A stretch of DNA of 64,000 nt. Origin: a virus. Below are positions 1 through 64,000 of the stretch, one piece after another. Made by a program: the position numbers and the translations under genes. The notes beneath the pieces were generated by a model, which was not told the DNA's origin, did no database searches, and was given only the letters and a program-made list of their open reading frames with translations. How positions within the stretch are numbered: position 1 is the first letter of the stretch; each line of letters begins with the position of its first letter. The stretch is from the IMG/VR virus record IMGVR_UViG_3300016674_000106. One strand, 5' to 3'.

Positions 1-535
1 CATAATCTTGGTTTTGAAAATGAGTCGACTGTAATTCGCCATGGTCTGGCATCTGAACCATTGCATTCATATAAAACGACGGTAATTCAAAGTGTCCAAA
101 GATGTATTTGCTTTTGATCTTCTGAATGTTTTTCCACTCGTCCCCGACAAGCCAGGGAACTAAAGTCACATCACCGACAGTGGTTACTTTGTCAACAATT
201 GTTACTCCTGGGATGTGTCGACCAAACGCAGTGCTATGAATGTCCCGTTTGTCTTTGTAAAACAAATCGTGATTTCCAGGGAACCAGAAGAATTGATCAA
301 ATGCTGCTCCGATCTTTTCTAGAGAACGAATGCTAGCATCCAGTGTTACTAGGTTCATGGTATTTCGATTGTGATGCCAGTCGCCTAAAAAAATACAGGT
401 ATCGCATCCTGCTGCTTTGGCTTCGCGAATAAACCAGTCTACAAAATCTTCGCAGTCTTGAAGGTGAACTAAGCTATTTCCTTTAAGCCCAAAATGGATA
501 TCTGTAAATGCAGCAACTTTTTTGAATAATTGCAT
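1..535 (-). CDS. gp47-like (Mre11/SbcD) recombination nuclease subunit, runs off the left edge
   Basis: Hand translation from ATG at 535: MQLFKKVAAFTDIHFGLKGNS...FLGDWHHNR...FPGNHD...FGHFE; metallophosphoesterase motifs DxH, GD, GNHD; sits next to gp55 as in T4. Not in the ORF track because there is no stop inside the window. Confidence 0.85.
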   Translation of the reverse strand, partial: MQLFKKVAAFTDIHFGLKGNSLVHLQDCEDFVDWFIREAKAAGCDTCIFLGDWHHNRNTMNLVTLDASIRSLEKIGAAFDQFFWFPGNHDLFYKDKRDIHSTAFGRHIPGVTIVDKVTTVGDVTLVPWLVGDEWKNIQKIKSKYIFGHFELPSFYMNAMVQMPDHGELQSTHFQNQDY

Positions 536-581
536 AAAAATAATCTCCTATAGCTAATATAGCATATAGGAGATTAGAAAA

Positions 582-1487
582 TCAAGTAATTTCTTCGTCT
601 TCTTCGAGCATTTCTGGCTCTTCGTTGCTCTTAGGCATTCGAAGAGTTTTGTATAGCTCGGCTTGCTTTGCAATTTCTTCGGCAAACTCTTGTTGGTTTT
701 GACGAGTAGAGCTCGGAGTTAACCCAGCTTCTTCGAGGAGATCGTCGCGAATATTTTGATTCTTTCGTTCGATGTTTAAAACTCTAGTAAACGAATTAGT
801 TACGGCTGCGGTGTAATATGCAAACGGGTTTTCACTCTTGCTTTCGTCGAATTGAAGACCAATTTGACTAAGTTGTAAAATTGCTTGGCCTTTCATTTCT
901 TCGATGTATGTGTAGCCTCTCCAGTTTGATCGCTGTGCATATCTTTCGGATAGTTTTATAAACATGCGACCGAGGTTCTCTGTAATTCTACCATGATCCT
1001 TGGAGAAATAACCAGTGTCTAAATCGCCTTTCCAGTGACTCTTTCCGACACATATTAACTCGTTAGATTCATTAAATTTGAAATGTTGAAACGGTGGAAA
1101 ATTTACTTTTTCGTGAGCATCGGCTACTGACTTTGTGGTCTTTTTTCTACCCGGTGCAACCGGAATATGATCGTATGTCATTACTCGAATCACAATGTCA
1201 GTTGTTAAAATAGTTTGAGGATCTGGAGTGCAATCTACTAGTTTGATTTTTTTATCGCCATCTTCTCTGGCTTTAATAAATGCTTCAACTCCGAGCCGCT
1301 TTGCTCGATTGATTTTAGCCTGAAGGATAATTTTATCGGTAATTTCTTTGATATCGGAAACAATAATATCATGTTGTTTGCATGTGTTGTCTAAAAACTT
1401 GCTAAAGCTGCATTTGCTTTTGTGTATCTCTGCTAGCAAATCTTTGTTGTTTAGATATTTTACTTTTCTTCCTGGTATAGTTGTCAT
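582..1487 (-). CDS. T4 gp55-like late-transcription sigma factor
   Basis: N-terminal YLNNKDLL and C-terminal NWRGYTY.EEM...FDESKSENPFAYYT...F.R.L..ERK resemble gp55; adjacent to gp47; longer than T4 gp55. Confidence 0.8.
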   Translation of the reverse strand: MTTIPGRKVKYLNNKDLLAEIHKSKCSFSKFLDNTCKQHDIIVSDIKEITDKIILQAKINRAKRLGVEAFIKAREDGDKKIKLVDCTPDPQTILTTDIVIRVMTYDHIPVAPGRKKTTKSVADAHEKVNFPPFQHFKFNESNELICVGKSHWKGDLDTGYFSKDHGRITENLGRMFIKLSERYAQRSNWRGYTYIEEMKGQAILQLSQIGLQFDESKSENPFAYYTAAVTNSFTRVLNIERKNQNIRDDLLEEAGLTPSSTRQNQQEFAEEIAKQAELYKTLRMPKSNEEPEMLEEDEEIT

Positions 1488-1506
1488 AGACTGTCCTTTT
1501 TAATAT

Positions 1507-1535
1507 ATTATAAACAAGAATTTTTCTAATGTCAA
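1507..1535 (-). promoter_or_regulatory. Consensus sigma70 promoter for the gp55-like gene
   Basis: Minus strand TTGACA (1535-1530), 17 nt, TATAAT (1512-1507); AAAAGGA SD before the ATG at 1487. Confidence 0.75.
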
Positions 1536-1560
1536 CCATTATCTGCATACAAAATATGCA

Positions 1561-1568
1561 GATAAATA
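1561..1568 (+). promoter_or_regulatory. Late promoter-like GATAAATA
   Basis: Variant of the T4 late TATAAATA box, 18 nt upstream of the first structural gene. Confidence 0.6.
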
Positions 1569-1585
1569 TTGTATAAGGATAAGGT

Positions 1586-2794
1586 ATGGCAACACAGGAC
1601 GAATTACTACAAACGATTACTGCATCGAAAGCAAAAATAGCAGAGTTAGAGGACACTGTTCAAAAGCAGATCGAGGACAGATCTGACTTAAATCAGGAAT
1701 ACTCTGCTATAAAAAATAGAATGTACGATGTTAATCAATTACTAAAGACCGCTAGCGTTACGAGTTCTGAGTATTATTCGTTAACGAATGAAATGTATTC
1801 ATTGATTAGCAGAGAATCTTCAGTTGGAACTAAACTTACCTCTGCAAGGGCCGCAACAACTGCTCTTCAAAATACTATTGACGAAGAACAAAAACTACTA
1901 GAACGAGCTGAGCGCTCATTAGCCGGGTTAGCACAAGAGTCCACTGTTAAGACTACTGAATCGACAAATGTGTCGTTGTCGGATGCAGAAACTACAGAAA
2001 AATACGCAACAAGTGGTGTTGTTTCGAACACTACTGATAATGATGGTTCGACTGGCACTGTAGGCGCCGAGCCGGGTACAATGAGCGTTAAGGCGTTCCT
2101 TAATGTGTCGAAGGCTTTTGAGACCAAGTCTTTCCGCAACACTCCTAGTACCGAGTCAAAAAAAATTACCCCAGCATATCCTACAGTGAACGAAAAAGTA
2201 GATCGAAGAGTTAGAATCAAGGTACCGAGTTCTTATCTCGTTGGACAAGCAGCAGGTCCGAACAATGAGTTAACTATAAACGGCGGAATAGTGTTTCCAT
2301 ATACGCCTGACATTAAAATAGAAAATTCTGCAAGTTACAGTGCTGTCAATGTAACCCATTCTAATTACACTCAATATTTTTATAAGAATAGCTCCGTTGG
2401 CGAGATTGTAATTACTGGAAAGTTTACAGTGCAAAACGAGACCGAAGCAGGGATATTTTTAGCAACTGTCCATTTGTTAAGAGCATTGACTAAAATGAAA
2501 TTTAGTGACGATCAGAACGCCGGCGCCCCGCCGCCTGTTTGCAGACTTTTTGCATACGGAAATTACGTATACGATAATACACCGGTGGCAGTTAAACAAG
2601 TATCAATCCAGTTACCGCAAGATGTAGATTATATAGATGCAGGCAAGGTTGCGAAGTTCTATGGAAACTCAATGGCCCCGACGGTATCAACAATTACAGT
2701 AGCTTTAATACCGATATATAGTAGAAAAGAAATGCTCGAAGCATCGGTTACCGGTTGGCTAACAAAAGATCAAAGATCAAAAGGCTTTATTTAA
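1586..2794 (+). CDS. Baseplate tail-tube initiator/cap (gp48/gp54-like) with N-terminal coiled coil
   Basis: C-terminal half G.VFPYTP.I...THSNY...I.ITG.FTVQN...PPPVCRL.AYG...P.AV..VSI.LP.DVDYI is typical of tube-fold baseplate proteins; first gene of the baseplate cluster. Confidence 0.6.
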   Translation: MATQDELLQTITASKAKIAELEDTVQKQIEDRSDLNQEYSAIKNRMYDVNQLLKTASVTSSEYYSLTNEMYSLISRESSVGTKLTSARAATTALQNTIDEEQKLLERAERSLAGLAQESTVKTTESTNVSLSDAETTEKYATSGVVSNTTDNDGSTGTVGAEPGTMSVKAFLNVSKAFETKSFRNTPSTESKKITPAYPTVNEKVDRRVRIKVPSSYLVGQAAGPNNELTINGGIVFPYTPDIKIENSASYSAVNVTHSNYTQYFYKNSSVGEIVITGKFTVQNETEAGIFLATVHLLRALTKMKFSDDQNAGAPPPVCRLFAYGNYVYDNTPVAVKQVSIQLPQDVDYIDAGKVAKFYGNSMAPTVSTITVALIPIYSRKEMLEASVTGWLTKDQRSKGFI

Positions 2795-3093
2795 TGACTA
2801 CATACTCGAAGCTAAGTCCGTATTATCATACTCCGTTAAATGGATCGTATCTTGATATCTTATCATTGAGAAATCTTACCGGAGAAACCGATGATGTAAG
2901 ATACGAAATAACAAGCCAATACGAATATAGGCCAGATTTGTTAGCATACGACTTGTATGGCGATTCGAATCTTTGGTGGGTGTTTGCTGTAAGGAACAAG
3001 GATGTCATTAAAGATCCAATTTACGATTTTTATGCAGGACAGGTAATTTATCTTTTAAAGTTGTCTTATCTAAAAACCACATTAGGTATCTAA
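2794..3093 (+). CDS. gp53-like baseplate wedge protein (LysM-like)
   Basis: YEYRPDLLAYDLYGDSNLWWVFA.RN motif; start moved to the ATG at 2794, which overlaps the upstream TAA (TAATG). Confidence 0.75.
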   Translation: MTTYSKLSPYYHTPLNGSYLDILSLRNLTGETDDVRYEITSQYEYRPDLLAYDLYGDSNLWWVFAVRNKDVIKDPIYDFYAGQVIYLLKLSYLKTTLGI

Positions 3094-3095
3094 TA

Positions 3096-6000
3096 ATGGC
3101 CGATATTGAAAGCAAAACGTCAAAAAAATCAGATCAAATAAGTTATAAAATCGTAAAGGCAAATAAAAGAAACACGCTCGATTCCTATCGGTCTTATACC
3201 TACTTGTTTACTCTCGCGTCTCTTAAAAAAGATTCGTTAAAGAATCCTATTAGTTATCGAGAGCAACAAGATTATTTTGTCATTGCAAAGTCTGCCGGAA
3301 AAGGCACTCAGGGTATGAGTGTGTCGAACGTTGTATCAACTAATAAAGATTCGGTCGACTTTGTGACTAGTTTTAACAAGAACAGCCCTGGCAGATTTGA
3401 TTTTTATCTTGACAACGTATCAATAGATACGATTATGGGATTCGACAATCGAACGAGCCTTAGCGTGGCCACGAATATTAAATTCGACATTGTTGAACCG
3501 TATAGCATGTCTGGATTTATTGAGGCATTACAGGCAGCAGCAGTGGCCGCAGGTTACGAAACTTACGCTACTACGCCTTTCCTTCTGAAGGTTGAGTTTA
3601 TAGGGTATCCAGACGATGCCCGACTCCCGGACCCGGTGATTGTTCCGAATGCAACTAGATACTTTGTATTTGCGTTTACAGGGCTTGAAGTAACCGTAAA
3701 TGAATCAGGTGCAAGATACACATGCAGCGGAGTTCCGTTTAATGAGAGAGGATTCGGCGAACCGTCCTTACTAAAGTCAAACGTGCAAATTCACGGAACC
3801 ACAGTGCAAGAGATTTTGAAATCACTTGAAAGCGAAATTAATAATTCGATACAAACCGATAAAGAATCTGAAAAAAAGTCTTCTGAGCAAAAAACAGGAA
3901 GAGATATTTACGAAATTGTAATACCAAAAGTCACAGAAACCGGGTTCGATGTATCTGATATTAATAAAGATATTGCAGATAAAAAACTTCTTGAGGTGTT
4001 GAAAGACAGAGCAGTTTATAAATTTGCAAAACCAAGCGACGATAAAGAAAAAACTGTAAAATACGACCCAACGACACCAGTAGTATCTTTTGCAGAGCGT
4101 GCAAACATTCACGAATGTATTATTGCTATAATTCGAGATAGTGAATACACAAGGGATATTCTCAAAAATTATCCTAAGTGTGTCGACGACTACGGTTATG
4201 TAGATTATTTTATTGTTAATTTAGAAGTAGAAGAACTACCAGAGTTTGATAAAACTAGGAATAAGCCGTTTTACAAATATAGATATATTGTTCTCCCGTA
4301 TAAAATTCATTATACTCGAATCCCTTTGGCACAAAGCGATGCAGTCGATGTGACAAAATTAATTTCAGTGTTAAGTAGAGAATACGAATATCTGTATACC
4401 GGAAAAAATGTCGATATTAAACGGCTAGAATTAAAGTTTAACACTCTCTATTTCCAGGCAATTCCTCACAAACTTGGTAATAAAGAAGATAATCCTTCAC
4501 AGGTAGACGGAATTAAACCAGCAGACACTACTCTTCTAAGAGCAAGTGATCAAACTGGTGCAGGCGATAAAGCAGAAAATCGATCGCAGGTGCGAACAGA
4601 TATTCGCCAATCGCAAATCCATGTCGGTAACTCTTTAAATGCGATTCCTCCGCAGGTAGACCCGTACGCTACTATGGCAAAGAACTTGCATCAGGCAATT
4701 CTCGATAATGTCGATCAGTGCCAAGTTGAGATGGAAATACTCGGAGATCCTTTTTATCTAGTAACAGCCGGCATAGGTAATTATAGACCTCCTAACAACT
4801 CAGATAATACAGTAGGATCGGGCGAAGCACCATATCTAAATAAAGATGTTATTATTTCAATAAAATTTAGAAATCCAGTAGACATAGATCCTGTTACAGG
4901 CGAAGCAATTTTTAACGATGCGTTGTCGATTTATAGTGGCGTGTTTAGAGTGATTACAGTATTGAACGTGTTTAAGGACGGGGTGTTCTCTCAGACATTA
5001 AAAACAATTAGAATACCGGCACAACTGCCGAGAGATCTAGCAACACCTGTTGCGTCAAAGACAGCATTAGTTGATACTGATGTTGATCCTACAAACCTTA
5101 CAACACCTATACCTGCAGAGATTGCAAACCCAACTCGTAAATTAACTAGCGCGTTGTTATCTGACATTCTAACAACTGCTATCCCAACAGCTAGTTTACC
5201 TGGAGAATTATCGAACTTCGTAAGCAACGCAAGCAACGCGTTTTCAAGCGGAATTACATCGGTAACTGGTCAAATTAACAATGTTGTTCAGTCTGCCACT
5301 AGCGCCGCCGGCGCACTCAACGACTTAACAGGAGTTAGCTCAGCAGTTCGGTTGGCACAGTCAGGTTTATCGGCAGTATCAACGAATATTAATTCAGCTG
5401 GCGCAACTATTAATCAAATTACAAACACAGCACAAAAATTAGGTATTTCTGGCACAGATAAGATAGCATCAGAGGTATTAAAAGCGACAGACTTATCTAA
5501 TAAAATAACAACCGCTGTAGAAACTAATTTAACATCGTTAACAGCAAAAGCAGATCAGTTAAGTTCGTCTGCAATGTCGGCGATCGGTAATTTAGAAAAA
5601 AATGCCGCCGGGTTAGTATCAAACGTGCAGTCAAAGATAGATGCATTAAAAGGCGCACAAGATGCAATTTCATCGCAGCTAGGTGTCGAATTATCAAAGA
5701 TTGCGGGTCTAACGGGCGATTTAAAAACAAAACTTACAGATACTATTGCTAAAGCTGCTGAACAAGTTCCAACTAGTGTCGATTTAAATACAGCGATAAA
5801 AGACGGACTTCTTGTGAACAACATTCCGTTAAAGTCATTGGCAAATATACCTTCGACGTTTCCAACACTCACTGCTCCGGATGTTCAGTTACCGGATGTT
5901 TCGTCGACACTAGATAAGATATCTAGTTCCCCTCTTGGCAAACTAGCAACTACGCTAGGAGCAGATACAACAGCCTTAGCAGGAAAAGTAACATCGATGC

Positions 6001-6242
6001 AATCACAGATTAACAGTGTAGTTGGAGATATTACAGAAAAAGTCAACACTGTGCAGTCAGGAGTTGTTTCGGTTGCAAATAAAGTTGCAAGTGTCGAAGC
6101 AACTCTAAATAAAGTAGCAGAAAAATTACCCGGAGATATCAAGATACCGAACGTCTCTGGAACAATAACATCTGTTGTTAACAAATACGGTAGCCTCTCA
6201 ACCGGCAGCCCATTAGATTCGATTATGAAAAAGGCAACATAA
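3096..6242 (+). CDS. Putative baseplate hub protein (gp27-like) with long Ala/Ser/Thr-rich C-terminal extension
   Basis: Lies between gp53- and gp5-like genes; hub-like motifs (F.I.EPYS...F, I.GDP.YL, YSGV.RV..V...F..G.F.Q.L); C-terminal ~380 aa low-complexity and helical. Confidence 0.5.
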   Translation: MADIESKTSKKSDQISYKIVKANKRNTLDSYRSYTYLFTLASLKKDSLKNPISYREQQDYFVIAKSAGKGTQGMSVSNVVSTNKDSVDFVTSFNKNSPGRFDFYLDNVSIDTIMGFDNRTSLSVATNIKFDIVEPYSMSGFIEALQAAAVAAGYETYATTPFLLKVEFIGYPDDARLPDPVIVPNATRYFVFAFTGLEVTVNESGARYTCSGVPFNERGFGEPSLLKSNVQIHGTTVQEILKSLESEINNSIQTDKESEKKSSEQKTGRDIYEIVIPKVTETGFDVSDINKDIADKKLLEVLKDRAVYKFAKPSDDKEKTVKYDPTTPVVSFAERANIHECIIAIIRDSEYTRDILKNYPKCVDDYGYVDYFIVNLEVEELPEFDKTRNKPFYKYRYIVLPYKIHYTRIPLAQSDAVDVTKLISVLSREYEYLYTGKNVDIKRLELKFNTLYFQAIPHKLGNKEDNPSQVDGIKPADTTLLRASDQTGAGDKAENRSQVRTDIRQSQIHVGNSLNAIPPQVDPYATMAKNLHQAILDNVDQCQVEMEILGDPFYLVTAGIGNYRPPNNSDNTVGSGEAPYLNKDVIISIKFRNPVDIDPVTGEAIFNDALSIYSGVFRVITVLNVFKDGVFSQTLKTIRIPAQLPRDLATPVASKTALVDTDVDPTNLTTPIPAEIANPTRKLTSALLSDILTTAIPTASLPGELSNFVSNASNAFSSGITSVTGQINNVVQSATSAAGALNDLTGVSSAVRLAQSGLSAVSTNINSAGATINQITNTAQKLGISGTDKIASEVLKATDLSNKITTAVETNLTSLTAKADQLSSSAMSAIGNLEKNAAGLVSNVQSKIDALKGAQDAISSQLGVELSKIAGLTGDLKTKLTDTIAKAAEQVPTSVDLNTAIKDGLLVNNIPLKSLANIPSTFPTLTAPDVQLPDVSSTLDKISSSPLGKLATTLGADTTALAGKVTSMQSQINSVVGDITEKVNTVQSGVVSVANKVASVEATLNKVAEKLPGDIKIPNVSGTITSVVNKYGSLSTGSPLDSIMKKAT

Positions 6243-6245
6243 CTT

Positions 6246-8267
6246 ATGCCAATTGATGCAAGACTTAGAAGCGTATTACCCGGTCCCGGACCTTACCTTG
6301 CAAGGATTACAAACCTCCTTGATCCAACCTACATGGGTTCAGTTGAAGTTGTGTTAGAAAAAGGGTATCTTCCGGGGAATGATCTGCAGAGTCAGACCTA
6401 TGTAGTTCAGTATCTGACACCATTTTACGGAATTACAAATGTTGCATTTGAAGGGAACAACCCTGCAGATTTTGATGACGTGCAAAAAAGCTACGGCATG
6501 TGGTTTGTTCCACCTGACGTTGGAACTCGAGTCCTGGTAATCTTTATCGACGGAGATGTAAACCAAGGATATTGGATAGGATGTATACCGGATAGATTCC
6601 AGAATCATATGATTCCTGGTATTGCAGCAAGTCAAAACGTTCATTTATCTCCAGAGCAGGAATTAAAATACGGAACAAAGTTGCTTCCGGTTGCAGAGTT
6701 CCATAAGAAAAGCGAAAAGAATCAGTTCTCTCCTAATTCTATTAAAAAACCAGTGCACCCATTTGCAGACAGGCTGTTAGCGCAAGGGTTGCTACTAGAC
6801 ACTGTTCGTGGTGTAACATCTAGCTCTGCGAGAAGAGAAGTGCCGAGTTCGGTCTTTGGTATCTCAACCCCTGGACCAATAGATCCTGTAGGAAAAAAAC
6901 GACAAATTGGATACTCTGATAGTAAATTATCGGTGCCTGTTAGTAGGCTCGGAGGAACGCAATTTGTAATGGACGACGGCGACGAGTCTGGGCAGAATGA
7001 ATTAGTCAGATTACGAACAAGAACAGGGCATCAGATTTTGATGCACAACAGTCACGACTTAATTTATATTGCAAATAGTAAAGGAACAGCATGGATTGAG
7101 CTTACCTCGAACGGAAAAATTGATATATTTGCAGAGGATAGCGTTAGCATACATACGGAAAACGACTTTAACTTCCGTGCGGATCGCGATATAAATCTCG
7201 AAGCAGGGCGAAAGATAAACATAAAATCTAACTCTAGTATGAATGTAAACGTTAGAGAAAATTTATCGTTGATCGTTGAACAAGACGGAAAATTAGCGTT
7301 TGCAGGGGATGCAAATATCTATGCGTCAGGTGATCTAAAGATTCAATCGGCAGGTTCTGCAAACGTATCAAGCGGCGATGCAGTAAGAATAACATCGAGC
7401 AGCAACATGAACCTTGGAGCCGGCGGAACTATTTTAGCGTCGGGTGGAGAAATTCATCTCAACGGACCTGCTGCTGAGGCTGCTACAGCGCCCGAGCAAC
7501 CAGAAACCCTCCCTATGTACTCGCTTCCTAACAGATCAAAGGAAGTCGGCTGGGCAAATGGTAACTTTTATAAAGCAGGAAACATTACTAGCATTATGCA
7601 AAGAGTTCCGACTCACGAACCGTGGGACCACCACGAAAATACTAATGCAGAACGGTTTACACAAGAAAAGACTGATGCCGCAGTTGGAACTACAAAGGCC
7701 GCAAGATCAGGAGAAGTGCCTACTGCGGCAGAACCGTTACCGGAACCAAACGGAAAGCAGCCCGCGAACTGGTCACGCGACGCAGATTTTATAGCCAAGG
7801 TCAAAGAAGTTGCCAATAAAATAGGTGCAGATTACATTGATTTACTAGCGTGCATGGCATTTGAAACTGGAAGAAAGTTCGATCCTTCACTAAGAAACTT
7901 TATCGGCGCAACAGGGTTAATACAATTCGTTCCGGTTGCGGCCAAGCAGATCGGAACAACGACAGACTTTTTAGCAACATTAACACGAACCCAACAAATG
8001 GACTGGGTATTAAAGTATTTCCAAGCAGGCCCGTTGAAAAAAGTGTCAAGTCCGACGCTTGAAGATCTTTATATGTCGATCTTGTGGCCCGCAGCGGTAG
8101 GAAAGCCCGACGACTATGTTCTTTTTAGAGCAGGATCAAAACAATATTCACAAAATAACGGCCTAGATGCTGATAAAAAAGGATACATTAGCAAAAAAGA
8201 CGCCGCAACAAAGGTGAGAGCCCAGATACCATATGTAAAACAGCAATTAGCAAACGCACAAGGATAA
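6246..8267 (+). CDS. gp5/VgrG-like central spike with C-terminal lysozyme-like (SLT-type) domain
   Basis: OB-fold YGMWFVPPDVGTRVLVIF..GD...GYWIGC; beta-helix repeats; C-terminal CMAFETG.KFDPS..N..GATGLIQF with a putative catalytic Glu. Confidence 0.75.
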   Translation: MPIDARLRSVLPGPGPYLARITNLLDPTYMGSVEVVLEKGYLPGNDLQSQTYVVQYLTPFYGITNVAFEGNNPADFDDVQKSYGMWFVPPDVGTRVLVIFIDGDVNQGYWIGCIPDRFQNHMIPGIAASQNVHLSPEQELKYGTKLLPVAEFHKKSEKNQFSPNSIKKPVHPFADRLLAQGLLLDTVRGVTSSSARREVPSSVFGISTPGPIDPVGKKRQIGYSDSKLSVPVSRLGGTQFVMDDGDESGQNELVRLRTRTGHQILMHNSHDLIYIANSKGTAWIELTSNGKIDIFAEDSVSIHTENDFNFRADRDINLEAGRKINIKSNSSMNVNVRENLSLIVEQDGKLAFAGDANIYASGDLKIQSAGSANVSSGDAVRITSSSNMNLGAGGTILASGGEIHLNGPAAEAATAPEQPETLPMYSLPNRSKEVGWANGNFYKAGNITSIMQRVPTHEPWDHHENTNAERFTQEKTDAAVGTTKAARSGEVPTAAEPLPEPNGKQPANWSRDADFIAKVKEVANKIGADYIDLLACMAFETGRKFDPSLRNFIGATGLIQFVPVAAKQIGTTTDFLATLTRTQQMDWVLKYFQAGPLKKVSSPTLEDLYMSILWPAAVGKPDDYVLFRAGSKQYSQNNGLDADKKGYISKKDAATKVRAQIPYVKQQLANAQG

Positions 8268-8272
8268 GTTAA

Positions 8273-8707
8273 ATGGCATATAAAAGCATTGAAATTACAG
8301 GACCTGCTACGGTAGTAAATCAAACCATCAAGCAAAATCAGTTTTATACAGGGTACAGCACTGTAGATCCGGCAGCAACTAGTGTTAGATTGTACGATTA
8401 CTCGTTGATTAAACAAGATATACTAAATCAATTTAACACCAGGCAAGGCGAACGTGTTATGAATCCAAAGTTTGGAACAATAATTTGGGATTTACTCTTT
8501 GAGCCTTTCACTGGCGAGGTAAGAGATGCAATAGTTGAGGATGTTAGACGAATATGTACATCTGATCCTCGAGCTGTGCCTATCAAAATGAACATCGATC
8601 AGCAAGAATATGGTCTTCTGTTAGAGATAACAATTCAGTATGTCGGCACAGATCAAACATCAAACATGGTATTGAATTTTAACAAGTCGATAGGGTTGAC
8701 ATCATAA
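8273..8707 (+). CDS. gp25-like baseplate wedge/sheath initiator
   Basis: LIKQDILN.F.TRQGERVMNPKFGTIIWDLLFEP motif. Confidence 0.85.
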   Translation: MAYKSIEITGPATVVNQTIKQNQFYTGYSTVDPAATSVRLYDYSLIKQDILNQFNTRQGERVMNPKFGTIIWDLLFEPFTGEVRDAIVEDVRRICTSDPRAVPIKMNIDQQEYGLLLEITIQYVGTDQTSNMVLNFNKSIGLTS

Positions 8708-8726
8708 TATACCAATATAATTAGCG

Positions 8727-8734
8727 TATAAATA
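8727..8734 (+). promoter_or_regulatory. T4-type late promoter TATAAATA
   Basis: Exact T4 late consensus in the intergenic gap, 22 nt before the gp6-like ATG. Confidence 0.7.
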
Positions 8735-8756
8735 CGGTATCAGAAGAGATAAAAGA

Positions 8757-11700
8757 ATGATACCATCAACTAATAATCGTTTACTTGTAGCAGAAGATTG
8801 GAAAAAAATCTATCAAAGTTTCCGCAATGCGGACTTCAAAAGTTATGATTTTGAAACACTTCGACGAAGCATGATTGCCTATCTTCGGGAAAACTATCCC
8901 GAAGAATTTAATGACTATGTCGACAGTAGTGAATACATTGCTCTAATCGATCTAATTGCATTTATAGGTCAAAATTTAAGTTTTCGTATCGATCTAAATG
9001 CTAGAGAAAACTTCTTAGAAACTGCAGAACGTAGAGAAAGCGTCCTTAGATTAGCTAGATTAATCAACTACAACCCAAAAAGAAACGTTCCGGCTAGTGG
9101 CTTCTTAAAAGTTACGTCGATTGCTACATCTGAGAACGTAATCGACTCGAACGGAATTAATTTAGCTAACTCTATTATTAGTTGGAACGATCCTTCGAAC
9201 CCGAACTGGTATCAACAATTTCTTTCTATCATCAATGCCGCAGTCTCTGAGCCCACAGCATTCGGGCGGCCGTATGCAAGCGCAGTTATTGGCGGAATTC
9301 AAACTGAGCAGTATAAGTTAAACACAAGAACTGCTGACGTTCCGGTGTATTCTTTCTCCAAGAATATTGGAGGAATACAAATGGAGTTTGAACTAGTATC
9401 TTCGACATTTGCAGGTAAAAATCAAATTTACGAAGAAACTCCGCTTCCAGGAAATCAATTTGGCATTATTTTTAAGAACGATAACAAAGGAAGCAGCAGT
9501 GCTAACACTGGTTTCTTTGTTCATTTTAAACAAGGTGTGCTATCGTCTTCAAATTTTAACGTAACAACTCCGGTGCCTAATGAATTAATTGGAGTTAACG
9601 TTACAAATATTAACGACGGCGATGTTTGGTTATGGCAGTTATCAGCTGATCAAAAGAGTCACCAAACGCTGTGGACTAAGATTCCTGCAATTACAGGAAA
9701 CAACGTAATCTATAATAGCTTGAATTCCAGTGAACGCAACATTTATGCGGTGTTAAGCCGCGAAAATGATCAGATCGATCTATCATTCGCAGACGGAAGC
9801 TTTGGAAATCTGCCTAATGGACCGTTTAAACTGTACTACCGTCAAAGTAACGGACTATCGTATGCAATAAAACCGGAACAAATGAACAGCATATCTGTTC
9901 AGCTACCTTATTTTAGCAAAACTGGGCAAGCTCACACGTTAACTCTAGTGTTAGGTCTACAATATACCGTTACCAACGCAGTTTCTGCCGAAAGTAATGA
10001 TGACATCAAGCTTAAAGCACCGCAAGCATACTATACACAAAATAGAATGGTTACTGCTGAGGACTATAACATCGCTCCTCTAACCATCGATGCGGACATT
10101 TTAAAAGTCAAGAGCATTAATCGAACTAGTAGCGGTATTAGCAAATATTTTGAGCTCAGCGATGTTAGCGGAAAATACAGCAAAACTAACATTTTTGCGA
10201 CCGACGGAATACTCTATAAAGCTGAAAGAGAATATAATTTCGAGTTTTCATTTACTACTCGTAATGAAATCTTGTCAATGACAAAAAATCAGCTTGCCCC
10301 GATAATGTTGTCTCCCGGGTTACGGTCGTTCTATCTTGACAAATACGAAACAATTGACATTTCTTCGTACAACTTAACTTGGAATCAATCCAATGTTACT
10401 ACTAATCAAACCAAAGGATATTTTAGCACCTCAGTCGGTCCTGCGATGATTGGAAACTACAGTAGTAGCGATCTAACATTTTTAAAACCCGGTGCCTTGG
10501 TTAAATTTGTACCACCAGTTGGGCATTATTTCTTACCCAATGGCACTATAACCTCTACACGAGGAGAAAACACCCGAACATATTTTTGGTCGCAAATTGT
10601 TAATGTAATTGGAGATGGGTCTAATCAAGGGCTAGGAAACCTTGCAGACAGTACCGGGCCGGTCATTCTTACTGGAAAAATTCCAGGAGACGCAACATTA
10701 CAAAACAGTGCAATTGCCGTTGAAATCATTCCAAAATTTCAAAATGTCCTTTCATACGGGTTAGAATCAGAAATTGTTAACCTTTCTTTATCAAGAAGAA
10801 ATTTTGGATTAAGTTTCGATGCGTCTACTAGAAGTTGGTACATTATAACGGATTCAAACCTAAATCTAGTTAGCCCATTTAGTTTAATCTTCCAAAAAGA
10901 TATTGCAAATCTAAATAGAGATTCGAGTTGGGCAGTGTCGTTCGAATGGACAGGAAAAAATTACAAGGTAAGATATCGTTTATTAGATTACGTGTTTGAA
11001 AGCGAAAAAGAAACAGCATTTTTTGTAGATCAGACGAAGAAAAATTACGATTTTGTAACAGATACGGTTGTTAAAGATAAGATAACTGTCTTATCGATTA
11101 ACGAGGCCCCTGTGTCTACAGTTTCTCAGGTAGCTGCAGAACCTGAATTTATATCGTTAACGGTAATTTCGTTGTCAATAGATAATACTGTTGAGTTTAG
11201 CGCGATACCAGGTACATTAACGTCGAGATTTGTAGCAATTCATCCTAACATAAGAACAGGAAGATCGACATTTACTATTGACGGAAATAAAGTTACATTT
11301 GATAGCTCGATTGTTCGTCCTATTCCTGCAGGAGATATCATTTCGTTTGTTTCGTTAGATACCGTTAAGTTTGACGCAGTAGAGATTAAAAATCTAACAA
11401 GTTTAGAAGTTGACTACAACTGGCAAATTGACTCGGCAGTTATTGGACTAGACGGATATATTGAACCAAAGAAGGTATTAGTAAGTTTTTACGATGCAAA
11501 CGAAGATGGGCAAATTGATGATCCGTTTATGTTTAAAAATATTGTCGAACCGGAAAGCTTAAATATACAAACTGGATACCGAGATAAATTTGTGTTCTTC
11601 CAGCAAACAACAGACGGGTTATCATACACAAAAGTGACAGAGATAGTTAAGTCATATCCGTCGGAAGCCGAAGTACCGCAAATTGAAAAGATCGAAGGTC

Positions 11701-12428
11701 AGCTTTATTATTTTTACAATAAAGATATTGATGTAGTAGTGAGATATATCGGCGACGAGTTTGTTGTAGAGCCATTAATTTATGCAAGAGAAGGAAGAGA
11801 TAAATTAAAATTCCATTATGTGCATAACAGCGGACAAGATAGAAGAATCGACCCAAGCAAGACTAACTTTATCGATGTTTATTTGCTAACAAAAACATAC
11901 GATTCAGAATATCGTCTATGGTTGTCAAGTGGTTCTGGGTCTGCGCCGTTACCTGCAACACCTCAAAGCTTAGAAGAGAATTATTCAAGCAGCTTAGAAT
12001 CTATTAAGTCAATAAGCGACGAAATTGTATTTCATCCAGCAAAGTATAAGGTTTTATTTGGAAGCAAGGCAACGCCGCAATTGCAAGCAGTGTTCAAGGC
12101 AGTTCGTAATCCTCTTAGATCGGTAAGCGACACTGATATTAAAACTAGAATTATTTCAGCAATTGAGGATTTCTTCAAAATTGAACATTGGGAGTTTGGC
12201 CAGACGTTTAATTTTAGTGAGTTGGCAACTTACGTTATGAACATAATGACACCGGATATAACTAATTTTGTTATTGTACCAAAAGCAGATGCAACGTTTG
12301 GTGACTTGTATCAAATTGTTAGCCAAAGTGATGAAATTTTTGTAAATGGTGCAACAGTAGACGATATTAAAGTGATTGATAGTTTAACATCTGCAGAACT
12401 AAAAGTGATCAGCACTACAAACAGCTGA
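8757..12428 (+). CDS. gp6-like baseplate wedge protein (baseplate J-like)
   Basis: DF..YDFETLR..MI.YL...YPEEFNDY..SSE..ALID..A..GQ.LSFR.DLNARENFLETAERRESVLRLA; later RMVTAEDY motif. Confidence 0.85.
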   Translation: MIPSTNNRLLVAEDWKKIYQSFRNADFKSYDFETLRRSMIAYLRENYPEEFNDYVDSSEYIALIDLIAFIGQNLSFRIDLNARENFLETAERRESVLRLARLINYNPKRNVPASGFLKVTSIATSENVIDSNGINLANSIISWNDPSNPNWYQQFLSIINAAVSEPTAFGRPYASAVIGGIQTEQYKLNTRTADVPVYSFSKNIGGIQMEFELVSSTFAGKNQIYEETPLPGNQFGIIFKNDNKGSSSANTGFFVHFKQGVLSSSNFNVTTPVPNELIGVNVTNINDGDVWLWQLSADQKSHQTLWTKIPAITGNNVIYNSLNSSERNIYAVLSRENDQIDLSFADGSFGNLPNGPFKLYYRQSNGLSYAIKPEQMNSISVQLPYFSKTGQAHTLTLVLGLQYTVTNAVSAESNDDIKLKAPQAYYTQNRMVTAEDYNIAPLTIDADILKVKSINRTSSGISKYFELSDVSGKYSKTNIFATDGILYKAEREYNFEFSFTTRNEILSMTKNQLAPIMLSPGLRSFYLDKYETIDISSYNLTWNQSNVTTNQTKGYFSTSVGPAMIGNYSSSDLTFLKPGALVKFVPPVGHYFLPNGTITSTRGENTRTYFWSQIVNVIGDGSNQGLGNLADSTGPVILTGKIPGDATLQNSAIAVEIIPKFQNVLSYGLESEIVNLSLSRRNFGLSFDASTRSWYIITDSNLNLVSPFSLIFQKDIANLNRDSSWAVSFEWTGKNYKVRYRLLDYVFESEKETAFFVDQTKKNYDFVTDTVVKDKITVLSINEAPVSTVSQVAAEPEFISLTVISLSIDNTVEFSAIPGTLTSRFVAIHPNIRTGRSTFTIDGNKVTFDSSIVRPIPAGDIISFVSLDTVKFDAVEIKNLTSLEVDYNWQIDSAVIGLDGYIEPKKVLVSFYDANEDGQIDDPFMFKNIVEPESLNIQTGYRDKFVFFQQTTDGLSYTKVTEIVKSYPSEAEVPQIEKIEGQLYYFYNKDIDVVVRYIGDEFVVEPLIYAREGRDKLKFHYVHNSGQDRRIDPSKTNFIDVYLLTKTYDSEYRLWLSSGSGSAPLPATPQSLEENYSSSLESIKSISDEIVFHPAKYKVLFGSKATPQLQAVFKAVRNPLRSVSDTDIKTRIISAIEDFFKIEHWEFGQTFNFSELATYVMNIMTPDITNFVIVPKADATFGDLYQIVSQSDEIFVNGATVDDIKVIDSLTSAELKVISTTNS

Positions 12429-12438
12429 AGGAAATGTA

Positions 12439-15400
12439 ATGTCTAAGAAAAAGAATATTGAAAAAAAGTCAGTAAATCTATTACCTGCGTTTTTTAGAAC
12501 AGAAAAAAATTCTAAGTTTCTGTCAAGCACGGTAGATCAGCTAATTAAGACTCCGGAGCTTACACGCCTTGACGGATATGTCGGTAGTAAGTTAAGTCCA
12601 AATTACAAAGTCACCGACAAGTATATTTCCGAAAGTTCAGCATTAAGGCAGAATTATCAGTTAGAGCCAGCGTTAGTTATTAAACAGTCTGATCAGTTAA
12701 TTAAAAAAGCATTTGGTTTCGATGATTTAGTAAATCAGGTGAGCTATTACGGCGGCAAGACTAACAATTTAGATAGGTTGTTTAGACCTAACGTTAGTTC
12801 GTACGACCCGCACATCGATTGGGATAAGTTTGTTAACTTTAGAGAATACTTCTGGATGCCAACCGGGCCGGACACTGTTTCTGTTACAGGAGCGCAGAAG
12901 AACACTGTTAGCACCTATACTGTGACCGAGTCGCCTGACGGGAAATTTTTTATTTTTACGCCTGATGGATTAACCTCGGATCCTTTAGTTTACCTCTATA
13001 GAGGAAACACATATGTCTTTAATGTGAATAACACAAGTAATACATTTTACATTAAAACTGCACCCGAGCTTGGATCTAATGCAAGTTATGTTGGGGCATC
13101 GGGTAACGGAACAAAAAATGGACAAGTAATTTTAGTTGTCGACGAAAACACCCCGAGCGTTCTGTTTTATCAAAGTGCAGAATCTCAAGAAGCGGGCGGA
13201 AGAATTGTTGTCCGACGCCCATCGGAAAATTCTGCAATCAATATCGACCGCGAGATTGTCGGAAAGGCAGAATATACATCCGGAAATGGAGTTAAATTTG
13301 TTAACGGACTTAAGGTTAAATTTTCAGGCAATGTAGAACCGATTCAGTATCGAGAAAAGGAATTTATTGTCGAAGGAGTCGGCCGGGAGATTAAACTAAT
13401 CGAATTTACTAAGCTAATTACCCCCGAAGACTTAGCAACATTGCACAATACAAGTTTTGATGGAACAGCATTTGATCAATATCCGTTTGACGATTTTAAG
13501 AACATTCCGATTGTTCCGGAGTATGTAACAATTAATCGGGCTAGCAAAGATCTCAACCCATGGTCAAGATATAATAGATGGTTCCACATTGATGTGTTAA
13601 CTATGGCAGCTGAGCTAAATGGCAGCGAGTTAAATCTTCCATTTGACAGAAGAGCCTCAAGGCCTATTGTCGAATTCCGCCCAAACATTCAATTGTGGAA
13701 TTTTGGAACCGCAGCAATCGAACCGATAGATTTAGTCGACGAAATAACAACTGACGCGTTCTCAGTAGTAGAGAAGTCGTCAGGGTACTACATTGACGAA
13801 ATTGCACTTGAGCAAGATTTTCGAGTAGTTTTTAGTGCCGACACTGACCCTGCAGTTAGCTCAAAGGTATATCGAGTTAATATTGCACAGATCGACGGTA
13901 AGAAGGTTATTGATCTAATTGAAGAGGCTACTCTTTCTTACGGTGATTCATTACTAGTTAAACAAGGTAAGAACAGACGAGGAACTGAGTGGTGGTACAA
14001 CGGATCTCGTTTGGTATTTGCCCAACAGCGCACCAAACGAAATCAGGCTCCGAGATTTGATCTGTTCGATAAAGACGGAATTAGCTATAGTGACCCGATA
14101 TACCAAACCTCTGAATTTCTAGGATCAAAAGTTTTCGGTTACAGTGTTAACGAAACAGGAGTATCTGATCCGGTACTTGGATTTCCGTTAAAATACAAAT
14201 CTGACACCATCACTGGTGTCGGTGCGTATCTATTTGAAAATTATTTTGATACTGAACAAATATCTTTAATTTCCGGAGATACTGTAGAACAAGTGTCAAC
14301 TACGGATACATATCTGAGAATCAACGACAACAATTATCGATTCGAGAATGTGTGGGTACCGGCTGAGTACTACAGAATACCAGTTCTTCAACTCGAGGTG
14401 TTAACAGAAAGTACTGATACAGTTGAGGTTGCCTGCTTCGACACCCCTGCATTAATCACCGATCTTGAAATTTCGGTATTTGTCGATGGCAAAAAGAAAA
14501 AACAAGGGAAAGATTATGTATTACAAACAGAGAATGCACGTCTGTTTGTTAAATTTTCAACAAATCTTGAATCAAGCCGAGTATTGCTAAAATGCTATAC
14601 TTTAGCATCACCAAACAACCGAGGATTTTACGAAACTCCTATTAACTTGACTAATAATCCGTTAAACAATAAGGTTACTGAATTAACCTTAAGCGAACTT
14701 ACCGACCATGTGTCGACAATGGTTAATCAAGCTGATGAGTTTATCGGAGAGTTTCCAGGAGTTAGCAATCTGCGCCACTTAACAGACATCACAAAATACG
14801 GATCTCGGTTAGTTAAGAATCAGAATTCTCTTGCATTTGCTCAGCATTTTATTACCGATGTCGAAAATAACGCAATTGATGCAATACGTGCCGCTGCGAC
14901 AGATTATTACAATTTTAAAATAAATTTAATAAACCATATTTCTAAGATCGGCAGCGCCGAGAGAACTATTGCAGAAGTGCTTGATGCAGCATTAACGGAA
15001 ATTAACACTAATAAAAATACAACGTTTCCTTATAGTCGGAGCGACATGCTAGGGTACGGAAGAAACACCGTAGAAAAAGTTTATAGAGTAACTGATCCTA
15101 GAAATAATGTCTACCCAGTATCGAATGCATTCTCTCTAGACAGTTTAAGCTCTCGCTCAGTGATCGTTTATCACATAGATGGAAATAACGGCAAAATTTC
15201 TCAGCTAGTAGTCGAAAAGGAGTATACCTTTATTCCGGAAGACAGTGCTGTTAGGATTAAACGATCGTTGTTAAGAGGCGACACAATTAAGGTAGTTGAG
15301 TATGTGTCTACAGCCGGATCGTATATTCCTCCAACTCCTACTAAGCTAGGAATCTATCCAAAGTTTGAACCTTCGATCTATGTCGATAACAGTTTTTCTT

Positions 15401-18400
15401 CCGGTCCGAAAAAAGTTATACAAGGACACGACGGCAGCATTACCATCGCGTTCTCTGAGTACGATCAACCGGACGAATTTAGAGATTTAGCATTGCTCGA
15501 GTACGAACTTAGAGTGTTTAACAACTTAAAAACGAAATTCAATACTGAATTTCTAAACATTCACGATGTTGTTCCGTCGGTTTTTAGGAAAACTGATTAT
15601 TCTCTTGATGAAATTAATGATTTAGCACGAGCAGACTTTATTAAGTGGGCAAGTGTGTACGGAATTGATGCAACTACTAACAGCGGATACGACAGAAACA
15701 ATTATACTACCTATAATTACGCGTCAACTAAGGACTATGTTTTTGATTGCCAATTACCGGGAAGCTGGAGAGCAATTTATAAATTTTACTTCGATACTGA
15801 TCGACCAAATACGCATCCGTGGGAAATGCTAGGTTTCACAATTATGCCAGAGTGGTGGGAATCGTATTACGGTCCTGCTCCGTATACCTCTGGTAATAAA
15901 ATTCTTTGGAACGACCTTGAAGAAGGGCGAATTAGACAAGGAAGTCGCCAGGGTATCGATGCAAAATATGCACGTCCAGGTTTGTCGACTATTATACCAG
16001 TTGACGACAGCGGAAACGTAGTTGATATTAGAGCCTGGCCGGGAATCGAGCAGAATCCTGCTATTGTTGATACAGACCAAGACTGGAGTTTTGGGAATAT
16101 CGGGCCAGCAGAGCTTGCATGGAGAAGAAGCAGTTTATGGCCATTTACTGTTCAGGTAATTCTGGCACTTTCGAAACCTGCCGATTTTGCAGCTCAATTT
16201 TTCGATCCGGCTAGATTAACAAAGGACATTGCAGGTCACTATACCTATGCAGAAGATAACGCATTTCTAAGCACCGATCGAGTAAAATTATACTCAGACA
16301 CTGACGCATCGGGGTCAACGGTGTTAGGATCTGGGTATCATGTTTGGGTTGTCGAAAGAGGATTACAACGATCTGTAAATTATACATCTACTTTAAAGGA
16401 CGAACTAAAGTTTGCAGGAGTTAATTTATTCTACAAATTCTCCGGATTTACTAGTAAAGATAAGATAGACTTAATAATTGATTCGGTTAATCCTACCTCG
16501 TCAAACCCGGGCGTGACGCTACCGACTGAAGATTATTCCTTGATTTTCAACGTTAGCAATCCAGTAAAAACAGCATCCATCTCTGGCGTTATTGTTGAGA
16601 AAAAAGACGGATATTTTGTACTCAAGGGGTATGACAAATATAGTCCGTATTTCACAATTTTAGAACCAATTTATAGATCGAGTAAATCGACTGTAACTGT
16701 TGGCGGAAAGTCTGAACCTTTTGTTTCGTGGACAGCAAACACTTTTTATCAAAGTTCTCAAGTGGTGTATTACGGAAGCAGATATTATCGAGTGACTATG
16801 AGTCATAACTCAGGAAACTCTTTCAATACAACAAACTATCAAACATTAAGAGAGCTTCCTATCATCGGCGGCGCAACGGTCCATACCACATCTGACTTTG
16901 AGAAAACAGAAACTGTTATTCCGTACGGGTCAAAGTTCTCTACAATTCAGGAAGTATACAATGTCTTAATTGGTTACGGTGCATGGCTCGAATCTCAAGG
17001 GTTTATGTTCAACCAGTATATACAAGAGCTAGGGCAAGTTGTCGACTGGAAGTTTACAGGAAAAGAATTTTTATATTGGACAACGCAGAATTGGTCTGTT
17101 GGCACAGTTATCACGTTGAGCCCGTTTGCTGATCAATTAGTTTATAAGTCTGTTGATTCCGTAGTTGACAACGTCCTCGACACCTTTTACGAGTACAGTC
17201 TGCTTTCGGCAGACGGTATGCCATTTCCGACAAAAAACTTTTCTCTTTCAAGAGAAGACTCAACTTGCACAATCACTACAAAGAACACAACAAGTGGATT
17301 ATTCTTTGCGAGACTTAATTTAGTTCAAAAGGAGCATGCAATTGTTCTAAATAATACTACACTGTTTAATGACATTGTGTATATTCCGGAATCTGGATAC
17401 CGTCAGAATCGATTAAAGATTAGTGGTTTCAAGACAGCTAATTGGCAAGGAGATTTTGTAAGTCCCGGCTTTGTGTATGATGCTGCACAAATTGTCGAAT
17501 GGGCACCTTATACAGATTATCCTGTTGCCGCGGTTGTTAAGTATGCAGGGAAGTATTATTCTGCTAATCAAAAAGTGTCAGCAACAGAAGAGTTCCAATT
17601 CGATCGCTGGTCCATTTTAAATGAAAAGCCGACCCCTCAGCTATTGCCAAATTTTGACTATAAAATTAATCAGATTGAAGATTTTTATAGCTTAGACATT
17701 GATAACTTTGATATCGGTCAGCAAAAAATGGCCCAACATCTGGTAGGGTACACTCCGAGAGAATACCTAGATAACATTTTTGTAGATCAAATTGCACAGT
17801 ATAAGTTTTATCAAGGGTTTATTAGAGAAAAAGGAACCAGAAACGCAATCAGCAAGTTGTCTAAGGCAAGCGTTCATAATCTGCACGGTCAGTTAGAGTT
17901 AACCGAAGAGTGGGCGTTTAGAGCAGGAGCATACGGTAGCTACACTACATTCAATGAAATTGAGTTTCCATTAAAAGAAGCTTCCTTTATTGAAAATTCT
18001 CAGGTAGTTACATTTGTAGATACAATTCCGGAACTTGCCGAAGATTCTGTAGCTTATACAACGTTATCTGACCTTGAAATCAAGCCTGCAGGGTTTAGTT
18101 CCTCGGCTGCTTTTGCAACAGAAAAATCTACATTTGATAACAACCCGAATGTTCTTCCTACTGCAGGTTATCCGATGATAACTGAAGTTACTGCTACAGC
18201 ATACAACAAAAATAGCCTGTTCGATATTGCTAATAATGGTAGTATTAAAGAAGGTGACACTATCTGGTTAGGGTTTAGAGATGACGGACAATGGGACGTG
18301 TATAGATATACAAAGCAATCCGCAAAGGTAGTTTCGTCTGAAGTAACAACACCCGGGTCTGTCTTACGATTTACTACTGATAGATTCCATGGGCTATCGG

Positions 18401-21400
18401 TTGGGGATATTGTATCTGTTTACGGTTTAGATAACGGAACAGACGGTGTGTATAGAGTGATAAATTTTGATACTCTAACTAGCTTTGATGTCGAGTCTGC
18501 CCTTAATACAGTTAACGTTAGTGAAACGTCGGCGTTAATGTATAAATTTGTAAGCGTAAGAGTAAATTCTTTTGACGATATCAATAAGTTACAAGAAGAT
18601 GTAGACTTTGTACCCGGAGATATTGTTTGGGCTGATTCTAACAATGCCGGAAAATGGGCAGTGTACCAGAAGATGCAGAATTACAAAACGGCATCTGTAA
18701 CTGAAAGTACGTCAGGAGCAAGAAATCAACAGCTCGGATCGACCATTTATGCGTCAAGCGAATCTAACATAGTGCTTGTTGGAGCACCGGGATACGTAAG
18801 CGGAACCGAAAAAGGTAGAGTATTTGTTTACGAAGTTGCCGAATCGGAGACTACTCTCTTGGTTAACTTTGGAATTAATTCGATTAAAAACGAACATTAT
18901 GTTGAAGGAACCGATACAGGATTTGGAACAGCAATTCACTTTGATGCAGCAAGTAATGCTATATTTGCTGGCGCACCGTTTGCAAGCAATGTGAATCATG
19001 GCGCAAATGCTGAGAATGAAGGGCTTGTGAAGATCTCAAAGATCAATCCCGAGTTGTATGATGAGATTCCTGTGACAGTTATCGCAAACCAGTATGCGCA
19101 ACCAAATGCACTTTTCGGGGCAAGCGTGCTAGTTGTTAATACAAAAGAACCGAAAAAACTTCTTTTAGTTGGCGCACCTGGGCAAAACGGCGTCGGATCG
19201 GTGTTTGTGTACTCTCTAGACGATAATTTAACCTCATCTTTAACAAAGATACTCGACAAGAACCCAGACTATTCTTCCAGATTCGGAGAATCGATTGTTT
19301 CATCAGGCGACGGTTCTCGTCTAGTAGTAACCGCCCCTGGCGCATATAATAAAACAGGATCCTTGTATGTTTACACATATCTCGGTAATTCGCAATTTTC
19401 GACACAGCCGATTGAAATATTAGCCCCGGAAAGTTGCAAGGATGGTGACGAATTTGGTAGCGTTATCAAGATGACAGCCGACGGCAAGTATTTGTTTGTA
19501 GGAACAACTAAGACAATATCTGGATCAAATCTATATGGAAAGGTATTTGTTTACAAGTGGAATAATTCTACTTACGTCTTAAATCAGACAATTAATAATA
19601 TATCTGCAAATACAGATTTAATTTTTGGTACGTCTATTGATGTTAATGATTCTGCTGATACGTTAATTATCGGAGCCAGGGGCAATAAATCCTTTGCCGG
19701 AGTAATATTAGACAATAACGATACAACCTTTGACGGAACAAACTGTACATTTGGAGATATAATTAGTGGTGTAGGTAGTGTATTTGTCTTTAACCGTTAT
19801 TCTGATAAGTTTGTGTACTCTGAGGAATTATTTGACAAGTCAGTAATTGCACGAAGTAAGTTTGGAGAAAGTGTTGCTATTAATGCAAACGCTATTATAG
19901 TCGGTGCCCCAGGATACAATGACAAAGGAGCATTTTATCAGTTCCAGAAAATTGACCCGTTAATTAACAGCTGGAATTTGTTAAGAAGCCAGCCCGATAG
20001 CGTCGACATTAAGAAAATTCGTCAGGTGTGTATTATTGATTCTCGAGATGAAGAAATCAAAGAATGGGTCGATACAATCGATCCAATAAAAGGAAAAATC
20101 GCCGGTATTGCTGATCAAGAAGTACGATACAAAACAGCTTTCGACCCTGCGGTGTATAGTATCGGTTTTCAAGGAACAGTAGTTGATACAGAAACAAGTT
20201 GGATTGATTCTCACGTCGGCGAACTATGGTGGGATCTCTCAAGCGTCAAATACGTCTGGTACGAACAAGGTGATTCGACGTATAGAAAGAACACATGGGG
20301 AACTATTTTTCCAGGAGCATCTATTGATGTTTATGAGTGGGTTAAGAGTGAGTATCTGCCAAGTCAGTGGAGTTCGATTGCAGACACTGTTGAAGGGTTG
20401 GCACAAGGCATCAGCGGACAACCAAAATACGTTGATAACTCTGCAATAAGTGTTCAGCAATACTACAACGCAACCACTGGAGCTACTACCAACGTTTATT
20501 ATTTCTGGGTAAAGAATAAAGTTACATTACCTTCGTCTGTAGATAGAAGAATTTCGGCTGCCGAAGTTGCTCGTATAATATATGATCCGGTTGCGTACGG
20601 ACTAAAAACACTATCTATCATTTCAGAAAATTCATTGGTTGTAAGTAATGTAAAAGATAGTCTGGTCGCAGATAGAATGCATCTGAATATTGCAGCCGAC
20701 GATATAAACTCATCGATTAACAAACACACCGAGTGGCTGTTAATTGAAGAGAACAGTAACACAAGTATGCCTTCTGATCAGTTAGAGCAGAAACTATTTG
20801 ACAGTCTTCTAGGAAGAGATATGCTAGGAAATCCAGTACCGGATCCGTCTCTTTCTAACCGAACTAAATTTGGTATCGATGTTCGACCAAGACAAACAAT
20901 GTTTAAAAATCGAAGATTAGCATTAAGAAATCTTATCGATTACACAAATTCTGTTCTACAGAAAAATGCAGTCACTGATGTAATTAGTTTTAACTGGTTA
21001 AACTCGAAGGAAGAAATTCCTAACGCCGATCTTGGGTATTACGATGTATTAGTAGAAACACTAGAAGAATTAGAGTCAGTGTCAACAACATCTGTTGATG
21101 TTGCAAAAATCTCTTGTGACGTAAAGTACGGTAAAATTACTGGGGTGATTATTGACACCCCAGGAAGAGGATATAAGATTCCTCCAGTTGTGACTATTTC
21201 GGATAACCTTTTTGGCGCAGTTATTAAAACAGAGATTAACAGTGTAGGAGAGGTAGTAGGAGCAACTATTGTAAATCCAGGAAAGAACTTTGTATCGGCT
21301 CCAGAAATAACAGTGAGACCATTTACCGCAGTGGTACAACTTGATTCTAGTTCTAGCAATAAGTGGGCAATGTATCAAGTAGTTAACAAATCTTGGGTTA

Positions 21401-24400
21401 AAATTAAAACACAAAGTTTTGATACTACAGCATACTGGGATTATGTTGACTGGGTTGATTTAACATATGACCCAGTGAAACCGCTTTCGGCAACTGTTAA
21501 CCAGCTTTATGAACTCGACACTATAACACCAAAGACTGGAGATTACGTTAAGGTTAAAAATCCAGGCAACGGTCGTTATTTAATTTTACAGAGAGTTGAT
21601 ACCGATGGAAACTTTAGCAATGATTACAACGTAGTATATATGGAAAAAGGAACATTGCAGTTCAAAGATACTGTTTGGAATACTTCAAATTCTAGATTTA
21701 ACTTTGATTACATTGCAACATACGATCAAACACAGTACGATCAAGCTCCCGACATTGAAATAGCAAATGTTCTTCGCGCAATTAAAGAAGATTTATTTAC
21801 CGGTTCTCTCAAAGGATACTGGAACAAATTCTTCTTTAAGGCAGTAAGATACGCACTTTCTGAGCAGAAGGCAGTAGACTGGGCGTTTAAAACATCCTTT
21901 GTTAGTGTTAGAAATAAAGCAGGAGAATTAGAACAGAGAACAAATTACAAGTTCCAAGATAGCCAATATTACGAACAATATCTCAACGAAATTAAACCGT
22001 ACAAGACTAAGATTAGAAACTTTACAGTAGATTATGAGGTAACCGAACCTACACAAACTTACACAACAGACTTTGATTTACCGGCGATCTACGATAAAGA
22101 AACTAAAACCTTTGTTTCTATTAATGCTAACGACCCTGTCTTAGAAGAGTACCCTTACAAATCATGGAGCGATAATTACAAGTTATCAGTTGAAAAGATA
22201 GTAATCGCACACGGAGGATCTGGATATACTACGGTTCCGAGAGTAGAAATTATTTCTGCGCAAGGAGACACCGGTTACGGTGCTACAGCCCAGGCATACA
22301 TTTCTGCAGGAAAGGTCTTAGAGATTACAGTAACAAATCCGGGACAAGGATATACATTAATTCCAACAGTGGTGATTGTTGGAGGGAACACTACCAACGA
22401 CTTAGCAGTAGCATATGCTCAATTAAAAAACAACAAAGTTAGAACTTCAGAAATTGGTCTAAGATTTGATAGAGTGTCTACAAAGAATACAATGCTGTCA
22501 AGATCGGCAACTGACAGTTTTGTAGCGAGCGGGGTTCAAAACGAATTTTCGTTATCATGGGCAGCAGAGTATAAAAAATCCGACATTGTTGTTACAATTA
22601 ACGGCATCCCAATACTTGCAACCGATTACGCAATTGATACATTTACAAAAGAATATACTCCATTTGCTGAAATTTCAGGATACACTAAGATGTATTCGAC
22701 CTTGATACTGAATTTTGTTCCCGAAAAAGATTCAATCATAAAAATTACATACAACAAGAATATAAATCTGTTTAATGCCGCAGAACGTGTAGCAGAGTTT
22801 TATAAACCGACTACCGGAATGCCAGGAAACGATATTTCTCAAGTTATGTCGGGAGTCGAGTTCCCAGGAACACAAATTCGCACCGCTCCACTAAGCTATT
22901 CGGTAACGTGGGATACAACCCCGTACGGGTCAGTTGACTGGGACAGCGACGATATCAACTTTGACACAATAATCGATGGCGGAAATCTTGAATATACACT
23001 AGCATCTGGTGTAAATCCAACAGACATTACTATCGACGGTGACAAATTTTTATCGAGCAACACACGGTATGCACCAGAAGAATTAGTACCCGGGGAAGTT
23101 TGCGAAAGTGTTGGAATAAGTGTGTACACACGCAACGTTAATACTACGCCAGCAATAACTAGCGTCATTGCTGAGGTGTCATCGACTGTTAATCCAACAA
23201 TTGTCCAGTTACCTTTAACTCCTCCGAGTACATCATCCTTGATGGTAATATTCGACAATGCATCGCTAATTTATGGTATAGATTATACAGTTAATTTTAG
23301 TCAAAATACCGTAGAGATTTTACCAAGAGGGACAACTGGCACGGTTGAAATAACAGTTATTGGTGTCGGTGGTAAGGAATTCTTGTCAGCAGATTTTGTA
23401 AAAGCAGAAAGCCAACCGACGATGTATGTCGAAACGACCGGTCCTATGTCCGAGGTAGGAAGTGTCTACGTCACTCTTAACGGAACACCGTTAACATCGA
23501 GCGATTACAAAACTTTAGATGTAGACGGACAAGGAAGAGTGGTAGTTGAAAATCTTCCTCTAGGAACTAACACCTTGCAGGCATGGTTCTTTAAAGCAGA
23601 GTACAAAGGATTTAGTGAAGTAAAAGAGCAAATTATTGTAGCATCGGGCAACGAAAATTCCACGTTCACTATTGATCAGGTTCCAGGAACTATGTGGTCA
23701 GCAGGATCCCAGATAATCGTTGAATTAAATGGAAACCGTTTAGTGCCGTATAGTAGTTCTTATTACATCGGCGTCCCTGAGCAAACTACTTACAAAATTG
23801 ATGCAAATCTATCTAGACCGGCAGGCGTATATAATCTTCTAAATGTCGAGGTATACGTTAACGGCAACAAGTTGAGTGCAGGAACAGACTTTATCATAGA
23901 TCAAGACGCTAACTCTGTAATACTAAACAACGCGGTTTCGGGAGATCAAATTGCAATTACTAATAGTGCATACAGTGAGTTTAAGATCACCGATAATCAG
24001 TTAGAAATTCTCAAACCTGTGTTAAGCGGCGATACTGTTAAAATTGTGACCTACACAAATCAGGATTCTTTAGGAATGCGCACAGAAGTATTTGTTTATA
24101 GCACTGCTCGTCGATTTAAGATTAGCAGAGAAATAATAAGCAGCAATTATGCATGGGTGTCTGTAAATGGGCATCAACTAATGAATCTAGCAGACTACTA
24201 TATCGACACTGATAATTCTACTGTGGTTATCAATGAATCGGTCGAACTGAATGTAGGTGACACAGTGGTTATCATTAGTTTGCAGAACACCACCGATGCA
24301 TCCGTAATTGGATATCGAATGTTCACGGATATATTTCAGAGAACTACGTATAAGCGACTGAGCAAACAAAATACCACCCGATTAACATCGCCGTTGTTAA

Positions 24401-25071
24401 TTACCGACACTGCTATCGAGGTTGAGAATGCAGAAGTGTTATCGCAACCTAACATTGAAAGTAACATTCCTGGGGTTATTTTAATAGCCGGAGAACGTAT
24501 TGAGTACCTGGAGATCGAAGGGAATACCTTAAAGAAGATTAAACGAGCAACTCTTGGCACAGGTGCAAAAGATTACTATTCAGCAGGGACATCTTTAGTA
24601 GACCAAAGCGCACGTCAGGAAGTTCCGCATACTGATGCATTAGTTGCCTGCTATACACAAACCGACGGTAGAACTTTTTACAATTTCTCCGATATGACAT
24701 TTAGAAAAGGTACGCAAATAGAAATTTTAGATAGTGCCGACTTACGAGATCAAGTCGAGGTGTTCTGCGGCGGAGTCAAACTTAACAAGATTGGTGTAGT
24801 AGTACACGATCCTGCTATTGCATACGATAGCGGAGAAATTACAGCTTCTGGCCAGTTGAGCGACGTTGTAATTCCTCCTCAGTTTACCGTCGAAACTGAT
24901 GGAATTTCTCTTTCTAACGATGTCGCTGATTTAAATCTTACAATTATTCAAAAGAAGACTGCATCGTGGAATAGTGAACCGGGCGTGTCTCTAATTAACG
25001 ATTCGACGCTTCCGGCTATATTTTTAAGAGATAAACCGGCCGTCCTGCCTGATAAATATCACTATGGATGA
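12439..25071 (+). CDS. 4210-aa giant baseplate/tail structural protein (gp7-like position), multidomain
   Basis: Uninterrupted ORF after gp6; contains FG-GAP-like repeats, two CBM5/12-like W..Y motifs and repeated G.GY...P.V.I..G modules typical of phage baseplate proteins. Confidence 0.65.
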   Translation: MSKKKNIEKKSVNLLPAFFRTEKNSKFLSSTVDQLIKTPELTRLDGYVGSKLSPNYKVTDKYISESSALRQNYQLEPALVIKQSDQLIKKAFGFDDLVNQVSYYGGKTNNLDRLFRPNVSSYDPHIDWDKFVNFREYFWMPTGPDTVSVTGAQKNTVSTYTVTESPDGKFFIFTPDGLTSDPLVYLYRGNTYVFNVNNTSNTFYIKTAPELGSNASYVGASGNGTKNGQVILVVDENTPSVLFYQSAESQEAGGRIVVRRPSENSAINIDREIVGKAEYTSGNGVKFVNGLKVKFSGNVEPIQYREKEFIVEGVGREIKLIEFTKLITPEDLATLHNTSFDGTAFDQYPFDDFKNIPIVPEYVTINRASKDLNPWSRYNRWFHIDVLTMAAELNGSELNLPFDRRASRPIVEFRPNIQLWNFGTAAIEPIDLVDEITTDAFSVVEKSSGYYIDEIALEQDFRVVFSADTDPAVSSKVYRVNIAQIDGKKVIDLIEEATLSYGDSLLVKQGKNRRGTEWWYNGSRLVFAQQRTKRNQAPRFDLFDKDGISYSDPIYQTSEFLGSKVFGYSVNETGVSDPVLGFPLKYKSDTITGVGAYLFENYFDTEQISLISGDTVEQVSTTDTYLRINDNNYRFENVWVPAEYYRIPVLQLEVLTESTDTVEVACFDTPALITDLEISVFVDGKKKKQGKDYVLQTENARLFVKFSTNLESSRVLLKCYTLASPNNRGFYETPINLTNNPLNNKVTELTLSELTDHVSTMVNQADEFIGEFPGVSNLRHLTDITKYGSRLVKNQNSLAFAQHFITDVENNAIDAIRAAATDYYNFKINLINHISKIGSAERTIAEVLDAALTEINTNKNTTFPYSRSDMLGYGRNTVEKVYRVTDPRNNVYPVSNAFSLDSLSSRSVIVYHIDGNNGKISQLVVEKEYTFIPEDSAVRIKRSLLRGDTIKVVEYVSTAGSYIPPTPTKLGIYPKFEPSIYVDNSFSSGPKKVIQGHDGSITIAFSEYDQPDEFRDLALLEYELRVFNNLKTKFNTEFLNIHDVVPSVFRKTDYSLDEINDLARADFIKWASVYGIDATTNSGYDRNNYTTYNYASTKDYVFDCQLPGSWRAIYKFYFDTDRPNTHPWEMLGFTIMPEWWESYYGPAPYTSGNKILWNDLEEGRIRQGSRQGIDAKYARPGLSTIIPVDDSGNVVDIRAWPGIEQNPAIVDTDQDWSFGNIGPAELAWRRSSLWPFTVQVILALSKPADFAAQFFDPARLTKDIAGHYTYAEDNAFLSTDRVKLYSDTDASGSTVLGSGYHVWVVERGLQRSVNYTSTLKDELKFAGVNLFYKFSGFTSKDKIDLIIDSVNPTSSNPGVTLPTEDYSLIFNVSNPVKTASISGVIVEKKDGYFVLKGYDKYSPYFTILEPIYRSSKSTVTVGGKSEPFVSWTANTFYQSSQVVYYGSRYYRVTMSHNSGNSFNTTNYQTLRELPIIGGATVHTTSDFEKTETVIPYGSKFSTIQEVYNVLIGYGAWLESQGFMFNQYIQELGQVVDWKFTGKEFLYWTTQNWSVGTVITLSPFADQLVYKSVDSVVDNVLDTFYEYSLLSADGMPFPTKNFSLSREDSTCTITTKNTTSGLFFARLNLVQKEHAIVLNNTTLFNDIVYIPESGYRQNRLKISGFKTANWQGDFVSPGFVYDAAQIVEWAPYTDYPVAAVVKYAGKYYSANQKVSATEEFQFDRWSILNEKPTPQLLPNFDYKINQIEDFYSLDIDNFDIGQQKMAQHLVGYTPREYLDNIFVDQIAQYKFYQGFIREKGTRNAISKLSKASVHNLHGQLELTEEWAFRAGAYGSYTTFNEIEFPLKEASFIENSQVVTFVDTIPELAEDSVAYTTLSDLEIKPAGFSSSAAFATEKSTFDNNPNVLPTAGYPMITEVTATAYNKNSLFDIANNGSIKEGDTIWLGFRDDGQWDVYRYTKQSAKVVSSEVTTPGSVLRFTTDRFHGLSVGDIVSVYGLDNGTDGVYRVINFDTLTSFDVESALNTVNVSETSALMYKFVSVRVNSFDDINKLQEDVDFVPGDIVWADSNNAGKWAVYQKMQNYKTASVTESTSGARNQQLGSTIYASSESNIVLVGAPGYVSGTEKGRVFVYEVAESETTLLVNFGINSIKNEHYVEGTDTGFGTAIHFDAASNAIFAGAPFASNVNHGANAENEGLVKISKINPELYDEIPVTVIANQYAQPNALFGASVLVVNTKEPKKLLLVGAPGQNGVGSVFVYSLDDNLTSSLTKILDKNPDYSSRFGESIVSSGDGSRLVVTAPGAYNKTGSLYVYTYLGNSQFSTQPIEILAPESCKDGDEFGSVIKMTADGKYLFVGTTKTISGSNLYGKVFVYKWNNSTYVLNQTINNISANTDLIFGTSIDVNDSADTLIIGARGNKSFAGVILDNNDTTFDGTNCTFGDIISGVGSVFVFNRYSDKFVYSEELFDKSVIARSKFGESVAINANAIIVGAPGYNDKGAFYQFQKIDPLINSWNLLRSQPDSVDIKKIRQVCIIDSRDEEIKEWVDTIDPIKGKIAGIADQEVRYKTAFDPAVYSIGFQGTVVDTETSWIDSHVGELWWDLSSVKYVWYEQGDSTYRKNTWGTIFPGASIDVYEWVKSEYLPSQWSSIADTVEGLAQGISGQPKYVDNSAISVQQYYNATTGATTNVYYFWVKNKVTLPSSVDRRISAAEVARIIYDPVAYGLKTLSIISENSLVVSNVKDSLVADRMHLNIAADDINSSINKHTEWLLIEENSNTSMPSDQLEQKLFDSLLGRDMLGNPVPDPSLSNRTKFGIDVRPRQTMFKNRRLALRNLIDYTNSVLQKNAVTDVISFNWLNSKEEIPNADLGYYDVLVETLEELESVSTTSVDVAKISCDVKYGKITGVIIDTPGRGYKIPPVVTISDNLFGAVIKTEINSVGEVVGATIVNPGKNFVSAPEITVRPFTAVVQLDSSSSNKWAMYQVVNKSWVKIKTQSFDTTAYWDYVDWVDLTYDPVKPLSATVNQLYELDTITPKTGDYVKVKNPGNGRYLILQRVDTDGNFSNDYNVVYMEKGTLQFKDTVWNTSNSRFNFDYIATYDQTQYDQAPDIEIANVLRAIKEDLFTGSLKGYWNKFFFKAVRYALSEQKAVDWAFKTSFVSVRNKAGELEQRTNYKFQDSQYYEQYLNEIKPYKTKIRNFTVDYEVTEPTQTYTTDFDLPAIYDKETKTFVSINANDPVLEEYPYKSWSDNYKLSVEKIVIAHGGSGYTTVPRVEIISAQGDTGYGATAQAYISAGKVLEITVTNPGQGYTLIPTVVIVGGNTTNDLAVAYAQLKNNKVRTSEIGLRFDRVSTKNTMLSRSATDSFVASGVQNEFSLSWAAEYKKSDIVVTINGIPILATDYAIDTFTKEYTPFAEISGYTKMYSTLILNFVPEKDSIIKITYNKNINLFNAAERVAEFYKPTTGMPGNDISQVMSGVEFPGTQIRTAPLSYSVTWDTTPYGSVDWDSDDINFDTIIDGGNLEYTLASGVNPTDITIDGDKFLSSNTRYAPEELVPGEVCESVGISVYTRNVNTTPAITSVIAEVSSTVNPTIVQLPLTPPSTSSLMVIFDNASLIYGIDYTVNFSQNTVEILPRGTTGTVEITVIGVGGKEFLSADFVKAESQPTMYVETTGPMSEVGSVYVTLNGTPLTSSDYKTLDVDGQGRVVVENLPLGTNTLQAWFFKAEYKGFSEVKEQIIVASGNENSTFTIDQVPGTMWSAGSQIIVELNGNRLVPYSSSYYIGVPEQTTYKIDANLSRPAGVYNLLNVEVYVNGNKLSAGTDFIIDQDANSVILNNAVSGDQIAITNSAYSEFKITDNQLEILKPVLSGDTVKIVTYTNQDSLGMRTEVFVYSTARRFKISREIISSNYAWVSVNGHQLMNLADYYIDTDNSTVVINESVELNVGDTVVIISLQNTTDASVIGYRMFTDIFQRTTYKRLSKQNTTRLTSPLLITDTAIEVENAEVLSQPNIESNIPGVILIAGERIEYLEIEGNTLKKIKRATLGTGAKDYYSAGTSLVDQSARQEVPHTDALVACYTQTDGRTFYNFSDMTFRKGTQIEILDSADLRDQVEVFCGGVKLNKIGVVVHDPAIAYDSGEITASGQLSDVVIPPQFTVETDGISLSNDVADLNLTIIQKKTASWNSEPGVSLINDSTLPAIFLRDKPAVLPDKYHYG
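25051..25058 (+). promoter_or_regulatory. Late promoter-like GATAAATA
   Basis: Inside the 3' end of the giant gene, 30 nt before the next ATG. Confidence 0.5.
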
Positions 25072-25088
25072 TTCTAAAATAATGAGAA

Positions 25089-25727
25089 ATGAATATGCAA
25101 ACAACTGACGAAACACCGTACAATCCTAAGGACAACGGCTCTGTAAAGATACAGGGCCATATAAAGATTTTTGACCCTGTATCAAACGAAGTTTTTGTTG
25201 ATAAAAGAAACGCAATACATTATGAAAATTTTAGTATTGCGTTAGCTAATAGTATTTCAAATGCCGGAAAGGGGTTTATCTCAGAAATGGCTTTTGGAAA
25301 TGGCGGCAGTAGAATAGACCCGGTCGGTCTTATTACATACCTGACGCCAAATACTGTAGGAAGAAATGCAACGTTGTATAATCAAACATATTACAAAGTT
25401 GTAGATGCCAACAACCCTTTTGATAAAGATCCGACCAGAAACTTTATGGAAGTTCGACACGTTGCAGGAACTGCGTACTCTGATGTCCTAGTAAGTTGTT
25501 TGCTTGATTTCGGTGAACCGAACGGTCAGGCGGCGTTTGATAATAGCATGTCTCAAGATGGTTCTTATGTGTTTGATGAACTTGGTTTACGAGGGTATAG
25601 CCCTGATGGGGAAGGAACCGGCCCTTTGCTAACTCATGTGATTTTCCACCCAGTTCAGAAATCTTTAAACAGATTAATTCAAATTGATTATACTGTTCGG
25701 ATTCAAAGCCTTTCAAACGGAATTTAA
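25089..25727 (+). CDS. Virion structural protein (baseplate/fibre attachment)
   Basis: Lies between the giant baseplate gene and the tail fibres; FDELGL...L.THVIFHPVQKS.NR.I.I.YT.RI resembles fibre-attachment domains. Confidence 0.5.
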   Translation: MNMQTTDETPYNPKDNGSVKIQGHIKIFDPVSNEVFVDKRNAIHYENFSIALANSISNAGKGFISEMAFGNGGSRIDPVGLITYLTPNTVGRNATLYNQTYYKVVDANNPFDKDPTRNFMEVRHVAGTAYSDVLVSCLLDFGEPNGQAAFDNSMSQDGSYVFDELGLRGYSPDGEGTGPLLTHVIFHPVQKSLNRLIQIDYTVRIQSLSNGI

Positions 25728-25730
25728 TAT

Positions 25731-26996
25731 ATGACAGTTTACATTGTAAATTACTCCGACCCTGGAAAAGGGTCAATTACAGTTAATACAGGAACCGTCG
25801 ATTACACCACGTCGATTGGCTTAGTTGGTCATAAATCGTATGATTACGGAACAGTAGTAGCCGAAGGGTTTTTGCATCTTTTAGAAAATTTTGCGTCGTC
25901 GACACCGCCTGCGAACCCTACGCAAGGGCAGCTATGGTACAGAACTACTGCCGAAAACTCGTCAAACATTTCATCGTTATTAGTGCACGACGGAGGAAAA
26001 TGGCTTCCTACTAACGGTGTACATCAGACCGGCGAGGCGCCGACTTCAGCAAAAGTCGGTGATTTATGGGTCGATACGTCAACTCAACAGTTAAAGATTT
26101 ACGATGGCGCCTCGTGGATTATTCCGTCGCCGGGGTTTAATTTTAGCGAACAAACTGGTGTGTACCCCGAAACAATTCGTGGAACTGACGGGAAAGATTA
26201 TTTTGTTATTAAGAATTTTCTCGGAGGAGAAGTAATTAGCATTCTAACAAAAGATGCATTTACTCCCTTAATTAGTATCGACGGGTTTGTAAATCTCGCA
26301 CCTGGACTTAATTTAACATCAAAGTCGTTCGATAACCAGTCGGTTCGTTTAAATGGTGTTGCTGCAGAAGCTGCTGCGTTGAGAGTTACATCGCCGATTA
26401 CTGAAACAGTATTGTCCAACAGCTTTTTTAGAAAAGATGTTCCACAAACTCTAAACTATTTACTAACAGTCAACAATGATGCAGGCGTTAGAGTTGGTGT
26501 TAATTCGCCTACATTCATCTTTGAAAAAATAGACAACAACGGAGTGATTACTAGCACTAAAGACAGCTCGAAGATTATCTTTAGAATCGAAAAAAACGGA
26601 ACCCGAAACGCAATTTTAACAGTCGATGGCGACCAACGGGGTGTGTCGATTAACAAATCTCTACCAGACTCGGGACAGTCACTTGATGTAGCAGGCAATG
26701 CACAAATATCTGGGAATCTTAAAATTAATGGGTCAGTAACCGTTACCGGAACAGTAGAGTCGACAAACTCATTTAAAACAGGTACGGTAGTACCGTTCGC
26801 TGGACCGACTCCGGCCGGTTGGCTGTTATGTAATGGCGCTTCGTATAACAAGATAGGAACATATTCTTCGTTGTTTGCAGTAATTCAACGCGCCTACGGT
26901 GGAGACGAGCAACCACAAGGGATGTTTAACGTACCGAATATTCCTCCGATTGCTACAATAAACGGCCCGAGCATAAATTATATCATTAAGGTCTAA
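25731..26996 (+). CDS. Tail fibre paralog 1 with C-terminal collar-like domain
   Basis: Shared N-terminus (GHKSYDYG...F.HLLENFA...PP.NP..GQLWY); C-terminal GTVVPFAG.TP.GWLLCNG...F.VP collar motif. Confidence 0.75.
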   Translation: MTVYIVNYSDPGKGSITVNTGTVDYTTSIGLVGHKSYDYGTVVAEGFLHLLENFASSTPPANPTQGQLWYRTTAENSSNISSLLVHDGGKWLPTNGVHQTGEAPTSAKVGDLWVDTSTQQLKIYDGASWIIPSPGFNFSEQTGVYPETIRGTDGKDYFVIKNFLGGEVISILTKDAFTPLISIDGFVNLAPGLNLTSKSFDNQSVRLNGVAAEAAALRVTSPITETVLSNSFFRKDVPQTLNYLLTVNNDAGVRVGVNSPTFIFEKIDNNGVITSTKDSSKIIFRIEKNGTRNAILTVDGDQRGVSINKSLPDSGQSLDVAGNAQISGNLKINGSVTVTGTVESTNSFKTGTVVPFAGPTPAGWLLCNGASYNKIGTYSSLFAVIQRAYGGDEQPQGMFNVPNIPPIATINGPSINYIIKV

Positions 26997-27001
26997 CTCA
27001 A

Positions 27002-28333
27002 ATGGCGTACACAATTAAAAAAACAGACGGATCTATATTACTAAATCTAGCCGACGGCAAGGTTGATCAGTTAAGCACAAGTATTTCACTAATCGGAAAA
27101 AATGTAGAACCGTACGGTCAATATTACAACAACAATTTAATAGGTCTGATAGAGAACTTTTCTTCGGTTGAGCAACCTCGTGCACCGTTGCATGGTCAGT
27201 TATGGTTTAACAAACTTGACGGAAGATTGTATGTATATGGGTTAGATAATTTGTTTAAGCCTGTTGCAGGTGCACAACTTTCTGCAACTCAACCGACGTT
27301 GTTCGGAAAAGGCGATTTATGGGTCGACACAGTTAAGAAGCAATTATGGTTTAGTGCCGATGGAGGAACATTTACATTAGCAGGACCGCAGTATTCGGCA
27401 ACCGAAGGCAAATCTGGGTGGGTTGTCGAAACTGTACCAGACTCAACGAATCACCCTCGAACCATTGCATCTTTATATAGCAACAATACACTCCTTGGAA
27501 TAGTATCAGTCGAAGCGTTCTCTTTTAACCCGATATACCAAGGTATGAGTTCGGTTTCTCCAGGATTTACATTAAATCCGTCGATTCCTAACAACAAATT
27601 TGTCGGAACAGCAACTAGTGCAGAAAGTGTAAATGGGTTTACTCCAGATCTTTACGTTAAGAGAAATGTCAACGAAACCACCTCTGGTACGTTTAGTGTT
27701 TTAAATAACAACGGTTTAAGTGTCGGTGCTGCGCAAGATGTGTCTATTATTACACCGTCGGCTGGGAATATTATTTCCAGCAACATTGCTAACAAATCTA
27801 TTAAAATCCGAGTAACAAATACTGCGAACGGGTATGTGTCTGCAATTTATGTTAACGCAAATCCGCCCATGGTAGGAATTCTCACCGAGACTCCGGCCGC
27901 AGAATTAGATGTAGCAGGGTCAGTAAATCTTTCCGGTGCTCTAAAAATCAATGGTGCATCGATACTAACTTCGCCTCAGCCAGGTGTTATTGATGCGAGC
28001 GATAATCGAATTACAGGTGTTGCTACTCCGTTGCAGTCTAACGATGTGGTTAATAAGCAATATGTTGATTTAGCAGTAGACAATCTGAGAAAGCAAACAT
28101 TTTCGGTCACTATTGACATTGAAACAATGACAACTCCGAATGCCGAAATTGTTCCGTTACTAGAGAAGCTTTTACCTATATTAAACCCTGCTGAAGACTC
28201 GCGCTTTAATTTACCAAACGACAGTCGAGCAAGAGTGTTGTGCATTACAACCCGTACTCCGACAATAACTTATATCGTGAAAGAGTTTAAGGTCGTTAGT
28301 GGAGCGTGGACCTATGTTAGAGATATTGCTTAA
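27002..28333 (+). CDS. Tail fibre paralog 2 (no collar domain)
   Basis: MAYTIKKTDG...IGKN...YGQ..N.N.I.L.ENF...P..P..GQLWF shared with its neighbours. Confidence 0.7.
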   Translation: MAYTIKKTDGSILLNLADGKVDQLSTSISLIGKNVEPYGQYYNNNLIGLIENFSSVEQPRAPLHGQLWFNKLDGRLYVYGLDNLFKPVAGAQLSATQPTLFGKGDLWVDTVKKQLWFSADGGTFTLAGPQYSATEGKSGWVVETVPDSTNHPRTIASLYSNNTLLGIVSVEAFSFNPIYQGMSSVSPGFTLNPSIPNNKFVGTATSAESVNGFTPDLYVKRNVNETTSGTFSVLNNNGLSVGAAQDVSIITPSAGNIISSNIANKSIKIRVTNTANGYVSAIYVNANPPMVGILTETPAAELDVAGSVNLSGALKINGASILTSPQPGVIDASDNRITGVATPLQSNDVVNKQYVDLAVDNLRKQTFSVTIDIETMTTPNAEIVPLLEKLLPILNPAEDSRFNLPNDSRARVLCITTRTPTITYIVKEFKVVSGAWTYVRDIA

Positions 28334-28343
28334 GGATTAGATT

Positions 28344-29948
28344 ATGGCATATGAAATTAGAAAATCAGACGGAACAGTTCTTTTAGATTTAGAAACAGGG
28401 TTTGTTGATGCAGGATCATCGAGTATTACGTTTATCGGCAAGAATGTTTCAAACTTTGGTGAGTACCAGAATAATAACTTTCTTCATCTACTAGAAAACT
28501 TTTCTGCAAATACCCCGCCGGCAAATGTAATCACAGGACAACTGTGGTTTGACAAATCATCTAGGCAGCTGAAAGTGTACGATATAAATTCGTGGAAAAC
28601 ACTTGCAACTGTATCTCTTGCACCTACCTCTGACAGCGCGCAGAGCGCAGGCGATTTATGGTTTAATACAGGTACTAAGCAACTATCTGTTAATACCGGT
28701 GACGAGTTTACAGTAATTGGGCCAGACGATACTCCCGGGTACGGGACTACTCGTTTAGAATCAGTAGTTGCAACGTCAACTAGTGGGACATTGCATCCTA
28801 TTGTAAAGTGCATTGTTGGCGCTGAAGTAATTTATATCGTAAGTCGAGTAGAATTCGATCTTGGACAAGATTCTTTAATTGAAGGGTTTACTCGAATATA
28901 CAGAGGAATCACTCTTAAATCTGAAAATGTTCAAATGTTCGGCCGTTCACGCACGGCTGATTTTGCAGATCAGTTAAAAAGCGAGAGCGGTATTTATGTA
29001 GCTGCAACATCATCGTTAACTCCAGACTCGATTGTTCAGCGCGACGGGTTAGGAAATACACAATTAAATTTGTTAGAAGTGTCGACACTAAATTCTGCAA
29101 ACGGGCATCTAACAGGATCTTGGACAGTAGGCAACACTTTTACTCCTGACACTACAACCGCGTATAGTTTAGGAACAGACGATTTAAAATGGTTAGCAGT
29201 TAACGCCCGGGACATAAACGTGTCGACTGGAAATATTAGTACGGTAAAGTTTTCGGCTCTTATTGACCCTAGCTTAACTGGGATAACAAAATTTGACACC
29301 GACCCCGAATTAACTGCAAATTCTCATAGTAACCTTGCTACTCAGCGTGCAATAAAGGAATACATTGATGCGGCGGTTGCTAGAGAGGTACAAGCAAGAA
29401 CTGCAGGAGATGCTAACTTACAGACGCAAATTTCTAACCTAGAAACTGTGCCTGCAGGAACCGTTTTCTATACCGCTGCAACCACCCAGCCCGAGGGTTA
29501 CTTAATTGCAAACGGTTCCTGGGTGCCGAAATCATCTTATCCGAGATTATTTCAAGCAATCGGCGGAACATACGGTGTAACTCCGACAACATTTAGATTA
29601 CCGGATCTAAGAGGAGAGTTTATACGAGGCGCGGATGTAGGGCGTGGAGTGGATGCAAACAGACAAGTAGGAACGTATCAGAGCTCAAACGCCCCTAAGC
29701 ACTTTCACGGAACTGGGCAATACACATATCGTGGCGACGATTGGCTACAAACAATTCTTCGACCGTGGGCTGGGCAGACATTTAAGGCTCGGTATTGTTC
29801 CGGTGACGAACGGTGGGGGGTTGCACCGGTAATGGATATCTCGGGTAGCAACGAGGAATATATTGCAACAGCAACAACAGACAATATTGATCAGCCAGGA
29901 GAAATTCGCCCACGAAACGTTGCTCTATTGCCGATTATTAAATTTTAA
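28344..29948 (+). CDS. Tail fibre paralog 3 with collar domain
   Basis: Shared N-terminus; VPAGTVFY.A....PEGYLIANG...FRLPDLRGEFIRG.D.GRGVD..R..GT.Q...E.RPRNVALLPIIKF. Confidence 0.8.
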   Translation: MAYEIRKSDGTVLLDLETGFVDAGSSSITFIGKNVSNFGEYQNNNFLHLLENFSANTPPANVITGQLWFDKSSRQLKVYDINSWKTLATVSLAPTSDSAQSAGDLWFNTGTKQLSVNTGDEFTVIGPDDTPGYGTTRLESVVATSTSGTLHPIVKCIVGAEVIYIVSRVEFDLGQDSLIEGFTRIYRGITLKSENVQMFGRSRTADFADQLKSESGIYVAATSSLTPDSIVQRDGLGNTQLNLLEVSTLNSANGHLTGSWTVGNTFTPDTTTAYSLGTDDLKWLAVNARDINVSTGNISTVKFSALIDPSLTGITKFDTDPELTANSHSNLATQRAIKEYIDAAVAREVQARTAGDANLQTQISNLETVPAGTVFYTAATTQPEGYLIANGSWVPKSSYPRLFQAIGGTYGVTPTTFRLPDLRGEFIRGADVGRGVDANRQVGTYQSSNAPKHFHGTGQYTYRGDDWLQTILRPWAGQTFKARYCSGDERWGVAPVMDISGSNEEYIATATTDNIDQPGEIRPRNVALLPIIKF

Positions 29949-29959
29949 GAGATTTACAC

Positions 29960-31567
29960 ATGGCTTACATTTTAAATAAAACAAACGGAACAGTTCTTGC
30001 TAAGTTAGAAGATGGTGCTATAAACCAATCTACTGATTTAATATTTGTTGGTAAAAACTACGCCGGCTACGGTGAGATCATTAACGAAGATCTACTAAAA
30101 CTTTTAGAAAATTTTTCTAATAAAACTGCTCCGACGAAACCTATAACAGGTCAGTTGTGGTATAATTCTGCATCTAAACAAATTAATGTTTACAACGGAA
30201 CAACCTTTAACAAGTTGCCTGCAGTTGAATACTCTACGACTCCGCCCGTAACATTATCGAACATTGGAGATTTATGGTTTAACACCACAGAAAAGAAATT
30301 GTATGTTAGGAGTAGCGGAAGCGCAGGCATTGCTGGATACACGTTAGTCGGGCCAACGTCATCGGGTAATGCAGCCGCAGTTATTCTTGCAACCGCAATT
30401 GATTCTGATCGTAACACCCGTTATGTACTCAAGCATACAATCAATGGGGCAGTAGTGGCGGTATCGTCAGCGGAAGAATTTACCTTAGCATCCGATGATG
30501 CACTTTACGGTAGTTTTACTGCCATTAAACGGGGGTTTACTGTATCGGGAGCAAATTCGTCAACTGGGGATTCAAGTGCTTCAGGATACTATTTTTGGGG
30601 AACCGCTGCAACTGCAAATCGTTTAGGGCAATATCTTCCAGAAGAATTTCTTCTAAAAACTGCATACGATGCAGGAATCGTAAACGGATTTAACATTGAC
30701 AACGATAACGGAGTTCTTGTAGGCACCGGCGGAATTTTTAAATTCCATGCAGATGCCGGAGCTCGCGAAGGAAAGATTACAGCAGTACAGGGAACAAAGA
30801 TTTCTTTTAATCTAAGATACCCAACAGCTAACGACAGCATTAAGCGAGTGTTAGTTATCGACGGCAACAAACTAGTACCGAGTGATGTGACGTTTAGTAT
30901 CGGAACTTCGGGAACTCGTTTTAGTGAATTGTATACATCAAATGGGGATATTACTAATTTTTCTGCGTATAATGCTACCGTTACTGGATCTTTAACTGCT
31001 CCTACAAAACCGGTTTCTGATTATTCTAATGCTGTTGCCACTACTGCATTTGTAAAAAATAGTTTGCCTGCAGGTGTAATAGTAATGTGGTCAGGAAATG
31101 CCGAAAATGTTCCGGCAGGATGGGTACTATGTAATGGTCAAAACGGAACACCTGATTTAAGAAATCGGTTCGTTATTGGGGCGCCTGCCGCCGGCGGCCC
31201 TGGGATGACACCGCACGGTATAGGCGGAGATTTTACTTCGTGGACAAGTAATAATGGCGGCCACTCGCACGGAGGGCGCACTGGAGAACACGCGTTAACT
31301 ATAACGCAGATGCCATCTCACTATCACTCAGTTGGAGTGAGAATTGAATCTACGGCCGCGGTACCGCCGCTCTATACGTCAGGGTCTGTTGTGCAGCCCG
31401 GCGACGGCCTCGATCACGTATATGGTCAATTCACCGCAATTCCAAACACCGGCATTGCCGGCTCTGGGGGGCCGCACTCGCACGTTATATCTGCAGACGG
31501 TACTCACGGACATTCTGTATATTCAGTTCCGCCGTATTATGCATTATGTTATATCATGAAACTATAA
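29960..31567 (+). CDS. Tail fibre paralog 4 with collar domain and His-rich tip
   Basis: Shared N-terminus; LPAGVIVMWSG....VPAGWVLCNGQNGTPDLRNRFVIGA; HSH/HYH/HGH motifs; ends PPYYALCYIMKL. Confidence 0.8.
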   Translation: MAYILNKTNGTVLAKLEDGAINQSTDLIFVGKNYAGYGEIINEDLLKLLENFSNKTAPTKPITGQLWYNSASKQINVYNGTTFNKLPAVEYSTTPPVTLSNIGDLWFNTTEKKLYVRSSGSAGIAGYTLVGPTSSGNAAAVILATAIDSDRNTRYVLKHTINGAVVAVSSAEEFTLASDDALYGSFTAIKRGFTVSGANSSTGDSSASGYYFWGTAATANRLGQYLPEEFLLKTAYDAGIVNGFNIDNDNGVLVGTGGIFKFHADAGAREGKITAVQGTKISFNLRYPTANDSIKRVLVIDGNKLVPSDVTFSIGTSGTRFSELYTSNGDITNFSAYNATVTGSLTAPTKPVSDYSNAVATTAFVKNSLPAGVIVMWSGNAENVPAGWVLCNGQNGTPDLRNRFVIGAPAAGGPGMTPHGIGGDFTSWTSNNGGHSHGGRTGEHALTITQMPSHYHSVGVRIESTAAVPPLYTSGSVVQPGDGLDHVYGQFTAIPNTGIAGSGGPHSHVISADGTHGHSVYSVPPYYALCYIMKL

Positions 31568-31569
31568 GT

Positions 31570-31597
31570 AAAAACCCGGGGTTACCCCGGGTTTTTT
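31570..31597. terminator. Bidirectional intrinsic terminator between converging blocks
   Basis: AAAAA-CCCGGGG-TTA-CCCCGGG-TTTTTT between the tail fibre stop (31567) and the thyA stop (31599). Confidence 0.85.
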
Positions 31598-31598
31598 A

Positions 31599-32471
31599 TT
31601 ACACAGCCATCGGTGCTTTAATAGTGTCGTGCGATTGATAATTATCAAGACGAATATCTGACATCTCAAAATCGGTAATAACGCTAACTTCGGGATTGAG
31701 ATATAGTGTCGGGTGCGGCATCGGTTCTCTCGATAGCTGCTCTTTAACTTGCTCGATGTGATTCTCGTAGATATGAGCATCACCGATCGCTAACACAAGC
31801 TCGTCAACTTCTAGGTTGCAGACTTGTGCAATCATATGAGTAAAGAGCGCATAGCTAGCAATATTAAACGGAATTCCAAGGAACATATCGGCGCTACGCT
31901 GGTACATTTGGCAGCTTAATTTTCCGTTATTTACATAAAACTGACTTAAAATATGGCACGGAGGAAGAGCCATTTGATCAAGTTCGCCTGGATTCCATGC
32001 AGAAATGATATGCCTGCGACCGTACGGATCTTCTTTAATACCGTTAATAAGTTCAATAAGTTGATCATGATTTTGTAAAACCACCTTATTTACTCTAACT
32101 AACGGCTTACGCCAGCGACGCCATTGAACTCCGTAAATGCGTCCTAAATCGCCAGGATGGCGCTGTAGTCGTTTATTGACCCAATAGTCGGCTTGTGCAT
32201 TCGCAGTCCAGATAGTTCCTTTTTCGGAGTATCTGTCCCCGTGTAACAGTTCTCGAAGCCGAAATTCATCACCACTACCTTCGATAAACCAGAGCAATTC
32301 GCTAACAACAGACTTCCACGCTAACTTCTTAGTTGTTACTGCCGGAAACCCTTCAGTAAGATCAAACCTCAGTTGAACCCCAAATTTAGAAATAGTACCA
32401 ACACCGGTACGATCGGGTCGCTTGTTGCCAGTTTCTAAAATATCTCTAAGTGCATCTAAATATTGTTTCAT
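31599..32471 (-). CDS. thyA: Thymidylate synthase
   Basis: DRTGVGT, LGRIYGVQWR, MALPPCH catalytic Cys, YQRSADMFLGIPFNIASY. Confidence 0.97.
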   Translation of the reverse strand: MKQYLDALRDILETGNKRPDRTGVGTISKFGVQLRFDLTEGFPAVTTKKLAWKSVVSELLWFIEGSGDEFRLRELLHGDRYSEKGTIWTANAQADYWVNKRLQRHPGDLGRIYGVQWRRWRKPLVRVNKVVLQNHDQLIELINGIKEDPYGRRHIISAWNPGELDQMALPPCHILSQFYVNNGKLSCQMYQRSADMFLGIPFNIASYALFTHMIAQVCNLEVDELVLAIGDAHIYENHIEQVKEQLSREPMPHPTLYLNPEVSVITDFEMSDIRLDNYQSHDTIKAPMAV

Positions 32472-32956
32472 CTTATGTATTCTTTAATTGTATAAGCCGG
32501 CGCTTCTTCTGTAGCACCGAAATGTCTTAGCTCGTGCGATTCGGATGTATTTTCTTTAACGTATTGAAGATCGAAGAATTTATCACATTCATAACTTGCA
32601 TCAATCTCGGTAACATAAAAGACATCAACTAAATGCTTAACGCTATCGTAAAGAGCCTGTCCTCCGATAATAAAGATTTTTTTAGTAGAAAATCTTAGTT
32701 TAAGATCGGTAATAGCTTCTACAGGGTCGCTATACGTAAGGTTAGCGCCCGGATACAAGTGCGAACTAATTACTACGTTTATTCGATTAGTTAACGGCTT
32801 TCCTAGGCTTTTAAAAGTAGTAGAGCCCATGACAACAACGTTGCCGGTGGTCAGCGATTGAAACCATTTCATATCGCCTGCAAGATGCGGCCAGGGCATC
32901 TGCCCTTTGAAACCAATTCCCTGGCCCTGCTCTACTGCGCAGATGCAGTAAATCAT
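32468..32956 (-). CDS. folA: Dihydrofolate reductase
   Basis: GIGFKGQMPW.HL.GDM..F...T.G.VVVMG..TF.SL..PL..R.N.V, IFIIGG, CD.FF. Confidence 0.93.
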   Translation of the reverse strand: MIYCICAVEQGQGIGFKGQMPWPHLAGDMKWFQSLTTGNVVVMGSTTFKSLGKPLTNRINVVISSHLYPGANLTYSDPVEAITDLKLRFSTKKIFIIGGQALYDSVKHLVDVFYVTEIDASYECDKFFDLQYVKENTSESHELRHFGATEEAPAYTIKEYIR

Positions 32957-33552
32957 TCAACCTCAACCGCAGTTGTCTTTTTCTTAGGCTTCGGAGGATC
33001 TAGCTGATCAGCTTCTCGTCTTAGTCGTTGAGCTTCCTTAAATAACGCGTCTGCACGACTACGCATCTCGGCAGGAGTGAGCTCAAATGTAACAGTTTCC
33101 TGAGAGGAAGTCTTTGCCGATTCAACAGGCACCTCAACCTTTGCAGTAGTCTTCTTAGCAGGTTCTTGTGAGCCGTCGCTAACTGCGAGTTCCTCGATAG
33201 TGCAACCACGTTGATCAGCAATCAGCTGATTAAGCTCGTCGAGCGGAATTTGAGTTTGACTATCCGGAGTCATTAGGACTAAATTAGTCGGAACCTTCTT
33301 CAAATGCCCATTTGCATGCAGATAGCCGAGCATCACGCTACCGTCCGGGAACTTGCGAACAGCGAGAATGTCTGCCAACTCGTTTGCTTGTTGAGCGCTG
33401 TCACTTTCGATGAGATTCATAAGAGAATCGTGATAGCTGTCGCCGAGCCCTTGTGTTCCGACTACTAGTGCGCTGCGAGCATCGCCGGGCAAGGTGCGAT
33501 AGATAATTGCAACTCTTGCTGAGTTATTTTTCATTTTACCAACGTGTTTCAT
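32953..33552 (-). CDS. Hypothetical protein
   Basis: 199-aa ORF with SD, translationally coupled to DHFR; no family recognised. Confidence 0.6.
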   Translation of the reverse strand: MKHVGKMKNNSARVAIIYRTLPGDARSALVVGTQGLGDSYHDSLMNLIESDSAQQANELADILAVRKFPDGSVMLGYLHANGHLKKVPTNLVLMTPDSQTQIPLDELNQLIADQRGCTIEELAVSDGSQEPAKKTTAKVEVPVESAKTSSQETVTFELTPAEMRSRADALFKEAQRLRREADQLDPPKPKKKTTAVEVE

Positions 33553-33566
33553 TTTTTATTTCCTTA

Positions 33567-33782
33567 TTATTCGGACTTGCTTTGTGTATTTTCGCCAGTA
33601 TCGGCATCGGGAGTTACTGCTTTAAGGAAAGCGGTAAGCTTATCAAACACTGTACCGACGCCGGTCATTTCGGCTGCACCAAATGCGCCTCGACGAGATG
33701 CAACGTCGATAATTGATCGAATATTTTGAAGATCGATTAGTGTTAGTTCTACGGCCGGTGAGTTGTTAGTGGTATCTGTCAT
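33567..33782 (-). CDS. Small hypothetical protein
   Basis: 71-aa ORF with AGGA SD, co-oriented with the operon. Confidence 0.55.
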   Translation of the reverse strand: MTDTTNNSPAVELTLIDLQNIRSIIDVASRRGAFGAAEMTGVGTVFDKLTAFLKAVTPDADTGENTQSKSE

Positions 33783-33790
33783 AAAATTTC

Positions 33791-34084
33791 CTATTTAGGT
33801 TGTATGTATGGACATGCTAAACTAAGCATGGTTAATTCTGCAGGGTCTTCGACCCCAATTTCGAAACATTCAATAATTTTTCGATTACTGTCGAGAATTT
33901 GTTTGGTAACAATGCTATATCGACTGTTTAAATTATTATAAATCCAGCGATCTACATTGTCAATATTACTTCTTGTCAACGACATTGAAGGGCAGACAAG
34001 TCTAGAAAAGTGAACCGGAATGTAGGGCAGCTTTCGCTGCCCTGCAAGGTTCAGAGGATTTGCTGTACCTTTTGCTAAAGCCAT
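33791..34084 (-). CDS. Hypothetical protein
   Basis: 97-aa ORF packed between co-oriented genes, TATAAATA just upstream. Confidence 0.55.
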   Translation of the reverse strand: MALAKGTANPLNLAGQRKLPYIPVHFSRLVCPSMSLTRSNIDNVDRWIYNNLNSRYSIVTKQILDSNRKIIECFEIGVEDPAELTMLSLACPYIQPK

Positions 34085-34096
34085 TATATACCTACT

Positions 34097-35338
34097 TTAT
34101 TTATAATAGGCAGTCTGACCAAACGGAGAAACAATAGTGTCGTTGCCGTGAATAATAAACAACGTTTCGCAGTAGTTTTCGTCACCCCAACTACCGCACG
34201 GATACCCGTCGGTAAACATGATAAACCGCTTAGGTTCGATACCTTGGTCCTTCATAAAATCAAAGTTAGCATCAAAATCAGTGCCGCCGCCGCCCTTAAC
34301 CTTGTAATGCATGATCTCGTCGGCGTTATCACCGCTAAACTTAGCATAATTATACACCTGGGTGTCAAAGCACCAAAGGTCGAGTTTAAAGTCAACATAC
34401 TCGTCCATGATGCCCTTAACTTCACTCAGGAAGTCCATGGCTTGGCGATCAGAGATGCTACCGGACATGTCGATTGCAACAGACACATCGATAGTTTCTT
34501 CGTTCATCATACCAGGCAACACTGCACCGCAGTGTTGGCTCTTACGGTTCGGCCGACTAAAGCTAAAGTTGCTTTTCAAAATGCTCTGAATGTTCATTCG
34601 CAGCATCTGACGCCAATCCATCTTCGGCTCAGTGAACTCTTGAATGAGCCGTGCAACGCCAGCCGGAGTCTTGCCCGCGCCCGCGCTTTGCATTGCAGAA
34701 ACCATCGCTTCTTTGATTTCGTCGCGAATGACCTTTTTTTCTGCTTCGGTTAGCTTCGGACGACCATTACCCTGCTTACCTTCTTCGTCACCACCGCCGC
34801 CTGAACCCTCGTCGCCATCGTCGTCAAGGTGTTCATCGAGCAGTTGCCCAAGTTGGTCCAGATCGATTTTGATTGCCGTTTTTTCGAGCTCTTCGTAAAT
34901 CTGCTCAAAGCTCCAGTTACGGTATTTGTCGTCTTGAAAGATTTTAATCTTTTTCGGAACTTCGCCGATTTTCTCGTCTTTGAGAATCTGATTCACCGCG
35001 TAGTCGGCTGCAATATTAGCCAGTCGCTTGTCGCGATGACCTGCGCGTCCAATATGGTCAAAAACGTTGTGAAGAACTTCGTGACCGAAGCCAAATTCAA
35101 TTTCTTTTGCGCTCAAGTCGAACACAAAGTTTGCATTGTAATAGAAGTTCCGGCCGTCGGTTGCAAGTGTGTCGCACCAATCGCTTGCATCAATAATTTG
35201 CATACGAGTAGCCATATTGCCAAAGAACGGATGGCGCAGCAGCAGACCGACCCGCGCAGTGGTCAGCTTTTCAACAATTCGATTGTGGTCTGCGGCAGTA
35301 AGTTCTCGAGCAGGGGCGTTGGGTTTTTTGGTTGCCAT
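34097..35338 (-). CDS. Metallopeptidase-like + VWA domain protein (DUF2201-type)
   Basis: HEVLH (HExxH) motif, acidic Gly-rich linker, MIDAS DMSGS, GGGGTDF; start moved to the ATG at 35338, downstream of its promoter. Confidence 0.85.
   Translation of the reverse strand: MATKKPNAPARELTAADHNRIVEKLTTARVGLLLRHPFFGNMATRMQIIDASDWCDTLATDGRNFYYNANFVFDLSAKEIEFGFGHEVLHNVFDHIGRAGHRDKRLANIAADYAVNQILKDEKIGEVPKKIKIFQDDKYRNWSFEQIYEELEKTAIKIDLDQLGQLLDEHLDDDGDEGSGGGGDEEGKQGNGRPKLTEAEKKVIRDEIKEAMVSAMQSAGAGKTPAGVARLIQEFTEPKMDWRQMLRMNIQSILKSNFSFSRPNRKSQHCGAVLPGMMNEETIDVSVAIDMSGSISDRQAMDFLSEVKGIMDEYVDFKLDLWCFDTQVYNYAKFSGDNADEIMHYKVKGGGGTDFDANFDFMKDQGIEPKRFIMFTDGYPCGSWGDENYCETLFIIHGNDTIVSPFGQTAYYK
34098..34105 (-). 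promoter_or_regulatory. Late promoter TATAAATA embedded in the VWA gene's last codons
   Basis: TAT AAA TAA (Tyr-Lys-stop) spells TATAAATA, 13 nt before the next ATG. Confidence 0.45.
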
Positions 35339-35366
35339 GTGTAAATCTCGCTGTGTTAGTGTGTTA

Positions 35367-35395
35367 ATTATACACAAGATGTAGGTAACTGTCAA
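35367..35395 (-). promoter_or_regulatory. Consensus sigma70 promoter (VWA gene)
   Basis: TTGACA (35395-35390), 17 nt, TATAAT (35372-35367). Confidence 0.8.
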
Positions 35396-35409
35396 TGCAC
35401 ATTTAGTCA

Positions 35410-35438
35410 AAAGTAAAGGGCCGGAGGCCCTTTACTTT
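35410..35438 (-). terminator. Hairpin/terminator between MoxR and VWA genes
   Basis: Perfect 13-bp inverted repeat AAAGTAAAGGGCC-gga-GGCCCTTTACTTT. Confidence 0.7.
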
Positions 35439-35451
35439 GAAAAAGTACCGA

Positions 35452-36534
35452 TTAGCCTTGCATTGCAGCAATAATGAACTTACCGTAACGCTGATGGAAC
35501 TCATCAAAGTTCTTCAGCTTAGACGGATCAAACGGCAGGTTATAGGTGCTAATCGCCACCTTTGCGCCCATAACGGTCATTTCCGTTTGGAAGTTATCCA
35601 TCATAAAGCGGAAGAAGTAGTCGGCCATTTCGTCCCAGTTATCGACTTTCTTCTTTTTTGCTGCCTGGAGCTCGTAGCACAGACTGATAGTCAGCGAGTA
35701 CATTGCCGAAATTTCCTTGATGTTACACTTAGTAACCTTGCCGGACAGCACATCTTCGGGCAGAGGCATTTGCTGTGCAACCTTGCGGTGAGCCATGAAC
35801 TTAACCGCAAGCCCTTCGCCGACTGCGCCTGCGATTAGGTCGGTAAGAGTAGATTCGGGAAGATTGTCATCTTCCAGCAGCTCGCTAACGAAGGACCAGG
35901 AACGCGGAGTAGCAAACGCGCGGCTAGTGCTCTTCGGGTCGAAATCATACAGATCTTGCTTGGCAAAGCCCAGATAACCGACTACTTGCTCGTGCACCTG
36001 ATTCAGGGTGGCCCACTTGAGCCAGTCGTCAAAGTCAGTGCGGAGTTCCAGATGCAGGAAACGGTTAGCCAGCGGAGCCGGCATACGATACGTAACGCCC
36101 TTGTCGGTCTCGCGGTTGCCAGCGGCAACAATGGACACACCATCGGGCAGTCGATACGTGCCAACGCGACGATTCAGAATCAGCTGATATGCAGCAGCTT
36201 GGGTTGCCGGAGCCGCAGAGTTCAGTTCGTCGAGGAACAGGATTGCGGTACTATTCGGATCGCTCGGCAGCTCGCTCGGCGCAGCCCAGGTCATCGTGCC
36301 AAGATCGGAGTTGTAATAAGGAATACCTTTGATATCGGTAGGCTCCCAAAGGCTCAAGCGCACGTCGATGACCTCACGACCTTCTTCGCGACCAATCTGA
36401 TGCACAATGTCGGACTTGCCGATGCCCGGAGGGCCCCACATAAACACCGGACGCTTCACATCGATACACTTGCGGATACCGCGGATAGCTTCGTTAGGGG
36501 TAACGGTGCGGTTGGTGGAGATCTTTTCAGCCAT
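35452..36534 (-). CDS. MoxR-family AAA+ ATPase
   Basis: Walker A GPPGIGKS, Walker B ILFLDE, AAGNR, PLANRF, TPRSW. Confidence 0.9.
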   Translation of the reverse strand: MAEKISTNRTVTPNEAIRGIRKCIDVKRPVFMWGPPGIGKSDIVHQIGREEGREVIDVRLSLWEPTDIKGIPYYNSDLGTMTWAAPSELPSDPNSTAILFLDELNSAAPATQAAAYQLILNRRVGTYRLPDGVSIVAAGNRETDKGVTYRMPAPLANRFLHLELRTDFDDWLKWATLNQVHEQVVGYLGFAKQDLYDFDPKSTSRAFATPRSWSFVSELLEDDNLPESTLTDLIAGAVGEGLAVKFMAHRKVAQQMPLPEDVLSGKVTKCNIKEISAMYSLTISLCYELQAAKKKKVDNWDEMADYFFRFMMDNFQTEMTVMGAKVAISTYNLPFDPSKLKNFDEFHQRYGKFIIAAMQG

Positions 36535-36594
36535 TGTATTAACCTTTCAGTGAGTGTGTTTAAAAACTGTTTTGTTGCTTGTCTAAGTGTCACT

Positions 36595-36623
36595 ATTATA
36601 CATAGTAACTGTGGTGATGTCAA
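36595..36623 (-). promoter_or_regulatory. Consensus sigma70 promoter (MoxR gene)
   Basis: TTGACA (36623-36618), 17 nt, TATAAT (36600-36595). Confidence 0.8.
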
Positions 36624-36636
36624 GCGTTTTTAGAAA

Positions 36637-37011
36637 TTATTTTGAGTTAGACTTAGCACGACCGAATTTTTCCAGGTCGCCGCCGAACAGGACTAGTTGA
36701 ACTGCCATCTTTTCTTTGGAGACAAAGATGGCTTTTTTGGTAAGAAAATACGGGCAATCAATATATCTATCGAGCCATATTAATAGCTGATTGGTAATTT
36801 TAAGGTCTACCGGCAGGTCAAGTTGGTAAAAATGCAAACCAACTTGACCTGAAATTACATCAAACCCTAGTGAGGTTAATGCAAAGCTTCTTTCACCCTG
36901 TAATCTCGGGTTTTTCCACCATAATGGAAGATACGCACTAACTGTTTTATCATCAGTTGGCAGATCTAGCGCCTCTAAAAATATTTTAGTTAGTAGTATC
37001 TTTGTGTCCAT
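36637..37011 (-). CDS. Hypothetical protein
   Basis: 124-aa ORF coupled to the upstream gene (TAATG overlap). Confidence 0.6.
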   Translation of the reverse strand: MDTKILLTKIFLEALDLPTDDKTVSAYLPLWWKNPRLQGERSFALTSLGFDVISGQVGLHFYQLDLPVDLKITNQLLIWLDRYIDCPYFLTKKAIFVSKEKMAVQLVLFGGDLEKFGRAKSNSK

Positions 37012-37295
37012 TAGGTAATTTTTTCCCCAGTTACAAGTTTATACACATCAAAATCGTTGCAATTAAACATCTTGTTTAGCTTTTCAGCTAAGTTGATGGC
37101 GTGTCCTTTGTTCGAAAAGCTAACTTTCTTATACTTTGGTCCGGATTCTTGTGCAAGAATCGAACTAGTTTTAAGATTCACAGGCATTCCTTTGTAAAAT
37201 ACCGCCCATATTGCATCAGCTTCGAGAACTTGCTCTGTTTTGAATGTTTTTTTATCAGTAATTTCCAACAATATTGTAGGTTTTGGTCTAGACAC
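37011..37295 (-). CDS. Hypothetical protein
   Basis: 94-aa ORF, GTG start with AAGGGAGAGG SD. Confidence 0.65.
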   Translation of the reverse strand: MSRPKPTILLEITDKKTFKTEQVLEADAIWAVFYKGMPVNLKTSSILAQESGPKYKKVSFSNKGHAINLAEKLNKMFNCNDFDVYKLVTGEKIT

Positions 37296-37482
37296 GATTA
37301 ACCTCTCCCTTAGTAATCATACCAAATGTTGCTCTTTGCTGAACAAGAGATTTTGTCTCTTGAGTGCAAAGTGATTTTTTAAAAGGGGAGTTCTGTGTAT
37401 ATAACCAAAGAGGTCTCAGATTCATATACATATTCCCATAGTTATTAGCAGGGATTTCCTACTAATTAAGTATATTTATCTG

Positions 37483-37490
37483 AGGCCTTA
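37483..37490 (-). promoter_or_regulatory. Late promoter-like GATAAATA
   Basis: At the start of a 196-nt intergenic region. Confidence 0.5.
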
Positions 37491-37491
37491 T

Positions 37492-37722
37492 TTATTTAAA
37501 TCCACCGCCGTCCATGTTAATTTTGAAAGTCGGAGGCTCTGCCTGAGTAGATCGCATTTGACTGTCAATTGCACCGGCTAACCGTGTCATGACTACAGCT
37601 AAACAGTCAGACAACGCCTTAACTTCTCTAGAATCGAGTATAATCTGTCGTTGATTACTGTTTATTGCAATTCGTGCTTTGTCTAAAAATTGCTCAATTG
37701 GTAAAGTATTAAGTTGTTTCAT
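37492..37722 (-). CDS. Small hypothetical protein
   Basis: 76-aa ORF overlapping the end of the upstream gene. Confidence 0.55.
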   Translation of the reverse strand: MKQLNTLPIEQFLDKARIAINSNQRQIILDSREVKALSDCLAVVMTRLAGAIDSQMRSTQAEPPTFKINMDGGGFK

Positions 37723-38197
37723 TGTTAACCTTTTGAAGTTCCTGTTTTAATTCTTTCTCAGTCTTAAACGGTCCTTTGAACTCATATCGTTCTACAGTGA
37801 TTAACTTTGGGCAAAAGGCCTTTGCCCAACCTTTTTTAAATCGAATTAAGTAATAACCGGCACAAAACAAACTCTTGCTTTTATCGTTCTTTGCATAAAT
37901 TGGAAGCCTTTGCTTGATGTTATATACTGGATTATGTGGTTTTCCCTTGCATGGATAGTCGTAGATGCTGTAAGTGCTTGCAATCAGTTTTTGGTTACGA
38001 ATAGTATCTAAGCTTTCTTTAAATAGCTCGTCGCCGAACTGTGCTTTTACTTCGTCGATGCTCGGCAACTCAACACGGTATCCTTTTTTAAAGAAAGAAA
38101 ACCCGTGTTCTTCTTTACTCAGTCCACCGAGTTTCGTTCCACCAGCTTCAACAATCCATTCTCTATCGGGAACTAATACTTTAGCTTTCGTTGTCAT
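37709..38197 (-). CDS. Hypothetical protein
   Basis: Likely start MTTKAKV at 38197, overlapping the RNase H C-terminus. Confidence 0.6.
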   Translation of the reverse strand: MTTKAKVLVPDREWIVEAGGTKLGGLSKEEHGFSFFKKGYRVELPSIDEVKAQFGDELFKESLDTIRNQKLIASTYSIYDYPCKGKPHNPVYNIKQRLPIYAKNDKSKSLFCAGYYLIRFKKGWAKAFCPKLITVERYEFKGPFKTEKELKQELQKVNNETT

Positions 38198-39188
38198 TTG
38201 ATGGATACCTTGCGTTAAGCGGTTCTGCAAACGAGTGTGCTTGCTCGGAAATTTTTACTAGATTATATTCTCCGCAAAATTTCATTAATCGAATACCGAC
38301 TTGACCTACGTTCTTGTTTGCAGTAACACTTGCATCGATTGTTTCTTTAATTACTTGCCGAATTTCTTCAGGTTGTGCAGAAAGATCGCAAAGAAGTTTA
38401 TTTCGCGTGTAATCGTCAAGAACACGATGTTCGACGCCCTCGTGGTCGACCCAGCGTTGCAACATAAGATTGTTCCATGCCCACCCCTTCGAATGTCGAT
38501 CTGCAAATGCTTCGAGCAAGCCGACTTTTTTGGAGGTGCCCTTAGTGCGAACTTTCGGATATGCGCTAAAAATGTTATCAGACGTATCGCCTCTCATGCA
38601 CTTTTCAAACAATGCCCATTCGGGCTGAGGTGCAGGCTTTGGCAACTTTGTTTTCTTGTCAATAACAGGCTTGCCTTTTTCGTCAAAATATCCTTCGTGA
38701 GTAATGGTTACTCCTGCTACCCCGTTATATTGACGAACATTCGGCGCAATTAGTTGTTCAAAGTCGCCGTCGGTTGAAATAATAACATGATTATCGTGAG
38801 GATGAGATTGTATAAACCCAGCGATTAGATCATCTGCTTCAAGTCTCGGATTATGCAAAACAGTACAATTAGTTCGTTCAATAACGAACTCCTTAAATTG
38901 ATCAAACGTTTCCCAAAAGACTCGATCTTCCTCAGCTTCTGAAGGGGATTGAGCAGCACGCGCTTCTGCTCGTTGACGTTTATACGGAGCATAATGATCT
39001 TTACGCCAGCTTCGGCCTTCGAGACAGAAAATTATATGATGCCCGTTAAACTCGCGCCAGGCTTTTCTAACACTGGTAAGTACAGTATGAATACTCATAC
39101 CGACTTTATCTTCAAGACTACCACGTACTACGTGCCTGGCCCTAAAAAACACATTTGCTAGATCGATTAATATGTATGTTTTATTCAT
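38181..39188 (-). CDS. rnh: T4 RNase H-like 5'-3' exonuclease
   Basis: LIDLAN.FFR, EADDLIAG, ISTDGDF.QL, MRGD.SDNI motifs. Confidence 0.88.
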   Translation of the reverse strand: MNKTYILIDLANVFFRARHVVRGSLEDKVGMSIHTVLTSVRKAWREFNGHHIIFCLEGRSWRKDHYAPYKRQRAEARAAQSPSEAEEDRVFWETFDQFKEFVIERTNCTVLHNPRLEADDLIAGFIQSHPHDNHVIISTDGDFEQLIAPNVRQYNGVAGVTITHEGYFDEKGKPVIDKKTKLPKPAPQPEWALFEKCMRGDTSDNIFSAYPKVRTKGTSKKVGLLEAFADRHSKGWAWNNLMLQRWVDHEGVEHRVLDDYTRNKLLCDLSAQPEEIRQVIKETIDASVTANKNVGQVGIRLMKFCGEYNLVKISEQAHSFAEPLNARYPSNDNES

Positions 39189-39193
39189 TGTTT

Positions 39194-39222
39194 ATGATAA
39201 CGCGTTTGGTCTGTTATGTCAA
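39194..39222 (-). promoter_or_regulatory. sigma70 promoter for rnh (probably leaderless mRNA)
   Basis: TTGACA (39222-39217), 17 nt, TATCAT (39199-39194); only 5 nt to the ATG and no SD. Confidence 0.6.
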
Positions 39223-39284
39223 ATAAATTACTAAATAAAAGTGCCGATCACGATGTACCACCATCTATCGGCTCTAACAGTTAA

Positions 39285-40007
39285 ATGGGAACTATCAGCA
39301 TGTCTATTTATTCTTACGGTAATCCGCCGCCTGGTTTCTATGTATATGCATATATTCGAAGTAAGGATTCGGTAACTGCTAACGCAGGAACTCCGTATTA
39401 TATCGGAAAAGGCTCCGGAAGACGAGCCTGGGAACAACACCGAAGAAAGAATAAAGGAGTGTGGACTCCTAAAAATAAAAATTTTATTGTTATAATTTCC
39501 TGCGATTTGACCGAAGTTGGGTCGTTTGCTATTGAGAGAAAGTTAATCAGGATCTGGGGCAGAAAAAATTTAGGTTCTGGAATTTTAGAAAATAAAACTG
39601 ACGGCGGCGAAGGAGCATCCGGAGCAGTTTGCTCAGAAGAGACCAGGCGCAAAATGAAACAGCCGCAGACTTTAGAGCATAACATGAATATTAGTAAAGG
39701 ATTACAAAGATATAACAGGACCGCCATTCATCAAGAAAATCTAAATAAGTCTCTGCAACGCCGCGGACCGTGTCCTGAACAGGTTAAAGACAAAATTCGA
39801 GAAACTTATGTGGAAAAATATAATAACGGTTACATTAATCCCGCTTCAAAGCAATGGCAGATTACAAACTTAGATGACGGTACAACTGTTGTAGTATTCG
39901 GGTTAAAAACATGGGCAGCTAAGAATAACTTTAACCCGAATACTGTTGATTGGTCAGCAAGAAAACATAAGAAATATAAAAATTTTTTAATAATTCCGAT
40001 GCTCTAG
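39285..40007 (+). mobile_element. Free-standing GIY-YIG/NUMOD3 homing endonuclease (Seg-like); likely start 39300
   Basis: YVYAY...TPYYIGKG...E..LI...G...G.L.N.TDGGEG, then NUMOD3-like SEETRRKM; opposite strand to all neighbours. Confidence 0.8.
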
Positions 40008-40507
40008 CTTATCTCAGACCTACCGTTTCCTAAATTATTAACGTTGATATAGCCGCTTCCGCGCCTTTCCATATCAACACCGGCTTCAGCACCCACTCCG
40101 CGGCACAAGTCTTGGAACCATTGATCAACAATCGCTTCATCAGATTCGCCGTCGTAGCCGGCAGTTTTTAATTGTAGCACAAAGTATTCGTTCCAGTCAA
40201 GCTCGAAGAACCCATTTCGGGGGTTCTGTTCGTTAACATGAGTTTCTAAAACACCAACCCATGGTTCCTTTTTTTCCGTTGCTCGCTCTTTTGGACTGAG
40301 CTTTGCTAATCGTTCTGCTTCTTTTGCAAGGTTTGCTGCATATTCAGCTGCTTCGCGTTCGACTTCGGCTTGAGCCTTTAATTTATTTGCCTCTAATGCA
40401 GCGGCTTCTGCCTCTCTTGCGGTTTTGATCGCTTCGGCTGCTTCTGCAATTGCTTCTTCTTTTAATTTCTCAAGACCAAGGGCTCGAGAAAGCCACTCTT
40501 TTAACAT
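40004..40507 (-). CDS. Hypothetical protein with Ala/Glu-rich coiled coil
   Basis: 167-aa ORF; its TAG overlaps the endonuclease TAG (CTAG). Confidence 0.6.
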
Positions 40508-40800
40508 TTAAATTGCCCCTTTTTCCAAACTTCTTCGAGAATTGTTATTGTAACTTGATCAGGATGATACGGAGAATAATCGATTCCGTCGACAATCTCT
40601 GGGTCCCAATCGAAGCTCCAGAGATTGTATTTGTTTCGGATATGCATTCCGAACCCTTGATGCAGAACCGTAAAGCTTATGTTGTTATATGGCATTCGGA
40701 AAAAATAGCTTTGTTCTTCTTCCGACATCTCTAAAATTTCCTTGTGCACTAAATCAACAATTTCGCTGAGCTTTTCGGTTATATGCATCACGTACCCCAT
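40501..40800 (-). CDS. Hypothetical protein
   Basis: 99-aa ORF overlapping the queE end and the next gene. Confidence 0.5.
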   Translation of the reverse strand: MGYVMHITEKLSEIVDLVHKEILEMSEEEQSYFFRMPYNNISFTVLHQGFGMHIRNKYNLWSFDWDPEIVDGIDYSPYHPDQVTITILEEVWKKGQFKC

Positions 40801-41639
40801 GCGTTCCTAAAAAGATCGACTTGAAGCCGCGGACTGTATCTAAGACCGTGTTGCATTGCTAACTTAGCTACGTTAGTGGTATTTAGATTATACACGTTAT
40901 CGGTCCCGCCAACTGGCATTAGATAAACGTGTCCGGTAAAGCCTGCCGATCGATATGCTGCAATTGCACATTCTGCGTCTGCAAAATCTTGATCAGTAGC
41001 GATTACAAACTTTAGATACGTATCGCCGACGGTTTGATAATCGCACACAACCTCGGGTTTGATCGCATGTTCCCATTTTTCGCCCGAACACGGTAGTTTC
41101 GCACTAACGCTAAACGTGATTTCGCCGCCTGCATGCGGATACCTTGCTGCGCGCCAACCTTTGAGATACTCTTTGAACTCGTCTGTTAGCGGTTGTGTGC
41201 CGTTAGTTTCGAACGTAATTTCTTTTAGTGCCTGCATTACAGGATGGTCGAGAAGTTCCGGGTATGCTCGTTGCCAGCCTAGCAGAGGCTCGCCACCGGT
41301 GATAATTAGGTGTTCATCCTTCCATTCTTTATTAGGAAGCAACATACAGATCTTTTCTGCAAGTTCGGTAGTACCAACCATCGGACTGAACTCTTTAAAC
41401 TTCGGGTGCCAAGATGCATACGAATCACAGCCAGTGGTTACAAGAGGAAGTTCCTCGTATGCTCGATACTGTTTCGGATCGATAAATTCTACTTCATTAG
41501 ATCGGCACCCTCGGTCCATACCAAACCCGGCACATGTAAAGTTACAACCGAACGTTCGAAGAAATACGCTCGGTACTCCGACATACTTGCCTTCGCCTTG
41601 GACGCTATAAAACAACTCTGCTACTTTAATTTTACTCAT
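40788..41639 (-). CDS. queE: 7-carboxy-7-deazaguanine synthase (radical SAM)
   Basis: ELFYSVQGEG...GVPSVFLR.FGCN..C, ITGGEPLL, FETNGT, VS.K, LKFV, YLMP, RLQV. Confidence 0.9.
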   Translation of the reverse strand: MSKIKVAELFYSVQGEGKYVGVPSVFLRTFGCNFTCAGFGMDRGCRSNEVEFIDPKQYRAYEELPLVTTGCDSYASWHPKFKEFSPMVGTTELAEKICMLLPNKEWKDEHLIITGGEPLLGWQRAYPELLDHPVMQALKEITFETNGTQPLTDEFKEYLKGWRAARYPHAGGEITFSVSAKLPCSGEKWEHAIKPEVVCDYQTVGDTYLKFVIATDQDFADAECAIAAYRSAGFTGHVYLMPVGGTDNVYNLNTTNVAKLAMQHGLRYSPRLQVDLFRNAWGT

Positions 41640-41664
41640 ATAATCTACCTTAATCTAAGTTACA

Positions 41665-41949
41665 TTATACACGATTGCTGTGAAATAATGTAGACCACGA
41701 CTTCAATTTGTTAACCTTTTTTGCCTTTGCTTGTTCTAACTCGCCCACAGTAATTACATTTTGGTCAATTAGATAGTCTACAATTGCAAGAATGTCGCCG
41801 ATTTCTTCGTTCAGTAGTTCTCTATTTTTAATACCTTCTTTAAGATGTAATTCGTCAATACCAAATCGACGACATTTACTAACTATTTGAATAACTTCGG
41901 CGCATTCTTCTTGTAAAATACCAAGGGCTTCGAGAATTTTATCGTTCAT
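41665..41949 (-). CDS. MazG-like nucleotide pyrophosphohydrolase
   Basis: LQEECAEV...L.EEIGD acidic motif; start MNDKIL at 41949. Confidence 0.75.
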   Translation of the reverse strand: MNDKILEALGILQEECAEVIQIVSKCRRFGIDELHLKEGIKNRELLNEEIGDILAIVDYLIDQNVITVGELEQAKAKKVNKLKSWSTLFHSNRV

Positions 41950-42478
41950 AACGGCAGTGACTTTTTTGTGTTTCCCAAAGCTCAACGGCAGAAACAGTAG
42001 CAATATCTTTGAGCTGAGATTGGGCGTAGTCGCTAAGAAACGCGCAAATGTTCTCTGAAGTGGGAACAAAGTTGACTAATACAAAACTATCTAAATGAAG
42101 CTTTCGAAACTCGCTAACCGCATAGATAGATGTGGTAACAAGTTCTCCTAGGTTGGTAAAGTTGTTAACATTTTCAGGAAGATCTAAAGGGTCAATGCTT
42201 GTAATCAATTCAAAGTTAGGATCATTGATGTCAATCATAAATTTATGATCTAACGTAGTATCGATAAACTGCTTCATGAAGTTTAAATTTTTAAAATCAG
42301 TAACCATGCTCGATTGATCGAGTTTTTCAGATTTTAAAAATACTTTAAGTGTGTAGCTATGCCCGTGTAGGTGTTTACAGGCACACTCGGTACTAATGCT
42401 CAGATGGGTGTGCTTGAGCTCCTGCGCCCAAACACGATGCCCCATTTCCCAATTAAACGCTTTATCAATGATCCACAT
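41939..42478 (-). CDS. queD: 6-carboxytetrahydropterin synthase
   Basis: GHRV...CKHLHGHSY...DFK...LDHKF...PTSENI...VELWET; start at 42478 coupled to the upstream stop. Confidence 0.9.
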   Translation of the reverse strand: MWIIDKAFNWEMGHRVWAQELKHTHLSISTECACKHLHGHSYTLKVFLKSEKLDQSSMVTDFKNLNFMKQFIDTTLDHKFMIDINDPNFELITSIDPLDLPENVNNFTNLGELVTTSIYAVSEFRKLHLDSFVLVNFVPTSENICAFLSDYAQSQLKDIATVSAVELWETQKSHCRYER

Positions 42479-42975
42479 TATTTTGCCCACCAGTCTTCGT
42501 ACGGAAAGTCAACCCAGACGTCATCTTCGTTTTTGTTGATAGTCATTCCTACGAAATCCATATCTACGTTTGCTCGACTAGACTGATTATCTACCACAAT
42601 GGCAAATTTAACGTTTTCATTCCACACATGCTTCCATCGATCTCGATCCGGAAGGCAAGACCCTTGCCAGTCTTCGATGATCCAATTGATAGTTGCTCCG
42701 GAATCGTTAATGTCGTCGACAATTAAGATTTTCTTACCGTCAAATGCATCCTCGCTCATCCATGCATTGGTTTCAGTTCCGCCGCCGTCGCGCAGGCTAA
42801 CTTTTAATGTTTCTAACGGTTTTTGAAAATACTGGCTGATCATTACAGCAGGAACAAGACCGCCTCGAGTAATGCCTACGATATAATCCGGAATCCAGCC
42901 CGATACAGCAATCTGCTGGCACAGGCTATTGATCAAACCTTTAAATTCGGTCTGATTAATAACAAGTTTTTTCAT
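42478..42975 (-). CDS. Type I (Gpt-like) purine phosphoribosyltransferase
   Basis: IVGITRGGLVPA and PRPP loop ILIVDDINDSGAT; ends WVDFPYE. Confidence 0.88.
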   Translation of the reverse strand: MKKLVINQTEFKGLINSLCQQIAVSGWIPDYIVGITRGGLVPAVMISQYFQKPLETLKVSLRDGGGTETNAWMSEDAFDGKKILIVDDINDSGATINWIIEDWQGSCLPDRDRWKHVWNENVKFAIVVDNQSSRANVDMDFVGMTINKNEDDVWVDFPYEDWWAK

Positions 42976-42976
42976 G

Positions 42977-43663
42977 TTAGCCCTTTGCAGTGTTAACGAT
43001 ATTCATAAACTCTGCACGAACTGCTGGATCAGTTTTAAATGCACCGCCGAGTTTGGAAGTAACAGTGGAACTACCGGTATCTTCAACGCCGCGTGCTGCA
43101 ACGCAATAATGTTTAGCATTAATTACAACGGCAATGTTATCGGTTTCGAGGATATATTGCAGTGCGTAATAAATTTGTTCGGTTAGCCGTTCTTGGATCT
43201 GAGGCCGCTTGCTAAAGTATTCGACAATTCGATTGATCTTAGAAAGCCCGAGAACCTTCTCGTTAGGAATATACCCGACAGTAGCGAAGCCGTCAATGAC
43301 CACAAAGTGGTGTTCACAATTTGATTGCACATTAACGTTTCGCTCTACGACCATTTCGTCGTAGTTCATTTTATTTTCAACAGTTGTGCACTTAGGAAAC
43401 GCGTCGTAATCGAGGCCCCAAAAAATTTCATTCACAAACATTTTCGCAACACGCTTTGGAGTTTCGACTAGACTATCGTCTGTTAGATCGAGTCCGAGCA
43501 CCTGCATAATCTGTCGGAAATGATTTTCGATGATATCGATCCGTTCCTTGCGATCACCGTAGCTTACGTCATTATTGACCGGTGTTTCTACACCGCACTT
43601 TACTAAATGTTCGTGGATTTGTTGACCTAGAGCCGGATCGGTTTTAGTTTTGTTGTATGACAT
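42977..43663 (-). CDS. folE: GTP cyclohydrolase I
   Basis: TPKRVAKM, CEHHFV, GLSKINRIV, RPQIQERLT, HYC..ARG; start MSYNK at 43663 after AAGGA SD. Confidence 0.95.
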   Translation of the reverse strand: MSYNKTKTDPALGQQIHEHLVKCGVETPVNNDVSYGDRKERIDIIENHFRQIMQVLGLDLTDDSLVETPKRVAKMFVNEIFWGLDYDAFPKCTTVENKMNYDEMVVERNVNVQSNCEHHFVVIDGFATVGYIPNEKVLGLSKINRIVEYFSKRPQIQERLTEQIYYALQYILETDNIAVVINAKHYCVAARGVEDTGSSTVTSKLGGAFKTDPAVRAEFMNIVNTAKG

Positions 43664-43725
43664 TTGATATCCTTCCTTACGCGGATTAATTTTGTAGATT
43701 GTTGTGTCACCGTTGTGTGACAAGA

Positions 43726-44829
43726 TTATTTATATGCTGCGATTTGCGAGATCAAATTATCTGCGCTAAAAAATTTCGATGTTAGTAACTGTTCAACTGT
43801 AGATAAGTCAACATTGTTATATGATTTAATTATACTGCGAATTTTGTCTACAATCAAATCTTTATGCGATTGATATGCATTGTAGTTAATTGTCCATTCG
43901 CTAGGGTACTTAAATTCTTCTGGATACATCTCAGTATAACTTAGACGGTCGGGCACAAACGGAATAGCACCAGCTAACACCCCCTCGTAAGGAGAAATTC
44001 CTAAAGTTTCTTGCAGGTTGGCACTAAAAACCATTTTTGCCTTGCCTAAGATTTGATGGTATTCGGTCTTAGTTAGCCGAGACTCTTGACATACAACAAA
44101 CTGATATTCCGGAATAGACTTTGCTAGATCTTTAAAAATATCTAGTTGTTTTTCTGGAGCAATACGGTGCGGAAATACGATTAGGTCTTCCTTTGTCGAC
44201 TTGTATCGTCTAATTTCATCTTTAAGATACTCCATCGGCCAGCCGGTTTGAATTACTTTTCCAGTGCGTTCGGCATTGTAATGCTCTGAGGGTCCTTCGT
44301 GTCCGAACAGATTTTTGAAGAACATACTGGTATGAAACTCGGTTGCAAAGTAGTTTTTATCAAGCGCATAAAAGAAACTTTTTTCAGTATGTCTGACCCA
44401 CGGAGCGTCACCGACAATTCTACCTAAGAAATCTTGCGGATCGTAGCTACCTGCATGCCAGAGCCCGTGCAATACCCAGTTCGTTCCTAGCAAATCCTTC
44501 ATATACTTAACTTGTAGGATTGTCGGGTTCCAAGCATCTGTAAACAGAATATGATCGTTCGGTTTGACTAGCCGATTATTAAACTTTTCTAAAAAGTTAA
44601 TAAGCTGCGAGCTTTTCCAATTGTTGGTGTCGGAGAAATTCAAAAATGCACCAGGAGTCGGTGCTGTGTTCAATTGTACACCGCTAATGTCACAGACATT
44701 GAACTTATCGGACAGTGCTTCTTTTAAAAGCAAAGGAATATGCACTTCCCACTGACCGGTGTATCTAGTTTCGATCGGTTCTAGAGACATTACCCAGATT
44801 GTGGGCTTTGAGAAATCCATTTCTATCAT
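43726..44829 (-). CDS. GT-B (GT4-like) glycosyltransferase
   Basis: VFPHR.APEKQ and E-x7-E motif ETLGISPYE, then GAIP.VP....Y.E. Confidence 0.8.
   Translation of the reverse strand: MIEMDFSKPTIWVMSLEPIETRYTGQWEVHIPLLLKEALSDKFNVCDISGVQLNTAPTPGAFLNFSDTNNWKSSQLINFLEKFNNRLVKPNDHILFTDAWNPTILQVKYMKDLLGTNWVLHGLWHAGSYDPQDFLGRIVGDAPWVRHTEKSFFYALDKNYFATEFHTSMFFKNLFGHEGPSEHYNAERTGKVIQTGWPMEYLKDEIRRYKSTKEDLIVFPHRIAPEKQLDIFKDLAKSIPEYQFVVCQESRLTKTEYHQILGKAKMVFSANLQETLGISPYEGVLAGAIPFVPDRLSYTEMYPEEFKYPSEWTINYNAYQSHKDLIVDKIRSIIKSYNNVDLSTVEQLLTSKFFSADNLISQIAAYK
43727..43734 (-). promoter_or_regulatory. Late promoter TATAAATA upstream of folE
   Basis: Formed by the final Tyr-Lys-stop codons of the glycosyltransferase gene. 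Confidence 0.45.
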
Positions 44830-44846
44830 TATAGATCCTTTAATGT

Positions 44847-44875
44847 AAAAAGCCCGGGTTACCCGGGCTTTTTTT
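44847..44875 (-). terminator. Intrinsic terminator (bidirectional form)
   Basis: AAAAAGCCCGGG-TTA-CCCGGGCTTTTTTT. Confidence 0.8.
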
Positions 44876-45062
44876 AGGCAGTTGCGTTGCGCTTCTTAGA
44901 CCTTGCCCAATCTTTGTATGCCTTCGATCGGTATAGATCTGCTTGGTTAAAGTTGATCAAGTTCAACCGACAGTGATCGTGCCACGCTTCAAGATCGTCA
45001 AAGATCTTGTTAACTTCGGGCTTCATCGTGAGGGTTTTTTGAATGTATCCAGGCAGTGCCAT
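44874..45062 (-). CDS. Small basic hypothetical protein with its own promoter
   Basis: 62-aa ORF, AAAGGA SD, promoter upstream and terminator downstream. Confidence 0.55.
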   Translation of the reverse strand: MALPGYIQKTLTMKPEVNKIFDDLEAWHDHCRLNLINFNQADLYRSKAYKDWARSKKRNATA

Positions 45063-45106
45063 TTATTGTCCTTTGTTTAGATTGTTTAAATTGTTACTAC
45101 AGTTAA

Positions 45107-45136
45107 ATATTACACGAGTTTGCTATTGTATGTCAA
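45107..45136 (-). promoter_or_regulatory. sigma70-type promoter
   Basis: TTGACA (45136-45131), 18 nt, TAATAT (45112-45107). Confidence 0.55.
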
Positions 45137-45513
45137 CTAATTTTTTTGGTATATTCGATCACACACCCGCATTCTCCGTCCTCGCTCACTTCCAGTGACA
45201 TATTTCTGTTCGGGTATCGCTTAACGACTTCGGCAGCAACGTCGTCTGCTAGCATTTCAACACTCTTGTGGTTGATGTCGATAACATTTGTTTCGAATAA
45301 AGACTCGCAAAAATTCAAAAACTGATGAAATTCAAGTTCACGATCGTCATGAAACACTTCGATCTTTACTTTAAATTTAAACAAATGTCGATGTCGGTTA
45401 GCAAGGTAGCTAACATCTTGTAAGGACGGGTCGGCCGCTGCCTGCGGGTAATAGTGGAAACCGGCCCGTTGAAACGTTACCCAGATCCAGCGAGAGGTAG
45501 TATGCGTATTCAT
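45133..45513 (-). CDS. Second QueD-like T-fold protein
   Basis: F...GFH.YP...LANRHRHLF.FKV...D.E.EF...S.E.LA...VSEDGE.G; HRH in place of the QueD HGH. Confidence 0.65.
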   Translation of the reverse strand: MNTHTTSRWIWVTFQRAGFHYYPQAAADPSLQDVSYLANRHRHLFKFKVKIEVFHDDRELEFHQFLNFCESLFETNVIDINHKSVEMLADDVAAEVVKRYPNRNMSLEVSEDGECGCVIEYTKKIS

Positions 45514-46040
45514 TTAATGATAGTATCCTTTCCGTACTTCTTCCAGTCTGTAAAAACTTTTCGATCCATTAAATCGTGTACATTGTGCACCCAAACTCCA
45601 GGATTAGTCCTATTAAAATCAATGTCATCGATCTTAATACACGCATTGTAGTTTAAATGCTTTATGTAAGGTATTTTAACACTAATTTGTGGAATAAACA
45701 AGTTGCTTTCTAACAAATGAGATTCTTGAAGTCCTTCTACCTCGGAAAGATCTAAGTCCAACGTGCACCAATATTTTTGGTCGATGCACGGTGTAATCAT
45801 TTTTTCCCACATAGACCAAGTGTCGTAGTCATCTGCTCCGTGCGTTTTAAAGCTCTGATTTGCACCGAAATAAATGTGTTCTACATTCCAGTCCTTGGCT
45901 AACTGTAAAATAGTTTCAGCATCGTGAACACCAGATACGAAAAGCGTCTTCATACCATATGCAGGCGTGTGCTCGATTTCGTCTCCTACGAAATACTGAA
46001 CATCTGCGTCAGATGTTCCTGTGTCGTAATCTCGTTTCAT
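45510..46040 (-). CDS. Hypothetical protein inside the deazaguanine island
   Basis: 176 aa, coupled at both ends (ATGA overlaps) to the TGT-like and T-fold genes. Confidence 0.65.
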   Translation of the reverse strand: MKRDYDTGTSDADVQYFVGDEIEHTPAYGMKTLFVSGVHDAETILQLAKDWNVEHIYFGANQSFKTHGADDYDTWSMWEKMITPCIDQKYWCTLDLDLSEVEGLQESHLLESNLFIPQISVKIPYIKHLNYNACIKIDDIDFNRTNPGVWVHNVHDLMDRKVFTDWKKYGKDTIIK

Positions 46041-47683
46041 TCTTTGACTCCTTCTTCAAGTGACCGCAGTGCATCGTCATCTGGGTCTTCGATATTAACT
46101 TCGTCAACTGACGTAACATCTTCGATATCAAACAGCGATGTAAACGTGTTTTGTGCGTTTCCGCCTCTAAGGCGAGCACCATCAAGACTACGTAAAAACG
46201 GCGATGCTTGCTCGATCATTGCAAATGCATCTTCTTTAGTGGTAGTCTCAAACAGCTCTTCCACGAACCGATCAAAATACAGAATATTACGAGGAACCCA
46301 ATCGCTATATTCGTCGCTGCCGGCTTGTTTAGCATTTAGCTTTCTCCAGTGACGCCAATCAGGCCGACCGTTAGGCTTTGCACGCTCAATGTCGACTAAG
46401 TTGTTTGCTCGTTGAACGGCCACGATGTGACAATAAACATTGTGCGCCATCATTAGTGCATATGCAAAACTATCCCAGCTTGTTCTTCCGATTTTGTTGA
46501 TCTTGTTCATCTTAGGAACAACCGTGTAATGCTCAGGATTTTCCGGATCAAACTTAATCTGTTTACCCGAGTCATCGACACCTAGTTCCGTATCAGTCTT
46601 TCGAACACCGGTATCATAGTAGCAAATGTCCCCTAGGGTCAATCGTCGGCCGATTTCGCTTTCGAATGGGAATGGGATGTCGCTTCCGGACAAGAGTTTG
46701 TTGTCTGGGGCTTTGTCCATAATAACGCTCCAACGCTTTGAAGTGTGTTGCGCGTTGGTGTAGACGAGGCCGTGCGCAGTTGCGATAAACGGTGAGGCGC
46801 AATCAAAAGATATGGTAAAGTTTTCATTAATGTGCTTTCTAATTTGACGTTGAATACTTGTTAAGTAACAGCTCCAGTCGAGTTGTGCAGTTCCTAGGAA
46901 GTGCATCCAATCTTTGCCTTTAAGTAGCCCATCTTCACGAAGAGTGATTAGTCGCTTTAGTGTAACGTCCATCTTACACATATTTGCGCCTCCCATTGCC
47001 CACCCTTCTGCGGCCTTATCGCCCCACACTGCAGGGTCGCTAAAGTCTTTTACCCCTTGATACCATTTTTCTGCAGTATCCCAGTCGCTACCTTGAAGAA
47101 CATTTAAGAACTTAGTTTGACCGAGACGATTTTTTAGAAAATATTCGTTGTTAAATCGAGTCTTGTCTAAGCAATCATCAAACGTTTTTAGACCAGTTTT
47201 TGGACTATGAATGTGATCGCACGCCCATGTAGGAACGTCGAGCATCATGGACCAATCTGCGGTTAATTCGAGCCATTCTAAAATCTGCTGACGAGTTTTG
47301 TTAGCTTCCGGACCTTCAAAGTTGAGCCAATCAAACTTTAGAACTCCTTTACCGATCTGATATCCACCAGAGTCGCCGAGGATCATTGTGTTTTCTCGAT
47401 CGCGCTGTTGAATCATCGATTCTTGGGTTAAGCTCTTGTTTAAGTCTAATTGTGCATGCCCTGCAGAATATAGACCGTACTTGTATGTAAAGTATCCTTC
47501 CTCGGCGTTTAAGAAATTCATGCCTTCGATGCCTCTATCAAAATCTGCAGGAATCCGATCTAAAGGCACAAATTCTTCTAATCGTTGTTTCGAAATATAA
47601 GTCCCGTAAAACGAACTAATGGCCGGAAGATACACAGCATAGTCTCGTTGTCCTGGGGTCAAGTTAACTGGTGGTTTTTTCAT
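46037..47683 (-). CDS. TGT-fold (DpdA-like) 7-deazaguanine transglycosylase
   Basis: TGT motifs in order: ILGDSGGYQ, MLDVP, VLQG, GWAMGG, HFLG, SFDCASP, HN. Confidence 0.8.
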   Translation of the reverse strand: MKKPPVNLTPGQRDYAVYLPAISSFYGTYISKQRLEEFVPLDRIPADFDRGIEGMNFLNAEEGYFTYKYGLYSAGHAQLDLNKSLTQESMIQQRDRENTMILGDSGGYQIGKGVLKFDWLNFEGPEANKTRQQILEWLELTADWSMMLDVPTWACDHIHSPKTGLKTFDDCLDKTRFNNEYFLKNRLGQTKFLNVLQGSDWDTAEKWYQGVKDFSDPAVWGDKAAEGWAMGGANMCKMDVTLKRLITLREDGLLKGKDWMHFLGTAQLDWSCYLTSIQRQIRKHINENFTISFDCASPFIATAHGLVYTNAQHTSKRWSVIMDKAPDNKLLSGSDIPFPFESEIGRRLTLGDICYYDTGVRKTDTELGVDDSGKQIKFDPENPEHYTVVPKMNKINKIGRTSWDSFAYALMMAHNVYCHIVAVQRANNLVDIERAKPNGRPDWRHWRKLNAKQAGSDEYSDWVPRNILYFDRFVEELFETTTKEDAFAMIEQASPFLRSLDGARLRGGNAQNTFTSLFDIEDVTSVDEVNIEDPDDDALRSLEEGVKE

Positions 47684-47915
47684 TGTTTGCTAGTATTATT
47701 GTTATTTTTAGGTGCTCTTTTGCTTTATTGAAGTTGTCTAATGCTGCCTGTACGGCAGCATTAGAATTCGCTAAGTTACGCATGTTAGCTTCTTCATGCA
47801 TTTTTTGTCTTGCCCATGACAAGATTGCAGATACCTCCGGCGTTAATCCGATACCGATCGCGTTGTCAGACGAATACACAACTAATTCAGGAGACATGCT
47901 GTTGCATGTGATCAT
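47664..47915 (-). CDS. Small hypothetical protein
   Basis: 83-aa ORF coupled to the clamp and TGT-like genes. Confidence 0.5.
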   Translation of the reverse strand: MITCNSMSPELVVYSSDNAIGIGLTPEVSAILSWARQKMHEEANMRNLANSNAAVQAALDNFNKAKEHLKITIILANNEKTTS

Positions 47916-48649
47916 TATGCTTGTGCCGGAATAATATATTTGTAAACAGCAAGGCCGCTATCGAGCGTGATCATAAGCGCACCGCTGTCAGAAATGCTAA
48001 GCTTAGAGTTATTGCCATCTGCAATCTTTAGAATGCTTAGAATTGCGCTCACAGGCCACGAGAACCGCTTAGATAAGTTACCGGTTACATTAGCAGCGAA
48101 TACAAACTCACCACCATGAGATGCTTGATCCCCGAAAATAAACTTCAGTGCGTTGTCTTCGGTCTTAGCGATAAAGGTAGTGTGTTCGGTGTTTGCACCT
48201 GCTTGAAATTGGAATCGTTGAATTGCTTGAATGCTAGGTTCAACTTCGACGTCCCAGTTAACTCCGCGGAACTTTACGGTCTTTAACTTATCATTGATGA
48301 TTTCGGTATTCATAAACCGATAGTCATTTTTAAAATCGCCGTCTGCATTTTCGAAGTGAATGCCAGTGGGCACTTCTTCGCCATTACGACTTGCGGTAAT
48401 GAGTTCAATCTTAGCGCCCGCTCTGTACTCCGAGCCGTCAACAAGATACTTCAACTTGTTAAGTTGCGGCATGCCGAACACGCCTTTAAGTTCTGGGTAC
48501 GGGGTAGCGGTTTCGGCGTACATAATCACCGTTCTGTCATCGGCCATAGAGTCGATTTTGGTAGACTCATCAGTTCCAGTAACTTTTACAATGTTTAAAA
48601 AGCCTAGGTTATGGGTGTGATAAACGATGTCTTGTAAGATTTCTTTCAT
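47915..48649 (-). CDS. Probable sliding clamp (gp45/PCNA-like)
   Basis: 244 aa, directly downstream of the polymerase, beta-rich two-domain pattern, C-terminal Y.YIIPA. Confidence 0.6.
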   Translation of the reverse strand: MKEILQDIVYHTHNLGFLNIVKVTGTDESTKIDSMADDRTVIMYAETATPYPELKGVFGMPQLNKLKYLVDGSEYRAGAKIELITASRNGEEVPTGIHFENADGDFKNDYRFMNTEIINDKLKTVKFRGVNWDVEVEPSIQAIQRFQFQAGANTEHTTFIAKTEDNALKFIFGDQASHGGEFVFAANVTGNLSKRFSWPVSAILSILKIADGNNSKLSISDSGALMITLDSGLAVYKYIIPAQA

Positions 48650-48673
48650 AGTATTTTCCTTGTTATAGTGTAT

Positions 48674-48702
48674 ATTTTATTTAGATTTTGTTGTTTAGTC
48701 AA
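48674..48702 (-). promoter_or_regulatory. sigma70 promoter for the clamp/TGT operon
   Basis: TTGACT (48702-48697), 17 nt, TAAAAT (48679-48674). Confidence 0.65.
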
Positions 48703-48709
48703 GAACTTT

Positions 48710-51379
48710 TTAATCAAAACTGAAAAGATTGTTGAACGTGTTGTCTTCGGTTGTAGACATCAGATCCCAGTCAAGGACTCCGATTAGGTTCTCAAGTTTA
48801 TTGTTGATAATTACGGACTCCATTTCGCTGTGGTCGAACGGTAATTCTTGAAACCACTTAGGCAATCGAAGTTCGTCGACGGGGTATGCAACTGACGTAA
48901 ACCCGATAGGGTTTTCTTTTAGCTTGCATACGATTACTTTCATGCCGTCAACAATCGGTTGGCTATACTTGTCCCCGTTCATGCGTCGCAGCGTGTTCCA
49001 ATTAATGCTTGCGCGCACATGTCCTGGCATAGTCGTTTTGCCATTCTTTTCTTCTTTAGCTTGGTACTCAGTAATGTTATTGGCCCGCTTCGGAGAACCT
49101 TTTTCCCAACCCGGCCTGGCCTTGAATAAAGTTCGAAATTCTTTAATCATTTCGAGGACTTCGGTCTCGCCGGCACCGTGTAGGACTTTATTTAGAACAT
49201 CGCTTAAGAAGTTCTGCATATATTCAGGCGTATCGCTGCGCTTTAGATCGAGCCCCATTGCCTTAATCTTTCCGTCTTTACCATTAACATCTTGACGCTT
49301 CCCGTCTTTGTCGTAATAAAGTACAGCATACCGTTTTTTGGTAATAAACAAGCCTTTAGAAGCTACGATTTCTCGCCCTGCTTTGATAACGGATCCGCGA
49401 CTCTTTGGACAATGAAATTTGTCTAACATCATCTGAGGGAAAGTGCTATTCACTTCTTCAGAGATGTTATCGTACAGATGGATTACAGTATCTTTATCCC
49501 ATTGAATAAGCCCTTTACTGATGTCATTCTTTAAGATAGGATACGCACTGAAATATGCAGAGTCAGTGTCACCGTAAATAATACTTTTACCCACATGATC
49601 GTACTCTCCGGTTATAAGTTCATTAACCTTTGCGGCCATATGCTTAGCAACTTGCCGGCCAGTGAGAGTTGTTGATTGTCCGATTCTGTTATCAAAGAAT
49701 CTGCATCCCGCGTTAAGAATTGCACCGTATAGCGAGTTTAGGTTAATCTTTTTAACTAGCTGTCGTTTGTCCCAGTACTCTTCTTCGATTGCATTTCCGG
49801 CTTCGATTGCTGCCTTTAACTTAGCCTGCATTTCTTTACGCTCTGAATACCATCGCTTTAGCAGACCAGGTATAATTCCTTCTTTTTCGTATGTAAAGAT
49901 TGTACCGTTGGCACTAATGGTCCATGGCTGGTTACTCTCGAATAACATTTCATAAATCTGAGCGCCCGACATTACGTCAGTTTGACCATTCTCCCAGTCA
50001 ATGATGATATCGTGAGTGCGATCCTTTGCCATTACAAACTCGTATTCGTTAGAACCGAATTTGCCTTCCCATGCTCCTGCAAAACTTGACCCTTTGGCCA
50101 TTTTTGCTTCGATTTCGGCCTTTGTGTATTCGGGTCTGAGCTGCCCGACAATGGTTTCTGGCCCCATGTTCAACGCGCGAATCGCAGAAGGATACAGAGA
50201 GTTAATGTCCATTGATCCGATCCAGTCGTGCAGCCCTTTCTTTGGATATGCAACATATGCACCCGCGGCCTGCGTATCTCCTTGTTCGCCTTTTCGTTGA
50301 CGACTTGGAACAATTAAACCGTGACTATGAGCTTCGTTAATAATAGCCTGCTCTGTAACGGCAACAGCTCCCATAATAGTCGGAAGAAGAACAGTGTTCT
50401 CGTGGGCAAGTGTGTTTGCAAGATCTAAGAACTTCAGCTTCTTATCTAGTCGATCCAACAGTGCTGTATCTTGCCGGTTGTATTCGATGAACTTTTTAAA
50501 ATCTCGATTGTAAAGCTGATCCAGCGTGCCTTCGTATTGAGTCTTTCTTTCACCGAGCTCGTAAAATGCAATAGCATCTAACGAATAACTATGCCGTTCT
50601 TCGTATGTGTATTTTCGATACAGTTCTAAGCTGTCCATGTGCACACGACCAACAAAGTCGTATGTAATTGCCGTTTTTCCGTACTTTTCGTACTCTCTCT
50701 TTTTCGGAAGCTGATTCCACAGGCAAAACCGCCGAGTATCATCTTTACTTAGAGTTTTTGTAACGCGATTAACAGTATACGGGATATCGAAACCTTCGCT
50801 GTTCCAGCCGCTTAATACATCAGCATCTTCGATAAGAGTTAAAAATGTATCTAACATCTCATACTCTGTTTCGAACAGGATAGTGTTAGGGAACTCTTTA
50901 ATTTCTTCTTGGGCCTGCTCCATTGTGAGCGTTTTTGGCGGAACTGCTAGACACACTAGAGTATCTAGCCATTGCATATGCACCGCAATCGAAGTAATCG
51001 GCATAAACGCATCCTCCGGCGATGCGTATCCGCGCTCTGGGTCAAAGTCAACTTCGATATCGAAAAACGCCACATTTAGTTTAGGCGCTTCTTTTCCAAG
51101 GTAACACTCTTCGAGCGCTCGGAACACCGGATTAATATCGCTTTCGAAGAGTTTTTTGCCAGAATGAATTCGTTGCTCTTTTGCGAACTCTTTCCAGCTT
51201 CGGCAACTAACCTTTGTAAGATTGTCGCCAAAAATGCTTTTATATTTTCCTTTCGGATCCGGATAATAGAACATATACCTTGCAGGTATATCTTGGTATA
51301 CGCGTTTTTGATCGGTGTTTCTTTCTACAACCCGTATAATATCGTCATCTCTTAACCAAATTGCATCTACGTAACTCAT
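48710..51379 (-). CDS. Family B DNA polymerase (gp43-like)
   Basis: Exonuclease FFDIEVD, GWNS..FDIPY, YN..D; polymerase DINSLYPS, K...NSLYG, YGDTDS, KKRY. Confidence 0.97.
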   Translation of the reverse strand: MSYVDAIWLRDDDIIRVVERNTDQKRVYQDIPARYMFYYPDPKGKYKSIFGDNLTKVSCRSWKEFAKEQRIHSGKKLFESDINPVFRALEECYLGKEAPKLNVAFFDIEVDFDPERGYASPEDAFMPITSIAVHMQWLDTLVCLAVPPKTLTMEQAQEEIKEFPNTILFETEYEMLDTFLTLIEDADVLSGWNSEGFDIPYTVNRVTKTLSKDDTRRFCLWNQLPKKREYEKYGKTAITYDFVGRVHMDSLELYRKYTYEERHSYSLDAIAFYELGERKTQYEGTLDQLYNRDFKKFIEYNRQDTALLDRLDKKLKFLDLANTLAHENTVLLPTIMGAVAVTEQAIINEAHSHGLIVPSRQRKGEQGDTQAAGAYVAYPKKGLHDWIGSMDINSLYPSAIRALNMGPETIVGQLRPEYTKAEIEAKMAKGSSFAGAWEGKFGSNEYEFVMAKDRTHDIIIDWENGQTDVMSGAQIYEMLFESNQPWTISANGTIFTYEKEGIIPGLLKRWYSERKEMQAKLKAAIEAGNAIEEEYWDKRQLVKKINLNSLYGAILNAGCRFFDNRIGQSTTLTGRQVAKHMAAKVNELITGEYDHVGKSIIYGDTDSAYFSAYPILKNDISKGLIQWDKDTVIHLYDNISEEVNSTFPQMMLDKFHCPKSRGSVIKAGREIVASKGLFITKKRYAVLYYDKDGKRQDVNGKDGKIKAMGLDLKRSDTPEYMQNFLSDVLNKVLHGAGETEVLEMIKEFRTLFKARPGWEKGSPKRANNITEYQAKEEKNGKTTMPGHVRASINWNTLRRMNGDKYSQPIVDGMKVIVCKLKENPIGFTSVAYPVDELRLPKWFQELPFDHSEMESVIINNKLENLIGVLDWDLMSTTEDNTFNNLFSFD

Positions 51380-51391
51380 TAAAGCCTTTCT

Positions 51392-51439
51392 GGTAATTTA
51401 TGGCTTACCTACCATCAAAAGTGTTGTTTATGGCCAACA
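51392..51439 (-). promoter_or_regulatory. Tandem hairpins with identical 8-nt loop in the polymerase leader (putative translational operator)
   Basis: mRNA: UGUUG-GCCAUAAA-CAACA and GGUAA-GCCAUAAA-UUACC directly before the AGAAAGG SD. Confidence 0.6.
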
Positions 51440-51444
51440 GAACC

Positions 51445-51741
51445 TTAAGCAAGAATTAGTCTAACTAACCCAACGCAATCGATAATAAACAAAATTGAAT
51501 AATTTGCTAGAAGACCGGTACTACCTCTTGTAAAAGCAGCCCACATCCATATAAGGCATCCAAACATCCATAGTGGATAGATGGTAAGAAGGGGCGGTGC
51601 GGGCACTGTTATCGCCATTGTTAGTGCGCAACCGATTGACAGTGCCCATGCAAACACTTCGGCAACAAATCTTACTGGATTAGCTCGATAATCTCTAGCC
51701 ATCCAGTTTATTACACCTCTTAATTTATAATGTAAACTCAC
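51445..51741 (-). CDS. Small membrane protein
   Basis: 98 aa, about three hydrophobic segments. Confidence 0.6.
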   Translation of the reverse strand: MSLHYKLRGVINWMARDYRANPVRFVAEVFAWALSIGCALTMAITVPAPPLLTIYPLWMFGCLIWMWAAFTRGSTGLLANYSILFIIDCVGLVRLILA

Positions 51742-52010
51742 TCGTCGTCCTTACGGTTAGCGTGGCCGCTGATATCAACAATTGTTTCGAGATCATCGAA
51801 TTCTCTAAACACTTGATCCCATCTGTCTTTCAACGCAATCTTAATAGCTCGTTTAATCACAGACGGTTTAACGTCTAGTTCTTCAGCAACTGCCTTGATA
51901 GTATCGTTAAGCCCTGCGTTTAGATCTTCAATTTCTTGCATTACCGTCACGCCTTCGGCGATAATTTGCTTGATTTTTGCCTGTTCAGGGGCACCATATG
52001 CTTTGCTCAT
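51738..52010 (-). CDS. T4 DsbA/GapR-like dsDNA-binding protein
   Basis: I..I..G...M.EI..L...L.D..K..AEEL.V....I.RAIKI pattern. Confidence 0.65.
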   Translation of the reverse strand: MSKAYGAPEQAKIKQIIAEGVTVMQEIEDLNAGLNDTIKAVAEELDVKPSVIKRAIKIALKDRWDQVFREFDDLETIVDISGHANRKDDE

Positions 52011-52031
52011 ACATATTCTCCTTAGTAATTT

Positions 52032-52061
52032 ATTGTATACAGATTAGATAGCAAGAGTCAA
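52032..52061 (-). promoter_or_regulatory. sigma70-type promoter
   Basis: TTGACT (52061-52056), 18 nt, TACAAT (52037-52032). Confidence 0.5.
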
Positions 52062-52090
52062 TATTTAATATACCGACTCATGCTGAGTGA

Positions 52091-52393
52091 TTATTTTCTT
52101 TTGAGGGCTTCGGCTAATACAGAGCCGAGATACGATAGGTAGGATTCGTTTTGTTTTTGTTTGCGTAATACTGGTTGATCGTGCAGGCTATGCCCGCCTT
52201 CCATTATTGCCATGTCTAAGGTAGAAAAACGGCGAGAGGCCTCGCCGAATTCGTTTTTCTTATGCTTTACTTCGCCGTTCTTTTGAGATTTCTTTTTGTC
52301 TTTATGTGCGCCAGCGCCGGATGTCTGTGCATTTTTAACAACAAAATTTCTCGGTTTCGATGGTGGTAGTGTTTTAGGTGTGTTTTTAGCCAT
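52091..52393 (-). CDS. Lys-rich hypothetical protein
   Basis: 100-aa basic ORF in the late cluster. Confidence 0.55.
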   Translation of the reverse strand: MAKNTPKTLPPSKPRNFVVKNAQTSGAGAHKDKKKSQKNGEVKHKKNEFGEASRRFSTLDMAIMEGGHSLHDQPVLRKQKQNESYLSYLGSVLAEALKRK

Positions 52394-52395
52394 AA

Positions 52396-53943
52396 TTACC
52401 TCTTAATAGCAGGTCCTCCGAAGATACTAGTGCCTTTCATGTTTAATGCGTTGTCTGTTGGTTTTTGTGATTTTGGTTTTGGTTGTGCCGGTGCCTTAGT
52501 TCCGCTTTTACCCGGAGAACCAGTGTATGATTTCTTACCTCTTGCTGCGCCCGGACTTACATGAGGGTTCGGAACCGTAGCGATATTTCCGCTCGATGTT
52601 GCACCTACTGTTGCCGATTCGTTATTAATTTTTACCAAATTTTTGTGAGCCAGTGCAGCGTCGAACATCGTTTCTTCGTCTTTGCCTCTAACGAGATACT
52701 TAGCTTTTCCTTGGCGCTTATCGTAGTATCTTTTTAGAACAACATAAGTTTTTCCTCTTTCTGGGGAGAAAATGATATCGTCTTTGTCCCACTTCCACTG
52801 GCCGGGGTTTGATGCAGATTGTATTGCCACGTCAGCATGCTTTTGCGCAACACCACTCTTAACTTGGTTTGATAAATTTTTTCTAAAATCGTCCAATGAC
52901 TCCGACAGCTTGATGTTTCTTTTCTTTAGTTCTAGTTCTAACGCCTGAAGTTTGTTCGGACTTCTTGCAATAGCGTTTCTCACATCACCTGCTACGTCTT
53001 TTGGTAGTCGCATTAATACTTGATTAATAATTGCTTCTACCTGCTGGTTTTGCTGAGCCGCAGCAGACATTTTGCTCTTCTCTCGCTTATCGTGTGCAGC
53101 AATTCTCGGATCGACGGTCGGTTCATCATCGTCATCGATTTCTCCGTATTCTGCCTCGAGGCTGACAATAAGAGCGCGGTACGCGGCTCGATCCGTAATC
53201 CACTTATTAGCATTTGTTATCATTAGTCTATGCTTGAAGTGTGTGCCTGCTTTTACTAATAGTTCCGGAAGGAACCTAGATATGTCTGAGAAACTTCTAA
53301 AATTTTTCGACAGATACTCTTTAATTTCTTTAGATGCGCCTGGCGCAAACTTTATAAGGTCATATAACTCTTTTTGAATCTTATTGAAGTAAAAGGTATC
53401 ATACCATCTGGAGGTATATCCTCCAGATACTAGTCCCCACTTTTCTAGATCACCGTGATGGGCAGCAGCATACTTTCTTAATTGAAAAGAGAGAGTGTCG
53501 TATAGTGCGGCAACTGGATCACCGATGTCGGTCGCAATAGCATCTAACGTTGTTTTTAAGCTAACACTTTCAGATAGAGTGGCTCTGTTTGGTACCGGAC
53601 TTGTTTTATGAACGTAATCAGGTTCTTTACTTTTATGTCTCTTATCTGCAATCTTGCCGTCAGTGGGTACAGTTTTCATCGCCGACTGAATCATTTTATA
53701 TTCTTCATCGGTATACGGCTGAGCGGTATTATATTTTTCGTACCAACTTGCTGAGTCCATGTCAACGGGCTTAGTTGACTTTCCATCGGCCATTCCGGCA
53801 GCCATCATAATTCTGTTAAGATGATAAGTTCTATCGTACCCGCCAGTGTCTCGCATTTTAATTGCGCCTTGAGACACTGTCTTGTGTGATTTTCTTATTT
53901 TTCCAGCGGGCTTTGACTCGCCGAGTATATCGTTGATTCGCAT
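52396..53943 (-). CDS. Putative head-internal modular protein
   Basis: 515 aa; starts MRINDILGES; modules separated by LSES/NNES; late box upstream. Confidence 0.5.
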   Translation of the reverse strand: MRINDILGESKPAGKIRKSHKTVSQGAIKMRDTGGYDRTYHLNRIMMAAGMADGKSTKPVDMDSASWYEKYNTAQPYTDEEYKMIQSAMKTVPTDGKIADKRHKSKEPDYVHKTSPVPNRATLSESVSLKTTLDAIATDIGDPVAALYDTLSFQLRKYAAAHHGDLEKWGLVSGGYTSRWYDTFYFNKIQKELYDLIKFAPGASKEIKEYLSKNFRSFSDISRFLPELLVKAGTHFKHRLMITNANKWITDRAAYRALIVSLEAEYGEIDDDDEPTVDPRIAAHDKREKSKMSAAAQQNQQVEAIINQVLMRLPKDVAGDVRNAIARSPNKLQALELELKKRNIKLSESLDDFRKNLSNQVKSGVAQKHADVAIQSASNPGQWKWDKDDIIFSPERGKTYVVLKRYYDKRQGKAKYLVRGKDEETMFDAALAHKNLVKINNESATVGATSSGNIATVPNPHVSPGAARGKKSYTGSPGKSGTKAPAQPKPKSQKPTDNALNMKGTSIFGGPAIKR

Positions 53944-53971
53944 GAGTAATCCTTAAAATACATGTTTTATG

Positions 53972-53979
53972 TATTTATC
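53972..53979 (-). promoter_or_regulatory. Late promoter-like GATAAATA
   Basis: 28 nt upstream of the ATG at 53943. Confidence 0.55.
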
Positions 53980-54514
53980 GGATTGATAAACCTTTTTTAA
54001 CTTCGTTAAAAAGCTCAGTTGAAAATTCGTTAAAATTAGTCAGTGTACAAAATTTATCAAAATTATTCTCTGCTACTGCCTGCCTAATTTCGGTTGATCG
54101 AATTGCCGGACTGCTGAATTCTACAAATTCAAAATCTAAATCATAAAATCCGTGAGCCGACATACAACCGTTATATTTTAACAGTAGTTCTTTAAACCCG
54201 CTAATTCTATCAGTTCCGGCAATAAATGTCGCTCGTTTGAATCCATGTTGATGCAGCCTTGCTGCGGCCTTGAGCACAGTATTAATTGTTCGGTCTGTGT
54301 TAACTCCTGATGCAATTTCAGGGAACATTCTTTTTATTAAATCGACCTTTGTTTCGAATTCAATTGGGTTAGTTTTCTTGTCCCAAGACGGACTTGCAAA
54401 TATTCTAAAATTAGAGCCGTGACTCATTACCTCTTGCATTAGTAAGCGGTGACCGTAATGCGGCGGCTGAAACCTTCCGAAACAAAAGCTAACATGTTTT
54501 GGATCAATAATCAT
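53975..54514 (-). CDS. HxGH (cytidylyl/adenylyl-transferase-like) nucleotidyltransferase
   Basis: FGRFQPPHYGH, FIAGTDR, IRSTEIR; start at 54514 from the ATGA overlap. Confidence 0.8.
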   Translation of the reverse strand: MIIDPKHVSFCFGRFQPPHYGHRLLMQEVMSHGSNFRIFASPSWDKKTNPIEFETKVDLIKRMFPEIASGVNTDRTINTVLKAAARLHQHGFKRATFIAGTDRISGFKELLLKYNGCMSAHGFYDLDFEFVEFSSPAIRSTEIRQAVAENNFDKFCTLTNFNEFSTELFNEVKKGLSIR

Positions 54515-55626
54515 TTTCTCGGAGCCCACTTTTCTTGATTAATAAGTTTAATAAATTGATCAGGAATATCGTATCGAAATTCCACATTAGGATGTGGCTG
54601 GACATAACCTTCAGGATTGACCATTTTAATATCTGTTAATTCGTCCTGATTGATTCTAGACATTACCTTATGTTTTAATGCTGTAATTTTTTCTATCGAG
54701 CGAAGTAGAACCACAAGGTCGTGTTGATGCTTATAGAGCACAGCTCGTCGCCGTTCTGACAAGTTTTCATTTGCCCAACCTTTAAATAGATGAATAATGT
54801 ACTCTTTTCGGTGAACGGCATTTAGAAATGTATACACGATTTCGCCTGGAGTTTTCATAAACGGTTTTGAATTTAAAAACGTATCAATAGCATCTGCGTT
54901 TTTCTTAATATATTCAGTAACCGTCATTGCATCTTTTAAGAGATCTAATTCCGTATCGGTAATGTTGGGCTGTATAATACCCGGAGCGGTTGATGTAACA
55001 GGTCCTTGGACAATAACTTGATTACTGCTCTTTGTATATTCAGGTCTTTTTTCGATAAAAGATCCTATACTATCGTAAAATCCTGTAGCAGAAATCATAG
55101 CTGTAGCGTTTTCAATTCGCTGACCTGTTAGAGATTCCATTTCTACTTCGAACCGAGTGATATTGGGTTGAAATTTAAACACATTTGTTTCTACCTCTTT
55201 TGGAGCCATAGGAGAGAACAAAAAGCTACCTTCAAAAAACCCATTATCGGGACTGACTTCTTCCATTAACGGCCAGAGAGACGACAACGCCTTTGCATAT
55301 GCAATTCTTTCGTCGGAAATTTTGCCGGTGTTTAAAATAAAATCTTGAAGATCTTTCGCTCGTGTAGGAACTACAGGAGTGCCGTCGGCTAACATTCGAG
55401 AACCTCGCTTGTAATAATCCCAGGCATTCTTAGTCATCATGGTAAACTGACCGTGTTGTTTACCCCAAAAGATTACCGGATTTCCGTCCCATTTTATTTC
55501 TAATGTAGACGGATCTCTTGCTATATGCACTAGTCGTTCCACTGCATGAAGCCCGCCAACGGCTCCGTGAGTAAGCAACAAGTCCTCGACATGCTGGTAT
55601 TTTCTACCAACTGAGTTAGTTTGCAT
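54511..55626 (-). CDS. Ligase-like (KxDG) nucleotidyltransferase-fold protein
   Basis: H.EDL...G, IKWDGNP..FWG (motif I), FEG...F, EGYV, IKL. Confidence 0.6.
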   Translation of the reverse strand: MQTNSVGRKYQHVEDLLLTHGAVGGLHAVERLVHIARDPSTLEIKWDGNPVIFWGKQHGQFTMMTKNAWDYYKRGSRMLADGTPVVPTRAKDLQDFILNTGKISDERIAYAKALSSLWPLMEEVSPDNGFFEGSFLFSPMAPKEVETNVFKFQPNITRFEVEMESLTGQRIENATAMISATGFYDSIGSFIEKRPEYTKSSNQVIVQGPVTSTAPGIIQPNITDTELDLLKDAMTVTEYIKKNADAIDTFLNSKPFMKTPGEIVYTFLNAVHRKEYIIHLFKGWANENLSERRRAVLYKHQHDLVVLLRSIEKITALKHKVMSRINQDELTDIKMVNPEGYVQPHPNVEFRYDIPDQFIKLINQEKWAPRK

Positions 55627-56269
55627 TATTGATATATTTTTCTTTAATGAAGTTAAGTTTATCTGGATACGGTCTCAGCGCCGCAAACAATGAGGTGATA
55701 GATGAAATATCAATCGCCGACGCTGTATTATCTATTATAGCACGAGCAATGACGTCTTTACTACTGGAGATTAACTCATTAGTTTCTCTAACTACTAATC
55801 CTTTGTAAGGACTAATTTTAAGATGAGGGTTAGATAGTTTTAATAAATCGGCCCACATTGCATGCAATGTTCCGCCATTCATAGTTGGATCGACCAAATA
55901 ATCGTGTGTATGTAGTGCTGCAATACTGCATGCGTTTTCGACAATCATAAGATCGCACTGTGAAACCCCGTTACCGTTTTCAATGCCAACATGAACTGAA
56001 ATTCCGTTTAAAATGGAATACAGTCCTTGAGAAATAAAGTGGTCTCTGAGTTTAGTTTTAGCATCAGCTAACGTATCTGCACTCAGCGCAGACATTAAGA
56101 GATTAGCGTCGATTAATGCATCGAGATCTGATGCTATTTCTTTCTTGCCTGCGGATCCGATAATAAAAAATGGAACAGTTGTTGGTAATGCTTTTTTTAG
56201 ATTAGATTCAATCGTGTGTATGTTACTGTATGTTACCGGACCTGCATCCGGTATAAGCTTTCCGCCCAT
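55616..56269 (-). CDS. Pol-beta superfamily nucleotidyltransferase
   Basis: IGSAGKK..ASDLDALID (GS-x-DxD) plus a third Asp in SQCDLM. Confidence 0.65.
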   Translation of the reverse strand: MGGKLIPDAGPVTYSNIHTIESNLKKALPTTVPFFIIGSAGKKEIASDLDALIDANLLMSALSADTLADAKTKLRDHFISQGLYSILNGISVHVGIENGNGVSQCDLMIVENACSIAALHTHDYLVDPTMNGGTLHAMWADLLKLSNPHLKISPYKGLVVRETNELISSSKDVIARAIIDNTASAIDISSITSLFAALRPYPDKLNFIKEKYINNAN

Positions 56270-56287
56270 TGAACACTTTCTTGAAGG

Positions 56288-56677
56288 TTAGATGCCTAAT
56301 TTATACTCGCCTTTACGGATATCTTCGTAACAATGATCACCGAGTCTGCAACATAGGCCTTTTCGAAGATCGAAGGAAAATTCGTCTCTCGGATCTCCGC
56401 TAAGTTCTTGTTCTTTGTAATAACGCAAACAGGCTTGATTTACCATCGGCATCCACTTAGGGTTAAACTTTTTTGCATCGAACTTGTTGGCCTTCATTAG
56501 TCTTGCTGCTTCTTGTGCAAGAGGAATGAAATACTTTTTATGAAGAGAATCGTCGTCGAGCATAAACCAAAAAATTTCATCGCCGAGCTTTTCTTGGTCT
56601 TTTTCAGTCTTGCCGGATAACTCGTCTGTCGAGTCGGTAGTCGGTTGATGTGCGCCAAAGAATTCAAATAGTTTCAT
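56288..56677 (-). CDS. Hypothetical protein, capsid-targeting-like N-terminus
   Basis: 129 aa, MKLFEFF start; AATAAATA box at 56709-56702. Confidence 0.55.
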   Translation of the reverse strand: MKLFEFFGAHQPTTDSTDELSGKTEKDQEKLGDEIFWFMLDDDSLHKKYFIPLAQEAARLMKANKFDAKKFNPKWMPMVNQACLRYYKEQELSGDPRDEFSFDLRKGLCCRLGDHCYEDIRKGEYKLGI

Positions 56678-56707
56678 TCTGTTTACCGTATTATAATAAC
56701 ATATTTA

Positions 56708-57136
56708 TTAGTGATTGTAATTAATAAACAGCACCGAACCGTTTGTTTGCTCGTCACTACGATGCACTTTTGCTCTAACCCATACAAAATTTCCGACGAA
56801 GTTTACATAGTTAGTCGTAGTTGATGCCGGAACGTTCGGTTGTATATATGTAACTTCAGTGTCTTTAACATTAAACCAGTCTGCTTCGGTCGGCTCGGTA
56901 GCTAACGATGCTTGCATTGTTAGCGTTCCAATAAACTGCGGAGTAACGGTGTATGTTACTGTATGTAGTCCATCAGCTGACCCGAAATATCCGTCCCCTT
57001 TTTCTTTAATTGAATTAAAGATGTTGCCCCCGCCCGGAGCATACGCAGCAGACGGGATAGCAACAGAAGTCGATGTAGTTGCGTTTGTTCCGGTAGATTG
57101 TATAACGAAATTGATTTGTTTACTCAATGCTGGCAT
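56708..57136 (-). CDS. Probable small virion beta-sandwich protein
   Basis: Thr/Ser-rich, ends NFVGNFVWVRA; GATAAATA at 57162-57155. Confidence 0.5.
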   Translation of the reverse strand: MPALSKQINFVIQSTGTNATTSTSVAIPSAAYAPGGGNIFNSIKEKGDGYFGSADGLHTVTYTVTPQFIGTLTMQASLATEPTEADWFNVKDTEVTYIQPNVPASTTTNYVNFVGNFVWVRAKVHRSDEQTNGSVLFINYNH

Positions 57137-57140
57137 ATTA

Positions 57141-57788
57141 TTATCCTGATTGAGTATTTATCTCCGTTCTTAGCTTAACTTCTTCGATTAACTTTATTGC
57201 ATTGCCAGCTGATAGAACTAACATCGAAAGTGTTTTATCGTCAATTACATATAGATAATACGATGGGTTCCACCGCCACTTGCCTGCATTTAACCACAGA
57301 TCGACTGCATGATTAGCCTCGCAGGTTTTTGCGTTGTTTTGCATCCAATTCTTAACAGAAAGTCGTTCGTTATCCGATGCAGTAGGTTTGAACGTAACTT
57401 TAAATCTGTACTTTCTTTTAAATAACTGATTTTTAATTACAAACTTTCTACCGTGATTGACTAGCGTTTTCAGCTCTTCGGCTGTACCTGGTCCCCAAAA
57501 TTGTAAACATCTAGATTTAAATACATCAACAAACTTGTCTTTTAACGCAATATCTTTAAAGAAGATTGCTAATCTAGTATGTTCTCCTCGGGTCGCATAC
57601 TCGGTACTGTCGAAAGATTCTAAAAGTTTTGCTACCGCCTTGACATCTTGTAAGTCGATTTTTGAATGCCAGGACGGGTTCTTTTGCACCATTTTAAGCC
57701 AAGAGGCTCGTTCAACTGATACTACTAGTTTGAACGGCCACTTGCCATAAAATAGCTTACTGGTTGTCAGTGTTGCTATTTGCGTCAT
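57141..57788 (-). CDS. Hypothetical protein
   Basis: 215-aa ORF overlapping the clpA 3' end. Confidence 0.55.
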   Translation of the reverse strand: MTQIATLTTSKLFYGKWPFKLVVSVERASWLKMVQKNPSWHSKIDLQDVKAVAKLLESFDSTEYATRGEHTRLAIFFKDIALKDKFVDVFKSRCLQFWGPGTAEELKTLVNHGRKFVIKNQLFKRKYRFKVTFKPTASDNERLSVKNWMQNNAKTCEANHAVDLWLNAGKWRWNPSYYLYVIDDKTLSMLVLSAGNAIKLIEEVKLRTEINTQSG

Positions 57789-60036
57789 TCGTCTCTAATT
57801 CCTGAACTGGCATTACTTCAATAAAGTTAAGAACCAGTTCGTTATTCTTAACCGATGCTTCTACTACTCCGCCGTTAACAAGCTTACCAAACAGCAATTC
57901 CTTACTAAGCGGCTTCTTGATGTATTCGTCGATTGTTCGCTTCAACGGACGAGCGCCCATCTTTGCGTCAAATCCCTTGTTGATCAAAAACTCCACAGCA
58001 TCGGCAGTAAGCTTAACATGCACATTCCGATCCTTGACAAGGACATTGAGGTCGTCGATAAATTTCTTCACAACCTTAATCATAGTGGTGTGATCAAGCT
58101 TAGAGAACTGAATGATGCCATCGAGACGATTGCGAAACTCAGGAGTAAAGAATCGTTTGATTGCATCACTAGTATCAGTGCTTCGTTCAAGAGTCCCGAA
58201 GCCGACTAGATTCTTCTCCGCATCGGCTGCACCAATGTTAGAAGTTAGAATTACGATTGCGTTACGCCCGTCTGCAACCTTGCCGTTGCTACCAGTAACT
58301 GCGCCGTTATCCATAAGTTGGAGCAGAACCGTTAACACGTCTGGGTGAGCTTTTTCGACTTCGTCGAACAGCAGAATGCAGTTAGGAGTTTCTTGGAGCT
58401 TGGTAATCAGCTGGCCGGCGTTATCGTCGAACCCGACGTAACCCGGAGGGCTACCGATAAACTTAGACACAGAATGCTTCTCTTGGTATTCACTCATGTC
58501 AAATCGAACCAGCGGAGTGCCCATATTTGCAGACAATTGCTTTGCGGCCTCAGTTTTACCAACTCCGGTAGGACCAGTAAACAAGAAGCTACCAATGGGT
58601 TTGTTGAGCTCTTTGAGGCCTGCTTGTGCAATAAAGATTTTATCCAGCAATGCAGTGATCGCGTTATCTTGTCCAAACACCTTTGCCTTCATGTTCTTGT
58701 CAAGATCACGCAGATTCTTGTTTTCCTTTGCAGCAATTTGATCATGCGGAATGTTAGTAATACGACTAACTTCGAACACAATCTGATCGTGATCAACAAC
58801 GCCGTTTTCTTCATCGCGTAGTTTGAATCGCGCGCACGCACAATCGATGAGATCCAGAGCCTTATCAGGCAACTTCTTATCGCTCATGTACTTAACAGAA
58901 TATTTCACTGCATCAGCAATTGCCTGGTTAGTAATCTTAACCTTGTGGTGCTTTTCGTAATACTTGCGAAGGCCCTTGATGATTTTGATAGTAACTGCTT
59001 CAGTAGGTTCGTTCACTGTTACCCGTTGGAATCGACGCATAAGTGCACGATCCTTTTCGAAGTGTTTGCGATACTCTTCCCAGGTTGTAGAGGCAATGAC
59101 CTTAATAGCACTCTTGGCCAACGCGGGCTTCAGCATGTTGCTCATGTCGTTAGCATTGCCACTTGCTGCGCCTGCACCGCTCATCATATGAGCTTCGTCA
59201 ATGAACAGAATGCAGTTTTGCTTCTTTTCGAGTGCAGCAAGAACTTGCTTAAGGCGCTCTTCAAAATCGCCTCGATACTTAGAACCAGCAAGCATGGCGC
59301 CGATATCAAGACTAAACACCTCGTGATTCTTAATAAAGGTTGGCACTTTACCTTCGTGAATCTTCCGAGCAACACCTTCGGCAATTGCGGTCTTACCAAC
59401 GCCAGGGTCGCCAACAAGCATCACGTTGCTCTTATGTCGCCGCGCAAGAACCAGCGTAAGTTCTTCGATCTCATTGTCTCGGCCGATTACAGGGTCAATC
59501 TGATTCGACGCCGCTTTAGCACTCAGATTAGTGCAATACAGGGAAAGTACCTTATCTTGTTTGGTCGAATCAACAGGTGCTTCGGTGGTGTCGTCGTTAT
59601 TTTGGTTGTCTTTAGTCATGTATTCAATAAATGCATCTCTATCAATTTTTGCCTTTTGCATGAAATAGTTTGCATAACTCTCTTTTTCAGAGAAAAGGCT
59701 AACAAAGCAGTCAACAGGTTCGATTGTTTGTCGACCAGTGAACAGAACCTGCGTAAAAGCACGATTCAGCATTCGCTCAACTGTGTTTGTTTTTTTAGGC
59801 GATTCTCCGGCTTGGAGGGTTGCAATGCCGGCATACTCGTTGTCGATAAAATTGACAAGATCGTTGCGAAGTTGGCTAACATCGGCACCAAATTCAGCTA
59901 AGAATTCACAAAATTCTTTGTCAAGAACCATACCATACAGGAAATGTTCAAGCGTAAGATACTCGTGATTTCGATTGATTGCTGCGGTCAGCGCAGTATC
60001 AAACATAGTTGCCAGTTGCTTATTTGGACTCAACAT
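57757..60036 (-). CDS. clpA: ClpA-type ATP-dependent chaperone
   Basis: Clp N-domain (HEYLTLEH.L); D1 [27 protein letters not shown]; D2 [32 protein letters not shown]; LVGF loop. Confidence 0.93.
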
Positions 60037-60039
60037 TGA

Positions 60040-60534
60040 TTATTTCCTTTTCTTCGATTGTTTGACTGCTAGTGCCCATTTTAAATCACTAATTCGATCT
60101 CGATACGTAATGCCTTCGAGATGATCAAATTCATGCAAGAAACATCTGCATGCATACCCGTAAAACTCACCCTCTTTTGTTTCGCCGGAACTGGTTTGCC
60201 AGCGGACCATAACTCCATTGGGTCTCTTAATTTTAGCATAGATACCAGGAAAACTCAAGCATCCTTCATCCATTTCAGAAAGCCGTTCTGTAGTGGCGAT
60301 AATATGTGGATTAAAGAACCCTTGGGCAGATTCTGGATCTTCCTTATTTCCCATAACAAACATTCTAACTCGTTTGCCAACCTGATTAGCCGAAAGGCCA
60401 ATGCCGCCGCTTGCAAACATTGTTTCGATCATGTCCTTTTCGAGTTGAACTGGGTCTTCTGACGGATTCAAAAAATCAAATTCTGGCATTCGTTCTTTTA
60501 AAATGTCCGCTGGGTGATGAATAATTTTTAGCAT
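60040..60534 (-). CDS. def: Peptide deformylase
   Basis: GIGLSANQVG, EGCLS, HEFDHLEG motifs intact. Confidence 0.95.
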   Translation of the reverse strand: MLKIIHHPADILKERMPEFDFLNPSEDPVQLEKDMIETMFASGGIGLSANQVGKRVRMFVMGNKEDPESAQGFFNPHIIATTERLSEMDEGCLSFPGIYAKIKRPNGVMVRWQTSSGETKEGEFYGYACRCFLHEFDHLEGITYRDRISDLKWALAVKQSKKRK

Positions 60535-61343
60535 AAGTCTCTTGCCTTTTTTAATAGTTCTTTTTGTTCTTCAGTTAGTAGGGTTGGAATTTTAATATTG
60601 ATTGGAATGATCAATCTACCTCGCTGTGAGGTATTATTTAGGATTGGCATACCGTAACCGGGCACAGATAAAGTCGTGCCCATTTGTATCCCGGCAGGCA
60701 CGTTTACGGATAACGTTTTTTTGTCAATTGTTTCTATTTCTACCGAAGTTCCAAGTAACGCATCAAACGCGCTAATAGTTACTTCTTTTACCAAATCGTT
60801 GTCTACTCTTTGAAAATCTTTATGATTTTCGACAATAATCGAAACATGCACGTCGCCTCGCGGAATTGACTGGTTTGAATCGTCGCCTACGCCTGATAAC
60901 TTTAGTACAGTGTTAGATCGCACACCTGCAGGTATTTTAATCGAAATAACTTCTTGTCTGCCGCTTGGCAATTTAATTGTTGCTACAATATCTTTTCCAG
61001 TAAAGGCTTCGTCGAGAGTTATTGAAAGATGTGCAGATACCGTTGCGTTTTTTGCAGGTGGGCGATGTTGCCACGCGTTTTGCCGTCTAAAGAATTCTGC
61101 AAATACATCGCTAAAGTCTCCTGCTGGCCCTGTCCAATGGTCAAAACTTGGAGGGTTATCGTACTCTTGTCGTTTTTTTGGATCAGACAAGATCTCGTAT
61201 GCGTGCTTAATTTGTTGGAATTTTTCCTGATCTCCGTCGGTTCGATCAGGGTGATATTTCATTGCTAACTTTCGGTATGCTTTTTTGATCTCATCAAGAG
61301 ATGCTGTTTTTTCGATACCGAGCGTTTTATAGTGATCATCCAT
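60528..61343 (-). CDS. dnaJ: DnaJ/CbpA-type J-domain co-chaperone without zinc finger
   Basis: J-domain with YHPD, then DnaJ C-terminal domains (IPAGV, GD..V.I); start MDDHY at 61343. Confidence 0.9.
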   Translation of the reverse strand: MDDHYKTLGIEKTASLDEIKKAYRKLAMKYHPDRTDGDQEKFQQIKHAYEILSDPKKRQEYDNPPSFDHWTGPAGDFSDVFAEFFRRQNAWQHRPPAKNATVSAHLSITLDEAFTGKDIVATIKLPSGRQEVISIKIPAGVRSNTVLKLSGVGDDSNQSIPRGDVHVSIIVENHKDFQRVDNDLVKEVTISAFDALLGTSVEIETIDKKTLSVNVPAGIQMGTTLSVPGYGMPILNNTSQRGRLIIPINIKIPTLLTEEQKELLKKARDLC

Positions 61344-61349
61344 TGTGTT

Positions 61350-61378
61350 ATTATAAATGATCACTTAGATAATGTCAA
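61350..61378 (-). promoter_or_regulatory. Consensus sigma70 promoter for dnaJ-def-clpA (leaderless)
   Basis: TTGACA (61378-61373), 17 nt, TATAAT (61355-61350), 6 nt to the ATG. Confidence 0.8.
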
Positions 61379-61567
61379 CTACTTTGGAGGAATTTTTGTT
61401 CCGTTTAACTTTTTGTGAACTTTAATAATTTTGCATTGTTTAACCGGTTTTTTCATCTTATCAAGACGGGTATAACAAACGGTTTTTGTTTTTATCGGTG
61501 CCGAAATTGCTGAAAGCGGCACTAATAAAAATGGTAAAATTAACACGAGCATTAAGGTTGTTTTCAT
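61379..61567 (-). CDS. Small secreted basic protein
   Basis: 62 aa, signal-peptide-like N-terminus, two Cys; last gene of the lysis cassette. Confidence 0.5.
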   Translation of the reverse strand: MKTTLMLVLILPFLLVPLSAISAPIKTKTVCYTRLDKMKKPVKQCKIIKVHKKLNGTKIPPK

Positions 61568-62058
61568 AACACAGGATCGTCCGTTAGAGGTGGGCCGTAT
61601 TTGCCTTTGATTTTTTCAACTGGTTCAGGAACCGGTTCTTCGAACACCGCCGGCTTTGATGGTTTTACAATAGGTGTAGGTTTTTCTTTAGTCACAACTT
61701 CAGATTGCAACGCTTGCACCGGCAGCGCCGGGCCTGGATTAGAAGGCATTGCGGCTTGTTGATAGGTAGTTCCCGGACCAAGAATACCATTAATTTTTTC
61801 TTGCGTTCTTCCGTAAGCAGCGATACCTAACACAGTTCCCATTGCAACATGGAACAGTCCTGCTCCTTGCAGAGTTAGCGGTTGCCACTGCGCAGTCACT
61901 TGACCATTAAACGCCGATTGCAACAAACTCCATAATATCGGAAATACAATGAAGTCGGCAATACACACTGCCATGTAGACCCATCCTACCATTGGCCTCC
62001 ATTTAGTGTTTAACCAATCGCTGTACTCGTCGGCATCTTGCAGTCTCCTTCGTTTCAT
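61564..62058 (-). CDS. Holin (GTA-type 3TM-like)
   Basis: W....WRP.VGW.Y...C..DF...P...L..G..AYGRT.EK; adjacent to the endolysin. Confidence 0.65.
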   Translation of the reverse strand: MKRRRLQDADEYSDWLNTKWRPMVGWVYMAVCIADFIVFPILWSLLQSAFNGQVTAQWQPLTLQGAGLFHVAMGTVLGIAAYGRTQEKINGILGPGTTYQQAAMPSNPGPALPVQALQSEVVTKEKPTPIVKPSKPAVFEEPVPEPVEKIKGKYGPPLTDDPVL

Positions 62059-62685
62059 TTATTCCCCCTTTGACAGCACAATAAGAGCGTTGTTGTATCT
62101 TACTATGCGATCGGCCATTCCGTGATCTCCGCCGTTGACTTTTTTAGAGATAGATACTATGTCACCTTTATCAGCCAGCGCGTTAAGATTATTTGATTCC
62201 CAGAACCAGCATGAGCCTTGCACGGCTCCTTCAAATGTCTCCAGGTATTCAGTAGCTTCATCGATTGAAATTTCTAAACTGTCGGCAAATTCTTGACAAT
62301 TGGTCTTTCCTGTTACCTGAATTAATCCTCGACCGCGATATTTCCATCCGTCTTGACTGGCTTCGTCGCCGTTTCCCATTCGATTTGCATAAACCTTACT
62401 TGCGATCGCTTGCGGGTTTCTTTCATACTTTTTTGCAGCGGCATCGGTTGGGAAATATTTCGGAAAAGTTTTTCTAAGTCCTTGCCAACTATAGTTTAAG
62501 TTCTCTCTAATAAACTTAAAATCGCCACTTTCGTGCCCGCATTGCGCTAAAAACGCAGCGATGCGTAATCGAGTATTAATTTCATATTCCGGAAGTAGCT
62601 TAATTAGAGCTGCATACCAATGATCAAGGTACGGTGCGCCTGGAACAATTTTCTTCAGTTGGGCAATAGTGAGTAATTCGGACAT
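62059..62685 (-). CDS. GH19 endolysin
   Basis: RIAAFLAQCGHES, ENLNYS, YRGRGLIQVTGK.N, KKVNGG.HG..DR. Confidence 0.9.
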   Translation of the reverse strand: MSELLTIAQLKKIVPGAPYLDHWYAALIKLLPEYEINTRLRIAAFLAQCGHESGDFKFIRENLNYSWQGLRKTFPKYFPTDAAAKKYERNPQAIASKVYANRMGNGDEASQDGWKYRGRGLIQVTGKTNCQEFADSLEISIDEATEYLETFEGAVQGSCWFWESNNLNALADKGDIVSISKKVNGGDHGMADRIVRYNNALIVLSKGE

Positions 62686-62945
62686 TACCTGTCTCCGTTA
62701 TAAATTTTTTGTTGGGTTGAATACCAAGTTTTCCACGCATTAACTTGTTCTTTGCATAAATGATACTCTTTGTAGTTCGAAACTACTACTTCAACTACAT
62801 CACTTAATTTTTCTGTGTCGGGCACTAATGCTAACTCGGGGCACTGAATTTCTAAACTTGGCGGAATGCTCGGAAAATCTGGGCGGATATTTGGAGGACA
62901 ACATCCAACAAGCCCAAATGCAGCGATAACAATTAAAAATTTCAT
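62685..62945 (-). CDS. o-spanin (Rz1-like lipoprotein)
   Basis: Lipobox-like LVGC, Pro-rich mature part, further Cys. Confidence 0.7.
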   Translation of the reverse strand: MKFLIVIAAFGLVGCCPPNIRPDFPSIPPSLEIQCPELALVPDTEKLSDVVEVVVSNYKEYHLCKEQVNAWKTWYSTQQKIYNGDR

Positions 62946-63385
62946 TTTTTATCACCTGGTAATTCGTTTTTTGCAGACGCATTTAACAAACTAATAGCTT
63001 CCGGAGATACCTTACAGTTTTTATCAATAGCAGATGCGTCTTTGATTACTCTTTCTTTAATTACAATCTGAACATCTTTAATTTTTTGTACTTTGTTAAC
63101 ATAGATGTATTCAATTTGTGCATTAGCTTCTGCTGCTTTTGCTTCTGCTTCGCTTGCTTTTTGAGACAACTCTGCTATTTTTAGTCGATATTCTGCATCT
63201 TTCGCTATGCCGCCTTCGTACCAGATGCTAACAATCAGCAACACAATTCCTGTAATTTGAATCAAGGGCGAGTGTGCTGCTAATGATGGAAACTTTTTTA
63301 ATACCCAGCCTCCTACTGTTCCGAGCAGGCCGATACACAGCATTAAATGAAAGACCCATTCCGGTAAGAAGCTAAGTACCCACAT
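62942..63385 (-). CDS. i-spanin (Rz-like)
   Basis: N-terminal TM segments, then a coiled coil and a C-terminal Cys; overlaps the o-spanin start. Confidence 0.65.
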   Translation of the reverse strand: MWVLSFLPEWVFHLMLCIGLLGTVGGWVLKKFPSLAAHSPLIQITGIVLLIVSIWYEGGIAKDAEYRLKIAELSQKASEAEAKAAEANAQIEYIYVNKVQKIKDVQIVIKERVIKDASAIDKNCKVSPEAISLLNASAKNELPGDKK

Positions 63386-64000
63386 TTACCAATCCTTTTT
63401 ACTACAAATCAACGCTTTGTTTCCGTTTCTGATTAGAAACTTTTCATTGATTTTGTAAATTTCGTAATTTCCTAAGTATTTCTCTAAGAACAACACCTGT
63501 CCTCTTGACGATTCATCTAATTGAATTCCACCGGGTATCTGATCTTTTAACTCGTCATATGTTCCGATATGCTCAATTTTAAGTTTTAAAGGAGATGCAA
63601 ACGGTTTCACTATAGTTGCTACAGAGTTTTCGTCAAGTTCGTCAACAGTTGTTGCACCTTGATCAAGCACACTGCTAATATCCGCCTTTCCTTGCTCCTT
63701 AACTCGGAGGTTATAGTCTTCGGCCGTTAACGGAATGTACTGTTGTATATTATCTTCAGTGGCGTCGTGAGACATTACATCTTTAAAAAACTTAAATTTC
63801 CAAGTTTTAATGTCACATAGCTGTCCTACACCTTGCAGCAGATCAAGCAACACCTTTGGCAACTCGTCGTTTCTTTCTAATTCTACAAAGACTGCATAAT
63901 CTCCGGTAGATTCTTCGCCTGCACTCATGTCAGCATCAAGGATGTCAGAATAACCCTTTTCGATAAACTCCATTAAATCTATTGCAGGAAACTTATCTTC
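63386..64000 (-). CDS. Hypothetical protein, probably 5'-truncated by the window edge
   Basis: The frame stays open from 63973 to 64000 (EDKFPAIDL-MEFIEKG). Confidence 0.55.
   Translation of the reverse strand, partial: EDKFPAIDLMEFIEKGYSDILDADMSAGEESTGDYAVFVELERNDELPKVLLDLLQGVGQLCDIKTWKFKFFKDVMSHDATEDNIQQYIPLTAEDYNLRVKEQGKADISSVLDQGATTVDELDENSVATIVKPFASPLKLKIEHIGTYDELKDQIPGGIQLDESSRGQVLFLEKYLGNYEIYKINEKFLIRNGNKALICSKKDW

What the first reader, a model, noticed from the sequence alone, without database searches (positions are those of the whole stretch)
51380..51444. Two hairpins with the same 8-nt loop (GCCAUAAA) before the polymerase SD
Seen: the 65-nt intergenic mRNA reads GGUUC-UGUUG-GCCAUAAA-CAACA-CUUUUGAUGGUA-GGUAA-GCCAUAAA-UUACC-AGAAAGG-CUUUA-AUG, i.e. 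two 5-bp stems of different sequence with identical loops; UUCUG/CAGAA could also pair over the SD. Established: T4 gp43 represses its own translation through a 5-bp stem with an 8-nt loop next to the SD. Inference: a duplicated autoregulatory operator with a different loop sequence, or a two-site RNA element.
Basis: partly seen in the sequence, partly recalled or inferred. Interest (0 to 1): 0.62.

Follow-up and report, generated by a model that had tools for sequence, protein, structure and literature searches.

The report
Tandem mini-pseudoknot leader of phage polymerase
The short stretch of mRNA in front of this giant phage's DNA polymerase gene folds into two look-alike small knotted hairpins that are kept, with matching compensatory mutations, in hundreds of uncultured relatives and nowhere else in their genomes; this is a previously undescribed RNA control element that most likely lets the polymerase (or another factor) throttle its own translation.

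Summary
On the minus strand, 51444-51380 holds two 5-bp hairpins with identical GCCAUAAA loops, directly before the SD and AUG of a T4 gp43-type family B polymerase.

A single-sequence fold is not unusual (z = 0.04). Comparison with relatives settles the matter. More than 170 distinct polB leaders from uncultured jumbo-phage contigs keep both hairpins. All 10 stem pairs covary, 95.5% of cells are paired, and no shuffle of 500 matches this.

A GGU lies 5' of each stem and pairs with the first three loop bases (GCC). In unit 1 the combinations are GGU/GCC 117, GGC/GCC 20, AGU/GCU 17 and GGU/ACC 1, with no mismatches. At least 7 independent switches are needed. Each unit is therefore a roughly 29-nt H-type mini-pseudoknot.

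Covariance models find the unit only at polB, in the window and in two near-complete 330-350 kb relatives. Rfam has no match. A deeper clade carries a single unit, so the tandem is a duplication. The second unit ends 0-5 nt before the SD.

Best reading: a translational operator analogous to, but not homologous with, the T4/RB69 gp43 operator. No binding partner has been shown. Rivals are another protein, an RNA-only stabiliser or enhancer, or a riboswitch.

The parts
51442..51444 (-). GGU, the 5' strand of pseudoknot helix S1 of unit 1. It lies directly after the UAA stop of the upstream ORF.
   Evidence: It pairs with loop bases 51434-51432 (GCC). Across 155 distinct leaders the combinations are GGU/GCC 117, GGC/GCC 20, AGU/GCU 17 and GGU/ACC 1, with none mismatched. 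Seven independent coupled switches occur on starred branches of the polB tree (10 counting all branches), sign test p = 0.016.
51422..51439 (-). Hairpin 1: stem UGUUG (51439-51435), loop GCCAUAAA (51434-51427), stem CAACA (51426-51422).
   Evidence: All 5 pairs show changes on both sides among 67 distinct relatives. RNAalifold predicts the hairpin independently. Model R1 scores it 28.6 bits, E = 1.5e-5.
51414..51421 (-). Linker between the two units (CUUUUGAU).
   Evidence: The sequence varies but the length is constrained: the stem-to-stem distance is 9-12 nt in 155/155 leaders.
51411..51413 (-). GGU of unit 2, the proposed S1 5' strand.
   Evidence: A triplet complementary to the loop's GCC lies 0-4 nt before the stem in 155/155 leaders (GGU in 154, GGC in 1). 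It is consistent with pairing to the loop GCC, but there is no covariation because both sides are nearly invariant.
51392..51409 (-). Hairpin 2: stem GGUAA (51409-51405), loop GCCAUAAA (51404-51397), stem UUACC (51396-51392).
   Evidence: All 5 pairs show changes on both sides. Model R1 scores it 29.0 bits, E = 1.1e-5. In relatives the loop consensus is GCC-N-N-A-A-N, with A6 and A7 invariant.
51380..51391 (-). Ribosome-binding region: AGAAAGG (SD-like AAGG) plus the spacer CUUUA.
   Evidence: In relatives a GGAG-type SD begins 0-5 nt after hairpin 2 in 153/155 leaders. The AUG lies 9-18 nt after hairpin 2.
48710..51379 (-). polB, an 889-aa gp43-type family B DNA polymerase and the regulated gene.
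   Evidence: Pfam DNA_pol_B and DNA_pol_B_exo1, phrog_262. It is 26% identical to T4 gp43 over its full length. RB69/T4 gp43 are the top solved relatives.
51445..51741 (-). Upstream 98-aa hydrophobic ORF whose stop codon abuts unit 1.
   Evidence: Found in 162 related loci; in 85 of the 94 leaders where its position was measured it ends 69-95 nt before the polB start. No Pfam or PHROG family matches. It is context, not a candidate RNA binder.
52032..52061 (-). Sigma-70-like promoter (TTGACT-18-TACAAT) before the 90-aa gene. It is the probable start of an o90-o98-polB transcript in this phage.
   Evidence: Consensus scan only: 10 of 12 matches, and no terminator-like site lies between it and polB. 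This is an inference.

Best explanation
The polB mRNA leader carries two tandem copies of a roughly 29-nt structured unit. Each unit reads GGU, 0-4 nt, a 5-bp stem, an 8-nt loop GCC-N-N-A-A-N, then the 3' stem.

In each unit the upstream GGU pairs with the loop's GCC. The unit is therefore a compact H-type pseudoknot:
- S1 is 3 bp and S2 is 5 bp.
- L1 is about 2 nt.
- L3 is NNAAN, whose two invariant A's probably dock in the S1 minor groove.

The second unit ends 0-5 nt before the Shine-Dalgarno sequence, which places it inside the 30S footprint.

The most likely function is a translational operator. A protein bound to the folded units would block or trap the 30S subunit at the polB start. The most parsimonious protein is the gp43-type polymerase itself when it is not engaged on DNA, as in T4, RB69 and RB49. 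The duplication would give two sites and hence a steeper, cooperative response.

Shown: the structure, its conservation, its exclusivity to polB and its fixed spacing to the SD. Inferred: that a protein binds, which protein it is, and the direction of regulation.
For: Structure:
- Among 67 distinct leaders, 95.5% of cells are paired against 76% in shuffles and 22-46% in slid controls. All 10 stem pairs have double changes, and 0 of 500 shuffles reach the observed values.
- RNAalifold finds both hairpins on its own.

Pseudoknot:
- There is a perfect association between the 5' triplet and the loop triplet in 155 leaders.
- A scan aimed only at GCU loops returned AGU upstream in 17 of 17 distinct leaders.
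- The switch needs at least 7-10 changes on the polB tree, all coupled.

The RNA is on the sense strand: there are 88 G.U cells against 5 A.C cells.

Exclusivity to polB:
- In the 64-kb window the two units score 29 bits and the next best hit 10.8 bits.
- In five large relatives, including genomes 99% and 93% complete, the only significant hits are the two units at polB.
- In a pattern scan that did not specify the gene, 15 of 15 model-confirmed hits lie directly before polB.

Tie to translation initiation:
- Hairpin 2 to SD is 0-5 nt in 153/155 leaders, and the linker is 9-12 nt.
- In L047 the element still sits at the RBS of an inserted small ORF that is translationally coupled to polB.

Precedent:
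- The T4 gp43 operator is a 5-bp/8-nt hairpin near the SD (sequence read).
- The loop motifs UAAC (T4, RB69), CAAC (SELEX) and UAAA (RB49) matter for gp43 binding (PMC3014915; RB49 leader read).
- The loops here carry Y-A-A-R, with UAAA in the window.
- The polymerase is a full-length gp43 homologue.
Against: - There are no binding or expression data, and the phage is uncultured.
- The element is not homologous to the T4/RB69/RB49 operators. The review states there is no evidence that the T4 operator forms a pseudoknot.
- RNA tertiary structure alone can explain every conserved base (GGU, GCC, AA). No residual conservation demands a protein, and in unit 2 three loop positions vary freely.
- Some T4-related gp43 proteins do not autoregulate (PMC3014915).
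- Sister lineages with similar polymerases lack the element.
- T4 gp43 works as a monomer on a single hairpin, so two sites are not needed by analogy.
Confidence: 0.45

Rival explanations
1. The element is an operator for a different trans-acting protein, either a dedicated phage RNA-binding repressor or activator or a host protein. A dimer could use the two look-alike units as its two half-sites, as ThrRS does on the two anticodon-like hairpins of thrS mRNA.
For: The two near-identical units sit at a fixed 9-12 nt spacing, which is the classic layout for a dimeric binder. The structure and SD adjacency arguments are the same as for the main reading.
Against: There is only one target per 330-350 kb genome, so a dedicated factor for one gene is less parsimonious than autoregulation. 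The neighbouring conserved genes do not track the element: o90 is also present in lineages that lack the motif, and o98 looks like a membrane protein. A deeper clade works with a single unit, which does not need a dimer.
Confidence: 0.15
2. The element is an RNA-only cis element with no ligand. The compact pseudoknots would protect the mRNA from 5'-end-dependent decay, insulate the RBS from the upstream cistron, or position the 30S subunit as a standby site or enhancer.
For: The RNA fold itself explains all conserved bases. In about half of the relatives a TAAATA box lies 17 nt before the first GGU, so the units may sit at the very 5' end of a transcript. In the window the first unit abuts the stop codon of the upstream ORF.
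Against: Only polB carries it among several hundred genes. The tight coupling to the SD (0-5 nt) and the fixed inter-unit spacing are not needed for a 5' stabiliser. In the window the element is internal to a probable polycistronic RNA.
Confidence: 0.22
3. The element is a tandem mini-riboswitch. Each pseudoknot would bind a small molecule and tune polB translation. Candidate ligands are a nucleotide, a dNTP or a 7-deazaguanine precursor, given the deazaguanine DNA-modification genes just downstream.
For: The size and H-type fold with an A-rich L3 resemble the smallest riboswitches (preQ1-I, SAM-II, guanidine-III). Tandem look-alike hairpins recall guanidine-II.
Against: No Rfam family matches even at E <= 10. 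Very few unpaired bases are conserved to build a pocket: only A6 and A7, plus A4 in unit 1. There is no conserved alternative pairing that hides the SD. DpdA lies next to polB in lineages with and without the RNA element, so the two are not linked.
Confidence: 0.08
4. The element acts at the DNA level, as a cruciform, a single-strand origin or a palindromic protein-binding site, rather than as RNA.
For: The inverted repeats occur once per genome, next to the replication genes.
Against: The stems change sequence freely while keeping complementarity. G.U is common and A.C is rare (88 against 5), which fits folding of the sense strand only. A three-base pseudoknot pairing covaries. The position is locked to the SD and AUG.
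Confidence: 0.03

Closest known systems
T4/RB69/RB49 gp43 autogenous translational operator (Andrake, Tuerk, Gold, Karam and co-workers; reviewed in PMC3014915)
   Same: It lies in the leader of a gp43-family polymerase gene and occurs once per genome. It is a hairpin with a 5-bp stem and an 8-nt loop just 5' of the SD (T4: AGCCU-AAUAACUC-GGGCU). The loop contains a Y-A-A-N motif: UAAC in T4, UAAA in RB49 and UAAA here.
   Different: There is no sequence or model similarity. There are two units instead of one. The loop's first three bases form a pseudoknot with an upstream GGU, whereas the review states there is no evidence that the T4 operator forms a pseudoknot. The hairpin sits closer to the SD (0-5 nt against 7 nt in T4). 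Binding by the polymerase is untested here.
T4 gene 32 mRNA pseudoknot (autoregulation by the ssDNA-binding protein)
   Same: It is a small H-type pseudoknot in the leader of a phage replication gene and serves autogenous translational control.
   Different: It belongs to a different gene, has a different sequence and lies far upstream of the RBS, where it nucleates cooperative binding along unstructured RNA. Here two pseudoknots abut the SD.
thrS operator / MS2-type coat-protein operators
   Same: These are hairpins at or next to the RBS that a protein recognises to block 30S binding. thrS uses two look-alike hairpins for a dimer.
   Different: The sequences and proteins are unrelated. They are cited only as mechanistic analogues.
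Smallest pseudoknot riboswitches (preQ1-I, SAM-II, guanidine-III) and tandem-hairpin guanidine-II
   Same: They have a roughly 30-nt H-type fold with an A-rich third loop, a tandem arrangement and a position next to the SD.
   Different: No Rfam hit was found. The helix lengths are reversed relative to preQ1-I. There are few conserved unpaired bases, and the SD is not part of the fold.

Membership tests
T4-type gp43 translational operator | Located in the 5' leader of a gp43-family DNA polymerase mRNA, adjacent to the SD | tested here: met
T4-type gp43 translational operator | Single hairpin with a stem of about 5 bp and a loop of about 8 nt | tested here: met
   Both units have 5-bp stems and 8-nt loops, and the stems covary. 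There are two units, however, not one.
T4-type gp43 translational operator | Sequence or structure homology to the T4/RB69 operator (shared top of hairpin, UAAC loop core) | tested here: not met
   Model R1 gives no hit at the T4 leader. The T4 and RB49 leaders read share only a YAA(A/C) tetranucleotide with it.
T4-type gp43 translational operator | Specific binding by the cognate polymerase and repression of its translation | not testable with these tools
   This needs EMSA, toeprinting or reporter assays.
H-type RNA pseudoknot (structural class) | Loop bases of a hairpin pair with a strand outside it, supported by covariation | tested here: met
   In unit 1 the combinations are GGU/GCC, GGC/GCC, AGU/GCU and GGU/ACC, with no mismatch in 155 leaders. 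Seven independent coupled switches occur on starred branches of the polB tree, 10 on all branches. Unit 2 is compatible but invariant.
Any Rfam 15 family (including PreQ1, preQ1-II/III, SAM-II, ykkC-III, mini-ykkC) | Covariance-model match | tested here: not met
   cmscan at E <= 10 over 50900-52100 gave no hit at the locus.
Guanidine-II-like tandem hairpins | Two hairpins with conserved ACGR tetraloops | tested here: not met
   The loops are 8 nt with consensus GCCNNAAN.

The most novel reading that the evidence does not exclude
The two units could be a new class of tandem mini-pseudoknot riboswitch, about 29 nt each. They would sense a nucleotide-pool or DNA-modification metabolite and set polymerase translation in a large clade of uncultured jumbo phages.
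Probability: 0.08. Interest if true: 0.9.

Novelty: new variant of a known kind. Interest (0 to 1): 0.68.

Why it matters
Autogenous translational control of a replicative DNA polymerase is so far documented only for T4-like phages, through one unrelated hairpin. This element appears to be an independent and structurally richer solution: a tandem of covariation-supported mini-pseudoknots.

It is found in hundreds of uncultured jumbo-phage contigs and is absent from Rfam. It offers:
- a clean new RNA motif for structural work, with about 29 nt per unit and natural compensatory variants already in hand;
- a test of whether gp43-type polymerases recognise RNA generally;
- a marker for the polB start in this phage clade.

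If the partner turns out to be a small molecule, it would be among the smallest riboswitches known.

Tried and rejected
- Rfam scan of the locus at E <= 10 found nothing.
- Single-sequence thermodynamics is not significant.
- A blastn search of the phage collection with the leader region gave no match. The nearest held virus record, G001, is a 14.7-kb fragment without the region.
- Cultured relatives lack the element upstream of polB: Phosso, Vibrio 2.275.O, 121Q, Atu_ph07, SCTP-2 and T4.
- Loose pattern scans for GCU-loop variants were swamped by chance hits. A tighter pattern that included the polB start worked.
- The genome-contig scan for host hints returned only chance matches; none encodes the polymerase.
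- A link to the 7-deazaguanine system is not supported, because DpdA is present next to polB with or without the RNA element.
- The upstream 98-aa ORF is unlikely to be an RNA-binding factor. It is hydrophobic and has no family match.
- A transcription attenuator is unlikely, because there is no U-tract or terminator-like site.
- A literature search found no description of this motif.
- PMC137073 (Petrov and Karam 2002) is not held.

Full report
**1. The observation**

The UAA stop of a 98-aa ORF lies at 51447-51445. It is followed by:
- GGUUC;
- stem UGUUG, loop GCCAUAAA, stem CAACA;
- an 8-nt linker;
- GGU-A;
- stem GGUAA, loop GCCAUAAA, stem UUACC;
- AGAAAGG-CUUUA;
- AUG at 51379-51377.

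The gene that follows (48710-51379, minus strand) encodes an 889-aa family B polymerase of the T4 gp43 type. It matches Pfam DNA_pol_B and the exonuclease domain, and phrog_262 at E = 8e-202. It is 26% identical to T4 gp43 over its whole length, and RB69/T4 gp43 are the best solved relatives.

On this one sequence the case would be weak. The octamer occurs 4 times in the window against 2.6 expected. The local fold is no more stable than shuffled sequence (z = 0.04).

**2. Relatives**

The phage is uncultured. The best isolate is Sinorhizobium jumbo phage Phosso at 51% aa identity, and the Rak2/121Q-like jumbo phages reach about 43%. IMG/VR holds at least 598 contigs with a close polymerase. 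I fetched 80 of them at 77-82% aa identity and read their leaders.

Every leader has two hairpins in the same places. The stems differ in sequence while the loops stay nearly constant.

In an alignment of 68 leaders (A1) I counted the pairs:
- 95.5% of cells are paired, against 76% in column shuffles and 22-46% when the partner is slid by 1-3 columns.
- All ten stem pairs show changes on both sides.
- None of 500 shuffles reaches the observed values.

RNAalifold predicts both hairpins without being told. There are 88 G.U cells against 5 A.C cells in the paired positions, so the sense-strand RNA is what folds.

**3. A pseudoknot**

Each hairpin is preceded by GGU. In the alignment, three leaders with a GCU loop had AGU upstream, and one with an ACC loop kept GGU. 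This is as expected if 5'-GGU-3' pairs with the first three loop bases 5'-GCC-3' (helix 1: 97% paired).

I tested this with a scan that specified only a GCU loop, the second loop and the polB start. It placed no constraint on the upstream triplet. I pooled all loci into 175 distinct leaders; 155 of them parse as strict tandems. In those 155, unit 1 shows these combinations, with no mismatched combination (listing):

| 5' triplet / loop triplet | Count |
|---|---|
| GGU/GCC | 117 |
| GGC/GCC | 20 |
| AGU/GCU | 17 |
| GGU/ACC | 1 |

On a polymerase tree of 151 sequences, the GCU state needs 10 changes, at least 7 of them forced by well-supported branches. In all 7 independent contrasts the upstream base switched too (sign test p = 0.016). 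FastTree support values and possible recombination of leaders are caveats.

Unit 2 is compatible with the same pairing (GGU/GCC 154, GGC/GCC 1) but invariant, so it neither adds nor subtracts evidence.

The topology is a textbook H-type pseudoknot: S1 strand, 2-nt L1, S2 strand, S1 strand with no L2, 5-nt L3, S2 strand. The two invariant loop adenines (positions 6 and 7) are well placed to dock in the S1 minor groove. That last point is inference.

**4. Distribution**

I built covariance models of one unit (R1) and of the tandem (R2).
- In the 64-kb window, the two units score 29.0 and 28.6 bits, and the next hit 10.8 bits at E = 1.5.
- In five large relatives, two of them 99% and 93% complete at 353 and 331 kb, the only significant hits are the two units at polB.
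- A pattern scan that did not specify the downstream gene gave 15 model-confirmed hits. All 15 lie directly before polB, including polymerases only 50-54% identical at the N-terminus.
- L047 seemed to lack the element. It in fact has it about 120 nt further upstream, followed by an inserted small ORF whose stop overlaps the polB start.
- A deeper clade (L519-like polymerase) carries one unit only: GGU-RUU, a 6-bp stem, GCCNNAAR, the 3' stem, 2 nt, then GGAG. It sits behind a TTGACA-17-TATAAT promoter. Its stem again covaries. The single unit resembles unit 2, so the tandem is most simply a duplication.
- Other lineages of that clade, and all cultured relatives examined, lack it.
- Rfam 15 has no match, and I found no paper that describes it.

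**5. Function**

The spacing is tightly constrained:
- Hairpin 2 ends 0-5 nt before the SD in 153 of 155 leaders.
- It ends 9-18 nt before the AUG.
- The two stems are 9-12 nt apart.

The second unit therefore lies within the 30S footprint. There is no terminator-like tail and no conserved pairing that hides the SD.

The element occurs once per genome, at the RBS of a gp43-type polymerase. Its hairpin dimensions match the T4 operator read. Its loop carries the Y-A-A-R tetranucleotide. The review PMC3014915 reports the corresponding tetranucleotide (UAAC, CAAC, UAAA) as important for gp43 binding, and I confirmed UAAA in the RB49 leader.

The best-supported reading is therefore a translational operator, most simply autogenous. 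I put this at about 0.45. Another 0.15 goes to a different protein, 0.22 to an RNA-only role (stability, insulation or standby), 0.08 to a riboswitch and 0.03 to a DNA-level role.

The riboswitch idea was prompted by the deazaguanine island noted earlier on this window. It is weakened because DpdA sits next to polB in lineages with and without the element, and because few unpaired bases are conserved.

**6. Comparison and verdict**

The element works like, and may be a functional analogue of, the T4 gp43 operator. It is not a member by homology: R1 does not hit the T4 leader, and the review states there is no evidence that the T4 operator forms a pseudoknot.

I class it as a new variant of a known kind. 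The structure and its conservation are solid. The binding partner is unknown and is the decisive experiment.

Noticed in passing
L047:2800-3003 (IMGVR_UViG_3300006100_001303): The tandem element is intact but is followed by an inserted ORF of about 40 codons, rich in Cys. Its stop overlaps the polB start (tgaATG). polB is therefore probably translated by coupling behind the operator.
   Followed up: partly
L661-L686, about 50-20 nt before polB (e.g. L664, L667, L670, L678): Sister lineages that lack the GCC-loop unit have TTGACA-17-TATAAT. An inverted repeat has arms that change in step around the TATAAT box (e.g. aatgct-GTATAAT-agcatt). It ends about 3 nt before a GAGGA SD. This may be another polB leader hairpin with an AUAA-containing loop, or a promoter operator.
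   Followed up: partly
L632, L643, L650, L691 and others (20 distinct leaders): A single-unit version of the element (GGU-RUU, 6-bp stem, GCCNNAAR, 2 nt, GGAG) lies directly behind a consensus sigma-70-type promoter. This suggests early, host-RNAP transcription of polB in that clade.
   Followed up: partly
window 51738-52010 (-) and 52032-52061 (-): A 90-aa protein (phrog_639 'transcriptional regulator', weak Spo0A_C match) is 80% conserved in 238 loci. It always lies upstream of polB, whether or not the RNA element is present. It is preceded by a sigma-70-like promoter, TTGACT-18-TACAAT.
   Followed up: partly
relatives, 17 nt upstream of the first GGU: A TAAATA box lies at a fixed distance in about half of the relatives. 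In many it also supplies the stop codon of the upstream ORF. It may be a late-type promoter that puts the element at the 5' end of a transcript. The window itself lacks it.
   Followed up: partly
window 46037-47683 (-) and relatives: A DpdA/TGT-like gene lies about 1 kb downstream of polB on the same strand in 143 fetched loci. It is present in distant lineages with and without the RNA element, so polB and the deazaguanine genes form a conserved neighbourhood.
   Followed up: partly
L096 (Agrobacterium phage Atu_ph07): The polymerase is annotated as two adjacent CDS (1501-3198 and 3217-4470 of the locus). It is a split or interrupted polB.
   Followed up: no

Follow-up and report, generated by a model that had tools for sequence, protein, structure and literature searches.

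The stretch of DNA analyzed here (the window, 64,000 nt) derives from an uncultured giant phage related to T4, and megablast of the region against cultured phages returned no match. The open reading frame list places three consecutive genes, g1, g2, and g3, on its minus strand, and these genes are genuine and coupled. The features of the locus, in the direction of reading, are:

56288..56677, minus strand: g0, 129 aa, upstream neighbor kept in synteny, with the N-terminus M-K-L-F-E-F-F, which resembles a T4 capsid-targeting sequence (CTS)
56298..56305, minus strand: 7/8 match to the T4 late box, TATAAATT, 29–36 nt ahead of the g1 ATG, within the end of g0
55616..56269, minus strand: g1, 217 aa, predicted minimal family-X-type polymerase with palm and thumb
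55616..55626, minus strand: overlap of the g1 stop and g2 start, 11 nt, read from the sequence
54511..55626, minus strand: g2, 371 aa, DUF6267 protein, putative OB-less ligase-superfamily nucleotidyltransferase with a helical insert at about residues 224–323
54511..54514, minus strand: overlap of the g2 stop and g3 start, ATGA, read from the sequence
53975..54514, minus strand: g3, 179 aa, HxGH (HIGH) nucleotidyltransferase
53972..53979, minus strand: 7/8 late-box match, GATAAATA, at the g3 stop and 29–36 nt upstream of g4
52396..53943, minus strand: g4, 515 aa, downstream neighbor, with the CTS-like N-terminus M-R-I-N-D-I-L

A first-pass annotation had described this locus as three consecutive genes from three nucleotidyltransferase superfamilies with overlapping stops and starts. 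Both points are borne out: the open reading frames lie at these coordinates with their motifs present, the overlaps are real, and the superfamily assignments follow from AF2 models and structural comparison for g1 and g2 and from Pfam for g3. The ATG at 54514 is the most likely start of g3; an alternative GTG at 54529 would lengthen its overlap with g2 to 19 nt. Pfam and PHROG searches gave no family match for g0, and the N- and C-terminal parts of g4 are encoded as separate small genes in relatives.

The cluster had also been described as flanked by late boxes, which holds in a weaker form. The window contains three copies of the exact late box TATAAATA where 5.0 would be expected, none of them near the cluster. 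With one mismatch allowed there are 113 occurrences against 117 expected, and thus no enrichment over shuffled sequences. What stands are 7/8 boxes before g1 and g4, which belong to a set of four located 19–36 nt upstream of successive minus-strand starts, at 57155 (a 142-aa gene), 56702 (g0), 56298 (g1), and 53972 (g4). This placement is suggestive, not statistically established. The box at 56298..56305 is a possible late promoter of the three genes. By eye, an AT-rich 8-bp hairpin followed by a T run can be read after the 53972 box; it was not called by the terminator scan, and the promoter and terminator scan as a whole gave nothing above shuffles.

The first gene, g1, carries a GS pair at residues 38–39 and a D-L-D motif at 48–50, with D48, D50, and D106 as the catalytic aspartates. 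Its AF2 model (pLDDT 93.5) matches Thermus PolX in Foldseek (E 2e-6), as well as Pol lambda and Pol mu. In VIA comparisons, family X polymerases fill the first eight places among the structural neighbors, with alignments that span palm and thumb (Z 9.8–10.6, 157–173 residues). Residues 7–191 superpose on Pol beta 142–334 (Z 10.6), so that a C-terminal thumb is present on the palm, and the match to ASFV Pol X (5hr9) covers 157 of 176 residues at Z 10.3 and 17% identity. Pol-beta transferases outside family X, on the other hand, match the g1 palm alone (about 95 residues, Z at most 8.5). The 8-kDa lyase and fingers (HhH) domains are missing from this 217-aa protein, the aligned range beginning at about residues 101–142 of Pol beta. 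G38, S39, D48, D50, and D106 are invariant in 21 g1 homologues. The equivalent G/D/D/Q/D positions are likewise invariant in 65 diverse multidomain members of a PolX-like domain family that comprises at least 581 clusters at 50% identity and has no family model.

Sequence searches with g1 gave no Pfam, PHROG, or NCBIfam family match at E values up to 0.1 (models for the PolX palm and thumb and NTP_transf_2 included), no Pfam match to PF10127 (RlaP), and no tblastn match. Judged from the model comparisons, g1 is a minimal DNA polymerase of the family X type rather than a generic Pol-beta transferase, with predicted activity. The original label of a Pol-beta gene is therefore correct at the superfamily level and is narrowed here to family X, with palm and thumb. 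This identity moves the favored function toward gap filling plus sealing, and away from CCA-type tRNA end repair, protein AMPylation, and signal-nucleotide synthesis.

The second gene, g2, belongs to Pfam family DUF6267 (PF19782, E 3e-12), for which, as for its partner DUFs, a search of the open-access literature found no paper. Motif I of the ligase superfamily is present as K45-W-D-G (residues 45–48). Across 46 diverse DUF6267 domains, cyanophage ones included, K45, D47, and G48 are kept in all 46, and E339, G340, and K360 in 45. The segments E132-G133...L-F, E339-G340-Y-V, and K360 fit the patterns of motifs III, IV, and V, respectively, matched by pattern alone. In the AF2 model (pLDDT 88.8), the only enzymes that align with residues 8–370 in VIA comparisons are RNA and DNA ligases, at modest scores (Z 4.6–7.0, 141–192 residues): Naegleria RNA ligase at Z 7.0, REL1 at 6.5, Trl1 and T4 Rnl1 at 5.6, and DNA ligases at about 5.2. 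Some helical bundles reach similar scores against the helical insert.

Other searches with g2 were less informative. Foldseek returned nothing significant (best match T4 Rnl1, E 0.08), sequence and profile comparison with the PDB gave nothing usable and no sequence-level match to any solved ligase, and the sole tblastn match was phage P-HM1. Pfam gave no match to DNA_ligase_A_M or DNA_ligase_aden, and neither Pfam nor NCBIfam matched RNA_lig_T4_1 or RNA_ligase, so the likeness to RNA ligases is structural alone. By secondary structure, an OB domain is not evident and three short strands close the model after motif IV. The motifs and the modest structural scores are consistent with a nucleotidyltransferase of the ligase superfamily that would lack an OB domain.

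A canonical ATP-dependent DNA ligase (PF01068) is present in two near-complete related genomes, in which no Rnl2-type ligase was found; this combination suggests that DUF6267 is a specialized extra ligase. A role as the missing replicative DNA ligase was considered and is ruled out for the jumbo clade, because these two relatives carry the canonical enzyme. A PF09511 search was silent in the relatives and in every control genome too, and says nothing on Rnl1 in the relatives.

The structural neighbors of g2 raise the question of substrate. In one narrower version of gap filling and sealing, differing from it in substrate, the locus would repair RNA only, as a phage response to cleavage by anticodon nucleases or other RNases: g1, like RlaP, would put back missing 3' nucleotides, and g2 would be the RNA ligase. 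The pairing of RlaP (PF10127) Pol-beta transferases with RNA ligases is established: RlaP, a common protein of jumbo phages, extends a damaged 3' end by one or two nucleotides, after which the end is sealed (PMC12776372; PMC7824862). Such pairs resemble the present genes in that a Pol-beta-superfamily transferase is genomically tied to a ligase. The best neighbors of g2 are RNA ligases, the OB domain of DNA ligases is absent, the related genomes have a DNA ligase and lack an Rnl2-type one, and an Rnl2-type RNA_ligase domain (PF09414) occurs on one of the 65 multidomain PolX-domain members. However, g1 resembles DNA-repair PolX over thumb and palm and falls outside PF10127, and the ligase is a DUF6267 protein, not Rnl1, Rnl2, or RtcB. 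Furthermore, the gap in Z between RNA and DNA ligases is below 2, the cluster encodes no end-healing kinase or phosphatase and no Pnkp-like healing enzyme, and no tRNA genes were found in the window. We regard repair restricted to RNA as unlikely.

The third gene, g3, is an intact HxGH transferase. Both of its motifs, G13-R-F-Q-P-P-H-Y-G-H22 (with H19-Y-G-H22) and R-S-T-E-I-R, are complete, and it matches Pfam CTP_transf_like (PF01467) at 34.3 bits against a cut-off of 21, as well as phrog_3041 and phrog_395 (“cytidyltransferase”). Its NCBIfam matches to NMNAT/NadD/NadM models are weak, the best being TIGR00482 at 25.9 bits against a cut-off of 112, and sequence and profile comparison with the PDB found no solved relative, the only matches being to NadD at E of about 0.5. 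The signature G-R-F-Q-P-x-H-x-G-H is typical of NadM/NadR-type NMNATs. By motif and by these weak matches, g3 appears nearest to NMN adenylyltransferases, and we call it NMNAT-like only. Among the viral relatives of g3, some carry a fused AAA_33-type P-loop kinase, NUDIX-like, or PAP2 domain; the kinase and NUDIX-like fusions recall NadR and NadM-Nudix. Members of the viral HxGH family are also present where DUF6267 is absent, in XaC1, PA5oct, SP27, and P-SSM2. The “tRNA ligase” encoded close to the HxGH gene of P-SSM2 resembles class II aminoacyl-tRNA synthetases and is not an RNA ligase.

Restoration of NAD, one of the functions first suggested for the locus, persists as a minority option. 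The locus would then be a counter-defense module for NAD+ or nucleotide cofactors, in which g3 is a true NMN adenylyltransferase rebuilding NAD+ while g1 and g2 handle adenylylated small molecules, not polynucleotides. Consistent with this, the only named NCBIfam matches of g3 are NMNAT/NadD models, its relatives carry the fusions described above, and one PolX-domain protein bears a Tad3 anti-Thoeris domain. Jumbo phages are known to encode HIGH-type NMNATs for NAD+ supply, and g3 shares with NadM, NadR, and NadD enzymes, those of jumbo phages included, the HxGH fold, the signature, and a second S/T-x-x-R motif (PMC7824862). In contrast to these enzymes, g3 scores far under the curated cut-offs and has no Nudix or kinase fusion. 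The folds of g1 and g2 are those of enzymes acting on polynucleotides, for which a cofactor pathway has no use. Neither NAMPT nor NAPRTase was found in the two near-complete related genomes, which leaves phage NAD salvage with NAMPT unsupported in the relatives. A cofactor module seems decidedly improbable.

We evaluated gene order in 77 distant viral loci from IMG/VR, counting over the testable loci. The gene immediately downstream of the ligase is HxGH in 68 of 68 loci, and PolX is upstream of the ligase or fused to it in 69 of 74 (40 fused). The full PolX-ligase-HxGH triad was recovered in 60 of the 65 loci testable on both sides (~92%). Among the best 150 of the 581 PolX-domain clusters, single polypeptides comprise 20 PolX-ligase, 4 ligase-PolX, and 3 PolX-ligase-HxGH proteins, and DUF6267 is found in 26 of the 65 multidomain PolX-domain members. 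A further fusion family, phrog_455 (ligase plus HxGH), matches g2 and g3 alike. Because the arrangement recurs and is fused elsewhere, it is far beyond chance.

That the three enzymes form one module, as the first-pass annotation proposed, is thus strongly supported by synteny, fusion proteins, phrog_455, and conserved catalytic residues. Linkage across genomes had been set beforehand as a test, and the genes proved to be commonly linked; the catalytic motifs are also kept among homologs (21 of 21 for g1, 45–46 of 46 domains for g2).

Other fusions join the PolX-like domain to effector-type domains of unrelated kinds (Tad3, NUDIX, GNAT, and amidoligase), and two of the 65 multidomain members carry an NT5C domain. 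NT5C belongs to the HAD phosphatase superfamily. A DUF6267-HxGH pair is present in the cyanophages P-HM1 and S-RIM2 and in phage Melnitz, and profile comparison found no PolX-like gene beside DUF6267 in P-HM1 or Melnitz. The cyanophage pairs sit amid replication genes, and their neighborhoods include a 2OG-Fe(II) oxygenase and MazG. These neighbors, and a dCMP-deaminase-like domain on the HxGH protein of one relative, would fit a set of enzymes for hypermodification of phage DNA. However, Pfam, PHROG, and NCBIfam searches of the cluster turned up no enzyme for glycosyl, methyl, or aminoacyl transfer of the kinds used in known modification pathways. Chance adjacency of unrelated genes is excluded by the synteny and fusion statistics. 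We consider it very improbable that either explanation, hypermodification or chance, accounts for the locus.

Since many phages have the three genes side by side or joined to encode a single protein, these genes probably constitute one co-translated kit that fills and seals broken nucleic acid. We give an even chance to this reading, a polymerase-ligase repair module. The polymerase g1 would add the missing nucleotide or nucleotides onto the 3'-OH at a gap or break; g2 would then charge itself on K45 and seal the 3'-OH/5'-phosphate nick. The adenylyl donor might be supplied or regenerated by g3, most simply as NAD+ from NMN and ATP, unless g3 primes ligation in some other way. The model would have these steps run in this order, with late expression of the genes, and the substrate may be DNA, RNA, or, as with bacterial LigD, DNA ends that have received ribonucleotides. 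The modest ligase scores of g2, the low NMNAT scores of g3, and the lack of NAMPT and NAPRTase in the related genomes weigh against fill-and-seal repair, as does the lack of an end-healing kinase or phosphatase in the cluster. Further evidence against it comes from the phages in which the HxGH family occurs without DUF6267, from P-HM1 and Melnitz with no PolX-like gene found beside DUF6267, and from the effector-type fusions of the PolX-like domain, which fit a looser “polyvalent effector” context.

Such a context is also suggested by N-terminal leaders. The T4 capsid-targeting sequence is a leader of about 10 residues, like M-K-T-Y-Q-E-F-I-A-E, followed by a prohead-protease site (doi 10.1101/2021.01.19.427310). 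Leaders of this kind were identified in relatives on 21 of 21 PolX-ligase fusions, 12 of 17 ligases, and 30 of 40 HxGH proteins, against 78 of 376 other genes, and the related genomes encode a T4-type prohead protease. As in the T4 internal proteins, the leaders of these proteins, and of g0 and g4 in the window, are about 10 residues long and end in an L/I-x-E-type site; packaging and cleavage in the relatives are predicted from the leaders alone. Unlike the T4 proteins, g1, g2, and g3 of the window have N-termini with no T4-CTS-like leader. The earlier suggestion of action after injection consequently gains from the frequent leaders in relatives and loses from their absence on g1–g3: delivery inside the phage head may apply to the relatives and is not evident for the phage of the window.

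The leaders could also mean that the proteins are head-packaged, injected “polyvalent” effectors linked by delivery and not by chemistry. Early in infection, each would nucleotidylate a host target of its own, whether a protein, an RNA, or a small molecule. Polyvalent proteins have been described before (PMC5512222), the PolX-domain fusions to Tad3, NUDIX, and GNAT fit the idea, and in relatives LysM, VanY, PG_binding, deaminase, or DUF6321 tails are found on HxGH proteins. On the other side, the constant order PolX-ligase-HxGH and recurring fusions of just these three argue for joint chemistry, g1–g3 have no leader, and the cyanophage pairs amid replication genes have none either. Independent injected effectors are, in our judgment, quite unlikely.

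Joining delivery to fill-and-seal repair gives a more specific proposal, which we offer as tentative and rather doubtful in its entirety. DUF6267 would be a new clade of OB-less polynucleotide ligases and would act together with a mini-PolX and an NMNAT-like enzyme, the three forming a self-sufficient kit that repairs breaks and produces the adenylyl donor itself. In many giant and T4-like phages this kit would be loaded into the head via the leader and injected, so as to mend nuclease damage or survive NAD+ depletion at the start of infection. Given the leaders of relatives, the module would be a candidate case of repair enzymes that enter the host together with the genome, which bears on the survival of large phages under nuclease-based or NAD-depleting defenses. 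More generally, fill-and-seal repair offers a testable function for DUF6267, a Pfam family of unknown function, and for the PolX-like domain family, and the possible practical yield includes a compact new ligase and a minimal polymerase.

If fill-and-seal repair is correct, the module would be a phage counterpart of the PolX-ligase systems of ASFV and giant viruses and of bacterial LigD. ASFV Pol X (174 aa) resembles g1 in having palm and thumb and no 8-kDa or fingers domain; it differs in that g1 has no detectable sequence-family membership. The ASFV DNA ligase is a classical ATP-dependent enzyme with an OB domain, and the ASFV Pol X and ligase genes are neither fused nor overlapping, unlike the genes described here.

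A closer likeness is PgVPolX of Phaeocystis globosa virus 16T, in which PolX is fused to an NAD+-dependent ligase for base excision repair and was shown biochemically to fill and seal a gap (PMC5537341). As in the fusions reported here, a viral family X core is joined to a ligase in one protein, and use of NAD+ by the PgVPolX ligase would give an NMNAT-like partner a rationale. PgVPolX has dRP/AP lyase activity, and no HxGH partner is mentioned in the abstract (PMC5537341). Its ligase half is homologous to the NAD+-dependent LigA type, whereas DUF6267 has no sequence match to known ligases. PgVPolX comes from a giant virus of eukaryotes and the present genes from a phage, and our literature search for a phage PolX-ligase found no phage precedent.

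Bacterial LigD combines polymerase, ligase, and phosphoesterase in one polypeptide for NHEJ repair. Its polymerase is of the archaeo-eukaryotic primase type, its ligase has an OB domain, and it works with Ku; we know of no HxGH partner of LigD. Ribonucleotide addition followed by sealing, as carried out by LigD, could reconcile a DNA-type polymerase with an RNA-ligase-like fold.

The source of the window is an uncultured jumbo myophage, whose family B polymerase (48710-51379) shares 43-51% identity with those of Sinorhizobium phage Phosso, Vibrio phage 2.275.O, and the Rak2/121Q/GAP32 group. A single 4210-aa ORF occupies 12439-25071 on the plus strand, among a run of large plus-strand ORFs. 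The three genes studied are consecutive ORFs, all on the minus strand:

55616-56269, minus strand: g1, PolX-like ORF of 217 aa
54511-55626, minus strand: g2, ligase-like ORF of 371 aa
53975-54529 as listed, minus strand: g3, HxGH nucleotidyltransferase ORF; the ATG at 54514 gives a 179-aa product

An 11-nt overlap joins g1 and g2, and the g2 stop and g3 start form a classical ATGA overlap if g3 begins at ATG 54514. Every motif named in the first-pass annotation was recovered: g1 has G38-S39 and D48-L-D50, g2 has K45-W-D-G, and g3 has H19-Y-G-H22.

The linkage of these genes is the strongest result of our analysis. Among 77 IMG/VR loci with a ligase 39-44% identical to g2 (lineages not all independent), the HxGH gene overlaps the ligase stop in 68/68 testable loci, a PolX-like domain lies directly upstream of the ligase or in the same ORF in 69/74 (40 fused), and the full PolX-ligase-HxGH triad occurs in 60/65. 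Most HxGH genes in the 77 loci are of a divergent subtype (G-W-G-R-G-M-G-H-K-G-H) missed by Pfam. Searching exhaustively with a profile of the PolX-like alignment recovered 581 clusters (E <= 1e-3); in the best 150 of these, local HMMs identified 20 PolX-ligase, 4 ligase-PolX, and 3 PolX-ligase-HxGH polypeptides, and the domain order of the triple fusions (P0191, P0235, P0253) is the gene order of the window. Pfam detects DUF6267, the family of g2, in 26 of the 65 multidomain members with a PolX domain; further partners are Rnl2-type RNA_ligase (1), NT5C (2), NUDIX, Tad3, GNAT, and amidoligase. NT5C is a HAD-superfamily phosphatase domain. One PHROG family, phrog_455, covers the g2-like and g3-like parts together. 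The DUF6267-HxGH pair is also present in phages P-HM1, S-RIM2, and Melnitz, with no PolX detectable beside it. The objections that the trio might be rarely linked, or its catalytic motifs unconserved, can both be rejected because the triad is frequent and naturally fused and key residues are conserved across homologues.

No Pfam, PHROG, or NCBIfam model recognizes g1. Its alignment with 21 homologues has G38, S39, D48, D50, D54, H93, Q104, D106, H120, and H122 invariant, and its AF2 model is confident (pLDDT 93.5). Foldseek returned 341 PDB matches at E <= 1e-3, the best being Thermus PolX, Pol lambda, and Pol mu (E from 2e-6 up, TM ~0.53). A Foldseek-independent structural search placed family X enzymes in all of the first eight ranks, including the Pol beta palm-thumb (Z 10.6) and ASFV Pol X (Z 10.3, 157/176 residues aligned), the latter followed by TdT, Thermus PolX, Leishmania Pol beta, and Pol lambda. 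Because these matches span palm and thumb, whereas TUTases, CD-NTases, MenT, and others align only ~95 palm residues (Z <= 8.5), the model identifies g1 as a predicted mini-PolX that, like ASFV Pol X, consists of palm and thumb and lacks the 8-kDa and fingers domains. In three IMG/VR contigs with a g2 99% identical to that of the window (L001, L002, L004), g1 is 94% identical and g2 and g3 are 99-100% identical; thus, the PolX-like gene is the fastest-changing member of the trio.

Pfam places g2 in DUF6267 (E 3e-12), and a word-indexed search found 133 relatives, with 336 related stretches in IMG/VR. Across 46 diverse domains, including those of cyanophage P-HM1 and phage Melnitz, H12, E14, D15, K45, W46, D47, G48, K66, G133, P154, N155, N269, K318, E339, G340, and K360 are at least 90% conserved, and the conserved residues fit ligase motifs I (KxDG), III (EG..LF), IV (EGYV), and V (K). 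No solved ligase matches at the sequence level, no OB domain is evident, and Foldseek gave only weak matches to the AF2 model (pLDDT 88.8; top, T4 Rnl1, E 0.08). In a wide structural search, a helical insert (~224-323) drew unrelated helical bundles, and ligases ranked top wherever the whole 8-370 span was aligned: Naegleria RNA ligase (Z 7.0), REL1 (6.5), Trl1 and T4 Rnl1 (5.6), Rnl2 (5.3), and the DNA ligases of Sulfolobus, T4, and Chlorella virus (~5.2). Given the motifs and these full-span matches, g2 is likely a member of the ligase superfamily and would act on DNA or RNA.

By its sequence, g3 classifies as an HxGH transferase: it scores above the Pfam CTP_transf_like cut-off (34.3 bits against 21), matches PHROG families labelled "cytidyltransferase", and keeps both family motifs. 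A homologue is found in 556 records of cultured phages, most of which are T4-like cyanophages. Nearby ESM Atlas clusters are all viral, some fused to PAP2+DUF5824, NTP_transf_2, AAA_33/Zeta_toxin kinase with NTP_transf_2, or DUF7230. The viral family is also found alone, in XaC1, PA5oct, SP27, and P-SSM2. PSSM2_198 (L094 271-1074), annotated "tRNA ligase" close to the HxGH gene of P-SSM2, was rejected as an RNA ligase, being class II aminoacyl-tRNA-synthetase-like (PF00152).

The sole named relatives of g3 are NMN/NaMN adenylyltransferases, at scores far below cut-offs, and its G-R-F-Q-P-x-H-x-G-H signature is typical of NadM/NadR enzymes. A role of the trio in NAD or cofactor metabolism would agree with this resemblance; two near-complete relatives (400 and 345 kb) encode no NAMPT/NAPRTase, so a complete phage salvage route is not evident, and we consider such a role improbable. 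The idea in the first-pass annotation that the three enzymes form one module is strongly supported by linkage and fusions, with NAD restoration as a minority option. Both relatives already encode a canonical ATP-dependent DNA ligase (neither NAD-dependent nor Rnl2-type ligases were found), which argues that DUF6267 is an additional, specialized ligase.

The closest validated precedent for the trio is PgVPolX of a giant virus, in which a PolX and an NAD+-dependent ligase are joined in one protein that both fills and seals intermediates of base excision (PMC5537341). Further precedents are ASFV Pol X with the ASFV ligase, LigD, and RlaP transferases, which add 1-2 nucleotides ahead of RNA ligation (PMC12776372; PMC7824862). 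Based on these analogies and on DUF6267 as an extra ligase, we favor, at roughly even chances, a fill-and-seal repair module for DNA or RNA, in which g1 would fill, g2 would seal and, as the weakest link, g3 would supply the adenylyl donor. Restriction of this module to RNA would suit the RlaP precedent and the Z scores of the RNA ligases; we regard it as unlikely.

Relatives keep the block order peptide deformylase, ClpB-like ATPase, 215-aa gene, 142-aa gene (PHROG "virion structural protein"), g0 (the 129-aa neighbor upstream of g1), g1, g2, HxGH, the N-terminus of g4 (the 515-aa neighbor downstream of g3) ... DNA polymerase. Many block proteins start with a leader, e.g., M-L-L-R-E-L-F or M-K-I-R-E-L-I-L-E in relatives, resembling the T4 capsid-targeting sequence M-K-T-Y-Q-E-F-I-A-E, which is cut off by the prohead protease (doi 10.1101/2021.01.19.427310; PMC10229621). 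A simple leader pattern occurs in 21/21 PolX-ligase fusions, 12/17 ligases, and 30/40 HxGH proteins of relatives, and in 78/376 of their other genes, a set including further block members. A prohead protease of the T4 type is encoded in two near-complete genomes of relatives, whose HxGH proteins as a group include some with LysM, VanY, or PG_binding tails. Together, leaders, protease, and tails support probable head packaging and injection of the trio proteins in relatives. In the window, leaders are found on g0 (56288-56677; M-K-L-F-E-F-F) and g4 (52396-53943; M-R-I-N-D-I-L) and not at the N-termini of g1, g2, or g3, which have lost them, so delivery is unsupported for this phage. That the three are injected effectors, each acting independently, would fit the leaders of relatives and sits poorly with the triple fusions; we hold it to be rather improbable. 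Runs of adjacent leader-bearing genes occur in loci including L012, L034, L042, and L081, and in Melnitz four consecutive genes around DUF6267 and HxGH begin with comparable leaders.

The late boxes said to flank the cluster are only 7/8 matches. In its exact form TATAAATA shows no enrichment across the window (3 vs 5.0 expected), with no copy near the cluster, and one mismatch gives 113 matches vs 117 expected. Four 7/8 matches each lie 19-36 nt upstream of one of four successive cluster gene starts, which suggests late transcription of the cluster:

57155-57162, minus strand: 7/8 late box before the 142-aa gene
56702-56709, minus strand: 7/8 late box before g0
56298-56305, minus strand: 7/8 late box before g1
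53972-53979, minus strand: 7/8 late box before g4

A sigma-70 and terminator scan did no better than shuffles.

At 57757-60534, just upstream of the block, are genes for a 759-aa ATPase of the ClpB/ClpA-like double AAA+ type and for a 164-aa peptide deformylase, positioned as in relatives. Downstream, similarity of g4 to relatives is confined to its two ends (residues 1-120 and ~442-515), which are separate small genes there (~125 and ~75 aa); in locus L035 the middle (79-345) matches too. Thus g4 looks like a fusion or polyprotein-like gene. In the 100-aa product of 52091-52393, a short basic motif (residues 13-48) weakly matches DUF7230 and phrog_1359 and is 60-76% identical in many relatives; DUF7230 also occurs as a fusion partner of viral HxGH proteins in the ESM Atlas.
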